DNA of 64,000 bases from Dipteris shenzhenensis (lineage: Eukaryota): the NCBI GenBank assembly GCA_047967505.1, contig CM106538.1; one strand, 5' to 3'. The notes beneath the pieces were generated by a model. The model was not told where the DNA came from and did no database searches. It was given only the letters and a program-made list of their open reading frames with translations. Made by a program: the position numbers and the translations under genes. Each line of letters begins with the position of its first letter. Position 1 is the stretch's first letter. Below, one piece after another: positions 1 through 64,000 of this stretch.

Positions 1-49
1 AAGAAAACCGACTTGTAAAAAATGATTCATAATTAAAATCTGTACTTAC

Positions 50-556
50 ATCCCAATTCTGACGATCTGGATGTCCTTTTGCAAGCCCTTGTTGTGCTTT
101 TTTGGGTATGTTAAAGAGAATCCATTGTCCCCTCACCTGCTTAAGTATATCAATGTATGGAGATTGTCTCAAGATATTTTGAGACTCCAGGTTTGCCATC
201 TTTGATATCTCCACACAAAAGCGTGCAGGACAATTCACTACAATCCTCACTAGCGGATGCGGTAGTAGTTCTTTCTTTGGGCTGTGCTGTTATCATCATT
301 AGATGTGAATATTTTAGCAGCATATATTGAATGTTGTCCAGATAGTATCCAGTAGTGGCACTTGGTTAAATCCTTTTTATCTACCCTTTCCAGGGGCTGC
401 TTTGTTTCAGGATTGAAAGGCATTAAATCCGCTACAGCAATAGGAGGCCTAGAGTTATAACCGAAGTCTGCAGCAAGCTTCTCCACATGCTCTTTGTTCA
501 ACCCTCTATATACATAGCTTGGAGGAGCTTTTTGACATCTTGCAACTGGAATTGAA
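50..556 (-). pseudogene. 3' part of a ParB/Srx-fold-like gene, split by an LTR element and frameshifted near 250
   Basis: RGLNKEHVEKL...YWILSGQHSIYAAK resembles the ParB-N 'GxHR' motif region; joins in frame to the ORF beyond 3189 when 557-3188 plus one TSD is removed; GT donor near 49. Confidence 0.55.
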
Positions 557-845
557 TGTTGGGATATCTCAAGGTGTATGCCTCAGGCACACCTTATGTT
601 TCTATGTGTGAATGCTAGAGGCACAGTTAGGTGCCCACAAGCACAGTTAGGTGGTGGAAAAGCCACATAGGATGATTGAGTGAATCTAGGAGCAGATTGA
701 GGAGATGATTCTGGAGCTTTGAGGTCATCAGTGATGTCAGTGACCTTGTATGAGGTGCCTACTTAAGGACCTCTTTCTTCTTCATTCTATATGCAAGTAT
801 TCTGATTTTGTGTCCACTCTACTCTTTCCTTTCAGTGTTCCAACA
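557..845 (+). repeat. 5' LTR of copy 1
   Basis: TGTTGG...CCAACA; near-identical to 2908-3188 (about 2 substitutions and one 8-bp indel seen). Confidence 0.95.
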
Positions 846-857
846 TGGTATCAGAGC
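846..857 (+). promoter_or_regulatory. Primer-binding site (tRNA-iMet)
   Basis: TGGTATCAGAGC immediately after the 5' LTR. Confidence 0.9.
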
Positions 858-1700
858 CATTTGATCCCCCTTGAGCCCATTTTTGCCACATCATCATCTT
901 CTTCCTCTTCTTCTTCTTCACCATCTCTCCCTCTTCTTCCAAAAATTTGCTTGAGCTTGTTCTCCTCTGATTCTCACCCATTTCCCACGCCCTTCTACTG
1001 GAGATCCCTCTTGTTGGGGCGAGTTTACGGCTGCAAGCAATTGAAGAATAATACGCGCTGCTGGTCGCCATTGCACGAAAATCATCGATTCTTCTTCCTG
1101 TGATTTCTCTGCGCCTGCTTCGTCTTTGTCTAATTCCTTCCAGGGCAAGCTTCTCCATACCTAGAGCTACCTTGTGCTGAAATCTGAGTAGCAATGGCTG
1201 CATATTGAAGGAGAAAACAGAGAAAAACCAGTCGACTTTGTTCAAGAAGGTGAAGGCGACCTGACGCATATTTTCGCCTCTTCTTCCCAGAGGATCTACT
1301 GTGGTATACCAGCTTTCTTTTGCCTCATAAATCCCCCTTTCTTTTGATTTGAAGAGTGTGATATGAGCCCTCCAAGTTCAGCTCTCTAGTTTTGACAGTT
1401 TTGACATACTTTTGAAAATGATGCTACATAAAATGCTACTCTAGCATTTCTGGTCTTTTGAAGTTTTCAATAACTTCACTACAAGTGTTGCTTCAGTTTT
1501 GTTTTGACTTGCTAGACCTGGTTGTGATTGGAAAGTGTTTATTTCATCCACTTCTATGAAGCATGCAAAAAGTAGCATCATTGTTTGAAAACTAGTCACT
1601 ACTATTTGCTACATCAAGTGCTCATACTTTGGAAGCATTTCAATTATTTTTGCCTTGTAAGAGAGATAGACACTGCCCAATATCTGGGTTAGACCCTCTC

Positions 1701-2531
1701 ATGGCTACCTTATATAATCTTGAGAAGTTCAATGGAAAGGGCTTCCATACATGGCAAATGAAGGTAAAATTTGCATTGATGCGGGAGAACTTATGGGGAC
1801 TTGTCAAACCTACTCCTACCGCTTCTTCTACGGCCTCAAATGCTAGACAATCTTCAACTCCGACACGACCGGCAAGGGATCCAGCAAGAGAAGAAAAAGC
1901 ATATGGTCTAATTGCTTTAGCTTTGGGTGATGATTACATACATCATATATCTGACTTGGAGTCTCCATCGGAAGCATGGCAGAAGCTAGACTTGATTTTT
2001 GGTGCAAGCTCTCACATATCTAAACTATCACTTAAAATCTCTTTCTTTGAATTAAAGATGGCAAGTGATACTACTTTAGCTGCTCATGTCAACTATATGT
2101 GGAGTCTTATGACTCAGTTAGCTTCTATCAACTCTCCTATCACCCCTGATGATGCTATGGCAGTGCTACTTAAGAGTATGCCTGAAAGTTTTGATCACAT
2201 TGTTAGCACTTTGAAGAATCTTCCCAATCCAAACCTTGAAGGCATTATCTCAGCTCTCCAAGAAGAAGAAAGACATATGGAGTTAAGAAAAGGCAATGAC
2301 ACTGCTTATGTTATGAAATTCCAGAAGGGCAAGTATTCTCCTTGCAATCACTGTGGAAAGACAAATCACCTTTCAAAGGACTGCTTCAAAGTTAATCCAT
2401 GCAAGCACTGTGGCAAAAACAACCATAGTGATAAGTTTTGCAGAGCCAAAGCAAAGACAGAAAATGCAAATCTACTTACAGTTAATGAGCCTCCACAAGA
2501 TGAGGCATCCTTTGAAGATTATGTATTTTAA
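1701..2531 (+). CDS. gag: Copia-type Gag with two CCHC zinc knuckles
   Basis: KFNGKGFHTWQMKV N-terminus, LLKSMPESFD, CNHCGKTNHLSKDC and CKHCGKNNHSDKFC; open to stop at 2531. Confidence 0.9.
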   Translation: MATLYNLEKFNGKGFHTWQMKVKFALMRENLWGLVKPTPTASSTASNARQSSTPTRPARDPAREEKAYGLIALALGDDYIHHISDLESPSEAWQKLDLIFGASSHISKLSLKISFFELKMASDTTLAAHVNYMWSLMTQLASINSPITPDDAMAVLLKSMPESFDHIVSTLKNLPNPNLEGIISALQEEERHMELRKGNDTAYVMKFQKGKYSPCNHCGKTNHLSKDCFKVNPCKHCGKNNHSDKFCRAKAKTENANLLTVNEPPQDEASFEDYVF

Positions 2532-2907
2532 ACACATCTCTATGTATGCTCCAGATCTCTCTTTTTATGTCAAGGTACTCAGCCTGGATAGTCCTCCAAA
2601 ATGAATTAAAATAAACTATTGTGTTTTGTGTGTTTTGTAAACACCTCTGGTCACCTTATGATGTAGGCCATGTGTATGTTTTGCTCCATGGTACCTCCTG
2701 CAGACATTGTGTGCATGTACATGCAGGGGAGATAACCATTGGAAGGTCTTTTATGTATCCCTTTTGTTTACCTTACACCCAAGGAAACCCTTGCTAGCAT
2801 GAGAACCTAGCCATAGATTTATCCTTGACCACCATGAGATGGCATCAGAAACTATGAGACTAGATGTATCCTTGACATAGCCTGAGGCATTTCCTTGAGG
2901 GGGGGTT

Positions 2908-3188
2908 TGTTGGGATATCTCAAGGTGTATGCCTCAGGCACACCTTATGTTTCTATGTGTGAGTGCTAGAGGCACAGTTAGGTGCCCACAAGCACAGTTA
3001 GGTGGTGGAAAAGCCACATAGGATGATTGAGTGAATCTAGGAGCAGATTGAGGAGATGATTGTGGAGCTTTGAGGTCATCAGTGATGTCAGTGACCTTGT
3101 ATGAGGTGCCTACTTAAGGACCTCTTTCTTCTTCATTCTATATGCAAGTATTCTGACCACTCTACTCTTTCCTTTCAGTGTTCCAACA
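2908..3188 (+). repeat. 3' LTR of copy 1 (PPT GAGGGGGGG at ~2897-2905)
   Basis: Direct repeat of 557-845 preceded by a polypurine tract. Confidence 0.95.
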
Positions 3189-3944
3189 TTGAAAATGTTG
3201 CATGCAACCCGAATGGGTAGTATTTTTCATATTCCACCAAGCCTGATGGTTTCTTTTTCCCTTTTTTTCCTATGACCTTTCCACTTGGCTCCAATTCACT
3301 ACCACTGCTTCTTTCCACAACTGCTAGCATACCCTCTGGAGGTGTTCCTTCTTGTGGTACATCAACTATAGTTAGCTTTCCTTTCTTTGCCCCTTCTCCG
3401 CTACCACCTGGTGCTTGAACCATAGTCGATTTTCCTTTCTTTGTTCCTTCCCCACTATCTTCCCCACTCTTACGCTTCTTTAATGTTGCTGAAACTTTGC
3501 GATATGATTCAATGATTGTTGTCACTGTGTGAATTTCATTTCCATCAATTGATTCAACACTTATCCAGCCTCTTGATTGCATGTTGTCATCTACATCAGA
3601 CTTCATACGAGATGCTTCATAATCGCTGGGATCCAAGAGAATCTTATTATTTTGATTTATAATGATCGAAACAATCCAATATCTCCCTCTTTTCCAACCA
3701 CATCTTCAATGATTTGATGTACCGATCCAACACAAGTGTATGCACTTTTATTAGGTAACAAAACAAATAAGTGAACTCGTGTCAACTGTGCTCCCTCAAT
3801 ACTATATATGTCAAAGTACCAAGGTATGCTTTTTTCTGCAAATCCACTTACAACTTTCTCAACCTTCTTCACATTTGTGTCTTTCCTGTAAAAAACCCAA
3901 GCAATATACAAACTATCATCTTTATAATCTTTAATGTTAGACAA
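3189..3944 (-). pseudogene. 5' part of the ParB-like cargo gene
   Basis: ORFs 3657-3944 and 3175-3636; ...YYPFGLHATFS continues as IPVARCQKAPP... across the reconstructed empty site. Confidence 0.5.
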
Positions 3945-4028
3945 AACACATTATCGATAAACATATCTGGAATAGAATCTAGAATTGACACTAGACATAG
4001 TAGTAGATTTGAGAAAGCACTAGATTCT

Positions 4029-5455
4029 AGGGAGATTTGGTCGCACTAGGGAGATTTGGCCGTGCGGCCAAATCTTATGGGCTTCTTTTAAAGAACTGGA
4101 AGGGGAAGTTTGGATGTGTGTCCAAATCATATGGGATTCTTTCAAAGCACCAAAGTTTGGGGAGATTTGGCCTTGTGGCCAAATCTTGTGGGCTTCTTTC
4201 AAAGCACTAGGGTCTGGAGAGATTTGGCTGTGCAACCAAATCTTGCTAGCTTCTTTCAAATCAGTCAATCTTTCTAGCTTCTTTTAAATCACTTGGGTTT
4301 AGCGAGATTTGGCCATGCAGCCAAATCTTGCTAGCTTCTTTCTAATCACGAGGGTCTATGGAGATTTGGCCGTGCGGCTAAATCTTTTCAAAGCACCAGG
4401 GTTTGGGGAGATTTGTGTGCGGTCAAATCTTGGTAGCTTCTTTCTAATCACAAGGGTCTATGGAGATTTGGCCATGCGGCCAAATCTTTTCAAAGCACCA
4501 GGTTTAGGGAGATTTGGCCGTGCAGCCAAATCTTTTCAAAGCACTAGGTTTAGGGAGATTTGGCCGTGCAGCCAAATCTTGCTAGCTTCTTTCTAATCAC
4601 GAGGGTCTATGGAGATTTGGCCATGTAGCCAAATCTTTTCAAAGCACCAAGGTTTGGGAAGATTTGTGTGCAGTCAAATCATGCTAGCTTCTTTCTAATC
4701 ATAAGGGTCTATGGAGATTTGGCCGTGTGGCCAATTCTTTTCAAAGCACCAGGTTTAGGGAGATTTGGCCGTGCAGCCAAATCTTTTCAAAGCACCACGT
4801 TTGGGGAGATTTGGATGTGCAGCCAAATCTTTTCAAAGCACCAGGTTTGGGGAGATTTGGCCGTGCAGCAAAATCTTTTTAAAGCACCAAGTTTGGGGAG
4901 ATTTGGCCGTGCAGCAAAATCTTTTCAAAGCACCAGGTTTGGGGAGATTTGGCTACGATGCGAAATCTTTCTAGCTTTTTATAAGTCACGAGGGTTTAGG
5001 GAGATTTGACTGTGCAGCCAAATCTTGCTAGATTCTTTCTAATCACAAGGGTCTAGGGAGATTTGGCCGTGCGGCCAAATCTTTTCAAAGCAGCAAGATT
5101 TGGGGAGATTTGGTTGTGATGCCAAATCTTTCTAGCTTCTTTTAAATCACCTCGGTCTAAGGAGATTTGTCCATGCAGCCAAATCTTGCTAGCTTCTTTC
5201 TAATCATGAGGGTCTAGGGAGATTTGGCCATGTGGCCAAATCTTGCTATCTTCTTTCTAATCACGAGTGTCGAGGAAGATTTGGTTGTGTGGCCAAATCT
5301 TTTCAAAGCAACAAGGTTTAGGAAGATTTAGTTGTGATGCCAAATCTTTATAGCTTCTTTGAAATCACCAAGGTCTAGGGAGATTTGGCTATACGGCCAA
5401 ATCTTGTATGTTTTGAAAGAAGCTAGAAGATTTGGCCGCATGGCCAAATCTCCCC
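4029..5455. repeat. Palindromic minisatellite, about 28 units of ~46 and ~57 bp
   Basis: Each unit contains AGATTTGGCCG-TG-CGGCCAAATCT or a variant, with two recurring linker types; last unit inverted. Confidence 0.95.
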
Positions 5456-5765
5456 ATTTAAAATTTAAAATTCAAATCTTAAGATTCAAATTTCAAATCT
5501 AAAAAATTCAAAATCTTAGATTCAAAATTCAAAATCTTAGATACAGAATTCAAATTTCAAATTTGAAGATATGAAAGTCAAATCATATACTAAAGACCCT
5601 ACTTTCAAATCACACTTCGAGATTCCTACTTTTACAAGACTCTTTCTTTCAAATCGTGGTGTTCCGAAATGGAGAAAATGGAGAACATGCATGAATTAGG
5701 TACACTTTCGATTTCTTTCATTTTCTTACTTGGACGATTGAGTAGCCATTGTTGTTTGTGAGCTT

Positions 5766-6050
5766 GTGCTCTTTGGATTTCAAGCAATCGTAGGAGCTGT
5801 AGAGAGAGTAGCTATAGCATCAAGAAACAAGATTTGGATGTGCAATAAAGGTGATCCTCCACGTTGGGAATCTGTTGATGCTATTGTATGGTCATGGGTT
5901 CCAAAATGTAACCTCTCAAAGAAGGTTTCCTCGAAGAGCAGCAACCTCCCCATCAAGGTGAAGATACCAACCATTGCACACAAGCGAGCTTTATCCAATT
6001 TGTCTCATAGAACAGATTCTGACTCTGATGCTGACTCCACAATGGAGTGA
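5766..6050 (+). pseudogene. Fragment resembling the C-terminal tail of the DUF7869-type transposase
   Basis: WMCNKGDPPRWESVDAIVWSW...KVKIP...acidic tail parallels WVPNNEGLTEVEVSSIIHCW...CITIP...acidic tail of 28861-30087. Confidence 0.4.
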
Positions 6051-6627
6051 AGGTACTTGAAAAGCATGAATTTTTTTTCCTTGCACAACAATAATTTAAT
6101 TGAATACTAACAAATATTTGGAAGGTATGACATTGATCTTTTTTCTTTATCTTTTTTTTTGCAGACCATTGCTTTGTGGTTGCAAGTTCTGCACACTCGA
6201 CAAAATATCAAGGACTAGTGTTGCATTCTTACTTTTTCTCCAACTAAACTAAAATGGTGTTTTTGAACACCACTTTTTTTCGAGAAGAGGCAAAAAATGC
6301 TTCGTTAAACTCAAACATATGATTTTTTTTTCTCAGCTAATGCAGAACAGGCACACTCCAAATTGTGAGTTTCATATACACAGCCAAATCCAGGGAGAAA
6401 GTCAATGGAGTGCACTCAATGCATTGTAATTGTAACCCCTCAAAAAATACCATGCATTGGTCGCTCATTGGTCGAAACCTCAACATTTGACATTTTATTT
6501 ATGTTGATGCAAACCATGCACATTTGCGAGATGTGGATGGACTGCCAAATCTATGGGAAAAATTATCAATGAAAAACATTGAATGTTACATAATTACAAC
6601 CCCTCAAAAGTTCCCAAATTATCAAGA

Positions 6628-6652
6628 TTTTCCCAAATTCTCTAATATGGTG
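6628..6652 (-). repeat. Putative right terminal inverted repeat of a large DNA transposon
   Basis: Reverse complement CACCATATTAGAGAATTTGGGAAAA matches 18959-18983 at 22/25; abuts Gypsy RT sequence. Confidence 0.65.
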
Positions 6653-6893
6653 TTCATTTGGCTCAGACAAAAGTAGTCTTATTGGGGCATATTGTGTCTG
6701 AAGAAGGCCTACAAATGGATCCTGACAAGGTTCAAGCAATCATGGCATTGCCAAGTCCTGAGAGTGTCACTGGTGTTCACAGAATTTTAGGAAAGAGCAA
6801 GTATTATCAACGCTTTTGTCATGATTTCACAGAGATAGTGCATCCCATGAACTTGTTGATAAGAAAAGGAGTTTCTTTCCAATGGGGTGTGGA

Positions 6894-7078
6894 CCCGGGG
6901 GGCCCACTAGGGTTTATCATATGGTACCACGTGAGTGTAAGGGAGGGGGGTTATATAAGGGAAGGAAGGTACATTTTATAAGGTAAGGTCCCATAAATAG
7001 GGGGTAGATAGGGGGAATTTTCATATATTTATTGCACGCAACTGACGTCTCCTTATTACTACTAGTGAATCCCCCGTG
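6894..7078. mobile_element. 185-bp MITE with 8-bp TSD (hAT- or P-like)
   Basis: TSD GGTGTGGA at 6886-6893 and 7079-7086; imperfect TIR CCCGGGGGGCCCACTAG / CACGGGGGATTCACTAG; removal restores the FQWGVEQQ frame. Confidence 0.85.
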
Positions 7079-8094
7079 GGTGTGGAGCAACAAGATTCTT
7101 TTCAGCAACTTAAGGAGGCCATGAGTAAGGGCCCAATATTGAAGCCCCCTGATTGGTCTCAAGACTTTTATGTAAATCCAAGTGTATCTTTGCATTCAGT
7201 TGGTACTGTATTGCTACAAAAAGGAGAGGTAGGTAGAATGCAACCCATCTATTATGCTAACCAATAGCTTATAGAGGTGGAAACAAGGTATGAAGAAATG
7301 GAGCAGCAAGCTCTCTCTTTGGCGTTTTTAGTTAGAAATTTTTGCTCCTATTTATTACCTGGACCATCTTTCTTCCTTACCTCTTAGTCTGTAACAGCTC
7401 TTGTTTTGTATTTTGATAGGGCTTTTAGTCCTTCATGCCAAAAAGGAGCCATGGGGATAGTCTTGATGAATTGTGAAGGTCAAGAGGTATGGGCAAGAGG
7501 ACAAGAGCGTCCAAGTATCACAAGTAACAATGCAGCTGAGTATAATGCTTTGATTCTTGGTTTGGAGGGTTGTCTTCAAAGTCAAGTTAAAGAATTGGAA
7601 GTAAGAGGAGATTGTAAAGCAAATGCAAGGGCATTACAAGACAAGAAGTCCTCATTTGAAGGAGCTTAATCAAAAGGCTATGGCACTATGCAGTTAGTTT
7701 GATTTTTGCAAGTTTGTTCATATAAACAGAAAAGAAAACCAAAGGGCAAAGGAGTTAGCTACTCAAGCCATTGTAGTACAAGACTGACAAGTGGTTTCTT
7801 GGGTAGACAATGGATGGCCAGAACTACAAGATGTTCAGTAAAATGTGAAAGAAGGCATGTTTCCTCGAGGGTTAACCCCACAACAGAAGCAGAGATTGGT
7901 TACTTTTGGCCATGCCTCCATAAGGATGTATATGAATGTCACCAATGGAACCTATCAGCTTGAGGATGTTGATGGCATGGTGATACCTAGATGCACCAAT
8001 AACTATCGCCCTAAATTATTCCATGTTCAACCGCCTTAAGGTCTAGTAGACCCTCTCTGTCACTAGAGAGGATCTACTGGGGGGGGGAAAGATG

Positions 8095-9250
8095 TGACAC
8101 CAAAAATTGATATTTTTAATTTGGCATTGGTATTGTTTTTCTCTATGTTTGATAAGAGTTTAAGTATCAAGTGATAGCCTAGCATCTCTCACTTATTTCT
8201 ATTTTCTAAGATATTGTATGGGATTGAGAGGATGAGTGGAATGGATCATTGTAAATACCATAGGTATGAATTATAAATACCTTGGTATGGGGTGAGAGTT
8301 ATTTGTGTATGGGATATTATGGGGTTTTCAAAAAATAGGAAGAGTGAGTCATATAAAGAGGTGGGCTCATGTCCATGTGTTCTAATAATATAAAAGAGGC
8401 CACATGCCAAGCGTGTGGAAGGCATGTGGAGGAGTGTGGAGTCAAGAGGAATCCTTCTAGAATTCCCATGTGGAATAAGGAGGATGTGGACATATGGAAA
8501 AGAGAGGGTCCCTATGGGCTCCATATGGGGAGACTCTTGACTTTCTCAATATTTTAAGAGTCTTGAGCATTTTTTGATGGGACAAATGGCGAGAGTAGCC
8601 AAAAAGGACATGGATGGTGACATACATGCTTATGTGATTGATGGGGAAGAGAATCTATAGGTAGCAATTGTAAATGGGTGAAGGAGGGTGATAAAATCTC
8701 TATAAAAGGAGCCCTCCTCTCCCTTGTTCATCATCTCTTCTACCATTAGACCTCATGTTACTGTAGCTCTAGTCTCCTCAAGCCTCTTCCATGAGCCTTC
8801 TCTCCCTCTTGTAGATATTCTCTTATGTAGACTCTTGAGTCCATCTCTCTCTAGTTTATTCTCTCTCTATGAGTAGTCTTGGAGCTTCCGCTCCCTCTTG
8901 TATGTATGAAACCTCTTCTTCTCCCTTGTGTTTGTAGTTTTTTGAGTGTATTTGAATGGAGTCTTATTATCATGGCAATGAAAGTCACTTTTTATCATTT
9001 TCCTTGAGTCTCCATTCCTATGTTCTTTTCTCTCTCTATTCAAGTCTCTAAAGTAGTCCTTGTTCGGCCGCTCACTATGCGCACATGGTCCATCCGTTTC
9101 CTAAGCCACCATGAAAGCTTCTTTTTCCCTTTTAGGCGAATTCTAGGGGTATTGGATCGTTGATAATTGTGTAGCCTTGAGGGAGTAGTTTACTTAGGCG
9201 AAATCTGCATGGGCAGATGGCAGTTAATATAGTAGTTAGACCCCTTGTCA
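8095..9250 (+). repeat. Probable 3' LTR of the Gypsy remnant
   Basis: Follows the PPT; TGACA...TGTCA ends; TATAAAAG at ~8701 followed by CT-rich sequence. Confidence 0.65.
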
Positions 9251-9599
9251 GTATTTGGCCTATAACTTTCTCCTCAATGGTCGGGATGGAGCATTAATAA
9301 AAGTGGGGATGTGGCTATTTTGGCAAGAGTGGTGTCTAGAGAGAAATACCCAATAAATGATAAACCACAAGAGGGCAAAAACTTGACCCTAACAACACAT
9401 TAGGAGCACATTAAAAAGCCTTAACAACCACTAAACCAAAACTTAAAGTGGTCAAGTTGACCAAATGAACTGAAAGAAGTGGATGGGCTTGATTAGCAAA
9501 AAACTCATCTGTCCATCCCTTAGGACCCTTGTAGGGCTAAAAAAGCAAAAAAAAAGGAATGTGTGGAGGAAGACTCCAAGAGATAAATGGGAGATAAAG

Positions 9600-9600
<1 letters not shown>

Positions 9601-9636
<36 letters not shown>

Positions 9637-9647
9637 GGAGAGAGAGA
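9601..9647. repeat. (GA)n microsatellite
   Basis: Direct observation. Confidence 0.9.
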
Positions 9648-10408
9648 ACCACTTTAAAGTGTGCATTCAAGTCCAATGAAGAAGAGTCAACATATTGTCC
9701 AATAAGAAAAATGCATTTCCAAAAATTCTAAAAATGCCTAATTTCTACTTTGCCCAATTTGAATGTTACCATAGGGCAAGGGAAAAAATATGTTTAAAAA
9801 AAAGGGATTTGAATGTGGCAATTTCCAATCTAAAATCCAAAATTTCAAAATCCAAAGTCCAAATTTTCAAGATTGATGTGATAATTGAGCGTGCAGAACT
9901 ATTAGTGAGACCGGCGTTGACAACTTTAGCACGAGTCGTGACTTTACCAGATTTACCTCAACAATCAATCGTGATTCGTGACTTTACCCAAATCAATCAC
10001 CTTCGGAGTTCGACTATTCTACTGCACTTTTGACAAATCGTAAATTAGTGAGAGGTTTTCGTTTGCCATCTCTTTCTTCCCAAGAAATCAAGGCGCCCCC
10101 TTGCAGTATTTATCCGATTTGAATACTTCGTATCCTCCCACAAATGCGTCTTAATTTACCCTCAAACAATGTAGACTAGTCCAAATGAAAATGCCAGACA
10201 ATTTCTAGTCAAGCTCAGCTGCTTCCAATTCAATTCTCATAGAAAGAGCTAGAGGCTGCAACCTGCAAATTCTTGATGCCTGACACTAGATTTGAGCTGT
10301 TGTCACGACTAGACTCCATTATTGCAACTTTGCAATGCATACAAATATCTTACGTCTATCTTCATCGGCCCATTAACGAGGAAGCAAGGCGTCCTACAGT
10401 AAATACGC

Positions 10409-11078
10409 ATGGAACAGAAGCAGGCTTTCCCGTCGACTCGTCAAGGCCAGATTTTACAGCGTCAGTCGCCAGCAAGAAAGCAAAATACTTCTTTGTACCG
10501 TGGGGTGCGTAAGCGTGCTTGGGGTAAGTGGGTATCTGAGATTCGTGTGCCCCGCACTAGATCTCGATTATGGTTGGGTTCTTATTTCACACCGGAAGCA
10601 GCGCGCTTTCGATACTGCTCTGCTATACCTCCGAGGACCGTCTGCACGGCTCAATTTTCCCCATTTACCCCCACAAACTGCATTCCATTCGGAACAGCTG
10701 TCGGCCCAGTTTGTACAAAGAGCTGCAATATGTGAAGGTAGATCTTACGATAGGATTTTCAGCAAACTCAGCGATACTACAGCAAGCACTGCTTCGAGCT
10801 CTGTCGTCAATTCAGCTGGCTCTGCAGCTTCTTGCTGTGTTCTCCATGAGGACAAAGATATGTTCAACGCTGGAAACTTTACTGGGCTCAGCACGAATTC
10901 AGTTCGTACTGCTTCCGGCTGTAGTACCAATTCATCTGGCATGCAACCCGCTTCTAGCTGTGTCCTCGACTACGATAAACTTAGTTTTAAGCCTGGGGAC
11001 TTCGCTGGGCTGGATGAGGCATTAGAGCAAATGTGTCCTAGCGCTAATATCCAACTTCAACGTACAAATCATCTATGA
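10409..11078 (+). pseudogene. AP2/ERF (DREB-like) transcription factor with a frameshift inside the AP2 domain
   Basis: [37 protein letters not shown] in one frame and [19 protein letters not shown] in another; shift at ~10600-10607. Confidence 0.85.
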
Positions 11079-11577
11079 ATCAGCATGGCATTATGCGGCT
11101 GGATGCAGCTCATCGTTCTTTGGAGGTGACAAACATTCAACAGCTCATACATTCAGGCAGTGGAAGGATAGGAATCAACATTTCTGTGGGAAGATCGATA
11201 TATGCTACCACATGTATTGTTGAGTATTTCTCCTCTTATGCAACTACAAAAACGCATGAGAACTTTGTCTTCGCATCATGTGTTCTGAGCTCTTCGGCAC
11301 TGCTCCCAAGTGTATTGAGATGGAATAATTTTCTCTTTTTGGTCCTGCAACGGTCCTAAGGGATGACTTGGTTAGTGAGTTGCTTATCATATCAGGCCCA
11401 TAGTTTTGAAGTTAGTTCATTTGGTCAATTTGACCTTGCAAATTATGGTTAGTATGAGGCTTAAATGTGGGTTAGTAGAAGTTTAAGGGCTTCTAATGTG
11501 TTTTGGGTTTAAGATTTTTGTTTCCTTGTAGAGCTTCCAAATGTTTTTTTGTCTTTTATCCTAAAGCTTTTGCCTTT

Positions 11578-12050
11578 TGTTAGGTATCTCTCTCTAAAGA
11601 TGTAAGCATAGTGAAGGGCTATATATCCATCATACCTCAGTTTGTCAAATGAATATTTCACAAGTGTGGAGTTGCATACACTTGAATCACTTCTAGGAGT
11701 CTATAAAGCATTCCTGCTTTTCCTTGCACCATGTGTAACGACCACTGAGGGAATCCCAAGTTCCTCATCAAGACTCATTTCGGAGCCAATTGACTCTCCA
11801 TCAACATGCAGTCTCATAAAACAGTCCATAATGCAATGTGGACTTCACATACCTCTGTACTTAGCTTCTGTGCTTGACAAGGCAATTGTAGGCTACTTCT
11901 TGCTGCTCCAACTGATTGCAACACTCCCAAGAGAAAACATAAAACCACTAGTAGATCTCCTGTTTAAGATACTACCAGCCTAATCAGCATCTATGTACCA
12001 ATTTACCACAATAGGACTCCCAGCCTCATAAAACAATCCATAATGCAATG
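11578..12050 (-). mobile_element. Ty1/Copia RNase H remnant with LTR end
   Basis: Minus strand encodes RSTSGFMFSLGSVAISWSSKK*PTIALSSTEAKYR; ends in ...CCTAACA at 11578. Confidence 0.8.
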
Positions 12051-12689
12051 TGGCAGAGAGTAAAATTTTTTTCAACTCTAGCCAAACATATCAACCCCAA
12101 GCATCAACCTTGGGTTACTACCTTAAGAAATTTTCTTTATTTCTTAAAAAGAAGCCACTTGATAAACAAATCAGGCTAGGTATTGGACACGAATGCATAG
12201 AGCTTGCAATTTTGACCATTTCACCTTTTAATAGAAGAGCGATTTGAGCTAACCATGAAAAGTTATGACTCGGGAAGAGTTTAGGGTTTAACCCTAAACC
12301 TACACCCATTTCCTATAAAACTCCACTCCACCCATTTAGGTTTAAGGTGTAGGTCTAACCCTAAACCTACACCCATGTCCTATAAAAACCCACTCCACCC
12401 CCTCAAACTTCTTCTTTTACATCTAGCCTCCATCCTCTTCCCCATTCCGAGCCCTACACAAGCCACTCCTCCCTCTCCATCGACCACCACCCTACTCCCA
12501 TCCTCCCTGTGCCCTACTCCCATACTCACACGGTGAGTTATTTTGAGCCCTTTGCGCTACAAGAGCATAGCCATCTACCCACCATCCATTCACTCTCAAT
12601 AATCCTGTTACATCGAGAAAGACTTGGAGAGCGTCTAGGTGACCATCTCTTCCTCCCTTTGGATTTTCGTCAAAGTTTTCCATTCGTCA

Positions 12690-13020
12690 AGTTTTCCCCT
12701 CCCCCTCCACCCCAACCACCCTCCACCTCTACCCCCCCCCCCCCCCCCCCTTCACCACCCCCTCCATTTCCTCCCCTCCCCTCAACCATCCCCCTCCATT
12801 TCCTCCCCCCTTCTCCCCTTTTTCCCCCATTCCCTCCATTTTCCCACCCCCCCTCCACACCCACACCCACACCCACCCCCCTCCCCCTCCACCCCCACAC
12901 CCCTATCCCTCCATCCCCTTCCCCCCACCCCTTCCATCTTCTCCATCCACCCCCTTTCCCCCCTCCTCCATCCCCTCGACCACCCCACCCCCTCCTCCAC
13001 CACCCCTCTAGCCCCCTTTC
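12690..13020. repeat. C-rich low-complexity tract (G-runs on minus strand)
   Basis: Runs of C separated by T or A; produces spurious Pro- and Gly-rich ORFs. Confidence 0.9.
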
Positions 13021-13022
13021 AT

Positions 13023-13168
13023 CAACTCCGTGTCTATTACTTTGTTGCGTCCTTTCCCTTAAGGCACAATAGAGGTCATCCTTAGGTCTTCATCATCTCT
13101 CCATAGTCGTGGGAGAGAGCTATCCACATCAACAAGAAACTTAGAAATATATACAAGTGACTCTTGTA
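13023..13168 (-). mobile_element. Short fragment of a CACTA transposase coding region
   Basis: Closely matches 49518-49663 inside the CACTA element in this window. Confidence 0.85.
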
Positions 13169-16067
13169 GTTCAAATCCCTCAGTTAGACTTAAAGAACAT
13201 TCACACCAACCTTAAGACCAAGGATCCCCCCCCTCCCCACAAAAAAGGCCCATTTTACCCCTACTTCAACCCTTCATATCTCACCCGCTTGGGACCCAAA
13301 TTGGACCCCATTTGAACCATGATTTCACACATGGAAACACCATGCTATGGGGCATTTCTCTAGCCCATTGCACACCATTCTAGCATCCCTATCACTCGCT
13401 CATTTGTGCCCCCATGTGGGCCTCCTTTCACTTTAATTCGCTTTTATATTTCTGCTGCTATGACCTTCGATTGAGGATCCCTCTGCACCGGCACATTTCC
13501 TTACATGTGGGATAATCCTAGGCACATTATTAACATGACGGTCCCTACAACACTAACACATCGCTAACCCTCCTAACATAAGTACATCAACACTTGCACT
13601 TGCGGTGGCAAATACACCCTCTATAACTCTCGCCCACTCTGCATGTAGCTATGCTCTCGCAATGCCTCCAACTCCAACGCACACCAAATCCACATACAAC
13701 TCCGTTGCAACCACCACCTCTAATAATCCTCTATCTCGATTCCCCCCCTGAAATTCAAGAAATCCCTTTGACTCCTCCACGCCACAACATGGTTGGACGC
13801 CGTTGCTCGACAATGATGGGGATATTAACCTCAATGCGGAGGGTAACAATTTCTCAATCACAGAAATAATAACAATCTAGGCAGGCGCCCCTTAGGAGAA
13901 TTAGAACTTTCCAAATATAATGGTAGGGGAGATCCATCCCGTTTCCTCCAGCATTTTGATACTGCATGCCGAGCAAGTGAAGATCAATCCAATGAAACCA
14001 AGGTGGCCTGGTTTCCCATGGCCTTAACCGATGAAGCATCAAAATGGTACCTAATCCTCCTAGTGAAAGAGAGAGCCACATGGGACCTTCTTCAAATAGA
14101 ATTCAAGAGGCACTTTCAAATGGAGAGACTACAAGATGATCCCGCCCTCCAACTCAGCAAGATCGAACTAGGCCATCGAGAAGATGTACGCATGTATCTG
14201 GGCAAGATGAAAATATTAATTACCAAATGTGACCCACGCCTCGATGCAAAGTACCCCACGGCCTAGTTCATTGCAGGACTAAGGAAGAAAATCTGCAAGG
14301 ATATGAAAAAGATTAGCCACCGTTATGAAATGTTCAGTGCTGCTCATGTGACAGCCATTGACATCAAGGATGGCATGACTGACTCTGACACCAACAGTGA
14401 TGATGGAAGATCCAGTGCACGAGATAAGCACTCTAAAAAGGGCAAATCCAAGTCCACTACCAAAATGTCAAATGAAGATTGCCTAGAGGCCATGACCATG
14501 AAGCTTGAAAGAAGACATAATGCAAGCCATGGAACAGAAGCTTCACTTGTCTCAGCCACCACCTCAGACTTATCCACGATAAGAAAATGTATCATGCCCA
14601 CACTGCATGGCCAATCATACAACAAATGAGTACCCGGTCCTAAGAGCTAGAATCACTACACAAGCAAATCCACCGCCAAGGTTGTAGTGCCATATCTACA
14701 TTGTCGGTGGCCACGATGAAAACAGTTGCATCTTCAACATGTGCAACAACTCGCCTTGACCTCAACAATACCAATCAGCACCCATGCTAGTGTACAGGCA
14801 ATCGGCACTTGCACAAGCACCCCCAGCTCTGAGACTGAATCTTGTTCTTGTTCAGACACAAGTACCACAACTACTCAGGAATCCAAATCCACGACCATAT
14901 CCAAGAGCGCCAAATCCATCTCCTCAGGTAGTTCCCATACAACAACTACAAGCCAAGGAAGTAGATTCGCCATCCGAGTATGAAGCAGAGTACCCAGTGT
15001 ACTATATAGAAGGTGCAGAGGGTCTAATACCAGTCTATGCAAATCAAGTTCAACCCAATACAAATCAAGCACCAATCAAGTGCTACATTTATGGAGAAAA
15101 TCACTGGATAGTAGAGAGTCCTCATCATGGTAGTCCCACTACTTTCCAACCACTCTACAGAGATTGTGGCATCATGCATGTATGGATTGTCCCATGAAAA
15201 ATAAGGTCCAACAACAAACAGATGTTAAGCCTGACATCCCAATCCACATTATTGGGATGGACCATCAAAATCTGGGGCCGGCAAGTGTAATATCACAACC
15301 TGTGAATGTAATTACACACCAGCAGAAAGAGGCCACCAAGGACCCTAACATTCCAATTCAACCAAGACGATTTCTTAAAAAGATTGCACTACTGCCTCTA
15401 CCTCTACCAAGCAATGAGCAGCCAAGCTCATCCACATCAAATCTCGAGCCTCAAATAAAAGAAGCTCCATACCCAAATGCAGAAGTGGAGAAGGCTCATT
15501 TTCAGGCACTTCAACAATGGGTACAAAAGGAACAAGCTCAATTTGAGGATGAAAAACAAGCTCAAGATCCCATCCATGACTTGGCCCCATAGAGTATTCA
15601 TACTGTACTCGAGCTTCTGTTCCAACAACAGACTCCACAACATAATGTACCGCCACATCAACTTGAAGGAGCCACACTCTCCAACATCCTACATTGCCCT
15701 GTGTTAATTCCCATTGGAATCCTCCTACGGAATTGTCTCAATCTCTAGGAGAGTTTCAAAGGCTAGATTGAACTCACAAATCCCCCGCCACCTATGGACG
15801 ACATCGAAGATATCCCAGTAAGGATGGGTGAGAGAGATGACATATGCAACATTAATGTGCCTTTGATCCACAAGGCATATAATGAAGTCCAAGCTATAGT
15901 GGATGGTGGAGCAGGTGTAAATGTCCTGTCAAAGGAGCTCTACAATGAATGCGATCTCCCACCAATGCAAAAGGCTAATTTCAACATACGCCTTATCGAC
16001 GATTCATGGGCTAAACCCTTGGGAATAGTGAATGGTGTGTCAACAAAAGTCGCAAGAGTTCGCTTTT

Positions 16068-17481
16068 AAGAGTGTAACATCTAATTCGAGAATTGTAACC
16101 TCAAAATGAGAACTCTAGAGGAATCTTTTAAAGATTCCCTTCTTTTCATGTGAATTTTACATATTTTTTAAAAAGATGGCCATTTTGCACAATGTCTTTT
16201 GACAAAAGACATAAAAACCATCTTTTTTTGAAAACATTTTGATAATGGTTTTTCAAAAAACAACCATGAAAACCTTTACTTAGAATACAAAATCCACATA
16301 AAATGCAATAATGTCTCAAAACCATTACAATATGGACCTATGCATCCAATGCAAATAAAAGGACCATGGCATGACATATTTTAAAAGTCTAATGTGCTAG
16401 AAATTATAGTGCTTCACAAATATACATGCCATTGATTCTACAAAGAATAGTACTCATCCTTAGATCCTATACCTTTAAATGCACTAGAGCTAAAGCTTTG
16501 TGGGGTAAAAGTTGTAAGAGCCTTCCTCCTCCAAACTATCCACTAGAATATTCTCTGAGTCAACCTACCCAAGTTGAGATGCCACCCTCTTTCTTGCATG
16601 GCATATCTTGGCTTTAACTTGTGCACTACATCCAATCAATGTCTTTGGAATCTTTCAGGATAATGTTATGTATTGTGTCACCTTTGGCAATTGCCGTGCT
16701 TGTCTCAATTGAAATGCATATATCATAATATCTAACCCGATTGCTCACTCAATGATATCATCTACCAAGCTCTACCTTGCTTGCTTTATGCAACCAAGCT
16801 ATATGCTTGGTCAATGATATCATTGACCAAGTGAGCCAAAAACTTTGAAAGCTCTAAATTATTTGAGGAAAAAGGTAAATTTTTTGTAGATTCATATTTT
16901 GGTAATTTTGACATTAGAAATGAGCTCGAAAGGCCCTCAAACCCTAAAAACGGCTGCAAACATGGATACCTTCCGATGATGTTTTGAAATGCTGATTGAC
17001 CTAGCACGTGGGCGCATGCTTTTTTCTCCAGGCATTTCAAAAAATTCATTGGAAGGTATCCGTGTTTACAGCCGTTTTTAGGGTTCAAGGGCCTTCCAAG
17101 CTCATTTTTCCATTCTTTCTATATGTGATTTAAAAAGTGGGTGAAAAGTCTCGTTTGGACAATAATGAGTAGAACATGCTATTAGGTGCAACAAGTTAAG
17201 ATAATAAAAGTTATTTTTTTATAAAAATACAAAGGGCACGAAAGGTAAAATCTTTAAGACTTTGAGAATATAGAAAATCGAAAGATATTTTGCGATATAG
17301 TGGAGGCTCTTTTTAATTTATAAGCATGATGTTTGAAAAATATATGAATTCTGTAACTTTTTAGTTTTTGACTACGCAAAATATAGCTTTTTTCTAAAAA
17401 AAGCTTTAGTTTTAATGAATTTTTGGGGGAATCTTAAAACGGGTACCAATGTTACATACCTAAAATAGATGTTACACTATT
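16068..17481. mobile_element. Non-autonomous TIR element with 4-bp TSD inserted in the Gypsy protease
   Basis: TIR AAGAGTGTAACATCTA / TAGATGTTACACTATT; TSD TTTT at 16064-16067 and 17482-17485; removal restores the VRFSLQFIILD frame. Confidence 0.75.
16918..17107. repeat. Long imperfect inverted repeat (~75-bp arms, ~40-nt loop)
   Basis: AAATGAGCTCGAAAGGCCC...TTGAAATGC pairs with GCATTTCAA...GGGCCTTCCAAGCTCATTT. Confidence 0.9.
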
Positions 17482-18958
17482 TTTTCCCTTCAATTCATAA
17501 TCTTAGATCTCTCCAAGAAATCCTATCAGATCTTATTGGGACATCCTTAGTTATGAGAAGCATCAGTCCTCCATGACTGGGGAACTGATAGACTGACAAT
17601 TCAAAATCACGACACCGCAGTCAAGGTGAATGTGGGGGCATAAGCTATAAAACCAATTGTGCTTAGAGCATTGGATAACATATCTTTAATGATGATCTCA
17701 AGCAAATCAGTTCCCCAGCAATAGCATGCCATAGCAGGCGATTCACAAAGCAATGTCAATAACTGGATACAAACATTTGCAACCATCGACAACTGCCATT
17801 CATTAGACCCCATCTTCTTGCAGACAGATGCCAAGGTGATACAGGTAGATCCTCAACTCACCAATGAGGAACCAATCGATCTAGAGGTGTCATTCTTTAT
17901 GGCTGACCTCGAATGGGATAATCAACCTGAAGAAGGCACCCATACAAATGATGACTCTTATTTTCCTTGGGACCTTGAAACTGATGCTGAGTGCTGAAAT
18001 TGAAGATCAAGTCTTTGATAATAATTTAGCCATTCTGCATGCCCTAATGGCAATCAAGCTCCCAAAAGTTGAACCTCCAAAGTTGAATAATAGTAGAAGA
18101 TCTCGCAAGAAAGTTGAAGGAGGAAATCACAAAAAAACCAAGGCCAAACACTTCAATGAATTCCAACAAGTCCAAACAAGGATCATCGAATTGTATCTTG
18201 CAAAGCCATCTCCCTCAAAATCAAAACCACCACCTCTTGAATGGTCTCCTGAGGGAGTGGAAGGAGTATGCACAGCAAATGAACCCTTGGGAACACCTTA
18301 CCAGTGGAAAAGTTACCCCGTAGTTCCCAATGTAAGAAGTTTCGAAAGTATAAACAACATGTGCGGATGAAGCTCAATCAAGAGACTTCAAAAAAAGAAG
18401 TAAAAAAGAGCCTAACAAATTGGTTAATGAAACTATGCCACCCAGTACACATGGCACATGTCAGGGTAGTTCAACACCATTAGAGGCTGATCTTCGAGAG
18501 GTGCCAAAATACTTCAAGAATTACATAAGTGGCAGTGTCCCCATAGCAATGCCAAGACCACTAAGAGAATCTGATGTCCAAGAAATCGATAGCATTGGAG
18601 AAACTCCAATCTATGAGGGACCGGGGAAAACTCAAACAATAAACCTCGCCCTTGAAGGGAGGAAGAAAAATTGGTATTCATTAGGAAATAGCTTCGACAG
18701 GAAGATGAAACCAAACTCAAAGCACCCCTAATGGAATACCGTGATTACCTAGCATGGGCATACAAAGAGATGAAAGGAATTTCACCAAACATGGCAGTAC
18801 ACATGATACCTATAAGGAAAGGTGCCCACCCTAAGGTGTGTGGACCTTATCGCACAAATCCTAAGTGTGGCACCATGGTTTATATGATGAGCTGGAAAAA
18901 TTCTTATATGCCAAATTTATCTATGAGATTGAGCACACTAATTGGGTTTCACACATAA

Positions 18959-18983
18959 GACCGTATTAGATAATTTGGGAAAA
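18959..18983 (+). repeat. Putative left terminal inverted repeat of a large DNA transposon
   Basis: GACCGTATTAGATAATTTGGGAAAA, same family as 6628-6652; begins where the Gypsy RT breaks off. Confidence 0.65.
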
Positions 18984-19870
18984 ACACAATTTCCAGAATG
19001 GCAGTTTTGGAAGAAATTGTAGCTCCCCTCAATGAAAAAACTGGAGAAATATGTGAAAATAGACTAGATAGCCATTCATGGTGTGAAATATCAACTACAT
19101 TCTCAAATAATAAATAGAATATCAGTGTCTAAACTACGTTATCATCAACAAAATAATGAACTTTGAAACCCATTTGAGTTAGATTCATCTCCTAAGTCAT
19201 AGTGATGTTCAAAAACACCTTCATAATAGCGAGTCTCTGGAATTTCCATTGATATTGAGACTCGTTTTTGTTGTGAGCATTCTCATTTTAAAATCTCCAA
19301 AACACCGTTTAAAAAATGTAGAGTGTAATTAATAACCATGAGTATTGCAATGAAAACGCACAGGCTCTTTAACTTAGTAAGATATGTAGTTGATGGAAAA
19401 TCAAGATATATAGTTGAGGAGAATGAATGCAAGTGTAGTTAATGGAAAATCAATGGGCAATGACAAGCATTTGATGTAATTTAGGTGGCAATGACAATCA
19501 TTTATTGTGCACTTTCAATGTTTAGACTGACCAGCATTATTGTAAAAGGATAACATTACATGTCATGTTGATTACTCATTGCAAAGTAAAAAAGTACACT
19601 TTAGGATGAAAACATAACAACTTGTTGATGCACCATTGAAATCCCTGAAATAAATCATGATTCCAAAGAAACTCTCAATTTGTAGCCCCAAAGAGAATGG
19701 CACCGGAAAGAATGGCATGAGAGACACTCCTTCAAAATACATTATGAATGTAGTTATGAACATATTTGCATATTATTCACACACAACAATTACGCACCAA
19801 TTTACATAGTTGGCAAGAAAGTAGTAATTCCCATAAGTAATGATTGTATAAAGAAATACAATGTTGTTAT

Positions 19871-20299
19871 TCAAAACTCATAGTCTGCAAATAGCTCCTC
19901 TCCTGCATGTATATCATCTATGGATTCAATAAAAATGTGACCATATTCTGCAATATCTATGTTCATCATGGGGTCATACCAAGGTGGAACATTAGGGGAA
20001 AATACATAACAAACATTTGGCTTTACATTGGTATTTCTATTGCTATTAATAAATCCTGCCTCATTGCCATATCGAACATCACCAACAATATGCACCATAT
20101 CCTTCATAGGGACAGTAGGATCCTGTTGGATAGAGTACTTCTTTAGCGTTGGATGAACTCTACATAATTCCTTCCAGTCTCTGTAGGAGTACTTGTCACC
20201 TCCATAATGGAGAATAGTAGTCCCTCTCTTGATGGAGTCATGCACAAACAAGCCCAAGCCAGCACCTGTAATGGTTGACTCATGCACCTCGAAAGCCAC
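19871..20299 (-). CDS. Minimal SET-domain protein (putative lysine methyltransferase); frame extends upstream through a TGA to ~20450
   Basis: ESTITGAGLGLF, GNEAGFINS...KPNV, DIHAGEELFADY; no pre-SET or post-SET cysteine clusters; intronless. Confidence 0.85.
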   Translation of the reverse strand: MAFEVHESTITGAGLGLFVHDSIKRGTTILHYGGDKYSYRDWKELCRVHPTLKKYSIQQDPTVPMKDMVHIVGDVRYGNEAGFINSNRNTNVKPNVCYVFSPNVPPWYDPMMNIDIAEYGHIFIESIDDIHAGEELFADYEF

Positions 20300-20494
20300 A
20301 TTTTTTATTCAGAACACTTCGTTGTTAGGGACAGGTAACTTTGGTGGTCCAAATGGATCTCGTTCTAGTATGTACCTACTCAAGCTTGATTTGAACGTAT
20401 ATCTATCTACATCACAAAAGACAAATTCAATTAGCTGCAACAACCGTTATATAGACTTGAGATAAAATCAAAAAACACTTTGACATATGTACCT

Positions 20495-21748
20495 TCATGA
20501 AATATACGCATTCTGTAGTCGGTTTATGTAGCCCTTAGCAATGTATTTCTTGATATAGCAACCTTTGTACCCTAGGTCTATAGCCAATTGAGAAACTTGC
20601 ATAGCATTCATGCTAGAGAGTTGCGGAGCATTCCTTAAAAGTCTTATTTGGGATGCATTAAGTTTAGGCACCTGGCCATCACCACCATGGGTTGCCCTAG
20701 GGTGTACACCCTTTGGTTCTGTATTACCACCTATATCCCTCTCTCTTAGTTCATCTGCAAGAGGAAGATTTCTTGTTTTATATTCCATTCTTGACCATGC
20801 ACGATTTTCCTCCCTCCATTCATCAATTACTTTCTGGACATCCTTATGCCCCTCCATCACAGGTAATTGTCCATACCGATTTGTCTCAATCATGCTGCGC
20901 ACATCTTTAGTTTCATCGACTTGTAGTAAGTACGGCATCAACTCTCTCAGTAGAATATTATCATCCTTGTCTTGTACATCAAACGTTGAAGGAAATATGC
21001 AATTTGATGGAGGGCTAATGCAAGCCTTGTATGGGGAGTCATCAACAAGGATTGTCCTTCTAGCATCACATCCAAATGCCTTTGAGATTTTTGCTAAGGG
21101 TTTGAACATTGCCTCAACACCAACCTTGTCAGACCTATTTATCCTCGTCTTACTGTAAGTGTAGCATCCTTGCTGAGACCATATAACAAAGAAAGGGAGG
21201 GTCTCATTTGCATAATTTTGTAGCTTTCCTACCATATCAAGTACGTTATACTCCATCGTAGTTGACCAAATACCTACATTAAATCTTTGTAGCAAGATTT
21301 TAAGAAATTCTATGCACCTAGGACGAACAACCATATAACTATTTTTGCCATGCATAATAGACGAATGTATTGGAGACTTGAATAGGCAGCGACTTAATAA
21401 TAGGCCATTCAAGTCTAATATGATTGTTAATCATGGCATATCCAAAGAAATTGTATGTGGATATAGATCCAAATTCTCCTTGAAGTTGCTGGCTTCTGAC
21501 TCATCCAAATTGTCAGGTGCTATGTTTTCATACATGTTTGCAACAACAATAAGATTATCTAGTCTTGTCCCCAATGTTGAGATAGTACGTTCATCCATGT
21601 TCTCTTCTAAAAGTATAGGATTCATGATATTCCTTGCAATTTTCTCCATTTTTGGGGTTATGTTTTCTTCTATACCTCCTGTATCCATCATGTAATTGAT
21701 AGTCCCCATTTTGGGTGGTATGTTGTCCTCTACATTTGATGTCTCCAT
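20495..21748 (-). pseudogene. FCP1/NIF-family HAD phosphatase-like gene with one in-frame TGA
   Basis: IILDLNGLL, VVRPRCIEFL, VGIWST, FKPL, TILVDDSPYKA; ORF 21431-21748 is in frame across a TGA (probably from CGA). Confidence 0.8.
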
Positions 21749-23329
21749 ATCCTTCCCTGTGGAAGTTGAGGAATATAGAAATATTTTGATTCGTTAGAGT
21801 GTATTCAACAATGTCAAAGCACAAAAGCATATGAAACTAATAAATAAAAATAAAGTACGAACATTATCCATCACCGTTCACTGATTCCATTGTCTTTTTG
21901 GGGAATGGCACTGGTGCCAATCTCTCTAAAGGTCAATTGAGAATGCAAATAGTGCAACCTTTCTCTCTGAACTCATAGAGAGAATGGCACTAGTGCCATT
22001 CTCGAACTCTCACAACCTATTGTCACAAATTTCTCTCAAACTCAATTTTTCCAAAAAAAAATTTAGAAAACAATCTATTACAAATTTCTCTCTCAACCTC
22101 AAAACCACTCAAACCTCCCTACCTATTACGTATGCAACAACTTCAATACAAAATTTAACCATAAATCTCTCCAAAAACTCTTCTCACGACACTTTATTAA
22201 TATGAGAAATCCATTTATAATATTTTTACTCAATATAATAAATTTTTATTAACTAATGTTAAAATATAATTTTGCTAAAAATTCATATTGTTAATCTATA
22301 AATTAATATAAATATTATATAATTATCATATAAATATATATATATATATATATATACATTAATTTAAAAAATATAACAATGAAAATATTTTTGAAAGCGA
22401 GTTCTTCTAGCATATGTGCTTTATCTAATACTTATTCTTTAAACAATGAAGAATTAATGAATGTATTTGTAAGGTAGTTCTTAATATGAAAAATCTCTAT
22501 AATATTCTTTCTACTATTAATTAGATATTAAATTTTAGTCTTAATAAAAATATACATTATTAACTTAAAAACTAATATAAATATAATGTAATTATTGTAT
22601 AAATTTAAATAAATATATAAATTATTAATATTATACATTAATAACATTTAAAATTATGTATATTATATACTAATAACCTTTAAATTTTAAAAAGGTAGTC
22701 AATCAAAGAATTGAATTAATTTAAAAAATAAGAAAATATTAAATTTTTCACGCGTGCTTTTAGCATGTATGCTTTTCTTCCATGTGTATAATACTTGTTA
22801 GTCGAAGAATGAAGAATTAGATAATGTATTTATAAGGAAAACCATAGAATCTAGAAGAGGTTTAGCATACTTGCTTATCTTTGTTATAGTATAATACTTT
22901 GTAAAAGCTTTAAGGCTTTGCACAAAACTATAGTATAATTAAATCCATATCATTTTTTTACTTTAGCAACCACCAGATATCCATGGTATGAATCCATGAT
23001 ATGGAATACATATTTCTTTTGAATATTTCTTATCACATACTTCTTTATTTCTTCCGATACACCATGCAACATGAATATAAGAAAATATAAATCGGTGTGC
23101 TTTTAGCCTATGTGCTTGTTCCTAATCAATAGGATACTTTGACTAGGTAGACTTATAATTACTTAAAGTAAAGCCTTTGTAAAGGATCATACCTAGTATT
23201 GGATATAAACAAAACACTTTGGAAAGCATATAATATATAGTCTATATATATCTAAACTAAATACTTTGGAATGCATATTTTATATAGTTTATATACCTTA
23301 GATCTTACACGCTAAATCTTAAATCCTAA

Positions 23330-23611
23330 AGTTCCCTAAATCTTAGGTTATACAATCTAAGCTCTTAAACTTATATAACAGTTCTAATCCCTAAACCCTA
23401 AACCTTAAACCCTAACCCCTATAGCTTAAATTCTAAAACCCAATTTCTAGATCCTAAACCCTAGATTCTAGACTCTAAGCTCATGACCTTATATACTAAA
23501 CCCTAAACCCTAAATGCTAAACCCTAAAATAATAATCATAAATCCTAAACCCCAAATGCTAAATCCTAAGTCCTTAACCCAAACCCTAAACCCTACATCC
23601 TAAACCCTAAA
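23330..23611 (+). repeat. Degenerate plant telomere-like (CCCTAAA)n tract, continued at 26245-26335
   Basis: Repeated AAACCCT and variants; interrupted by LTR element copy 2. Confidence 0.85.
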
Positions 23612-26244
23612 TGATGGGATATCTCAAGGTGTATGCCTCAGCACACCTTGGTTTCTATGTGTGAGTGCTAGAGGCACAGTTAGGTGCCCACAAGCACAAT
23701 TAGGTGGTGGAGAGCCACATAGGATGATTGAGAGAATCTAGGAGTAGATTGAGGAGATGATTGTAGAGCTCTGAAGTCATCAGTGATGTCAGTGAGCATG
23801 TATGAGGTGCCTACTTAAGGACCTCACTCTTCTTCATTCCATAATGCAAGTATTCTGAGTTTGTGTCCACTCTTTCCTTTCCTTTCAGTTTACCAACATG
23901 GTATCAGAGCCCTTTGATCCCCCTTGAGCCCATTTCTTCCACATCTTCTTCTTCTTCTTCATCTTCTTCTTTCCCATTTTCCTCCTTCTTCCCAAAATCT
24001 TTGAGAGCTTGGTTCTCTACCTACAAATGACCATTGCCCAAACCCTCTAAGCTGTAAACTTCTCTAGTATGGGCGAACTTCCACCTGCAAGCAATTGAAA
24101 AAAAAACGTCTCTGTTGGCTGCCATTCTCCAAACAGCGCATTTTCTCACCATTCTTCTATTGCTCAATACTCCTTGCCTGCTATGCCATTGCTTGAGCCC
24201 TCTTAGGAGTAGATGGGCGACCTCAAGACGAAGATTTTGAGTCATTTTCTAGCTCATTTGGTTCAGTAACGAAGGAGAAATTGTCAAAACTCAGGTTCAG
24301 CCTGCAGCAACTCCCTCGGGCAATAGCGCGCGCCATTTCGTCCAACCTCTGTGCTGGATCCTCTCTAGTATATGAGCTTTCTTTTGCTTCAGAAATCTTT
24401 CTTTTTCTTGCTTTGTAGAGTGAGCTACAAGCCCTCCTAGTTCAGCCTTTTGGTTTTGATAGTTTTGGACAAGTTTTTGAAGATGATGCTACATAAAATG
24501 CTACTCTAGCACTTCTGAGTTTTTGAAGTTTTCAATAGCATCAGTACAAGTGTGGCTTCAGTTTTTCTTTGAATTGCTAGACCTGGTTTTGATTGGAAAG
24601 TATTCATTTTAGCCACCTCTATGAAGCATGTAAGAAGAAGCATCATTGATTGAATATTGGTCACTAGCCTTTGCTACATCAAGTGCTTATATTTTGGAAG
24701 CCTTTCAGTTATTTTTTGCCTTGTAAGAGAGAAAGAAACTGCCCAATATCTAGGTTAGACCCTCTCATGGCTACCCTATTGAATCTAGAGAAGTTCAATG
24801 GAAAGGGCTTCCACACATGGCAGATGAAGGTGAAATTTGCATTGATGAGGGAGAATCTCTGGGGACTTGTCAAACCGACTCTAACCGCTTCTTCTACAGC
24901 CTCCAATGCTGGAGAATCCTCAACTCCGACACACCCGGTAAGAGATCCCGCTAGAGAGGAGAAAGCATATGGTATCATTGCTCTTGCTTTAGGAGATGAT
25001 TATATTCACCACATCTCTGACTTAGAGTCTCCTTCAGAAGCTTGACATGATTTTTGGTGCTAGCTCTCACATCTCTAAATTATCACTTAAAATCTCTTTC
25101 TTTGAATTGAAGATGGTTAGTGGCACTACTTTGGCAGCTCATGTCAACTAAATGCGGAGTCTTATGACTCAATTACCTTCTATCAACTCTCCTATTACTC
25201 CAGATGATGCTATGGTAGTGTTACTTAAGAGTATGCCTGAAGATTATGATCACATAGTTACCACTTTGAAAAATCTTCCTAATCCTAATCTTGAAGGTAT
25301 TATCTCTGCTCTCCAAGAAGAAGAAAGGCATATGGAGCTCAGGAAAGGCAATGACACTATTTATGCTGTAAAAGTCCATAAGGGCAAGAATACCCCTTGC
25401 AATCATTGTGGAAAGACAAATCACCTTTCAAAGAACTGCTTCAAAATTAACCCATGCAAACACTGTGGCAAGAACAACCATCATGAGAAGTTTTGCAGAG
25501 CCAAAGCAAAGATAGAAAATGCAAATCTACTTTCAGTTGATGAGCCTCCACAAGATGAGGCATCCTTTGAAGATTATGCATTTTAAATCATCTCTATGTA
25601 TGCTCCAGATCTCTCTATGTCAAGGTACTCAGCCTGGATAGTCCTCCAAAATGAATGAAATAAACTATTGTGTTTAGTGTGTTTTGTAAACACCTCTGGT
25701 CACCTTATGATGTAGGCCATGTGTATGTTTTGCTCCATGGTACCTCCTGCAGACATTGTGTGCATGTACATGCAGGGGAGATAACCATTGGAAGGTCTTT
25801 TTGTATCCCTTTTGTTTACCTTACACACAAGGGAACCCTTGCTAGCATGAGAACCTAGCCATAGATTTATCCTTGACCACCATGAGATGGCATGAGAAAC
25901 TATGAGACTAGATGTATCCTTGACATAGCCTGAGGCATTCCCTTGAGGGGGGGGTTTGATGGGATATCTCAAGGTGTATGCCTTAGGCACACCTTGGTTT
26001 CTATGTGAGAGTGCTAGAGGCATAGTTAGGTGCCCACAAGCACAGTTAGGTGGTGGAGAGCCACATAGGATGATTGAGAGAATCTAGGAGCAGATTGAGG
26101 AGATGATTGTGGAGCTCTGAAGTCATCAGTGATGTCAGTGAGCATGTATGAGGTGCCTACTTAAGGACCTCACTCTTCTTCATTCCATAATGCAAGTATT
26201 ATGAGTTTGTGTCCACTCTTTCCTTTCCTTTCAGTTTACCAACA
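23612..26244 (+). mobile_element. Non-autonomous gag-only LTR retroelement (TR-GAG type), copy 2
   Basis: LTRs 23612-23898 and 25957-26244, PBS 23899-23910, PPT, TSD CTAAA at 23607-23611 and 26245-26249. Confidence 0.95.
24767..25586 (+). pseudogene. gag: gag of copy 2, disrupted
   Basis: Homologous to 1701-2531; TGA at 25043-25045, a small deletion, and a further TAA near 25150. Confidence 0.9.
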
Positions 26245-26325
26245 CTAAAACCATAATCATAAACCCAAAACCCTAAACACTAAATCTTAAATCCTAAGCC
26301 CTAAATCCTTAACCCTAGATACTAA

Positions 26326-27318
26326 ACCCTAACCTTAAAATACAACCAAAATTTAATGATTTTTTTCAATTTATGCAATAGGTTTGATATATCCCCCAAC
26401 CTGTTGCAAGTGGAACACGTTAATGGTGCACACAACGTATTGCAAAAGTCAAGGAATTTTCTTGATTTGTGCAACAGTTTGGATATACCCCCCAACTTGT
26501 TGCTTGAGCAACAGGTTGGGGTGACCAGGTTGGATATACCCCCCAACCTGTTACTTGAGCAATAGGTTGGAGTCACCCCAACCGGTACATCCAACCTGTT
26601 GCACAAATCAAGAAAATTCTTAACTTGTGCAATAGGTTGGATATACCCCCCAACCTGTCGCTCAAGCAATAGGTTGGGGGTGCACGTGATCCCAACTTGT
26701 TGCTTGAGCAACAGGTTGGGGATAATATCCAACCTATTGCACAAATCAAGAAATTGCAGGTTGGGGGATATATCCAACCTATTGCACAAATCAAGAAATT
26801 TCTTGATTTGTGCAACAGGTTGGATATATCCCCCAACCTATTGCTCAAGCAATAGGTTGGGGGATATATCCAATGCACCCCCAACTATTGCTTGAGCAAC
26901 AGGTTGGTGGGTATATCCAACCTGTTGCACAAGTCAAGAATTTTCTTGATTTGTGCAACAGGTTGAATAGGTTGGATATACCCCCCAACCTGTTGCTCAA
27001 GCAATAGGTTGGGGGGTATATCCAACCTGTTGCACAAATCAAGAAAATTCCTTGATTTTTGCAATAGGTTGGGGATACACCCCCAACCTGTTTCTTGAGC
27101 AATAGGTTGGGGGATATATATTCCAACCTGTTCCACAAGTCAAGAAATTTCTTGTATATATCCAACTTGTTACACAAATCAAGAAATTTCTTGACTTGTG
27201 GAATAGGTTGGTGCACCCCCAACCTATTGCTTGAGTAACAGGTTGGGGGATATATCCAACCTGCTGCACAAATCAAAAAATTCATTAAATTTTGGTTGTA
27301 TTTTAGGGTTAGGGTTTA
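26326..27318. repeat. Fold-back array of nested palindromes
   Basis: Units CCAACCTGTTGCACAAATCAAGAAATTTCTTGATTTGTGCAACAGGTTGG and CCCCCAACCTATTGCTCAAGCAATAGGTTGGGGG; outer ends are inverted repeats of each other. Confidence 0.95.
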
Positions 27319-27520
27319 GGATTTTGGGCTTAGGGTTAAGGATTTAGGAATTAGGGTTTAGGATTTAGAGTTTATGGTTTAGGGTTTAGGGTTTAGGATT
27401 TTGTGTTTAGGAGTTTAGGATTTAGGGTTTAGGGATTAAATGTTTAAAGTTTAGGATTTACGATGGTTAAGATGTTTTGGTATTAATTGTTTAAAGTTTA
27501 GGATGTAGGGTTTAGGTTTA
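27300..27520 (+). repeat. Degenerate (TTTAGGG)n tract, inverted relative to 23330-26335
   Basis: Repeated TTTAGGG and TTTAGGA. Confidence 0.85.
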
Positions 27521-27614
27521 ATGCCTTCTTTGCTAGTTTTGATATAAAATTTATTAAGTAATAATAAGCTCAATGATTATTTATTGTGTCTTTTTTTGAG
27601 TTGCTAATCTATTT

Positions 27615-27860
27615 TTGTACATAAAACAAGTATGCACCCTAACAGAGGGTATGGATGTGGTGTTATACAAGAAGAATGAAGTGGTGGCTTTTAGACGAAT
27701 TCATAGTCTTGATCCTATGAATGTGTGTTATTTCCAACATTGTGGTGAGAGAAGATGTGTAGTGATAATCACCAACGTTGTAAATCCTGAAGTACATTTA
27801 AAATATCCACATGGAGACTTTGAAACATTGGGAGATATCTTACAATGTGACAATATTTGA
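27615..27860 (+). pseudogene. Fragment resembling a transposon-associated TNP1/DUF8039-like domain
   Basis: VVAFRRIHSLDP...VVIITNVVNPEVHLKYPHGDFETLGD pattern. Confidence 0.35.
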
Positions 27861-28285
27861 TATGCAAACTCATTTTGAGGGGGAAAAAGTAGAGATGTTA
27901 TCTTGCTCTGGAGAAGTTTAGAAATTGGCAACTTTATGGGCTATGCTCAGAGTTTTCTCTATATAGTAGAGATAATTAAGTTGGTTAGTGTAGTGTCATT
28001 CAAAATGCAATGGATAGTACTTCACATCTGGACGTCCATAATACTACGTCTCATCTACAAGTTCATAGTACTAAATGGGGGTTAGCTTTCTTGAAATCAA
28101 GTTTGCCCAAGACAATTTCCTTCAATGTCATGGAAGACACAACAAAATATTGTCAGAAGAAAAGGACTATAACACAAATGGGATCCAAATTTATAAGAAG
28201 CTATAGTAGTGATCAAGAGTATCATAGTGGCATGCTCACACGTATTGAGGACATTATAATGACAGATGTTGATGCAGAAAAGTTC

Positions 28286-28535
28286 TCTTGTGTTGCAAGT
28301 GACTCAAATATACTCACTAGTATAAAAGACTTGTCTTGTGTTGCAAGTGACTCGAACAGGCTCACTGGTATAGAAGACTTGTCCTATGTTGCAAGTGACT
28401 CGAACAGGCTCACTGGTATAGAAGACTTATCTTGTGTTGCAAGTGACTCGAACAAGCTCACTGGTATAGAAGACTTATCTTGTGTTGCAAGTGACTCAAA
28501 CATGCTTACTGATATAGAAGACTTGTCTTGTGTTG
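28286..28535 (+). repeat. 48-bp tandem repeat x5 (in frame SCVASDSNRLTGIEDL)
   Basis: Direct observation within ORF 28010-28654. Confidence 0.9.
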
Positions 28536-28860
28536 AGAATAATAAGATGGGACCACAAAGAAAAATACATGCAAAGATCGATGGGATAAGTGATGCAATA
28601 ATAGGAATTGATGATATTAGTGACAATGATCATGATATTACCACTCGAATGTAGGGCAAAGGGGGCAGAGAATCTGAGACTTGTCATGTTGTTCGTAATA
28701 TTGTTGCTAGCATGCCAGAGAATATAGATGGGAGAATCTTGAGTTACGAAGGAGAAAGAGTTCAACCACAAAATTCAAGAGGCATTGGCAACAAATTGAC
28801 ATCAATAAACATGTCTACCAGATTGCCATTTCCAAGATATTATAAGGCGCTTTATGCTCT

Positions 28861-30087
28861 ATGCTGGTTGGTTTGAAAATATTTGAAGAAGTGGAAGTTG
28901 GATTTCTTCTTTTTAGCCATACACATGAAGACATAGATCAAATCTTCAGTGTTATCTCTAGTGAGTTGAAGTCAATGGATGTTTTGACAATAGAGGATAT
29001 GCTATTTCAAATTCGGAAAAAATTTGATGGGTCTTGTAAGGAAGAATTAGAAGTGGATATCTTAGAGAGGATGGTAGATTGGAGAGCATTCATAGAGCCA
29101 CATTTACAAGTAGGAGATGATGCCCTAATAGGACACACAAATCCACACTACTTTTGGTTTCACATGCATAACAATATTCCGGTGATGCAATGGAAGCACT
29201 ACTCATCAGTAGATGGAGATCATTTATGGAGTGAGTCATCTGCTTTATTACAACAAATAATTCCATTGGAGGAAACTAGATTTGTTCTTGCAAAAAACAA
29301 ATCACTTGACATAGATGAAATGAAAGGCTTGAAAACCTTCATTAAACATCTTCAAAGTATGATGCAAAAATATCATGAGCAATCAACTAAGAATTTGGAG
29401 ACAATTAAGTCAACTAAAGCACTTATCCAATCTTTAGAAAGACAAGAAAACTTAATGAGCATTGAATATTGTGAATCCTTTTGGCCAGAACAAGCTAGAT
29501 CACTAAGTTTTCCTTTGGATATAAATATGTTAGTAGATATGGAGGAAGCAGAGGAATGCCTTATACCTCAAAAATATTGTGGCAAGAAGGGAGACAAACC
29601 CTTACCAGAGTTTATACCATCTAATGAGATTGAAGAGGGTCTATTTGTTACAATTTGGGCATCTGATCCAAGTTCAAAGTTGGATGACCAAGGTGGCCCA
29701 ATTTGGGTTGCAAAGGTTGCTAAGATAGAAAGGGATGATAAGGGAACTCCTATAACATTCACAGCTTTATGGTATGAACCAAAGCCATTGAAAAATCTCT
29801 CGAGAACATATACAATAAGACAACTCTATGAGGGATGCTTGCAAAAGAAACGTGAATGGGTTCCAAATAATGAGGGATTAACAGAGGTGGAAGTTAGTAG
29901 CATTATTCATTGTTGGAAATCGAGGACACGAAGTTTTAAAAAGAAGCATGGATACAATGTTGAAAAATGTATCACAATCCCTGATCCAAGTCATGTCCAT
30001 ATTAAACATCATTTGGCAAGACTTGACCCATCAAGCACAAATACATTACATGAATCTGATGACTCTGAACAAGATTCATATGCATAA
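28861..30087 (+). pseudogene. DUF7869/Sola1-like DDD transposase, C-terminal half
   Basis: IFEEVEVGFLLFSHTHEDIDQIFS matches the FLxVGHTHEDIDQxF motif; N-terminal catalytic part not found. Confidence 0.7.
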
Positions 30088-30559
30088 GATAATGTTTTGT
30101 ATGCTTTTTTCCATACAAATGATGTATCTATACAACACCAATAAGATAATGTATTGTATGCTTTGTTTTTCAAAAAAAGGTTGTATCTATACACCACTTA
30201 TATATTGAATTCAAAAAACTCTTTTTTTTCAAAAAAATGGTGTATCTATACACCACTTATATGTTGAATTCAACAAACTCTTTTCATATGATGTCATATT
30301 TTCACTTTATTAGCATAGTGTTAAAATTGAACTAGAGTTAGGAGACTAATATTATTATTATTATAGTTATTGGATGGGGGCACCATGCACAAGTTTGGGA
30401 ATTATAGCTTCATTGAGGCATATGTTTTTTTATTAGAGGTCACCACTTGACTTTTTAGCTTAATAAGGCCATATTTGTATATAAGTGACCCATTTAGTGC
30501 TCTAAAAAACCCAATTTTTGAGCTCACGAAGTGAAATTGAGTGGAGAGGATATGCTCCA

Positions 30560-30606
30560 AAAAAAAGTCCAAACCAGGAGAGAAAGTCCAAAATTTTTGA
30601 ATAGTG
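30560..30606 (-). repeat. Candidate right terminus (…AATAGTG) after the DUF7869 gene
   Basis: Reverse complement CACTATTCAAAAATTTTGGA is loosely similar to the 18959 and 6652 termini, with a doubled AAGTCCAAA motif; no TSD match. Confidence 0.3.
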
Positions 30607-30649
30607 TGTTATATGCTTGTTTTAGATTCAAGCAATTACTACACATAGG

Positions 30650-32220
30650 ATGAAGCAATCATCCTGGAATGATTCTAATGCAGAATTATCGAGTTGTGCC
30701 ATCGTGACTATTGACAAGACATCTATGAAGAGACTCTTTGATGAAGCAGATTATAGAGATCAGAAAAGAGTGAAGTTAGAATCCCCGCAAGAAGAGAGTC
30801 CAAGGTTACCACACCAAAGTGCTCAGATAGATTGAGTGTTGAGATCTAGTACCCACCTACTGAAAGATCTTTGCTCATTCACGAAGTGTACTTATCTATC
30901 GAGAATAGCATACTCGAAGGAAAAGTAATGGTTAGGTATCCAAGGACCTTGAAATTAGATTTAACCAATAGAGAGGGGGGCGGTTGTATTACTCTCGCAA
31001 TAGGTGAGTTGTACTATGCACACATCATTAAGACATTGAATATAGGAGACTACATCAAGGTTACAAATTTTCCATTCTATAGCAAAAACACCCAAAATGA
31101 TGAACATTCGATTATACTTTGGTTTTCAATCCTTCGACTAGGGTCAAAGGTTCTAAACCATTTATAGTCCACTCAATTTTGGTTCCGACAACTAGCATTT
31201 CCAAGTACAAAGAAGACTGTAAGGACCTAATGAATAAAGGATCAGCCAACTATTTGCCATTAGCTACGATCGCGGTGGTAGTAATTAAGCTTGGAAGCTC
31301 CATGCATCAAATGGATGACTTAATCATTGGCGATAGTAATTAAGCTTGGAAGCTTGGAAGCTCCATGCATCAAATGGATGACTTAATTGTCAGCGACGGT
31401 GAAAATGCGGATGACCTTATAATGGTAAAGTGTCGTTGCACAGTGTTAAATTGTGAATGTAATGTGCGACATCAATCATGACAAACCTTTTATTATTAAA
31501 GTAAGGAAATTTTTATCCCTTTGCCATTGTATTTGACTTTTTGGAGTTCAACTGGTGCTCAGACTATGTAAAGATCATGGATAGGTTCAAGGTGGGGCCA
31601 GGTTCTGCTTTTCATTCTAAGAAACATAGGAGCAAATAAGAACAGTCAGCCGATCACACTGAACATGCTAAACCTGACTATCTTGGCTCCTACTCGTGTT
31701 CCATTAATCTCGGTAAAGCTTGCGCAAGTCTTTCATGTACACATCCAACAAATTGGTTATGGAAATCAGGTAACATTCAGTGGCTATAGAAAGTATTGAT
31801 TGGATTTAAAACAAAGGATTTTATCAGTAGTTAACACTCATTGCATTGTGCTTGTAGATAAGCAGTGTTCTTGCTATCATGGGGCTGAACTCAACCTTGT
31901 ACAAGCCTATGTGTTCTTTATGCAAAGAGGGGGAGAATTCAAACGAAAACACTATAGCCCATTGTCTAACATGCGACCGAATCACCATTCTAGAGAAGAT
32001 TCCTAAATTCAAGGGAATTATCATAAGTTTAGATGGTGCAAATATAGAGGTTGTATTGAAGAATATATGGGTGGACACAAGGCCTTAGGTTTGCCTCGTC
32101 GTTATAATTGCTTGAAGACAACACAAAGTTCCTAAAGTCAAAAATGTTTGACCATAGAATCAGGAACGTTCCTAGTTAATATGCATTGTCTAGTTGCAGG
32201 CTTCATTCCTTTGAGGGGTA
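30650..32220 (+). pseudogene. Degenerate RPA70-like OB-fold gene (Helitron cargo)
   Basis: ITLAIGE...LNIGDYIKVTNF and zinc ribbon YKPMCSLC...HCLTCD; next to Helitron Rep. Confidence 0.45.
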
Positions 32221-32649
32221 ATGATGTAGTAAGCGGTGATCGAGTACTATGAAACCTACAATAGAGTCAGCAGTTGTTTATTGCTCTATCGTTCTTTTTC
32301 GAAGTCCACAGCCATCATATTTCTTAATGTCACTCCACTATACAGTGCGACACCGTCAACTCCATTTGCACCAGCAACCAGAGCAAAGTAGTAGCCTGAT
32401 GTTGCCCACTCTTTTGTTGTTTTTCAAAGTTCAAAGCCATAAGATTTCTTACTGTCCCCCCATTGTACAAGGAAAGATCATCAACTTTGTTTGTTTGCAA
32501 CATAGTAGTAGCTTGATGCTATTCAGTTGTAGTATGTTTTGTTCCATAGTTCAATTTTGGAGCTTCAAGACAAGAACATCGAGGAGTTGAATCTCCCTAC
32601 ACTTTTCTTTGGTGCAGATAGATATATTCAAAATCCCAGACTAACATGC

Positions 32650-33870
32650 CAAGACATTGCAAAGTGGGAATGAAGACATGCATGCCTCAAGTTCTCACAG
32701 AATATACCAAACCTTTTATTCAAATCAATTAAGGTCCTCATCAATCAAGTAATGCAATCCATTTGGGTGCAGTTATGCAAAGGTGCATTCCAAAACAGAA
32801 TAATATGCGCAAAAGATGTTACGAACAATACCAACATTGAATCCATTTTGAAGTCCAAATTTGGGTACAGGGACTTTGAAAAAAAGGTGCGTACTTCTCC
32901 AGACCACAAAGAGAAATTCAAGAAAGATGCATTCGTGATGATGAGACAGTTAGGACCTCCAACCCTATTCATGACATTATCGTGTATAGACAAACTATAG
33001 GAACCTTTGACAAAATATTTGCACAACATGTACTCAACCAACAACAAAGAACACATGGCACAAGAAATCATGAGGATTGAAATAAGGGAATTGATAAGAG
33101 ATACTCCTACAATTTGTGTGAGGTATTACACTCACAAACTCCAACGATTCCTCAATATGATAATGAAGGATGATTAATTACTTGGAAATGTACTCAATTA
33201 GTTCTTTGTCTCACAAACTTCCAAAGTAGAGGAAGCCAACTTGAACTTGGTAGCATGTGGATACAAGATACACTGACGTATGGTATTCATGACACTTATG
33301 ACATCACATCTTTCATTGACAAGTACATAAAGTTGACAAGAACCTTATAGCACCAAATATCAAGGACATTCAAACACATAGACATATATCTACATGTAGT
33401 AAAAAGAAAAGCAACGTCTACAGATTCCACTACCCTAAACCTCCACTACATGAAAACACGATTCTCACACCTCTACAAGACAATGATCTACATGTCTACA
33501 AATAAATATACATGATGGTGTTCCACATCTACATAGCATAGAACACAAAACAAATATGACTTTCTTCGAGTGGATCAACAATATTGGAGTAGACATATCA
33601 ACATACATACTAGCACTTTGATCACAAATAGGAAAACCAACTATATTCTTGAAAAGAATACTAAAGGCCATTTTCACGAATGCTTTTAATCCAAAAATTA
33701 CCTTCTTATAGCAATCAAAAATGGGCATACAATACATTAAATGGATCCATACTCAACCACAACATACTACATTGCATACATCACAAAAGTGGATGACACA
33801 ATATCAAGTAGTCTCCAACATACAATTAAAACTTGCATGCAAGATAACAATAGTACTACGATAGACTACA
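32650..33870 (+). mobile_element. Helitron Rep (HUH) domain remnant, Helitron2/Helentron-like
   Basis: VRTSPDH...MMRQLGPPTLFMTLS, FQSRGS...W, QTHRH..TC.KK...RFHYPKPP, DPY...YIAYITK; broken by stops. Confidence 0.85.
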
Positions 33871-34069
33871 AAGCATTAAGGGAGAAATGGGGTCTTAAAA
33901 ATGGCCTCATAAGGAATGGATTAGTCCTAATGAAAGGTCCATGGTAGGTCCCAAAAGTCTTAACCCCCCCTCACATAGGTGGGTTAAGCCAACAAGTGAC
34001 CCCACCTCTTACACAACTCTTAATCCTAGGTGGGAACCAGCAAATTCAAAATTCAAAAATGAAAATTTT

Positions 34070-34320
34070 GAATTCCCTCCCTCCTTATATCTTCTCCCTC
34101 CCTCCCCCTCCCCCCTCCCTCCCTCCCCCTCCCCCCTCCCTCCCTCCTCCCCCTCCCTCCCTCCTCCACAAGGTCCTGCCCCTCCTCCCCTCCCCACCCC
34201 TCCCTCCTCCACACATGCTACTCCTCTCCTCCCCCTCCCTCCTCCATGCCTGCTCTCCTCCCCCCTCTCTCTTGCTCCTCCCTCCTCCCTCCCTCCTCTT
34301 CCATGCCTACTCCTCCTCAC
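34070..34320. repeat. C/T-rich low-complexity tract
   Basis: CCCTC-type runs. Confidence 0.9.
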
Positions 34321-36929
34321 CTTGGGGGGTTCACCTCAAAAAAATTTAGTATACCTAGTGCATTCAAAAGGAGGGATATTTTAATTCCACTTTTTGAAAA
34401 ATTTTAACAGGATTACAATAACAGGAGGGGTTTTGAAATATAACTTTAGAAAAAAATCACTTAGCTCATAAGTAAAGAGGGGTGTTTTGATTTGGGAAAA
34501 AATTTAAGTTGAGGGTTTTGTTAATACCACTTGAACACACGTGATACATACAATGATCTCCTTACCCTCCACACCTACTAGTCCTCCATCCTTCCCTACT
34601 CCTCCATGCCTGTTAGTCCTCCCACTCCATCCTTCCTCTTCAATTGTCGGTCCTCCCTCCTCCTTGCCCTCCCCTTCTTGTGTGCTGCTCCTTCAAGCCT
34701 GCTTCTCCACACCTTCTTCTTCTCTACACTCCTTTACTCATGGCACCATTCGAGGATGTCTATAACAAGTACCAAGCTCACTTAGAGTTGGAGGCTGAAT
34801 ATGCAAGCACATGTAGTCTGGGATTGAGGGAAGCTTCCAAGATCCACAGTATTCTTTGCAAGGAAAGAAGCATCTCGACCTTTGGGTAGAAGGATCCTTG
34901 TATCATTTATATCTTGCCAACCAAAAGAGCCCTCTTTTCATACAATGCATGAGCTAGTTTGGTTTATTCGAAATGGACATGCAGGGTTGCTTGGTTATTG
35001 CAATCAATTAGACAATGCTCAAACAATGGCTATGCAAGCAAGCGAGATGTGTAGATCCCAAGGAAAGCAACTAGTTCATTTAGGAAATAGCACCATTGTT
35101 GGAATGCATAACTCTATGCAGGAGCTTCAAAGGTAGAAACAATCTTCATGATAAATCCAAAACATTGGACTTGGAGTGACATAAATTACAAGAGTTGCTC
35201 TATAAGCTATCTGAAACCAAAAAAGTCTTGGAAAGGTCTATATACAATCAAGTTCAATGAGCCATAGAGAAGGAACGAGAGAAGGCAAAAGAACGAGTGC
35301 AAAAGATGAAAGAAACACCTTTGGGATTGAAGGATAGGAAAAGAAGGTACTTACATAACATGGATGTATTGGCACCCACTCATGGTGCTAGAAAGAGGAG
35401 AATCTAGGCTACAAGGTTGGGTCATTGTTTGCTTGGATGTAGCCATTTTTGGTGAGATTCAGGGACTTTTCTATATTTAGATATCTTGCATGACCCATAA
35501 CTTATGCATTGCTCAATGGAATTTGGCAAACTTTGTCTTCAAGTTGTAGTACAAATTCCAAGCTTGAACATGAGAGCAAAAATTTATGGAATAAGGATTT
35601 GGAATGAGACCATTAAAGCATTACAAGTGCTAGGTTGCATGTGAAGCATGCATCCTGAAGACTATAGGATATAATAATTTATTCAAAAACATCAAAATTT
35701 TATTCTATACATACATGCAACCAAGTAATCATTCAAAAGTACACTATGTGAGGTTCTCCTCAACCTAAGGACACACCTAAATGAGATCATTATACATGGG
35801 TTAACAGGCCTCCAATGTTGTGCTAAAGTGATGCATGCCCATTTGAGGGCGACCTCTATAACTTTTTGTTTATTTGTCGAAAACCAAAACGGATTGAAAA
35901 TTTGGAATCCAAACTATTGGGACTAGTGCATGGTGGTCTTAAAGCATTGATAGTTGTTAGTATTGGTATCTAGATCTACCCTAAAATGGAAGAAGTTGGA
36001 AAAGTGCAGTTTCTGCATGTGCAAAGATATTTTAATAAATCCAACACTATTTACAATTTTGAATTGTTTCTTCTTCCATGCACTTGCTTGCTATATGGCT
36101 CATACACATGCCAAAGGTCATTGCATTTAATAATACATAGCATCAAATCCGATAGCGTGCCCTTTGGCCTATTTGTGTTTTGAAGCATTTTAGGCCACAT
36201 TGCACTTGTTTGGGATATCCAATTCTGTTGACATGTATTGCTAGAGGGCGGAAAACCAGCGGCTGAAATTTTGCTACTCCCATGAATTTCAATTTTTCAC
36301 ACCTCCTGCCCATCAAAGCTTGGAAGATTAGGTAGCTGCAACTTGCCCCCACCTTGCAAATGCCCTGCAACCCACACACACCTCAACATGACCTCGTACA
36401 TACTTTGGTTTGCCATTGTCTTCTTTCAGGTAAGTTGTCTTCTATTCTTTGCTCCCCTCACCAGCTAGCTTCTCTATTTTGGATTGCATGGCCATGGCAC
36501 AATGGCAACATGTAGCTTGCCATGGCTTGCAAGAGAAGCAGACAGAGGCTATGAGACAAGAAAGCCAAAAAACTAGGTCAAGGCACAAGGAACAGAGTGT
36601 GGGTCAAGGAAAGCATTGGCATGGTATCAAATCAGCAACGGAAGACACTTTTGCAACATCTGTGAAGGGAGAAACAATGAGAAGAAAGAAGACTCCTTGT
36701 AGAGCAGTAGCAATAGCAAGAAGCGCTTGCAGATGCACGCATTCGATCATTGCCACCATCAGAGCGAAGAATATGAGCTGTGCTATCATGATTGGTGGGA
36801 GCATTTGAGGCAGCAACATCAGGCCATTCAGGTGATTACCAGTCTCAAGCCTTCACACGCTTTAGCCTGCACCCTAAAGTTCATAGAGTAACAACCCTAC
36901 CAACACCTCAGGAGATGCACACCCGAGGT

Positions 36930-39900
36930 GATGCTCTCTAATCTGAGAAATGGCCTACAAAAAGTGAAAGGGGTGCACAGCTTAGATCAACTAGCTGCAA
37001 CATTAGCTATGTTGATGTCCCCTAAAACAAAGGAGAAATGGCTTGGGCACACAATGTTGAAGACACTACCAATCAGAAGGACCAACATGGCTCTAGCATA
37101 GTTGAACGTAGAGTAGAAGCAATGTATGATCATCCCGATCCAAGAAGTCTGTGGGCTTCAACAAAACGTAAGAAAAAGGAGAGACAGCCTAAGTGCAAAA
37201 GTCATTGCCACAGTGACGATGTTTTGGCATGAAAATATGAGAGTTTCTCCAAATAGAAAGGACATATATAAGAAGTGGACAGGATGCAAGGTGGAGCACA
37301 TCATACACATGCTAGATACAACACATGTCAGTGGTGCCGAAACCAGCCCGGTAGTTGCTTGTGATTGAGATTTGGGATAGTTTACTTGTTTCATTTCTTA
37401 AACCAGGCTTAGACTAAATGTGATTGTCCTAAACTAGCCCAGTGGTTGGAACATCATGCAACCATATGCTGGTTCAGCTCAATTGCTAGTTATATGATTG
37501 TTTTGAACGAACGTGGTTGAGTAGACATTAGTTATTGTCTAGCCCAGTGGCATGGCTGAGCAATTAACAACAATATGTTTCGCAATATATTATTATTTTA
37601 CTAAACCAACCTGGTGGTTGGAACATCATGCAACCGTAGCTACTTCAGCTCAATCACCAGTTATGTGATTGTCTTGAACCAGCATGGTTGAACAGACACT
37701 AGTTATTGACAAGCCCAGTGGTTGAAATTATTGTGTTTCGTAGTACTTAAATTCGTTAAATTTAATTTCTTGCTATTCAGGTCATATAGCACTATTAAAT
37801 TGTGAAATTCAGAAATGAAAAGCAATATATTGTTATTTTCTAATGGTGAAAGTTAGAAATGAAAATAGTATACTTCTTATTGTCTAATATGTTAAGTTGA
37901 GACTATCAGGCTAAACCATCCTGGTGGTTGAAACTGTGACAATGTCCTAAACCATCCCGGTGGTTGAAATTGTGACTGTCCTACACGTGCCCTAAACTAG
38001 CCCAATGGTTGACTATCCTAAACATGTCCTAAACCAGCCCAGTGATTGAAATTGTCACTGTCCTAAACCAGCGCAGTGGTTGAAATTTGTTTTGCTTCAT
38101 TATATACTTTAATTAGACTGTATTTTGTATCCTTTTAGTAGTAGCAAAAAAGGGGCTCATTGTTTTGTTGTTCCCGCATGTTGGGTTAGCAAACAGAGTT
38201 GTATCTCAAGTTTATGGATCAAAATTCAGACATTTCATTTGGGTAGAGGAGCTTTGAGCATTGTAAGCCCTAGTACATCAGGAAACTCAAAGACAGGAAT
38301 GTTTATTGTTCCAAAAAACACATAGACTTTGACTTGGCCCGGCAAGCTATGAATGACTTGAGATCTGGTCGTGTTGGAGCATTACCATGGGGATTGATGC
38401 CCATGCCTCCCCAATGAATGCACAGTCTGTAGGCCACCTAGATCCTCATCATGTGTTGTAAGGGAGGGTAGGCTTTGTAGCCTAAGGTCTCTGTGGGAGC
38501 CACTGGTTTGTCCAAAGGGAGACCATGAGTGGCACAGGATTGAATGCATTCACGGCACATGTAAGCATTGCAGTTTGAAACTGAAGAAGAAGACATTCAA
38601 TGTCTGTCCAAATGAAATGAGGGAAGACAACCATGTTGCTCTAAAATGGAGGAGATTTAAAAATATCAATGTTGAAGGATCTGATAAAAAGAGATGGCTA
38701 CTGTCATATAAGACCACCCAGCCAAGGGAGCTTGTAGGTCACGTGGTTCAATCCATCCCAAAATATGTGCTTCATAATTTCATGGCCAACTGGCAGGATA
38801 AGCAGTTTAGGACATGCCTTGCCAATTTTCCCCATGACACTATTGTATTTGTCATAGATTTTGTAGAAAATTATTCTTTTCAAAAACAAGATGAGATACA
38901 AAGTGCTCACTGGTGGTACAAGCAGATAACAATTCTTGTGCACATCACATATAGTCATTTGCTTGATTCTTCCATGCCTAATGCCAATCTGCTTGTTGAC
39001 TCACAGGAGTCCAAGTTGGTGCAATGCATAGTACCATTTCTACATTTCACATGATAGGGAACCCTATTTGTGCAACATGCTTTTCTACTGCATTGGGAAT
39101 GGTTGAAAAAGGAAAATCCCCATGCAAAAAATATAAAAAAACATTGGGTGTGGTTAGATGGTGCTACCTCTCAATTTAAATCAACACATGGATTCTACTT
39201 CATCTCAAGGTTCAAATCCCTGACCGGTCTAGCCATGATGTGGAATTTCTTTGGGTCTAGCCATGGCAAGGGTGAACATGATGGATGCAGTGCTGTTATT
39301 AAGAAATCTCTATTTAAACACCAATTAGCATGCCCTCAAGAAAAACTCAATGCCCATGATGCTATAACATGACTTATAGCAAACCTCTCCACAGGTGTGC
39401 ATTCAACATACACTAAACAAATCCTTAAGAATACTATAGTATGCAGAGTGTTCCATGAAGTGAAAGTGGATGAAGTGCAAAGGAGAAGCCGGCACAATTG
39501 CGAGAAAATTAAAGGAGTTCGTGGTCTGCATAACATATGGGGCTTTTCAAACAACCAAATGATTAAAACAAGAAAACTTTCTTGTTTCTACAGTGCGTAC
39601 ATCATAAGGGATCATGACGATTGTGAGAACATTGCAACTGTGAAGACATGGGAGCGAGTTCAAGTTTTCCCTCTACATTCAGATGGAGTGACAAACAATG
39701 GAGAGACAAACGACTCGCCACAGTTTAGGGAGAGTTTTGATGACCTCACTGACTGTCTAGAAGAGGGGGATAATGTTGCAATTGTTGCAGATTCTAGGAA
39801 GAACGAGGAAGATGACCCATACTTTCTATTGCAATGCACAAAACCTAAGTACAAGGTTGAGGAAACATTTAAGGATAATTGGGAAACAACCTATGAGAAG

Positions 39901-40130
39901 AATGTCGGAGCTTTTTGGTAGAAAAAAACATCCAAGAGAGGTCGCACTTACGAACTGCTACATAAGAGTCCACAAACATGTACTCTCATCTAGTAAGAGA
40001 TATTAAGTTCCAGATGCAACCTGTGCCACAATGAAAGAAGGGCAAGAGTGTCTTCAAATTGGATTTAGACACCCATGAGCATATCTTGGGGTGTGTTCTA
40101 GTGGCAGTGGATGAGGATGACTGAGATAGT
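36930..40130 (+). pseudogene. Sola2-type DDD transposase, degenerate, with intervening repeat-rich intron
   Basis: IDFVENYSF...DEIQSAHW, WLDGATSQFKS, FFGSSHGKGEHDG; upstream ENMRVSPNRKD. Confidence 0.75.
37400..38090. repeat. Dispersed and tandem short repeats (AAACCAGCCCAGTGGTTG core) with a ~190-bp duplication
   Basis: Repeated CCAGTGGTTG / CCGGTGGTTG; 37441-~37545 recurs at 37613-~37722. Confidence 0.8.
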
Positions 40131-41284
40131 ACTAGGAAAATGTATGTAGTCTTATTGCAAGAAAACAATATGTCTACTTGTCCTACAAAATGAAATTTGT
40201 ATTTGAAACCGCTTCTTTTTAGTATATCCCAAACAACCACCATGCTAGTTTTATAAAATTATTTTTGTAAATCCCAAATGATAAATCCCATGCTTGTTTT
40301 TAGTATATCCCAACAACCACCGTGCTGGTTTTCCATAACGAATCCACACATACTACAAATCTATTCATCTTGTAATAATAGATGCAAACCACCGCATTGG
40401 TGGCTGTTAATATCCTAGTGCAAACCAACTACCATGTTGGCGATAACTTATCCTGCACTACTACCGTGCTATCCCTACACTACTGCCATGCTATCTACAT
40501 TGCACTTAAATAGGGAGAGAGTTCATTGAGCCCAATCTTCTCAATCTTCAATCTCATGTTAGATTGGTAATCAAAATCTTTGAGTTCATTGAGCCCGGCC
40601 TTTTCATTCTTCATTCTCATATTAGTTGTCTAATCGAAATCTTTTGTCTCACATTAGTTGTCTAATCAAAATCTTTCGTCTCACATTACTTCACTAATCG
40701 AAATCTTTCAGTCTCACATTAGTAATCTAATCGAAATATTTTGTCTCAAATTACTTGTCAAAGCAAAATCTTTCATCTCATTATTATCACCATACTAGCA
40801 TGGATCAAAGGACACTATCTAGTCACATAGCTTAGAAAACATTTCCCAAGTAAACTCTGGAGAAGATTAACAATTCAATAGATTACACATAGATTACATA
40901 GATTACAATATCAAAGACTCCTTTACTTCAGATTACATCTCAAGGACTCCTTGTTGAGCTCCCTAATTGCAGGCTCAACCCTCCTTGCTCCTTTCCAAAA
41001 TGGGGCTCGTTCCTTCTTGCAGGGGACCGGCCCCTCCCTTCATGCCGCTTCCTCTTTCCTTGATTTGAGCTTCCTAGTTGCAGGCTCGACCCTTCTTGCT
41101 CCTTTTCTAAAGGGGGCTGGTTCCTCCCTTCAGACTCCTTTTCCTCGCAGTCAGGCTCCCCGGTCTTGGCCTTCTTCAATTTGAGCTCATTGTCTTTAAG
41201 ATCTTTTGCCCAAATGGCAAATTGAGCTGCAACATCTACTTTCTCATCGTAGATAGCTGTAGCAGGCAGGCACATTTGATCTTT

Positions 41285-43040
41285 CTATAACCTGGGCAAT
41301 GGCAAATGGCATTCTCTACACCTAGATTTTATATGCTGAAACACTCCAAAGCAAAAAAAGTTCATAGGATAGTAGCACGCAGGCCATCGAATACAGCAAT
41401 CATCTATGATGGGGGTATGGTAGACCATGCACTTCAGACCTTGCTGCATAGCAGGATATGCATCCGATTTAACTATTGCAGCTATTAATACCACAGTCTT
41501 GCTCTGTACATGACAAAGTTGCTTCTTGATTCCCTCCTTCCTCATCCTAAGGCTACGGATGTTCTCCTTCATCTCCTCCACTTTTTGCTCACTCTGTGCA
41601 ATAGCTTCATCTAAATCCCTCAACATTTGTTGAAGCTACGTAAATTACTGAAAAACATCTTCATGGGCTGTTTCCAAGACTTCCACTCTAGTTTGGAAAT
41701 CTTTCAAAACGACGGACTACTTTTCATTATTGTCAAAAGCCACGGCAAGCTCATGCACACATTTTATCGTGATCTTCATGCAGGCTCCTTTAGCTTGCTC
41801 TTTGGACTTCTAATAGTGTTTCAAAAAAACAACCCTCACCATGGCTGCTGCAAATTGCTCCACAATGGTGGCTAGAACTTGCTCCATCGTGGCTGCTCTC
41901 TGCATCCTTCTTGGCCTAGGGAGTTGCCTCATTGTCTTCTCTACCCCGGCTACTCTATGCCCCATCCTTCCTAGCCTTGAAGCTCTCTCGCAGTTCCTGC
42001 ATTCCCTTTCTGGTTTCTGCATTCTCCCTTTTCAGCTCCTCCATCATCTAGTCTTTTTCAATGTTCAATACATTTTGCATGCCACAGAGCCGTTTGTAAA
42101 GACCCTCCTTTTTGGCTCTCTGATATTCAAGATCCTTTCACATCTTTTCTAGCTCCTTGTCTACCATGTCCCTATCATTTCTCACTTCTTCGAGCCTATC
42201 TCGGAGCTCCTTCATGCGCTTCTCTGCTTCTTCTCTTCTATGCCTTTCCATGTCGACCAATTTTGTAGCGGCCTCAACTTGCTCTTGTGCTTGCAAGGCC
42301 CTCGCTTATGCCTCCTCTACCTTGGCTTTTGCACCTTCCCAAAGACTTTTCTCAAGTTGTGTTGCCTTTGCTGCATCAGTGGCTTTCTCTTGTAGAAAAG
42401 TCACCTTCTGAGACATTTACTTATCGTATTGCTCAAAATTCCCTTTGAGGGTAGATGCCATCAGTGCATTGCAACTCCAACGATTGAGATGATAATTGGG
42501 ATTTGCCATCCATGCAATTCTTCAGGTTGGTTGACACACTCTTGGAGATTGCCCTTGAGAAAGATACATCACGTCCTTTTAGTTGCTCTACTGCTGCTTG
42601 AACCTACCAGAACCTGTAGGTTTCTCTTGTAATAGGAAAGAAGTGAATGGTCTTCTAAGTTCTTTAGCACATCTTGGAGGTCTCTTGGCAAGCTCGAAAT
42701 CTTGACTCCACCATCTTTACTAATCTAAGCATTGGGGTGTACATCTAGAATATCCTATCTCTCACTTCTTCTCAAAAAAGTGTGCTTGCAAACTGCCTCC
42801 AGAAATTCCTAAAGCATTTTCAATCACGCTTTCATTGATGGTGATCTTCTGACCTTGATAGACTAGTTGCCCCTCCTTCACGTTCACCTCCTGTACCAAC
42901 CTAGTGAAGTTTTGGAGAGCATCCAAATTGGGCTTTTGAAGAGCAAAAGAGGAGCTCCCATATGTCACGATTGAAGATCAGGGGAGGAGGGACTCTCGCA
43001 CTGTGCTGCAGAGGGGGAGGAAAGATTGTGTGAGGAGCTC
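41285..43040 (-). pseudogene. Degenerate transposon-associated gene: plant-transposon-protein-like N-terminus, coiled coil, C-terminal RING-like finger
   Basis: QGQKITINESVIENALGI; E/K-rich coil; CMVYHTPI...ACYYPMNFFC...CREC. Confidence 0.45.
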
Positions 43041-43064
43041 CCGAACTATGCAGGGCCCATTATG

Positions 43065-43320
43065 AGAGGGGATAGAAGTTGCAGGAAGAGCGCAAGGGAG
43101 ATAGAAATGGTCAAGAGGGATAGAAGATAAAACACTGAAGGAAATGGAATAGTGGAGGCTTGAGTTTGCATTCTGATTGCAAGGGATAAAGAAATGGTCG
43201 AGAGGGATAGAAGATGAAGCAGTGAAGGAAATGCAATAGTGGAGGCTTGAGATTGCAAGGGAGAATGAAACGGTTGAGAGGGATAGAAGATGAAACAGTT
43301 AAGGAAATGGAATAGTGATT
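43065..43320. repeat. ~75-80-bp imperfect tandem repeat x3
   Basis: GAGGGATAGAAGATGAAACAGTGAAGGAAATGGAATAGTG recurring. Confidence 0.8.
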
Positions 43321-44540
43321 CATAGCCTGACAACATTGTCAAGGTGAGAGCCACCGCGGTGGTTGTAGCCTAACTACTGTAAAGGTGAGAGCTACCACCA
43401 CTGTGGCTAGCCCGAATTTTGATTAATTCAAGGTAAAAGTACTGAGCTGCATGGTAATGAATGATTAGAGATGGTTGTATCTAAGATCCAGCCAACCACG
43501 TCCGTGGTGGCGGCTAAGACCCACCAAGCTAGCAGTTAATTACCAGCCACCACAGTGGCCCGCAATTACTCAGCTTCTAGTTACCACCATCGAGCTTTCA
43601 TGCATGATTACTACGAGTGCAATAAATTACCAGTCACCAAACTTGCATGCTCAGGAGAGTACTAGAGTGCATGGTAATGAGGGATGAGGTGATTAGGCTT
43701 CATGATTTACTTTTGTGGGAATTACTACCCGATGGTGGTGGCTCTCATCACCCACGTCTATTGGGCTAAGATTCCACCAGGCTGGTAGTTAATTACCAGT
43801 CATCAGAGTGGCACCACATGGCATTTTCTTCATGATTACCAGCCCACCGTCTAGGGTGGTGCCTAAGATTCCACCACAGTGGGTTGCAATTAATATGGAT
43901 GGAACCCTGGGCTCCAGCCACCATGGTGGCTCGAACTTTATAATATATATAAGATCCGTGGCATTTGGCATTTTACTACATTGCTCTAATATGCCCATGC
44001 TCTGCTACTTTTCTCCACATGCTCTACTACTTTGCTCCACACCCCTCCTCTAACTCTTTTTAGCCCCTGCTCTATTTTACTTCATGCTCCCTCCTCTAGC
44101 TCTCATCACTCATCTACTCCCCTGCTACTCACCCACTCATCTTCAGCATGTCTACTACCACCCCCCTCTCATCACTCATCTACTCCCCTGCTACTCACCC
44201 ACTCATCTTCAGCATGTTTGCTACCTATAATCTTTTGGCCTTAAGGCTCTCAGCAATTGTCGAGTTTTTATAAATGTAAGATCCTCGGTATAAGTTGAAA
44301 ATTTTTATATAACCTATTATTGGACATAGATGTACATTATAATCTCTTTTGCTCAATTTTCACTCGATAAATTATACTTTTTTCCTCATTTATATTTATT
44401 GCAACAAGGACTAAAATTAGTAGAAAAGAAGGACTATGATTCCCTTGGTTTATGACCAAAATAGCACTAAAATAATTCCAACGATCCCACCGTTGTGGTT
44501 GCATGGAGATACATTTAAAAAAATAAAATTAAACTTTCAA

Positions 44541-44706
44541 AAAATGCAATTGACGATATAACCCTTAAGGGGTCCCCTCTAGTGGCAAGGGCCATATTGA
44601 CGTGTATTATAAAATATCCAGGATGCCATTGTATAGAAATAGCATGTTGATATGGCCCTTGCCCCTAAAGGGGACCCCTCAAGGGCCATATCATCAATTG
44701 CATTTT
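44541..44706. repeat. Hairpin or MITE-like inverted repeat (~64-bp arms)
   Basis: AAAATGCAATTGACGATAT...GGCAAGGGCCATAT pairs with ATATGGCCCTTGCC...ATCAATTGCATTTT. Confidence 0.85.
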
Positions 44707-45659
44707 GCTTGGTTGCATAATGGAATACATTTTCCTTGGTACACAAATATATAACTCAAAGAGCTAGTGCGGTGGCTTTCATAGATCTCCTTCTGTTTGC
44801 CAGTGCACTGATCATCATAGACCTCCTCCTGTAATACTTAAAATAGGCAACGGAGCTATAACTCCAAGAACCATCACAGTGGTCTCTCTAAGATAACCTT
44901 GAATTCTGGGTGATGATAGGGCGTCAGGCTAGAGACTGCGCTAAGGCAATGCTCAGAATGATAGATTGTGTCATAATATTTCCAAAAACTAGTGCCGTGG
45001 TCTCTTCAAGCCAACCTATGATTTGCATGAGCTGCAAGAAAAGATGCAGCAAAAGGTTACACGATGATAGGTGGTCAAGCCACAACAGTGTTCAAAATGA
45101 TAGATTGCATCTAATTATTATGCCAAGAACCAACACGGTGGTCTCTCCGAGCCAACCTTCAATTTTAATGATCTGCATGGGTGCGGTGCCCAGTGACAGG
45201 TGGCAAAGCTGAGGCAAAAGGCTGCATGATGATAAGTGATCAGGTAGCATAGGCCAGAGACTACGCTACATGAACCAATGGAGAGATGTCGTGTGTCGAG
45301 CTATGTGGTGTTCAGAACAAATAAATTGCGTCTCATTATTATGCCAGTGTGCCTTCATGACGTCGTAAAAACTTTCGACGAGAGTGTGGGTCCATGGAAA
45401 ATGCAAATATTCACACAAGAGCATGGATCCATGCCTCAAAAATAGTTTCGCAATTGGCTACACCCAAGCAAACGTTGACCCGGTTCATTATCAAATGTTC
45501 CAATGAAATTATACTCTTTTGTACCACACTATTTGTGACTAAGTTTTGCTTGTCTTCTTCTTTAGGAACTTCATGGAAGATGTGATGGGAAGAACGGACG
45601 GGGATGTTCATTTGCTCTAGCCAGTTTATTGAAGTCAAGTGATGTCACTGGGATACTAA

Positions 45660-46375
45660 GGGACCCGACACAAGCGCCTACTTGTGCAAGTTGCTGAAGA
45701 GGTGATGAAGGACTTCAACGGCATTCAAGACACAAAGGATATGCTTACAGCTTGTGATACTACCAGTGTAAGTCGTGAAGCTTACATATCTATTTTTGAA
45801 TTTTTCAAGTATGCTATTTTGGAAAAGTATAGGAAGTCTACAGTACCCCTACTCACACCTTGGTCTATGAGACGTGCACAGTGAGAAACAAACCAACGTG
45901 CAAGAGAAATGCTTGGAGGATACCATTGCATAAGGGACACAATGACTTGGAAGATAAAAACAAATCTAGTTTTCAAACCTTTGAGATCAGCAATGTGTGC
46001 TTAGATGTTGAGAAATTGTAACAAGCAATGGTCAAATTCTATGGCATGAGAGAAGATGGTAAGAGGAAATTCATAACAGCATTGCACTTTACTTAGCTCA
46101 TTTCCTATATCATGTTTATCCTAACAATTTCTCTCTTTTGTTGTACAAAATGCAATGGCAAGATCATATTTGTCATCAAAATGGATGAATCTCAATTGGT
46201 AAAAGAACACAAGTTAGAGAGAATGAGCATCTGCATTATGAGTAAAGCCTTAGCCTTTGTTCAAGGGAACGAGGAAGTATCTAGGAAGATTTCTTAGTGC
46301 AATCAGAGAAAGATATATGGTGGCTTGCAGCATTTGAGACTCCGAAGGAGTGCCATGAGACATTGAAGTGGATTC
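45660..46375 (+). pseudogene. Degenerate spliced coding fragment, possibly transposase-derived
   Basis: ACDTTSVSREAY, IFVIKMDESQLV...ERMSI, VQSEKDIWWLAAFETPKE; GT-AG intron ~46059-46150. Confidence 0.3.
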
Positions 46376-46915
46376 CTAAGTTGCATTAATTCACACATTT
46401 TTTTTCGATTCAAAAAAAATGCTTGAACTTGCATTTTTTACAATTTAAAACATTACAATTGATTTTTACCATTTTATTCGTACGAATAAGCCATTCATAT
46501 GAATAACTTTATTTGAACGAATAACACTGTTTATTCATATGAATAAAAGCTGTATAAAAAAAGAACCATTCTCATTTTTGGTATTCATACGAATATTGCC
46601 ACCTACCTTCCTTGCCACCTTAGCTACTTGCTTGCTAGCCTTGCTACCTCCTGCTTGCTTACGGTACCTTCTAGGCATCTATTGGTAACTGTTTGCTCTG
46701 ATACTTGGACCTTAGCCATAACCTATTGTGATGAGCCATCATATACGAGTTGCATCTTGGAATAGAAGGGATTTTGACCTAACCTCATTTATTTGAGAAA
46801 TGTGTTCATGCCAAAACAAAGGTGGAAATGGGAGAGACCAAAATTCCTTCCCAAATGGGCACACAAAGAATCTCATTCTTCGTCACCTTAACCACATGTT
46901 ATTACAAAAATTGCA

Positions 46916-47400
46916 CCATTAGGAAAAAAGGGAGCTCATTTTAGGGCCCTCAGAGAAATTCACGAATTTTTCATTTTTCTTTCCTCTAAAATAATAAAAT
47001 ATGGCATAACTCCACTAACATATAGTGCAGAATTTGGTATTTCTAACATCACCGTCCAAAGCGGGCCAAAACCTCTTAAAAGACTTTTGAAATAGGGAAA
47101 ACAGGCCCCAAGAGGCTCGAAAAAGGCCAAAAAGGCCCGAAAAGCCACCTGTACAAATGAAAGCGATTTGATAGGTTTGACTGGGCACACCAGTGATGTA
47201 AGAAAGACCAAATTATGCACCGTGCATTAGATATAATAAAGTATCTCAAGTATCCTCATTGAATGCAAACTCGAATGCATTTCTTTTGTTTTCCTTTTTC
47301 CAAATTTTTCAATGTTATGTTGCCCCTCCTTTGACTGGTGGAGGGCTATTTTCTTTCTTGACTAAAAGACCTCAAAATGAGCTCTCTTTTTTCCTAATGG
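46916..47400. repeat. Segment bounded by 27-bp inverted repeats (MITE-like)
   Basis: CCATTAGGAAAAAAGGGAGCTCATTTT vs AAAATGAGCTCTCTTTTTTCCTAATGG. Confidence 0.6.
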
Positions 47401-48510
47401 AATGCGGTGTTGTTGTAACAATGGAAATGTGCTCTCTGCGATCCCGGTTGAGATTTTGTACATCATATTCTTTTGGGATTATGATCAAAGTTTGTGTGTT
47501 GCGAGGTATTTATTTTGAGTGGTAGCAATACTAGTAAGTTGGAGGAAACTCCATGGATTCCTCTTTCCAACCATCAAAGGCATAACGTGCTCCAAGTTCA
47601 ACCTTTAGCTACTATGATGGATTGGGCACCATTTTCTAGCACATTCAAAGCATCTCAACCATCCATCTCTGGCAATTACCTCCTCCTTTACAATCGCACC
47701 CATCCCATAGATACCACCATCAAGCAGTAGAGCTTGCATCCTAGCATGATCTTACTAGCAACTCTTCTGAAGATTCATTTATCCTCCACTAAAGTGGCCT
47801 AATCTCCTTCATCAGCCTGCCAAACCTAATTCATCCCTGCTTGTTTGTCACTTTTAACAGATCCTTCCATAACAGAAATCTCTTTAGCAAGAATGATGCC
47901 TATGAGTTCCTGAGTATAAAAGCCTGAAGAGAGATCCCATGCCTTGCAATCTTAGACACTTCAAATCCGATGAAGTAATTGTCACAACAACACAAAGCAA
48001 CTATAGATGTGCTTGATAGACGCGCAAAATAGTAGGTGCATCTATAGGCATTGCTTGAATAGAGAAATTACGAGCGCATCTAATAGTGCATCTAAGAGCT
48101 CATCTATTTGCGCATGTATCGACACGTCTATTTGCACATCTACACTGAGAAAATATGGGCCTGTCTAACACTGCGTTTGTCAATGTGTCTATTTGCGTGT
48201 GTATTAGCATGTCTACACTGAGAATTAGACACGTATTTAGACGCAAAACAAAGAATACAGAAAGTGAGATTTTGGTGTACATCATTGCTTTCCAAACATT
48301 GCCCATGATTAGCAAAGCACATAATTTTAACAAAAACATCAATGCTTTTTTGCAAGCCCACATATACAAGAATTAAGTGAGGTGAGGAAAATGAGACAAT
48401 ATGTAAAATAGTTTTGCCAATATCAATGATGGGCTACAGTTCAATCTCATCCTCAATGAGATCAACCCTTGCCAAACTATCTACTTCAAAATCCAAACAA
48501 GTGTTTAGAT

Positions 48511-51500
48511 CTAAAATACATTCAACCCACTACTACTTGTGCTACTCATGTGCTCATCGAAATCAGCATCACCAATGGTAGGCCGGTCATCATCACGTCC
48601 ATGGCCATGATCATCCTCCATATGTTCCATATTAGTAAATGTACTATACATCACTTTGGAATGTGGCATAATAGGTATGACATGCCGCCATCTGTTATTA
48701 TCCACCATTGGTTGATAGAAAACCTAATTCAAACACAAATACAATCATGTTATTTTCCTTGCATTGAAGGTATCAAATATTTAAAAGCGAGTATTTTTAT
48801 ATGTGTGCACAGTACCTGCTCACATTGTTGCAGAAGTACTAGTATGTCCTTCCTACTTTGCCAAAACTTTGTGGAGTCAATAGTTACATAGCCACTTGCA
48901 TGGTGTTTGATTGTTGCATTAGGGCCTCTTTCCACAACGTCCTTAAACCACTTTACATCCAAAACATACACAAAGAAGCATCAAAAGTCAAGCTTAATAA
49001 TATCTTGGATTATGCCACAATAATCATCCATGGCTCCATTGGCTCCCTCAAAGCTAGCAATGACACCACAATCTTGTGTGTTTCTCTTATCATAAATCCG
49101 TTGTGTTTGAAAATGCTTGCCCTCACACCATATAGCATTGAACATAGTGCGCTACACCAAGAAAAAATCAATTAAATAAGCAATCTAAATTATTGAAAGC
49201 TCCTAACTTATGCATAACATTCTATATACCGACCTTGCTCATGCATCCCCTAGGATACTCCCATTCTTCCATTGTGATATGCATCCCCTCATCTTTCTCT
49301 GCTTTCTCCATTTCATCAAGTAGCCAATCCACATTAATATCCTTTGGAAGTGCTCGAGAAGTGCTCTTAGATACTGAGGGTATGGCACACGAGATCTGTG
49401 GTGTGTATGAAAGAGGGCCCTTTCTTCTTGTCTTCTTGCCTTTGCATCCTCGTATCTTGTCACCCATCTTTTCATCACATCACTATTAAGCACGCAATAG
49501 AGGTTGATACTATTATGCAACTCCATGTCTATTACTTTTTTGCATTCTTTCCCTTGAGGCACAATAGAGGTCATCCTTAGGTCTTCATCATCTCTCCATA
49601 GTTGTGGGAAAGAGCTATCCACATCAACAAGAAACTCAGAAATATATACAAGTGACTCTTGTACCAACCAACCCTCGGCCATGCTACCTTCAGGTCTTGC
49701 ATTATGTCTCACGAAGCCCTTTAAGGTCTTCATGAAGTGCACGAGGAAGAACAACCATTGTGCATGTATAGTACTGCATATAGCAATCTCATCCACCAAA
49801 TGCACTATAAGATGTAGTTGGCTTGTGAGAATAGAACGTGGAAATGTCTCCTCCACTAAACAAACCACCTCCACTAACATAACTGGAGCATTCTCAAGCA
49901 TGGTGTGATCTATTTCCTTTGAGCTCACATACCTAGAAATGAAAAAGTACACCATATTAGCAATATGAACACCTTGCATGGAGCATTGATACGCATCATA
50001 TTTTGTATCATGTAAAGTACCTCACAAGCTCGCCCATCTTGTAAATACAATCCTTCATATCCTTCAATGCACTACGAGAAATGCTAGTAGGTAGGATGAA
50101 CTGAACCCACGAGGAGGTGGTTGATTAGTTGCTTATAATTATTCACTCACAAATTTGAAAGGAAAAAGATATTATGCACATAAAATACTTACTTTAAGCA
50201 TCTTGTGCTAATCATGAGATTTCAAGCCATATAATTGCTCTACACCTCTTTTCTTGCTCTTTGTAAAGGCTCCCTTCAAACACCTCGTGCATCCAGTGTG
50301 GGAGTACGAATTGTAGTAATAGCACACTTCACCGCCGCTATCTCTAGCTTTGATAACCTCCACGGTGCACAAGGTAAAAAAACACGCCCATTTGGTCTCT
50401 CTTGTGGCCAATCTTCATGCATCCTCCTTGTGGTACGTAGATCCTCCCTTATGCCTACGGAATCTCGTGTCCCATTCAAATGCTCCCAAATGGTAGATGC
50501 CACATTCTTGAAGATATGCATGGGATCAAGCAGGTGATTGATCTTGAGGTGGGACCAATATGGTAAACGATAAAAGATGGAGTATCTAAATAAAATCTGG
50601 TGTTAGTGGGCAATCTTTATTTCCAACCAATATAGCACACAATAGTTAAAACCCTTACCGGCTCATGCCAAGTGGTGGAGTCGTCGTGGAACCGTCCCAA
50701 ATTCTCATCCAATCTCCCACGGTGAGTGATTGTGGGAGGACTTCATTCCAAGGGGCAACATATCTAGGATGATCAAGTGGGAGAAATCGATGGTGATTCT
50801 CATAGATGACCTTATTCAATGCGTATGCCGGTGAGGCAACTAGCGAAGGACCACAAATAGGACATGCATGGTAACCCGATGTAGTGAGACCTGAACAATA
50901 GATGCAATTAAGAGTTGAAGGTGGGTTTAGGGTGCCACATCCTTTGCCTATTCATAATTAGAAGTGCAATGCTTACCTGAACACTCGCCATAACCTGGAA
51001 AGCCATGCATCATCCACATCAAGACTGCTTTGTAGTTGAAGTCTCGTGACGAGGGAGGCCTGCTCACATCATGCACCTCGATACCTCTCCAAAGTATCTC
51101 TAGCTCGTCAATCAAAGGCTCCAAATAAACATCAGGATTTTTGACTTTATGTTTCCCTGGAATTAGAAGGGACAGCATAACATGTCCTTTCTTAATAGCC
51201 ATAGAGGGTGGAAGATTATAATTTACCAATATCACTAGCCATACACTGTAAGAGGTGCTTTTGAGACCAAATGGGTTCACACCATCCATACCCAATCCAA
51301 GTCTCAAGCTCCTAGGTTCTTCCTTGAAGCTTGGCCATGTGTCTTCAATATGCTTCCATGCAGGAGAGTCTGCGGGAGTTCTCCACTTGCCATCGGTTGA
51401 TCGATGGGAGGAATGCCATGACCTCGCCATGACATGAGCTCTGCAATGGATTTGCAGTGAGCATATGTTGGATGCAAGGGATTATGGGAAAATGTCGCAG

Positions 51501-52138
51501 AACCTTACGAGGCACGTCCAAAGTTTTGAGAGCAAGTTTAGTAACTCAAGGGAGGCACATAGAACAGAGAAAGTGCACCCCTCAAATAGTGGAGTCGATG
51601 CTGCAGTAAAAAGATCGTCCTGCTCCATGCTATCATCCCTCCCTTTGGATTGATGGACATATAAATCCCACACCATATCATCAAACACCTCCTCCTCCAC
51701 GGCTTCATGAGGTGATGGCAGAGAGCTACTATCACCATCACTCCATGCATCCGTAACGGTCCCTCCTGAAGATCCCACCTCATATCGCTGACACTTCGCC
51801 TCCTCACAACGAGCATAGGGCAACATATGCAGGTGTGGCAATGCATCCAATATCAAATTAAAACGGGATCATAACTCAAACATATGAACACCCATAGGTA
51901 TCTCAATCAACTTTAACTCTTTAACACTTACCATGTTTACGATCGCATCCAATTCTCCATACTTTGAGATGTGATTGAGTGTAATCCTGCGTACACGATA
52001 CATGTTTCCTCGACATCGATCACACATACATTTGAATTTTTTGCTCCAACCACATTTCGCGATGGTAAATACAGAGTGATTCATCCTCACTAGAGCTACT
52101 TGTTGAAGATGAAGACATCCTACAAACAAACAACCCAA
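48511..52138 (-). pseudogene. Tnp2/TnpD-like transposase (Transposase_21, DUF4218, DUF4216), intron-containing, degraded
   Basis: DSPAWKHIE...RLGLGMDGVNPF...YNLPP, MHIFKNVAS, HLIVHLVDEI...MKTLKGFVR..ARPEGSMAEG. Confidence 0.9.
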
Positions 52139-52962
52139 AAAAATTTGCTTTTCTTCAAATATCTAATTTTAAAACTCTGTGGCGCATCTAAAGACGCATC
52201 TAAAACTATGCTTGTCTGTTCTGTGGTGCACGTCTATAAGCGCATCTAAAATCGCGTCTGCTCTATGTGTGTAGACGTGCAATTTCATACATATTTAGAC
52301 GCACTTATAGACACGGTTTTCAAATCTGCTTTTAGCGCGCTCGCTTTGCTTTTCTTCACATTACTTATACTTCACACGGCTTGCTTGCTTTGCTATTAAC
52401 AGATCCACAATTTCGATGCTTAAGAAGAAGGCACCCACACTTAATTCCAAGCTTACACTTAAGAGGAAGGCACTGACACTTACTTCCAGGCTTACAGGAG
52501 AAGAGGGTGAACAAGGAAGAGAAGCAACTTTGAAGAAGGAGAAGAAGCTTTCATACCTCTATCCAAGGTAAGTCTCTTTACGGTTGATCTTTTTTGGAAG
52601 TTGCTCTCTTTGGATTTGTCCTTTGTCGTATTCAAGAAACGAATGATTTTGGTATCAGTGTTACGTTTTTGTGTCAGGCACATGTCCTTTTCTACTTTTT
52701 AGAATAGTCCGTCTGTCAGAGCGCATCTATAGACGCATCTCAGAGCGCGTCTAAAACTGCATCTACAGGTGCATCTAGACTGTTTGCAGACATAGATAGC
52801 CACGTCTATAGACATGCTGTTAAACACAAAAATAGACGTGCTTCTCAGATGCATCTATAGACGCACTCCGACAGTAATCTTTTCCGACAGTAATCTTTTC
52901 TTCCCTTCCCCTTTCTTCTCAACTCATCAGTAATCGTCTTTTTTTCTTTTTCCCAGTTCATC

Positions 52963-54443
52963 ATGTGGCCAGGAAGCTCTTCGGGCTCACCTGATCTCCG
53001 GGAGTCTATTTTTAGGGACTTATATAACCTTTAAGGGCACCCTCCTAGTCTTGCGGAGTTATACGGGTATATGATAGGTACTCTAAACACCCCCGAAGAG
53101 TCGGCACTATAGACTCCAAACCACCCCACACCAGCTGAGATTACCCCAGCAGAGTCAGCACAGCCCAGTCAGCTACACAACTAAGGCCCTTCTCCCATGC
53201 CATCTTATGGCCCTTCCCCCATGCCGTCTTATGCCCCTTCCCCCATGCCGTTTTATGCCCCTTCCCCCATGCCGTCAGGAGGTCCTTCTGTCTCACAGAG
53301 CCATCGGCGTACTCCTGTGCAGTCAAGACTCGGTTCTCCATCTACGAGTGGTCCACATAGTCCTGTGTAGTCTCCAGCTATGAGTGGCCAGCGTACTAGT
53401 TTGACACGACACGGTAGCAGGCGTAGTAGTAGGGAGAGCGGTCGGGGATGCATGGCACAGTGCTTTGGGAGGGGTGGTGGTAGGGACGATGATGATTCAG
53501 ATGATTTGGATGTGCCTCCAGGTGATGGTACGATCTTCTATGACATCACTCCGACAAGAGGCATCTTGATGGATGCACGGGGGAAGGACATCATGGCCTT
53601 CATGCGCTCTGTAATTGCTAATAATTATAGAGATTGCTTTATCCACTACAAAGACCATCCAAAGAGGTTGGCTGATGAGACCCTCGCTGCTATTCGCTCT
53701 AGATATCCTAACCCCCAATCGTCAGTTCACAGATAAATGGGCCAAGTCAAAGATTGTTACGATACTTGGCAATAAAAGATCTTTGCTTAAGAGGCAGGCA
53801 CTAGCGGAGCTTGCCAGGCTCGAGGGAGGTCAACCACCAAGGGGCCTGCACCACACCGCTCACAAGCGTGAGTGGAAGAAAGCAATGAAGTCAGCGAGGG
53901 AGGACCCCAGTCTACAGCACGTGGAGGCACGAAGGATCCAGATGGAGCAATATGGAAGCATGCATTTTGGAGCAGGGGGTGTTGAATCATGGGAGGCCCA
54001 ATTTGTAAGTATTGATCTCAAATTATATTGCTTATGTAGTTTATTAGGAGGTTGTTTCTTTGTACTAACCCCTTCGCAAATTGTGTCGTCTTATAGCTTG
54101 AGATCGTGGGCAAATACCCTACTCCTGTTGAGACAGCCTACCACCGCCACCATTACAGAGGAGATACATGGAAGCACTTCTATCATGACAGGTTGATTAC
54201 TGAGGAGCAGTATATCCGGGCTCTTGGAGCGGCCCCCGAGGTATTTGAAAGTAATTAAATAATAATGTCAATATTATAAGTAAAGATTTGATTTTTCATA
54301 CATTGATATATGTTGTCCCTTGTTTACAGGTCCCTGCACAAGAAGACGAGGAAGAAGACGAGAAAGGAGGCGGAGAAGGGAGCACAGAAGGGAGCACAAA
54401 AGGGAGCGTGGAAGGGAGCGAGGACATGGAGAACATAGATTAG
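52963..54443 (+). pseudogene. Second CACTA gene (TnpA-like), divergent from the transposase, with 24-bp repeats at ~53190-53275
   Basis: ORFs 53380-53736 and 53615-54196 (HFGAGG), GT-AG introns, inside the TIRs. Confidence 0.55.
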
Positions 54444-57160
54444 TTGTAGAAGTAGTGCTAGCTACTGTTTTTTGTACTTAAAGCCACTAGCTTGGCTTCG
54501 TGCCTCTTGTATATACACTCCTCTTATTTTTTGTACTTGAAGCCACATGACGTGGCTTAGCTTCGTGCTATATGTACATACAAGTACTTTTTGAGCTTTC
54601 AATTTTATTGCGTTTTGGAGTTGTAATGTTTTATTTGGAATTGTAATTAAAATGTGGTTGCCTGTAAGGATTGAATTACACAATGTGGAAATGGGATTCC
54701 TGTAACTATATAGCATACACAGCATTCTGTAAATTTAAAAAAAAATATTATGTAGCGCGTCTATCAGTGCGTCTATAAACGCATCTATATACGCGTTTGT
54801 CTGTTCGGGGAGTGTCTATTTGCACGTCTATAAAAGCATCTATAAGACCGTTTATAAATGCGTCTATACACGTGTTTAACGATGCGTCTATCTGTTTTTT
54901 AAATTTTTTAGCAGAGCGTCTATTTAGGCATCTAGATGCACATCTATACGCGCGTCTGTCTGCTATATAGATGCGCTATTAGATGTGGGTCTCTAGATGC
55001 ACAAATAGACACGCCCGTAAGTTTTTTTTAAGTTTAGTAAACGCGTCTGTGTGCGTGTCTATGGGCGCTTTGTCTTGTTGTGTGTTAAGGGAGATCCCAT
55101 GCCTTGCAATCTCAATCGCTTTAAACCACCTAGGATTTCGATGAAGTAATTGTTGGTCGGAGGCTTGAAGGCAGCTTGCATTGGAGATAGATGGCAAGTC
55201 CAGGAAGCGCAAAATCAGCGATGTCGGAGGCTTTGAAGAAAAGGTTGAATGTGAACACATCGAACTTGAATAGGATCTACTTTTGGGTATATGAGAGCAT
55301 TGGTGATAGTGAGGAGGATCTCGTAGCAAGCAGGCTTGTGACTAGAGTCATCCTTGAATCTACAGCCCCCACATGTAGGAAGGAATCAAACATCCTCTAT
55401 GGCCACATAGTTAAGGCTCTGTGCAAAATGAGATTGGAGCTTCAACGACCAAGTAACATCATTGAAGAGCTATCCTAGGCAGCAATAGGAGAACTTATTG
55501 CCTACCATCTACCAAGGAGATGGACCATATGGTTCCTCTCTCGACATCAAGCACAGTTGCAAACAGGAGGCAAGGGGGCTCTAAGCATAGTGAGGAGCAA
55601 ATGTAGAAATAGATTTGAAGTCTATTGAGAGTCTATCCATCAACTGCCGCGTGCAAACAATGCATCGAATGACCCATACTACATATAATATCTAATCCAA
55701 CATTGGGAAATACTCCAATCATCCTAACTGTCATTGGGCATGCTCAAAGAGGTTGAGGAGGGGACACGTGGCATACCCTTTGGACGACACCTCAAACTTA
55801 GAAATAAGGAATATAATATGATATTATTTGCTAAAAGCAGTGTCAATGACACTGTTTTTTGGTACCACCTAACCATGCTTTCACCCAGTAACACTAGCGA
55901 CATTAATATATTCACATGGAATCACCCACAATACTAACCATCTAGCCTGGCCAAACACACGTCCAGTTATGTGTCCCTAGCTAAACCATGCAAAGCATCC
56001 ACTAGGACATGGTGCGTGTCCTATGTGTCGGTAGTAAGCAATGTAGGAAATATGCTTTTCGTAACATGATATATGCTCAACAAATGTTTCTTGGCCTTTG
56101 GAGGGTCTTTGGTCCTTCTTAGAAGGGTATCGACATATAATCATGGAAAGTAAATTAGTGAAAATCTTTTATTCCCTTAACTTTGACAATGTACATTGTG
56201 GGGGGAAAACAAAGCTCCCTTAAATTTAACAAATGTTCTATTAACTTTGTACCCTTAGAGGCGGGAAAATGTGCATTGTGTGGTTGGTAATGACCATGTT
56301 TTTGTTAATTCTATTTCATTCATTGAAATCATAAATAAAGACTTCAATATTTTATAGTAGTACTAAGCCAGAGAGCTAAGACATGAATTGCATAAGATAG
56401 CAAAATGTTAGATAATATTAAAGCAATTAATGAGAAAGCGTCCATGGGCGAATATGAATTCTACTTACTTGACCATGTCTATAAAATCATTGTAGAATAT
56501 TACTTGACCCATCATTGTAAATGGAGGGAGCACAAAGTATAGGCATTTTAACTTTTCATATACTATTAGTAGGTGAATTAAATATGTCCTTCTATTGAAC
56601 TCATGTGATAGCCACATATATTCTTAAGTGACCCTCCTGAGTAAACTTAACTACCCCATGTGGTCCAATAGGATAGAATAGAACATAGATGGCACTTTTA
56701 GGGCGAATAGGGAAACACTTACCTTTTGGAGAAACCTTGGTATTACACCTAGTTTTCTAATAATTGCACAAGATGAAGTGAACTCTACGTTCCTCCTTTT
56801 CCATCACTTTGAGAAAATTTCAATATACCATAACACACGCCACATTACTCGTACTATCAATTGTACACTTTCCACAACTCAAAACAATCATACGTGATGC
56901 TTTGTCATAGCATGAATTCTAGATGCATCAAGGGAACCCTCAAAACAATTATAACAATTCCCTATGAATAAAGTTGTTGAGAAGTTCTAAAATCAAGGGT
57001 TACATAGCCAATTTATGGGACTAGCTTCTTGTGCTAATGAAGAAATGACAAACTACTCTCACAAAGTGAAGGTGTTCATATTTAAATGCACAAGGAATCA
57101 TGGGTAATGGTGATTATTGATTTCATCTACATGTACATCTAATCACAAATGTTGAATGAG

Positions 57161-59449
57161 CTATAATGTGTTTCGTTTGGAGGATCTTTTAGAATACAAG
57201 GCATGGTCCGATTCGAGACTGAGTTGCTTCAATGCTCTCGCAGCTTGGGCTTGGACGTCACTAGAAGAGGAACGGAGGAGGGATGATAGGAGAGGTGTGG
57301 CCCCTAAGGCAACAATCGAGATGCGAGCCGAGGGATTGACAGCAAGGTTGGCGATTGCGCCGGTGGCATACCGTTGCACAAGTGTCGAGAGCGAGGTGAG
57401 AAGTGCAATGAGAGATGGGATGGCAGTAGGGATGGTGGTGATTTGAGCCACATGGGCATCATCGAGGGAGAGGTTGAAGAGTGCACCGGCAGCGTTCTGG
57501 TGGACGAGTGTGGAAGTGGTGGTGCGGGTGAGGTGGACGAGTCGAGAGAAGACGGACGGGACAGAGGCGATGTCGTTGGCGATGGGCTCGTGGTGGGCGA
57601 GGTTCATGAGGGTGCCAGCAGCTTTCTCTTGGACGAGGGCGGAGGGAGAAGAGAGGAGGTCTACTAGGCGAGATAGCAAGCGACCATCATGGGACCTGGC
57701 AATGGTAGAGCGGTTCTTATCATTGGTGTTTGCCAAATTCCAAAGGCCACTAGCTGCAGAAGCTTGGGCTTCGACCACCTCCACAAATAGCAGAGCCCCT
57801 AAATTCACCACCACATCGGCGGCCTCCGCCAAAATAGTCCCTCGGTTGCTCATATCGAAGGACAAACTCTCTAGCGCCGCTGCAGCCGCTATACGAACCT
57901 CCAAAACCTCCCCTTCATCCAGCAGCCTCGCCAGCCCCGAGACCACCCCTTGTTCCGCAGCCACCTTCACGTCCACGCCGTCGATCATCGCCAGCTTCTC
58001 CAGTAGCCTCGCCGAAGCCACGGCCTCCACAGACCTCCCGCCTCCCGTGAGAAGCCTGGCGAGCCGCGGCAGCACGCCCTCGGCGACGGCAACCTCGAGG
58101 ACGTCGTCGGGGGAGCGATGTAGGAGGGCGAGGGAGAAGAGGCGCGGTTCGAGGAGGGGAGAGGAGAGCGATTCGGTGGCCCAACCGGCAACAGCGGGAG
58201 AGGAAGGAAGATGGAGGAGGGAGTGGTGGGGAGGAGATGGAGGAGGAGATGGAGGGAAGAAGAGGAGGAGCAAGGTGGCGAGGCGAGTGGGAAGAGAAGA
58301 CGAGCAGGAAACTAAGCGTTGAAGAACGTAGTGTTCTTGGCAAATGTTGCTGAGGATGGCACCTGTGTAGAATTGAGTTGTTGAAGAAGGAGCTTCGAAC
58401 ATGATCAGCAACCTGCTGAGAGCTTTGGACGAAGCATTGGCTATGGCGATCCTGTTGCTCGCCACCCCTGATACCACCCTCAACAATCCTGCTGCATTCG
58501 CTTGCATGCATGGCGAGCTCCTCCCCGATAGCTTCCCTACCAGCCATCCCACCATCCCCTCCCCCATCGCCCTCCTCACCTCCCCCTCCCCCTCCTCCCC
58601 TTGTAATAGTACCCTCAGCGTCTCCATCGCCCCTTCCTCCACCACCTCCTCCCCCTTCCTTGCCATCTCCCCTAGCTCCTCCAACACCCCCGCCTTCCCT
58701 GCCACCACCTTCCTCATCCCCCTGTCGCTCTGCATCGCTATCGCTTGTAGATCCCGAAGCACTAGCTTTTTAATCGACTTCTCCCCCGGCCCGCTCTTCG
58801 CTAGCACCTCCACCAGCGCTTCTACCCCCCCCACCCGCACGAACTCGCCCATCTCCTGATCCTCCTCCATCGACTTCAGCACCGATCCTGTCATCCTTTT
58901 TGTCCTCCGCAGCCTCGCCACTAGCTTCACGATCTTCTTTGAGCACGGCTGCTGTAGCTCCATCGACCGGCCTTCGAACTCCTCCAGCAATTGCCGCAGC
59001 TTCGCCAAAGGCTCCGCCATCGAGTTCTGGGCACCGGAAGATTGTTGCCGAGCGTTGCAGTAGGTGTTATACAAGCTGAGGGCGTGCCGGATGCGATCGC
59101 GCGCATCGTAGAGACGCCGGCGAAGGAGGCGCTCGCCCCAGATTTGGACGGTACAGAGGACGTATTCATCGAGGGCATCGCGAATCTCTTCTAGAGCCTT
59201 GCACATGAGCTGCACAACTCTGAAGAAATTTCGATCGAAATGTTCGTCACCATTATTCACTGCTGGAAGATCTTTAAGGATAGCGGACGGTAGAAACCGC
59301 AGGTCGGTACCGAGCTCCCATGGAACCTGATCCTTGATCCTCTCGTCCTCAAAGAGCGCTTCGGTCTGACCCAAAACACTGATCAGGCGCGAAAGAGCCC
59401 TATAAATCGACGCTGTTATAATATCAGAGCCCTCCTCACTCTCTGGCAT
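57161..59449 (-). CDS. Armadillo-repeat protein (762 aa, intronless) with a helical N-terminal domain
   Basis: Long GC-rich ORF; ARM repeats such as QEKAAGTLMNLA, QNAAGALFNLS, QRYATGAIANLA. Confidence 0.92.
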   Translation of the reverse strand: MPESEEGSDIITASIYRALSRLISVLGQTEALFEDERIKDQVPWELGTDLRFLPSAILKDLPAVNNGDEHFDRNFFRVVQLMCKALEEIRDALDEYVLCTVQIWGERLLRRRLYDARDRIRHALSLYNTYCNARQQSSGAQNSMAEPLAKLRQLLEEFEGRSMELQQPCSKKIVKLVARLRRTKRMTGSVLKSMEEDQEMGEFVRVGGVEALVEVLAKSGPGEKSIKKLVLRDLQAIAMQSDRGMRKVVAGKAGVLEELGEMARKGEEVVEEGAMETLRVLLQGEEGEGEVRRAMGEGMVGWLVGKLSGRSSPCMQANAAGLLRVVSGVASNRIAIANASSKALSRLLIMFEAPSSTTQFYTGAILSNICQEHYVLQRLVSCSSSLPTRLATLLLLFFPPSPPPSPPHHSLLHLPSSPAVAGWATESLSSPLLEPRLFSLALLHRSPDDVLEVAVAEGVLPRLARLLTGGGRSVEAVASARLLEKLAMIDGVDVKVAAEQGVVSGLARLLDEGEVLEVRIAAAAALESLSFDMSNRGTILAEAADVVVNLGALLFVEVVEAQASAASGLWNLANTNDKNRSTIARSHDGRLLSRLVDLLSSPSALVQEKAAGTLMNLAHHEPIANDIASVPSVFSRLVHLTRTTTSTLVHQNAAGALFNLSLDDAHVAQITTIPTAIPSLIALLTSLSTLVQRYATGAIANLAVNPSARISIVALGATPLLSSLLRSSSSDVQAQAARALKQLSLESDHALYSKRSSKRNTL

Positions 59450-59745
59450 CTCTATTCTCTAGTACAGCTTTGCTTCCGTGATTTTTCTCGTCATTTGCTT
59501 CAGCCTGGGAAGCGTAACGTCTCCTGCTCATCACGTCGCACCTATTGGCGAACGCTCTATAGACTATGAGCTCTTCTAATTTCTACCTCCATACGTTTAC
59601 TTCAACGGAGGTAGGGAAACAAGATGCGCGTACTGGGAGGAGGTGTGCTTGCAATACTACGCCCATATATTGTGCTCTGGAGTCTGAAGAGTAGGCTCTT
59701 CTCCTCTCTCTAGACTGACGCTGCTTTTTTCTCTGTTTAAGTTTC

Positions 59746-59857
59746 AGTCTACGATTTGTCAATCACGGTCTCAGCCTCTGGGCTTGCAATGCGTCATTCG
59801 GAAGTCTACGATTTGTCAATCACGGTCTCGGCCTCTGGGCTTGCAATGCGTCATTCG
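59746..59857. repeat. 57-bp-period tandem duplication upstream of the ARM gene, followed by (CT)n at ~59878-59903
   Basis: AGTCTACGATTTGTCAATCACGGTCTC...GCGTCATTCG twice. Confidence 0.9.
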
Positions 59858-61593
59858 CTTCCGAATGATTCGATCTGCTCTCTCTCTCTCTCTCTCTCTC
59901 TCTCGTCACACTCTACGATTTGTGGGGGCGCTTTAGGCTCGCGATACGTCCGAGATTATCCGAGAGCTGAAGGCTGGAAGGGATGAGGGGCAAACATTAT
60001 ATACCCGAGACGGCCTGAAAGCCGGCTTCCAAGTGCCGGCGTGGACACTTAAAAAACGTTGTTTCGAAACTGCTGTCACTACCTTGGGGGTCTCCACATG
60101 GCTGCCTGGGGACTGTAGTCCGGCCGGCATCTGGAGCAATCTTATAAGTTATTAGTCATCGCCACGGCTTCACATTTATCAACGAAATTTACAAGTACGC
60201 TACCCGCGTATTGGTGCTGATTAAAAGACACTGAGGTGGACCTTCCCTATCTTCCCTCGCAGCCTCTTATCCCCAAGTGTTGGCCCAAAGATCATTTCAT
60301 GACACTTGAGGAGCAACAGGCACTGATGAAGAACGTGAGCAAGGAGTAGTTAGAGAGGGCATTTGTTGTCATTGCTTGAACAAAGAAGACATTCATTTTA
60401 CACGGTGTTTAGTCTCCACACTTGAACCAATCATACTCTACGGAACGAAGAATACCTTTCACTTGGTAGTTGCGATTGTGTCAACGCACATTCAAAGGCA
60501 TAGCAACAATTTGGAAGAAATCCGTTTGAACACATTAAGGATTTTTTGTGCAAGGAACTCATTCTTATGACAGAAGACTTTAAGTTGGTTGGCTATACAC
60601 AGAGGACCGAGGATGTTGATCTTGTTGCATATCTACTATCCTCTTCCTCATCTCTTAAATGGTCCTCCTAAGGCCCCTATACCTCTTTTCTGCCATGAGT
60701 ACAAAGAAGCCATGGTAGGACTCCGGCTTTGATCATCTGGAAGCTACTCAGTCGCATGCACTATCGTCATTCCTTTCCACCTGCTTTTAGCAATCAATTA
60801 TTGCAATCTGATAGCATAGCTTCCAATCCTTACATTCGGAGCCTTCTTGCTCATCTAGGGAGCAGTAGCAAACTATTATTTGCTGCTTGAGGTTGCTCAT
60901 AGGCTTGGACAACTGGAAGGACAAATCGGTTTTGCTTACTGATAGAGCGAATGATCAATCCTAGCATATTCTCTCTCCTTACTCCGTCGATGGTATCTAC
61001 ATTACCTTTCATTTGCATCAAGGTGGCGGCAGTCTTCAATATCTTTTTCTCAGCCTGTTGTCAAGACTCAAGTTTCAAGACCCTCAAAGAAAGACAGGCA
61101 TGGAGGACTTGGATGCAGAGTGGCTATGGCAGAAGCGACCCCAAGCAGGGCCACTGATGGAGAGCCAGAAGATGAGACTTTTTGCCTTGATTTTGATTAT
61201 TGCTGGACCAAAAAGTCACGTATTGAGATTTGAAATGTCACAATCTCAAGACAAAACCTCTAGATAATACGTGGCTTTTTTACTCTCCTCCAAGCTGCCG
61301 CGTGTCATGCTTTTATCCGTGGTGGTTATAAGTCCTAGGGATATTCTCTAGAGGTATTTAGGGCAAGACCAATAAAAATCCTCCGTTTGTTTCATCTCTC
61401 ATCATGTCAAATTAGTGGAGCACTCGTGGAGCATTACTAGTAACTACTTTATCTCTTGAAGCTGCTCCAAATTCCAATCAACCATTAACACACTCGAAGC
61501 CCTACAGTCTCTAAGTCTCTTTAATAACATCTAAATTCGTGTTTTCATTGAACTTTCATTTATTCATTCTATAATATAATCCACACCTATCTC

Positions 61594-61760
61594 GAGAGTT
61601 GTCATAGGGGAGCACCTAGCCAACACGGGTATCTTCAATTAAGTTAAGCATGCTAGCAAACAATTGATCTAGCGTTTAACTTGAGAGTTGTCATAGGGGA
61701 GCACCTAAGCAATCCGTGTTATTTCAATTAAGTTAATCATGCTAGCAAACAATTGATGTA
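61594..61760. repeat. ~89-bp tandem duplication
   Basis: GAGAGTTGTCATAGGGGAGCACCTA...CATGCTAGCAAACAATTGAT twice. Confidence 0.85.
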
Positions 61761-62079
61761 ACATTTGACTTTGGTTTCATCGATAATATTTTATAAATGC
61801 TCAATTTGTATGACTCTTTCCTCGATGATTTCTTCAACCATATATTCTAAAAGCTCAATTTGTATGACTATGTCAATCTATCTGACGTTCAATTTGATGT
61901 GGCACTGCCATGGTTTGGAGTCTTACAATTGCATTTAAGTCTTCATAACCTTATTGTAAATCAATTTGAAAAATTCATGAAAAAAAAAATCAATTTAAGC
62001 TTTTTTTTGGGGGGGCGATAAAATAATGTTTAATTGAGTGAATAGTTTATTCATTAACACATATGGTTTGCATTCAATA

Positions 62080-63010
62080 TCTTTACCAGTATTTGCTCAC
62101 CCTGCAAGTCATCTCTATATCGTTGTTCCCCACATTTCAGACAACTAGCCAAATCTCCATGCTCACGACGAAAGAGAATACAGTCATTACGGCAAGCATG
62201 GATGGTATCATAAGCCATACCCACCGTTGTTAGCATCTTCTTTGCTTCATCTCTTGATGCGGGCATGGTATTTGGTGCAGGCAACATCTTCTGGAGCAAC
62301 CTATCACAATTCAAACATACATAGGCTTCAAATAATGATGATTCGGTACACTAATCCATACATGATGATTCTCAAAACAAACAATATCCAAATGATGAGT
62401 CAAATTAATGCAGGAGCTAACCTCATTAAGGCCGAGACACTTGTATCCGACCACCCATACTTTGCTTGCAGATTCAAGATTGAGAGACAAGCATGTAGTT
62501 TAGACATCCTAGCACCCTGGTACAACTGTGTTGATTGCAACTCTCACATTTTGACCTCAGACTCTAACATCACGTGTACATGGGATGTAGTGCCCCTAAA
62601 AATAGAATCCATCATGTCGACCATACCCTCATCATCATTTGGGAGACTATAGTCGTGCTCAAAGTGTGAAGGTATATGCGTACCCTCGTCAGCCTCCTCA
62701 TCCTATTTTAAGATTTTGTGTAAATATAAGATCTTGTCTCAAGTTTTCGTATCATAATGGTATCCAATATTAACCACAAACTCAAATAGCTTTGACTTAC
62801 CGATAATCCATCAACACGTGCAACACCAACAGTGGGTACTGGTTCGGGCTCCTCCCCATACATCTACAAGTGGCGCATGATAATACGACGTTAATATCGT
62901 ACTTCTCGCTTGCAATGAGTGCAATGACAATACAACCTCTCCGTAAGCCACTTTGTGCTCCTGGGCGTTGGCACATCATCTGATGAGCTTCCACTCATCC
63001 CTTCCATGTG
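62080..63010 (-). pseudogene. N-terminal fragment of a second CACTA transposase
   Basis: MLPAPNTMPASRDEAKKML...YDTIHACRNDCILFR...CLKCGEQRY; upstream LYCHCTHC. Confidence 0.85.
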
Positions 63011-63882
63011 CACACTTCTAATCACAACATAAGTTGCAAGGAAATCTATTAACAGTAATAAAATAGCCACCTATGAGCTTCTTTTTTCGCTTTTAATAAT
63101 AAGTGCCCTGAAACGTCTCTATATAGCGATGTTTTGCTCTGTTCCATCGATATATAGCGATGATTTGCTCTGTTCCATCGCTATATAGCGACGTTGTGGG
63201 CTAAAACCTGAAGCCCCGCAACGCGGCGCTTTCTTTAGCATCTCTGTTGTGGGAAAACCAATCTCTCCTCCCACCTTATATCCGACGACCTCGCTCTCCT
63301 CCTCTCTATTCTCCACTCCTCACCACTATTCAACCCCTCTCCTAACACGTGCTCCCTCTCCACCCTTCTCCCTCTTTACTTATATGAAAAGAAGTTTTTC
63401 AAGAAGGTGAGTCTCTTTAAGCAATGTAGGTTCGTTTTTTGTGAGATTTCGTTTTGTGAGTGTTGAAGCACTTTCTCCTTGTATTGCTAAGGCTATATGC
63501 TAGTTTTCATGCTTGATTTTCAAGGGCTAAAGACAAAAAACGAGATTTTGTGAAAAGAAGAAGACTCGCCTCTTCTAGTCTTTTTGGTATTTCTCTTTCT
63601 CCTTGTTTGTAGGCTTATGCTTTCTCCATGTTTGTAGGCTTATGCTTGTCTCCTCAATCCAATCCCTTTGAGAAGTTGCTTCTTTAAACTCCTCCTTCCT
63701 CTAACTAGTTATTTGAAAAATGGTATGTTTTCTCTCTTTTGTAGGGCGAGTCCACAAAACACCGAGCGGGACTATTCCAAGTAAAAAAAGCGCTTCCTCT
63801 TTTTTCCTTTTGTTATTTTTATTATTTGCATTGGCCTGTAGCTAGCGCGTTAAGCGCTAGCTGCAATGATGGGCATAGGAAC

Positions 63883-64000
63883 CCTCTCTTCCCCTCTCTT
63901 CCCCTATTCCCTCTTCTTTCTCTCTCTTTTTCCCCTCTCTTCCCCTATTCCCTCTTCTTTCCCTCCCTTCCTCTCTTCCTTCTCTTCCTTTTCCCTCTTC
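63883..64000. repeat. CT-rich low-complexity tract
   Basis: Direct observation. Confidence 0.85.

Follow-up and report, generated by a model that had tools for sequence, protein, structure and literature searches.

The window, as the whole analysed stretch of 64,000 nucleotides from Dipteris shenzhenensis (contig CM106538.1) is called here, holds two segments in which accessory genes, a palindromic minisatellite, remnants of a DUF7869-family gene for a predicted transposase and a short terminus beside broken Gypsy sequence occur together. They are treated below as two probable copies of one element.

Copy 1 comprises, in order:
47–564 (−), 3' part of the ParB-like gene, colinear with contigs L003 and L007 and extending past the window start
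558–3188 (+), nested gag-only Copia-type LTR element with target-site duplication (TSD) TTGAA, interrupting the ParB-like gene
3187–3866 (−), 5' part of the ParB-like gene, colinear with L003 657–1379
4049–5406, palindromic minisatellite with unit core AGATTTGGCCGTGCGGCCAAATCT
5742–6050 (+), transposase tail remnant, last ~70 residues, stop codon present
6233–6259 (−), subterminal occurrence of the terminal motif (CACCATTTTAG...), 393 bp inward of the right end
6628–6654 (−), right terminus (TIR), with Gypsy RT similarity from about 6655–6658 onward

Copy 2 comprises, in order:
18957–18983 (+), left terminus (TIR), starting (AA)GACCGTATTAG and adjoining the end of Gypsy RT similarity at 18957
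19303–19320 (+), subterminal occurrence of the terminal motif (CACCGTTTA...), 344 bp inward of the left end, motif match only
19871–20347 (−), small SET-domain gene; ORF 19871–20308, with similarity to the L004 SET gene up to 20347
20495–21793 (−), NIF/FCP1-like gene with conserved DLNG motif and an in-frame stop
21902–23380, degenerate spacer, 20-bp palindromes at 21903–22003 followed by DNA of 28% GC
23384–23612, degenerate (CCCTAAA)n array, resuming at 26245–26339 beyond the nested LTR element
23613–26244 (+), nested gag-only Copia-type LTR element, TSD CTAAA, foreign to the transposon
26340–27300, palindromic (fold-back) minisatellite between accessory arm and transposase arm
27302–27540, degenerate (TTTAGGG)n array, in the opposite orientation to 23384–23612 and 26245–26339
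27600–27857 (+), N-terminal ~65–80 residues of the transposase, ATG at 27652, from family profiles
27858–28845, filler replacing about 600 core residues, first and second catalytic Asp absent
28286–28535, 48-bp tandem array of 5.2 units inside the filler
28846–30087 (+), transposase C-terminal part (413 residues), DUF7869 with HTHEDIDQ and conserved tail
30161–30284, 59-bp repeat of 2.1 units with AAATGGTG (reverse complement CACCATTT), a terminal-motif-like palindrome
30587–30610 (−), candidate degenerate right terminus, a weak 18/24 match to the copy 1 right end

The SET and FCP1-like genes that a sequence-only reading had named in segment 2 were recovered with Pfam SET in 19871–20308 (−) (E 2.6e-10; tblastn of the L004 SET against the window, E 2.4e-30) and Pfam NIF in 20495–21430 (−) (E 1.8e-18). 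The NIF gene (41 homologues) belongs to the plant DLNG subfamily, common to angiosperm proteins; in copy 2 it is a pseudogene because of an in-frame stop at 21431–21433, where homologues carry M, I or V according to the alignment and read-through. The spacer at 21902–23380 occupies the position held by an ORF of ~510 codons and the ParB-like gene in L003, L004 and L007, and no remnant of either was found in it. The ParB-like gene of copy 1 matches L003 and L007 by tblastn (E 1e-19 to 9e-23) and, to judge from these matches, is a real, conserved gene; the ParB fold attributed to it earlier is putative.

The HTHEDIDQ ORF proved to be DUF7869, as had been recognised from its motif (Pfam E 2.7e-25, profile positions 79–190 of 192 only), and family profiles match 28846–30087 at E 1e-74 to 1e-89, while three of four of them also match 27600–27857 (E 1.2e-8, 3e-8 and 2.8e-5). 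The proposed resemblance of a segment 1 fragment to the transposase C-terminus was borne out as well: with a C-terminal tail profile of 32 sequences, ORF 5742–6047 reached E 3e-4 among 1557 window ORFs (runner-up 0.22) and is colinear with the last ~75 profile positions. Full-length family profiles gave E 0.037 to 8.5 at 5742–6050, and plain BLASTP of the 28846 ORF found no match to this fragment. Both transposases are defective, copy 2 keeping the N-terminal ~65–80 and C-terminal 413 residues only and copy 1 the last ~70 codons only. The family has 570 relatives at E ≤ 1e-3, and D378, D460 and D502 are invariant in the 31 long members aligned (31/31). In an AF2 model (pLDDT 73.6), residues ~350–535 align with the catalytic cores of retroviral integrases and of mariner/Metnase (Z 8.0–9.1, rmsd 2.6–3.5 over ~130–170 residues); among the 50 structure matches listed, 46 have Z ≥ 8, all integrases or transposases, and Foldseek E-values are all above 0.001. 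The family core has an RNase H-like DDD fold. The predicted intact enzyme is 1,000–1,250 residues long; it combines this core with a conserved D..D..D triad, and GHTHEDID contains the third Asp of that triad.

The inverted match reported between 18959–18983 (+) and the reverse complement of 6628–6652 was reproduced at 22/25 and extends to 24/27 by local alignment of 18957–18983 with 6628–6654, a score that was not reached when the two end regions of ~500 bp were shuffled 200 times. A degenerate 19-mer of the terminus occurs at only two sites window-wide, both termini, against 0.14 expected. Window-wide Markov shuffles yield 0.3 such inverted matches per window (at least one in 5 of 20 shuffles), and about five further distant pairs in the window score equally; taken alone and window-wide, the match is not exceptional and could be due to chance. 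No similarity between the end regions was found beyond ~27 nt. The terminal 12-mer motif has seven sites in the window against 2.18 expected (seven reached by none of 100 shuffles), including the subterminal one at 6248, and two more sites, 19303 and 30235, come from a looser 8-mer scan. The palindrome at 30161–30284 has a counterpart in copy 1 at 6251–6275, with a score reached by 4 of 200 shuffles.

Both termini lie within 3 bp of where Gypsy RT similarity stops, in agreement with the earlier observation that each adjoins broken RT. Residues 191–350 of RT reference P0157 align to 6658–7330 (E 2e-29 and 4e-24), with Pfam RT_RNaseH_2 at 7046–7267 and RVT_3 at 7388–7669 to the right of copy 1, and residues 16–41 align weakly to 18880–18957 (E 0.9). 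Each copy would have inserted into a separate old Gypsy element. The proposed unit 18959–30606 holds at its left terminus, whereas its right end near 30606 is weak: the 18/24 match is equalled in 68 of 962 random 401-bp windows, and the copy 2 left end matches the reverse complement of 30090–30700 at chance level (88 of 200 shuffles as good). Gypsy RT is not seen to resume after 30610, where a Helitron-like region lies instead. The region is rich in nested elements, namely two LTR insertions, Gypsy, Helitron and CACTA.

As anticipated, cargo is accompanied by the terminus elsewhere too: the independent metagenome contig L003 has a third copy (21/25; none of 40 shuffles of L001–L007 reaches 21). 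This terminus is situated ~1.2 kb to the 3' side of a NIF homologue, with the inward orientation known from the window, and a CCHC gag ORF comes after it; L003 also contains the ParB-like gene and a palindromic array. The terminus begins GACCGT / CACCAT. Across the 23 positions that span the CC of the initial SWCC to GGGAA inclusive, 18 are invariant among the three copies, with the NIF proteins of those copies only ~40% identical. No TSD is readable at these termini, which are each flanked on the outside by four bases reading ATAA, TGAA and CTAA and among which there is no complete copy. The TIR of an intact element would be ~25–27 bp with consensus (AA)SWCCRTATTAGRKAATTTGGGAA.

The accessory genes were compared with the seven closest contigs, L001–L007, which measure 3.0–7.6 kb apart from L005 (1.5 kb). 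The module is syntenic in four of the seven, with a shared order on one strand of palindromic array, ParB-like gene, ~510-aa ORF, NIF and SET: L003 carries ParB-like, ORF502 and NIF, L004 ParB-like, ORF519, NIF and SET, L006 ORF597 and NIF, and L007 the array, ParB-like (503 aa), ORF520 and NIF. In L003, L004 and L007 these genes are intronless long open ORFs, and in both L003 and L007 the ParB-like gene has the array directly upstream, that of L003 carrying ATTTGGCCATATGGCCA in place of the AGATTTGGCCGTGCGGCCAAATCT of copy 1. L001 and L002 each contain a complete NIF gene flanked on either side by 0.7–1.3 kb and lack the rest of the module, which shows that NIF is not always within a full module; L005 shows part of NIF only. 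The module genes are under purifying selection, with pN below pS in every one of the 23 gene pairs and dN/dS of 0.10–0.37 in the 10 pairs with estimable dS. Synonymous divergence between module copies is saturated; gene order and open frames are kept.

These comparisons alter the earlier picture. The sequence-only reading had assigned different cargo to each segment, whereas both show parts of one module (ParB-like, ORF~510, NIF and SET); it had also described the segments without inner insertions, whereas each holds a nested gag-only Copia-type LTR element (558–3188 and 23613–26244), the sole DNA-level repeat common to both. The palindromic arrays that it saw in both segments were found again at 4049–5406 and about 26340–27300. 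The order in copy 1 is array, transposase tail remnant, 602 bp and terminus, and that in copy 2 is terminus, SET, NIF, array, transposase N-terminus and transposase C-terminal 413 residues. Since the contigs share the module order, the segments can be read as complementary defective pieces of one architecture, which would be terminus, SET, NIF, (ORF510, ParB-like), array, DUF7869 transposase and terminus. The window probably contains two defective copies of one large cut-and-paste DNA transposon family, each within a different old Gypsy element. The earlier proposal of one family is retained, and its size, given as at least about 9 kb, is revised to about 12–13 kb inferred for an intact element. 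One arm would carry the transposase and the other, on the opposite strand, the module of a ParB-like protein, a ~510-residue protein without family assignment, a NIF/FCP1-like protein with DLNG where the canonical motif is expected and a small SET-domain protein, with a fast-evolving palindromic minisatellite between them. Transposition would proceed through transposase binding to the termini and subterminal CACCRT motifs. Both window copies are dead; if they can still move, it would be in trans only. The module may serve the element, for example through effects on chromatin or transcription in or near it, and would not be a passively captured host fragment. Nowhere in the window or contigs were the two termini, the module and an intact DUF7869 gene found on one sequence.

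Independent nested insertions are an unlikely alternative, under which the terminus and the SET/NIF/ParB-like module would form one mobile unit or host gene cluster and the DUF7869 remnants would be unrelated neighbours. The crowding of the region with nested elements and the want of a convincing copy 2 right terminus past the transposase fit this account, as does the occurrence of DUF7869–module linkage in no contig outside the window. No DUF7869 similarity was found in the seven closest contigs (≤7.6 kb), an uninformative result rather than one contrary to a single element, because these contigs end in or before the array. However, in copy 1 the transposase tail stands between the module and the terminus and is thereby inside the bounded unit, and the order of module, palindromic array and opposite-strand DUF7869 gene is that of both segments, which share no DNA similarity except the nested LTR element. 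Moreover, run X1 (1.95 Mb of contigs in total) has contigs with 92–98% identity to the window, and both the SET/NIF portion (19238–21531, depth 7.0–8.4) and the transposase portion (27281–30051, depth 5.5–9.9) are covered by them at similar depth and identity. This coverage begins at 19238 rather than 18959, gaps that large also existing within the unit, and is absent from 30576 onward.

Nucleocytoviricota commonly carry genes of the small SET, ParB-like and CTD-phosphatase-like kinds. Fragments of a large endogenous DNA virus or of a virus-like element, in which these genes would not be transposon cargo, would suit the nearest clusters of the SET ORF in an Atlas feature search, mostly from Nucleocytoviricota (score 0.96), and the intronless, single-strand ORFs of L003, L004 and L007. 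This origin is nonetheless highly improbable: the NIF gene is of the plant DLNG subfamily, the unit is situated within retroelements and has a short terminus, conserved across three copies, at its end, a DDD-type transposase gene adjoins the module twice, no capsid, polymerase or packaging gene appeared among the subset of ORFs scanned, and the transposase profile found no relative in viral_contigs. Least credible is a chance 25-nt similarity between unrelated junk segments beside broken Gypsy elements, which would agree with the shuffle frequency, the comparable distant pairs and the loss of similarity after ~27 nt but is already contradicted because L003 holds a third terminus at the predicted place and orientation, and further by the termini meeting the Gypsy RT ends, the tail remnant in segment 1 and the synteny shared with the contigs.

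Among known systems, Sola1 is said to have been described by Bao et al. in 2009 as a superfamily of eukaryotic DDD cut-and-paste transposons. Like the window family, Sola1 has a large DDD-type transposase, short TIRs and non-autonomous internal-deletion derivatives, and is present in non-seed plants; 'Physcomitrella Sola1' is listed for plants (PMC9033089, table 1). The window GACCGT / CACCAT compares with insect Sola1 TIRs starting GGACCGTTTATT / GACCATTTATT (PMC3845634, table 1). That source describes Sola1 MITEs and autonomous elements, a 4-bp TSD given as AWWT, and elements of 0.2–2.8 kb with at most a transposase gene (PMC3845634). This AWWT duplication was not found at the three window-family termini, which include no complete copy, and the four-gene accessory module and palindromic minisatellite set the window family apart. 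Sola1 membership is plausible, its basis being the resemblance of the terminus to the published TIRs. The window ORF shares the GHTHEDID motif with Pfam DUF7869 (PF25273) and scores 89.5 bits, the cut-off being 26, whereas the upstream D..D part is missing from it; full-length relatives score 138–207 bits. The Pfam entry states no function, and no paper was found under DUF7869 or PF25273.

Pack-MULEs, gene-capturing CACTA elements and Helitrons are gene-carrying plant DNA transposons, in which Pack-type captures are usually fragments that decay. The window family resembles them as a TIR element with host-like gene families (NIF, SET) but keeps whole genes, order and open frames, with the low dN/dS given above, and the module genes behave like element-encoded accessory genes. 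Fungal Starships are large cargo-carrying transposons with DUF3723 accessory genes and a tyrosine recombinase. They share with the window family a conserved multi-gene accessory set, and a DUF3723 cluster lies close to the ParB-like ORF in the Atlas search (score 0.94, lead only); they differ in their recombinase and far larger size, as against a predicted DDD transposase and about 12–13 kb. A conserved set of extra genes beside a palindromic repeat array is unusual for cut-and-paste DNA transposons.

Two segments of the window are complementary parts of one architecture, that of a probable DUF7869 transposon. Their contents, together with an LTR element nested in each, are as follows.

Copies of the proposed transposon in the window and their nested LTR elements
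Copy 1, window start to 6654: ParB-like gene, array, transposase tail, right terminus
Copy 2, 18957 to ~30610: left terminus, SET, NIF, spacer, array, deleted transposase
LTR copy in segment 1, 558-3188: target-site duplication (TSD) TTGAA
LTR copy in segment 2, 23613-26244: TSD CTAAA, inside a CCCTAAA array

The NIF and SET genes of copy 1 would sit left of the window, and the spacer of copy 2 (21902-23380), the expected place of ORF~510 and the ParB-like gene, holds no detectable remnant of either. At the DNA level, the only similarity between the segments is the nested element, a gag-only Copia-type LTR element of ~2.6 kb featuring Retrotran_gag_2, a zinc knuckle, TGGTATCAGAGCC following the 5' LTR, and perfect 5-bp TSDs. 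Its LTR pairs are 96.6% and 97.2% identical in the two copies, and its depth in sequencing run X1 reaches 100-380. The two nested LTRs belong to a high-copy element that inserted separately at each site; they give no evidence of the segments' common descent. Around the fold-back minisatellite of copy 2, outward telomere-type degenerate arrays are observed, (CCCTAAA)n at 23384-23612 and 26245-26339 and (TTTAGGG)n at 27302-27540, an arrangement resembling both extremities of a linear DNA molecule; at the matching place, copy 1 carries an A/T-rich array of 7-bp period (5458-5564).

The transposase ORF at 28846-30087, assigned to DUF7869 from its HTHEDIDQ motif in the sequence-only reading, indeed matches that family in Pfam (PF25273; E 2.7e-25, 89.5 bits against a cut-off of 26), covering profile positions 79-190 of 192 only. 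An exhaustive search retrieved 570 relatives at E<=1e-3, some of them 1,000-1,250 residues long and aligned along the entire 413-residue window ORF. Profiles were made from four full-length family members, and three of the four recognize the ORF at 27600-27857 as the family N-terminus (E 1.2e-8, 3e-8, and 2.8e-5); the profile of P0015, one full-length member, has no match to it. Since the full-length profiles match nothing of the ~600 residues between the N- and C-terminal pieces, the gene of copy 2 is internally deleted. About 600 residues are missing (profile positions ~96 to ~700, the first two Asp included), and their place is taken by a 988-bp filler that includes a 48-bp tandem array. 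The three Asp, D378, D460, and D502 in the numbering of the full-length member P0006, are invariant in 31/31 long members, and D502 lies within GHTHEDID. In the AF2 model of P0006 (pLDDT 73.6), residues ~350-535 align with the catalytic cores of retroviral integrases and mariner/Metnase at Z 8.0-9.1, and among the best 50 structural matches all 46 with Z >=8 are integrases or transposases; Foldseek with the same model returned only matches of E >0.001. The invariant triad and the integrase/mariner-like core of the model identify the DUF7869 family as a predicted RNase H-like DDD transposase. Copy 2 retains the third Asp only and copy 1 only the last ~70 residues, so that the catalytic triad is intact in neither.

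The remnant in copy 1 was detected by a tail profile built from the last 114 family residues of 32 sequences, none from the window except the seed. Among 1557 window ORFs, the one at 5742-6047 matches at E 3e-4, colinear with profile positions 35-111, and the second-best ORF gives E 0.22. The resemblance of 5766-6050 to the transposase C-terminus, proposed by eye, thereby gained profile similarity. The tail profile alone detects it, as 5742-6050 and the 28846 ORF gave no match to each other in BLASTP and the full-length profiles give E 0.037 to 8.5. The copy 1 transposase is reduced to its last ~70 codons, and the terminus lies 602 bp beyond the stop codon. Another candidate piece, the ORF at 15134-15589, was rejected, matching one family member at E 0.001 but the profiles at E 2.9-4.7. 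The transposase profile found no match in viral_contigs.

The candidate terminal inverted repeat (TIR) is located at 18957-18983 in copy 2 and 6628-6654 in copy 1. Alignment of 18959-18983 (+) with the reverse complement of 6628-6652 reproduced the 22/25 identity noted previously; taking in two flanking bases extends it to 24/27, above 200/200 shuffles of both end regions, and past ~27 nt the end regions show no similarity. A 19-mer of the shared terminus occurs at two window sites only, against 0.14 expected. Judged window-wide, the terminus match by itself does not convince: 0.3 inverted pairs of this kind are expected per window from Markov shuffles, and some five further pairs of distant window sites have similar scores. 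It carries weight because it is placed at breaks in a Gypsy reverse transcriptase (RT). The RT reference P0157, retrieved with the 6646 ORF, aligns from its residue 191 onward beginning at 6658 (E 2e-29), and the alignment of its residues 16-41 ends at 18957 (E 0.9, weak). Both termini are therefore <=3 bp from an RT break, in agreement with the initial observation that each abuts broken Gypsy RT, weakly so on the 18957 side. The alternative that Gypsy RT runs across both termini, placing them inside it, was dropped as unsupported by a two-sequence RT profile (E 5 for 6253-6426, E 22 for 21844-21975) and by tblastn with the RT reference (21853-21894 at E 0.9).

A second end within one copy is less clear. 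The TIR between 18940-19400 and 30090-30700 is at chance level, and the right terminus of copy 2 is weak (18/24, equalled or bettered by 68/962 random windows). The termini observed are a left end in copy 2, a right end in copy 1, and a left-type end in the metagenome contig L003, none of these copies having both ends. With one convincing end in each copy, a TSD is not readable at the three termini. The bases just outside them are ATAA, TGAA, and CTAA, and the candidate TSD pair of copy 2, ACAT / ATAT, rests on the weak right end. The exact 21-nt terminus gave 0 matches in metagenome_contigs.

Evidence from other loci was gathered with a profile of 23 NIF homologues, which led to 26 metagenome-contig loci. 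Seven of these are close (36-44% identity, whole protein).

Metagenome contigs with the closest NIF homologues, from local searches and ORF lists
L001 and L002: complete NIF with flanks of 0.7-1.3 kb on either side, other module genes absent
L003, one strand: array 86-238, ParB-like 462-1925, ORF502 1900-3405, NIF 5060-6112
L004, one strand: ParB-like (3' part) 125-424, ORF519 321-1877, NIF 3569-4606, SET 4998-5573 (Pfam E 4.3e-9)
L005: NIF in part only, on a 1.5-kb contig
L006, one strand: ORF597 71-1861, NIF 3161-3862
L007, one strand: palindromic array 1-~900, ParB-like 964-2475 (503 aa), ORF520 2564-4126, NIF 5924-7111

NIF stands alone in L001 and L002 and is therefore not always within a full module. 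On both sides of the nested LTR, the copy 1 ParB-like gene aligns in colinear order with L003 (L003 657-1379 with window 3821-3187; L003 1365-1895 with 564-47), and the unit of the L003 array, ATTTGGCCATATGGCCA, is similar to the unit ATTTGGCCGTGCGGCCAAAT of window 4049-5406. Furthermore, L003 7284-7308 (-) agrees with the terminus in 21/25 positions (18/25 for that of the other copy). This site is the best in 32.9 kb on both strands, a score of 21 being reached by 0/40 shuffles; it lies ~1.2 kb 3' of NIF, points inward like window 18959, and is followed by a CCHC zinc-knuckle ORF. In the three-way terminus alignment 18/23 positions are invariant, from CC through GGGAA, while the NIF proteins of these copies are only ~40% identical. 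No sequence joining DUF7869 to the module was found outside the window. A tblastx match of L007 289-372 to window 5989-6072 lies within the L007 minisatellite and was taken as spurious. Between ORF520 and NIF, L007 has a 131-bp repeat (4593-4847) with the palindrome GGCTCGAACCTAAGTTCAACC, resembling the array unit found upstream of its ParB-like gene; window palindromes at 21903-22003 occupy the matching place upstream of NIF.

The complementary segments and the L003 terminus and synteny support the earlier proposal of one element family, amended in that both copies are defective and the length is greater. The intact element would be about 12-13 kb long, from the ~7.2 kb between terminus and array in L003 plus ~1-1.4 kb for the array and ~4.2 kb for the transposase arm. 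The sequencing runs listed for the window are three of DNA, with small shares (0.16, 0.15, 0.07), and none of RNA. Run X1 (contigs 1.95 Mb in all) has contigs of 92-98% identity to the window, which cover 19238-21531 at depth 7.0-8.4 and 27281-30051 at 5.5-9.9; they begin at 19238, not 18959, and give no coverage from 30576 onward. This coverage fits a repeat holding both arms and ending near 30600. A joint 19296->21903 in run X2, present in a single contig whose shorter arm has 23 letters, was set aside.

Regarding the module genes, the SET and FCP1-like calls made from sequence hold, SET (PF00856) matching at E 2.6e-10 (4.3e-9 for the L004 homologue) and NIF (PF03031) at E 1.8e-18, 67.2 bits against a cut-off of 21.8. 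In the copy 2 NIF, an in-frame stop replaces the M/I/V of homologues. The catalytic motif of NIF/FCP1 phosphatases is canonically DxDx(T/V); the window NIF instead has DLNG, each letter of which is invariant in the 23-sequence NIF alignment, and DLNG is also present in the angiosperm relatives shown. The motif (window 21413-21402) is seen throughout the plant NIF subfamily, angiosperm proteins included, and these DLNG proteins may be inactive or altered enzymes. The gene called ParB-like is colinear with L003, but its ParB fold went unmatched: Pfam has no match at E<=0.01 (DUF6551 at E 0.013, 15.4 bits against a cut-off of 26.8), sequence and profile searches of the PDB returned nothing relevant, and Foldseek on its AF2 model (pLDDT 36.4) found nothing. 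The Atlas leads for this ORF are DUF3723 at 0.94 and DUF6551 at 0.90. ORF~510 has no Pfam family, and its best PDB match is at E 0.075. Judging by codon-level comparison, the module is something other than decaying captured DNA, because pN < pS in 23/23 module gene pairs, the 10 pairs with unsaturated dS give dN/dS values of 0.10-0.37, and L003, L004, L006, and L007 have long open frames.

The window is plant-type, with an AP2-domain ORF at 10403-10735 (Pfam E 5e-8), TTTAGGG-type repeats, and one gene whose closest named relative is a protein of the fern Adiantum nelumboides. Pieces of Copia, Gypsy, CACTA, and Helitron-like type are present as well.

Other features observed in the window
9450-9543 and 11336-11435: pair of inverted matches, colinear with each other (scores 39-40), flanking the AP2-domain ORF
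13023-13168 and 49518-49663: 146-bp direct repeat, 94.5% identity, adjoining a C-rich low-complexity tract (12666-13010)
30626-33500 (+): Helitron-like region immediately right of copy 2; Helitron_like_N at 32674-33000 (E 9.6e-6, 26.4 bits, slightly under the cut-off of 28.9)
38398-39921 (+): two long ORFs (218, 182 aa), transposase-like by eye (..VIDFVENYSFQKQDEIQSAHW..); no Pfam match at E<=10 (38398 ORF) or E<=5 (39373 ORF)
49239-51481 (-): pieces of CACTA-type transposase, with matches to Transposase_21 (E 2.8e-47) and to DUF4218 (E 2.8e-22)
57161-59458 (-): armadillo-repeat ORF of 765 aa without interruption (Arm, E 7.5e-25), probably a host gene, where GC content is locally high

The general view of plant cut-and-paste transposons is that they encode a transposase and at most one helper protein, any further content being decaying captured fragments. 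In the DUF7869 family, probably of Sola1 type, a module of four genes and a palindromic array keep a fixed order, maintained under purifying selection, and the module proteins include ones that are histone-methyltransferase-like and CTD-phosphatase-like by sequence. In fern-like genomes, NIF, SET, and ParB-like gene models such as these probably belong to transposons and not to the host. Should complete copies confirm the structure, both a function and an element structure could be assigned to a Pfam domain of unknown function, plants would provide a case of a transposon whose accessory genes form a conserved set, and the idea of transposons carrying their own chromatin or transcription modifiers could be tested directly. 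In a speculative and rather unlikely reading, the palindromic minisatellite adjoining the ParB-like gene is the cognate binding array of the putative ParB-like protein, providing parS-like sites for it. Array and protein would co-evolve, because the array unit differs in every subfamily seen. With the SET and phosphatase-like proteins, they would form the transposon's own DNA-tethering and chromatin- or transcription-modifying system. Such a system would shape the state of the element's own locus or of an excised copy, and if true it would place a plasmid- or virus-style accessory system within a plant DDD transposon.

No literature was found on DUF7869 / PF25273, and nothing relevant on Sola1 in ferns; in the article texts covered, such a module was not found described for a Sola1 or DUF7869 element. 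Sola1 appears the likeliest superfamily for the family, because the enzyme is of DDD type, the termini begin GACCGT / CACCAT, and Sola1 is recorded for Physcomitrella (PMC9033089). According to PMC3845634, Sola1 has a 4-bp TSD with AWWT preferred, which is not seen at the family's three termini, each lacking a convincing partner end. When the family's GACCGTATTAG / CACCATATTAG are compared by eye with the Sola1 TIRs GGACCGTTTATT / GACCATTTATT in table 1 of that paper, the first 6 bases and TTA agree.
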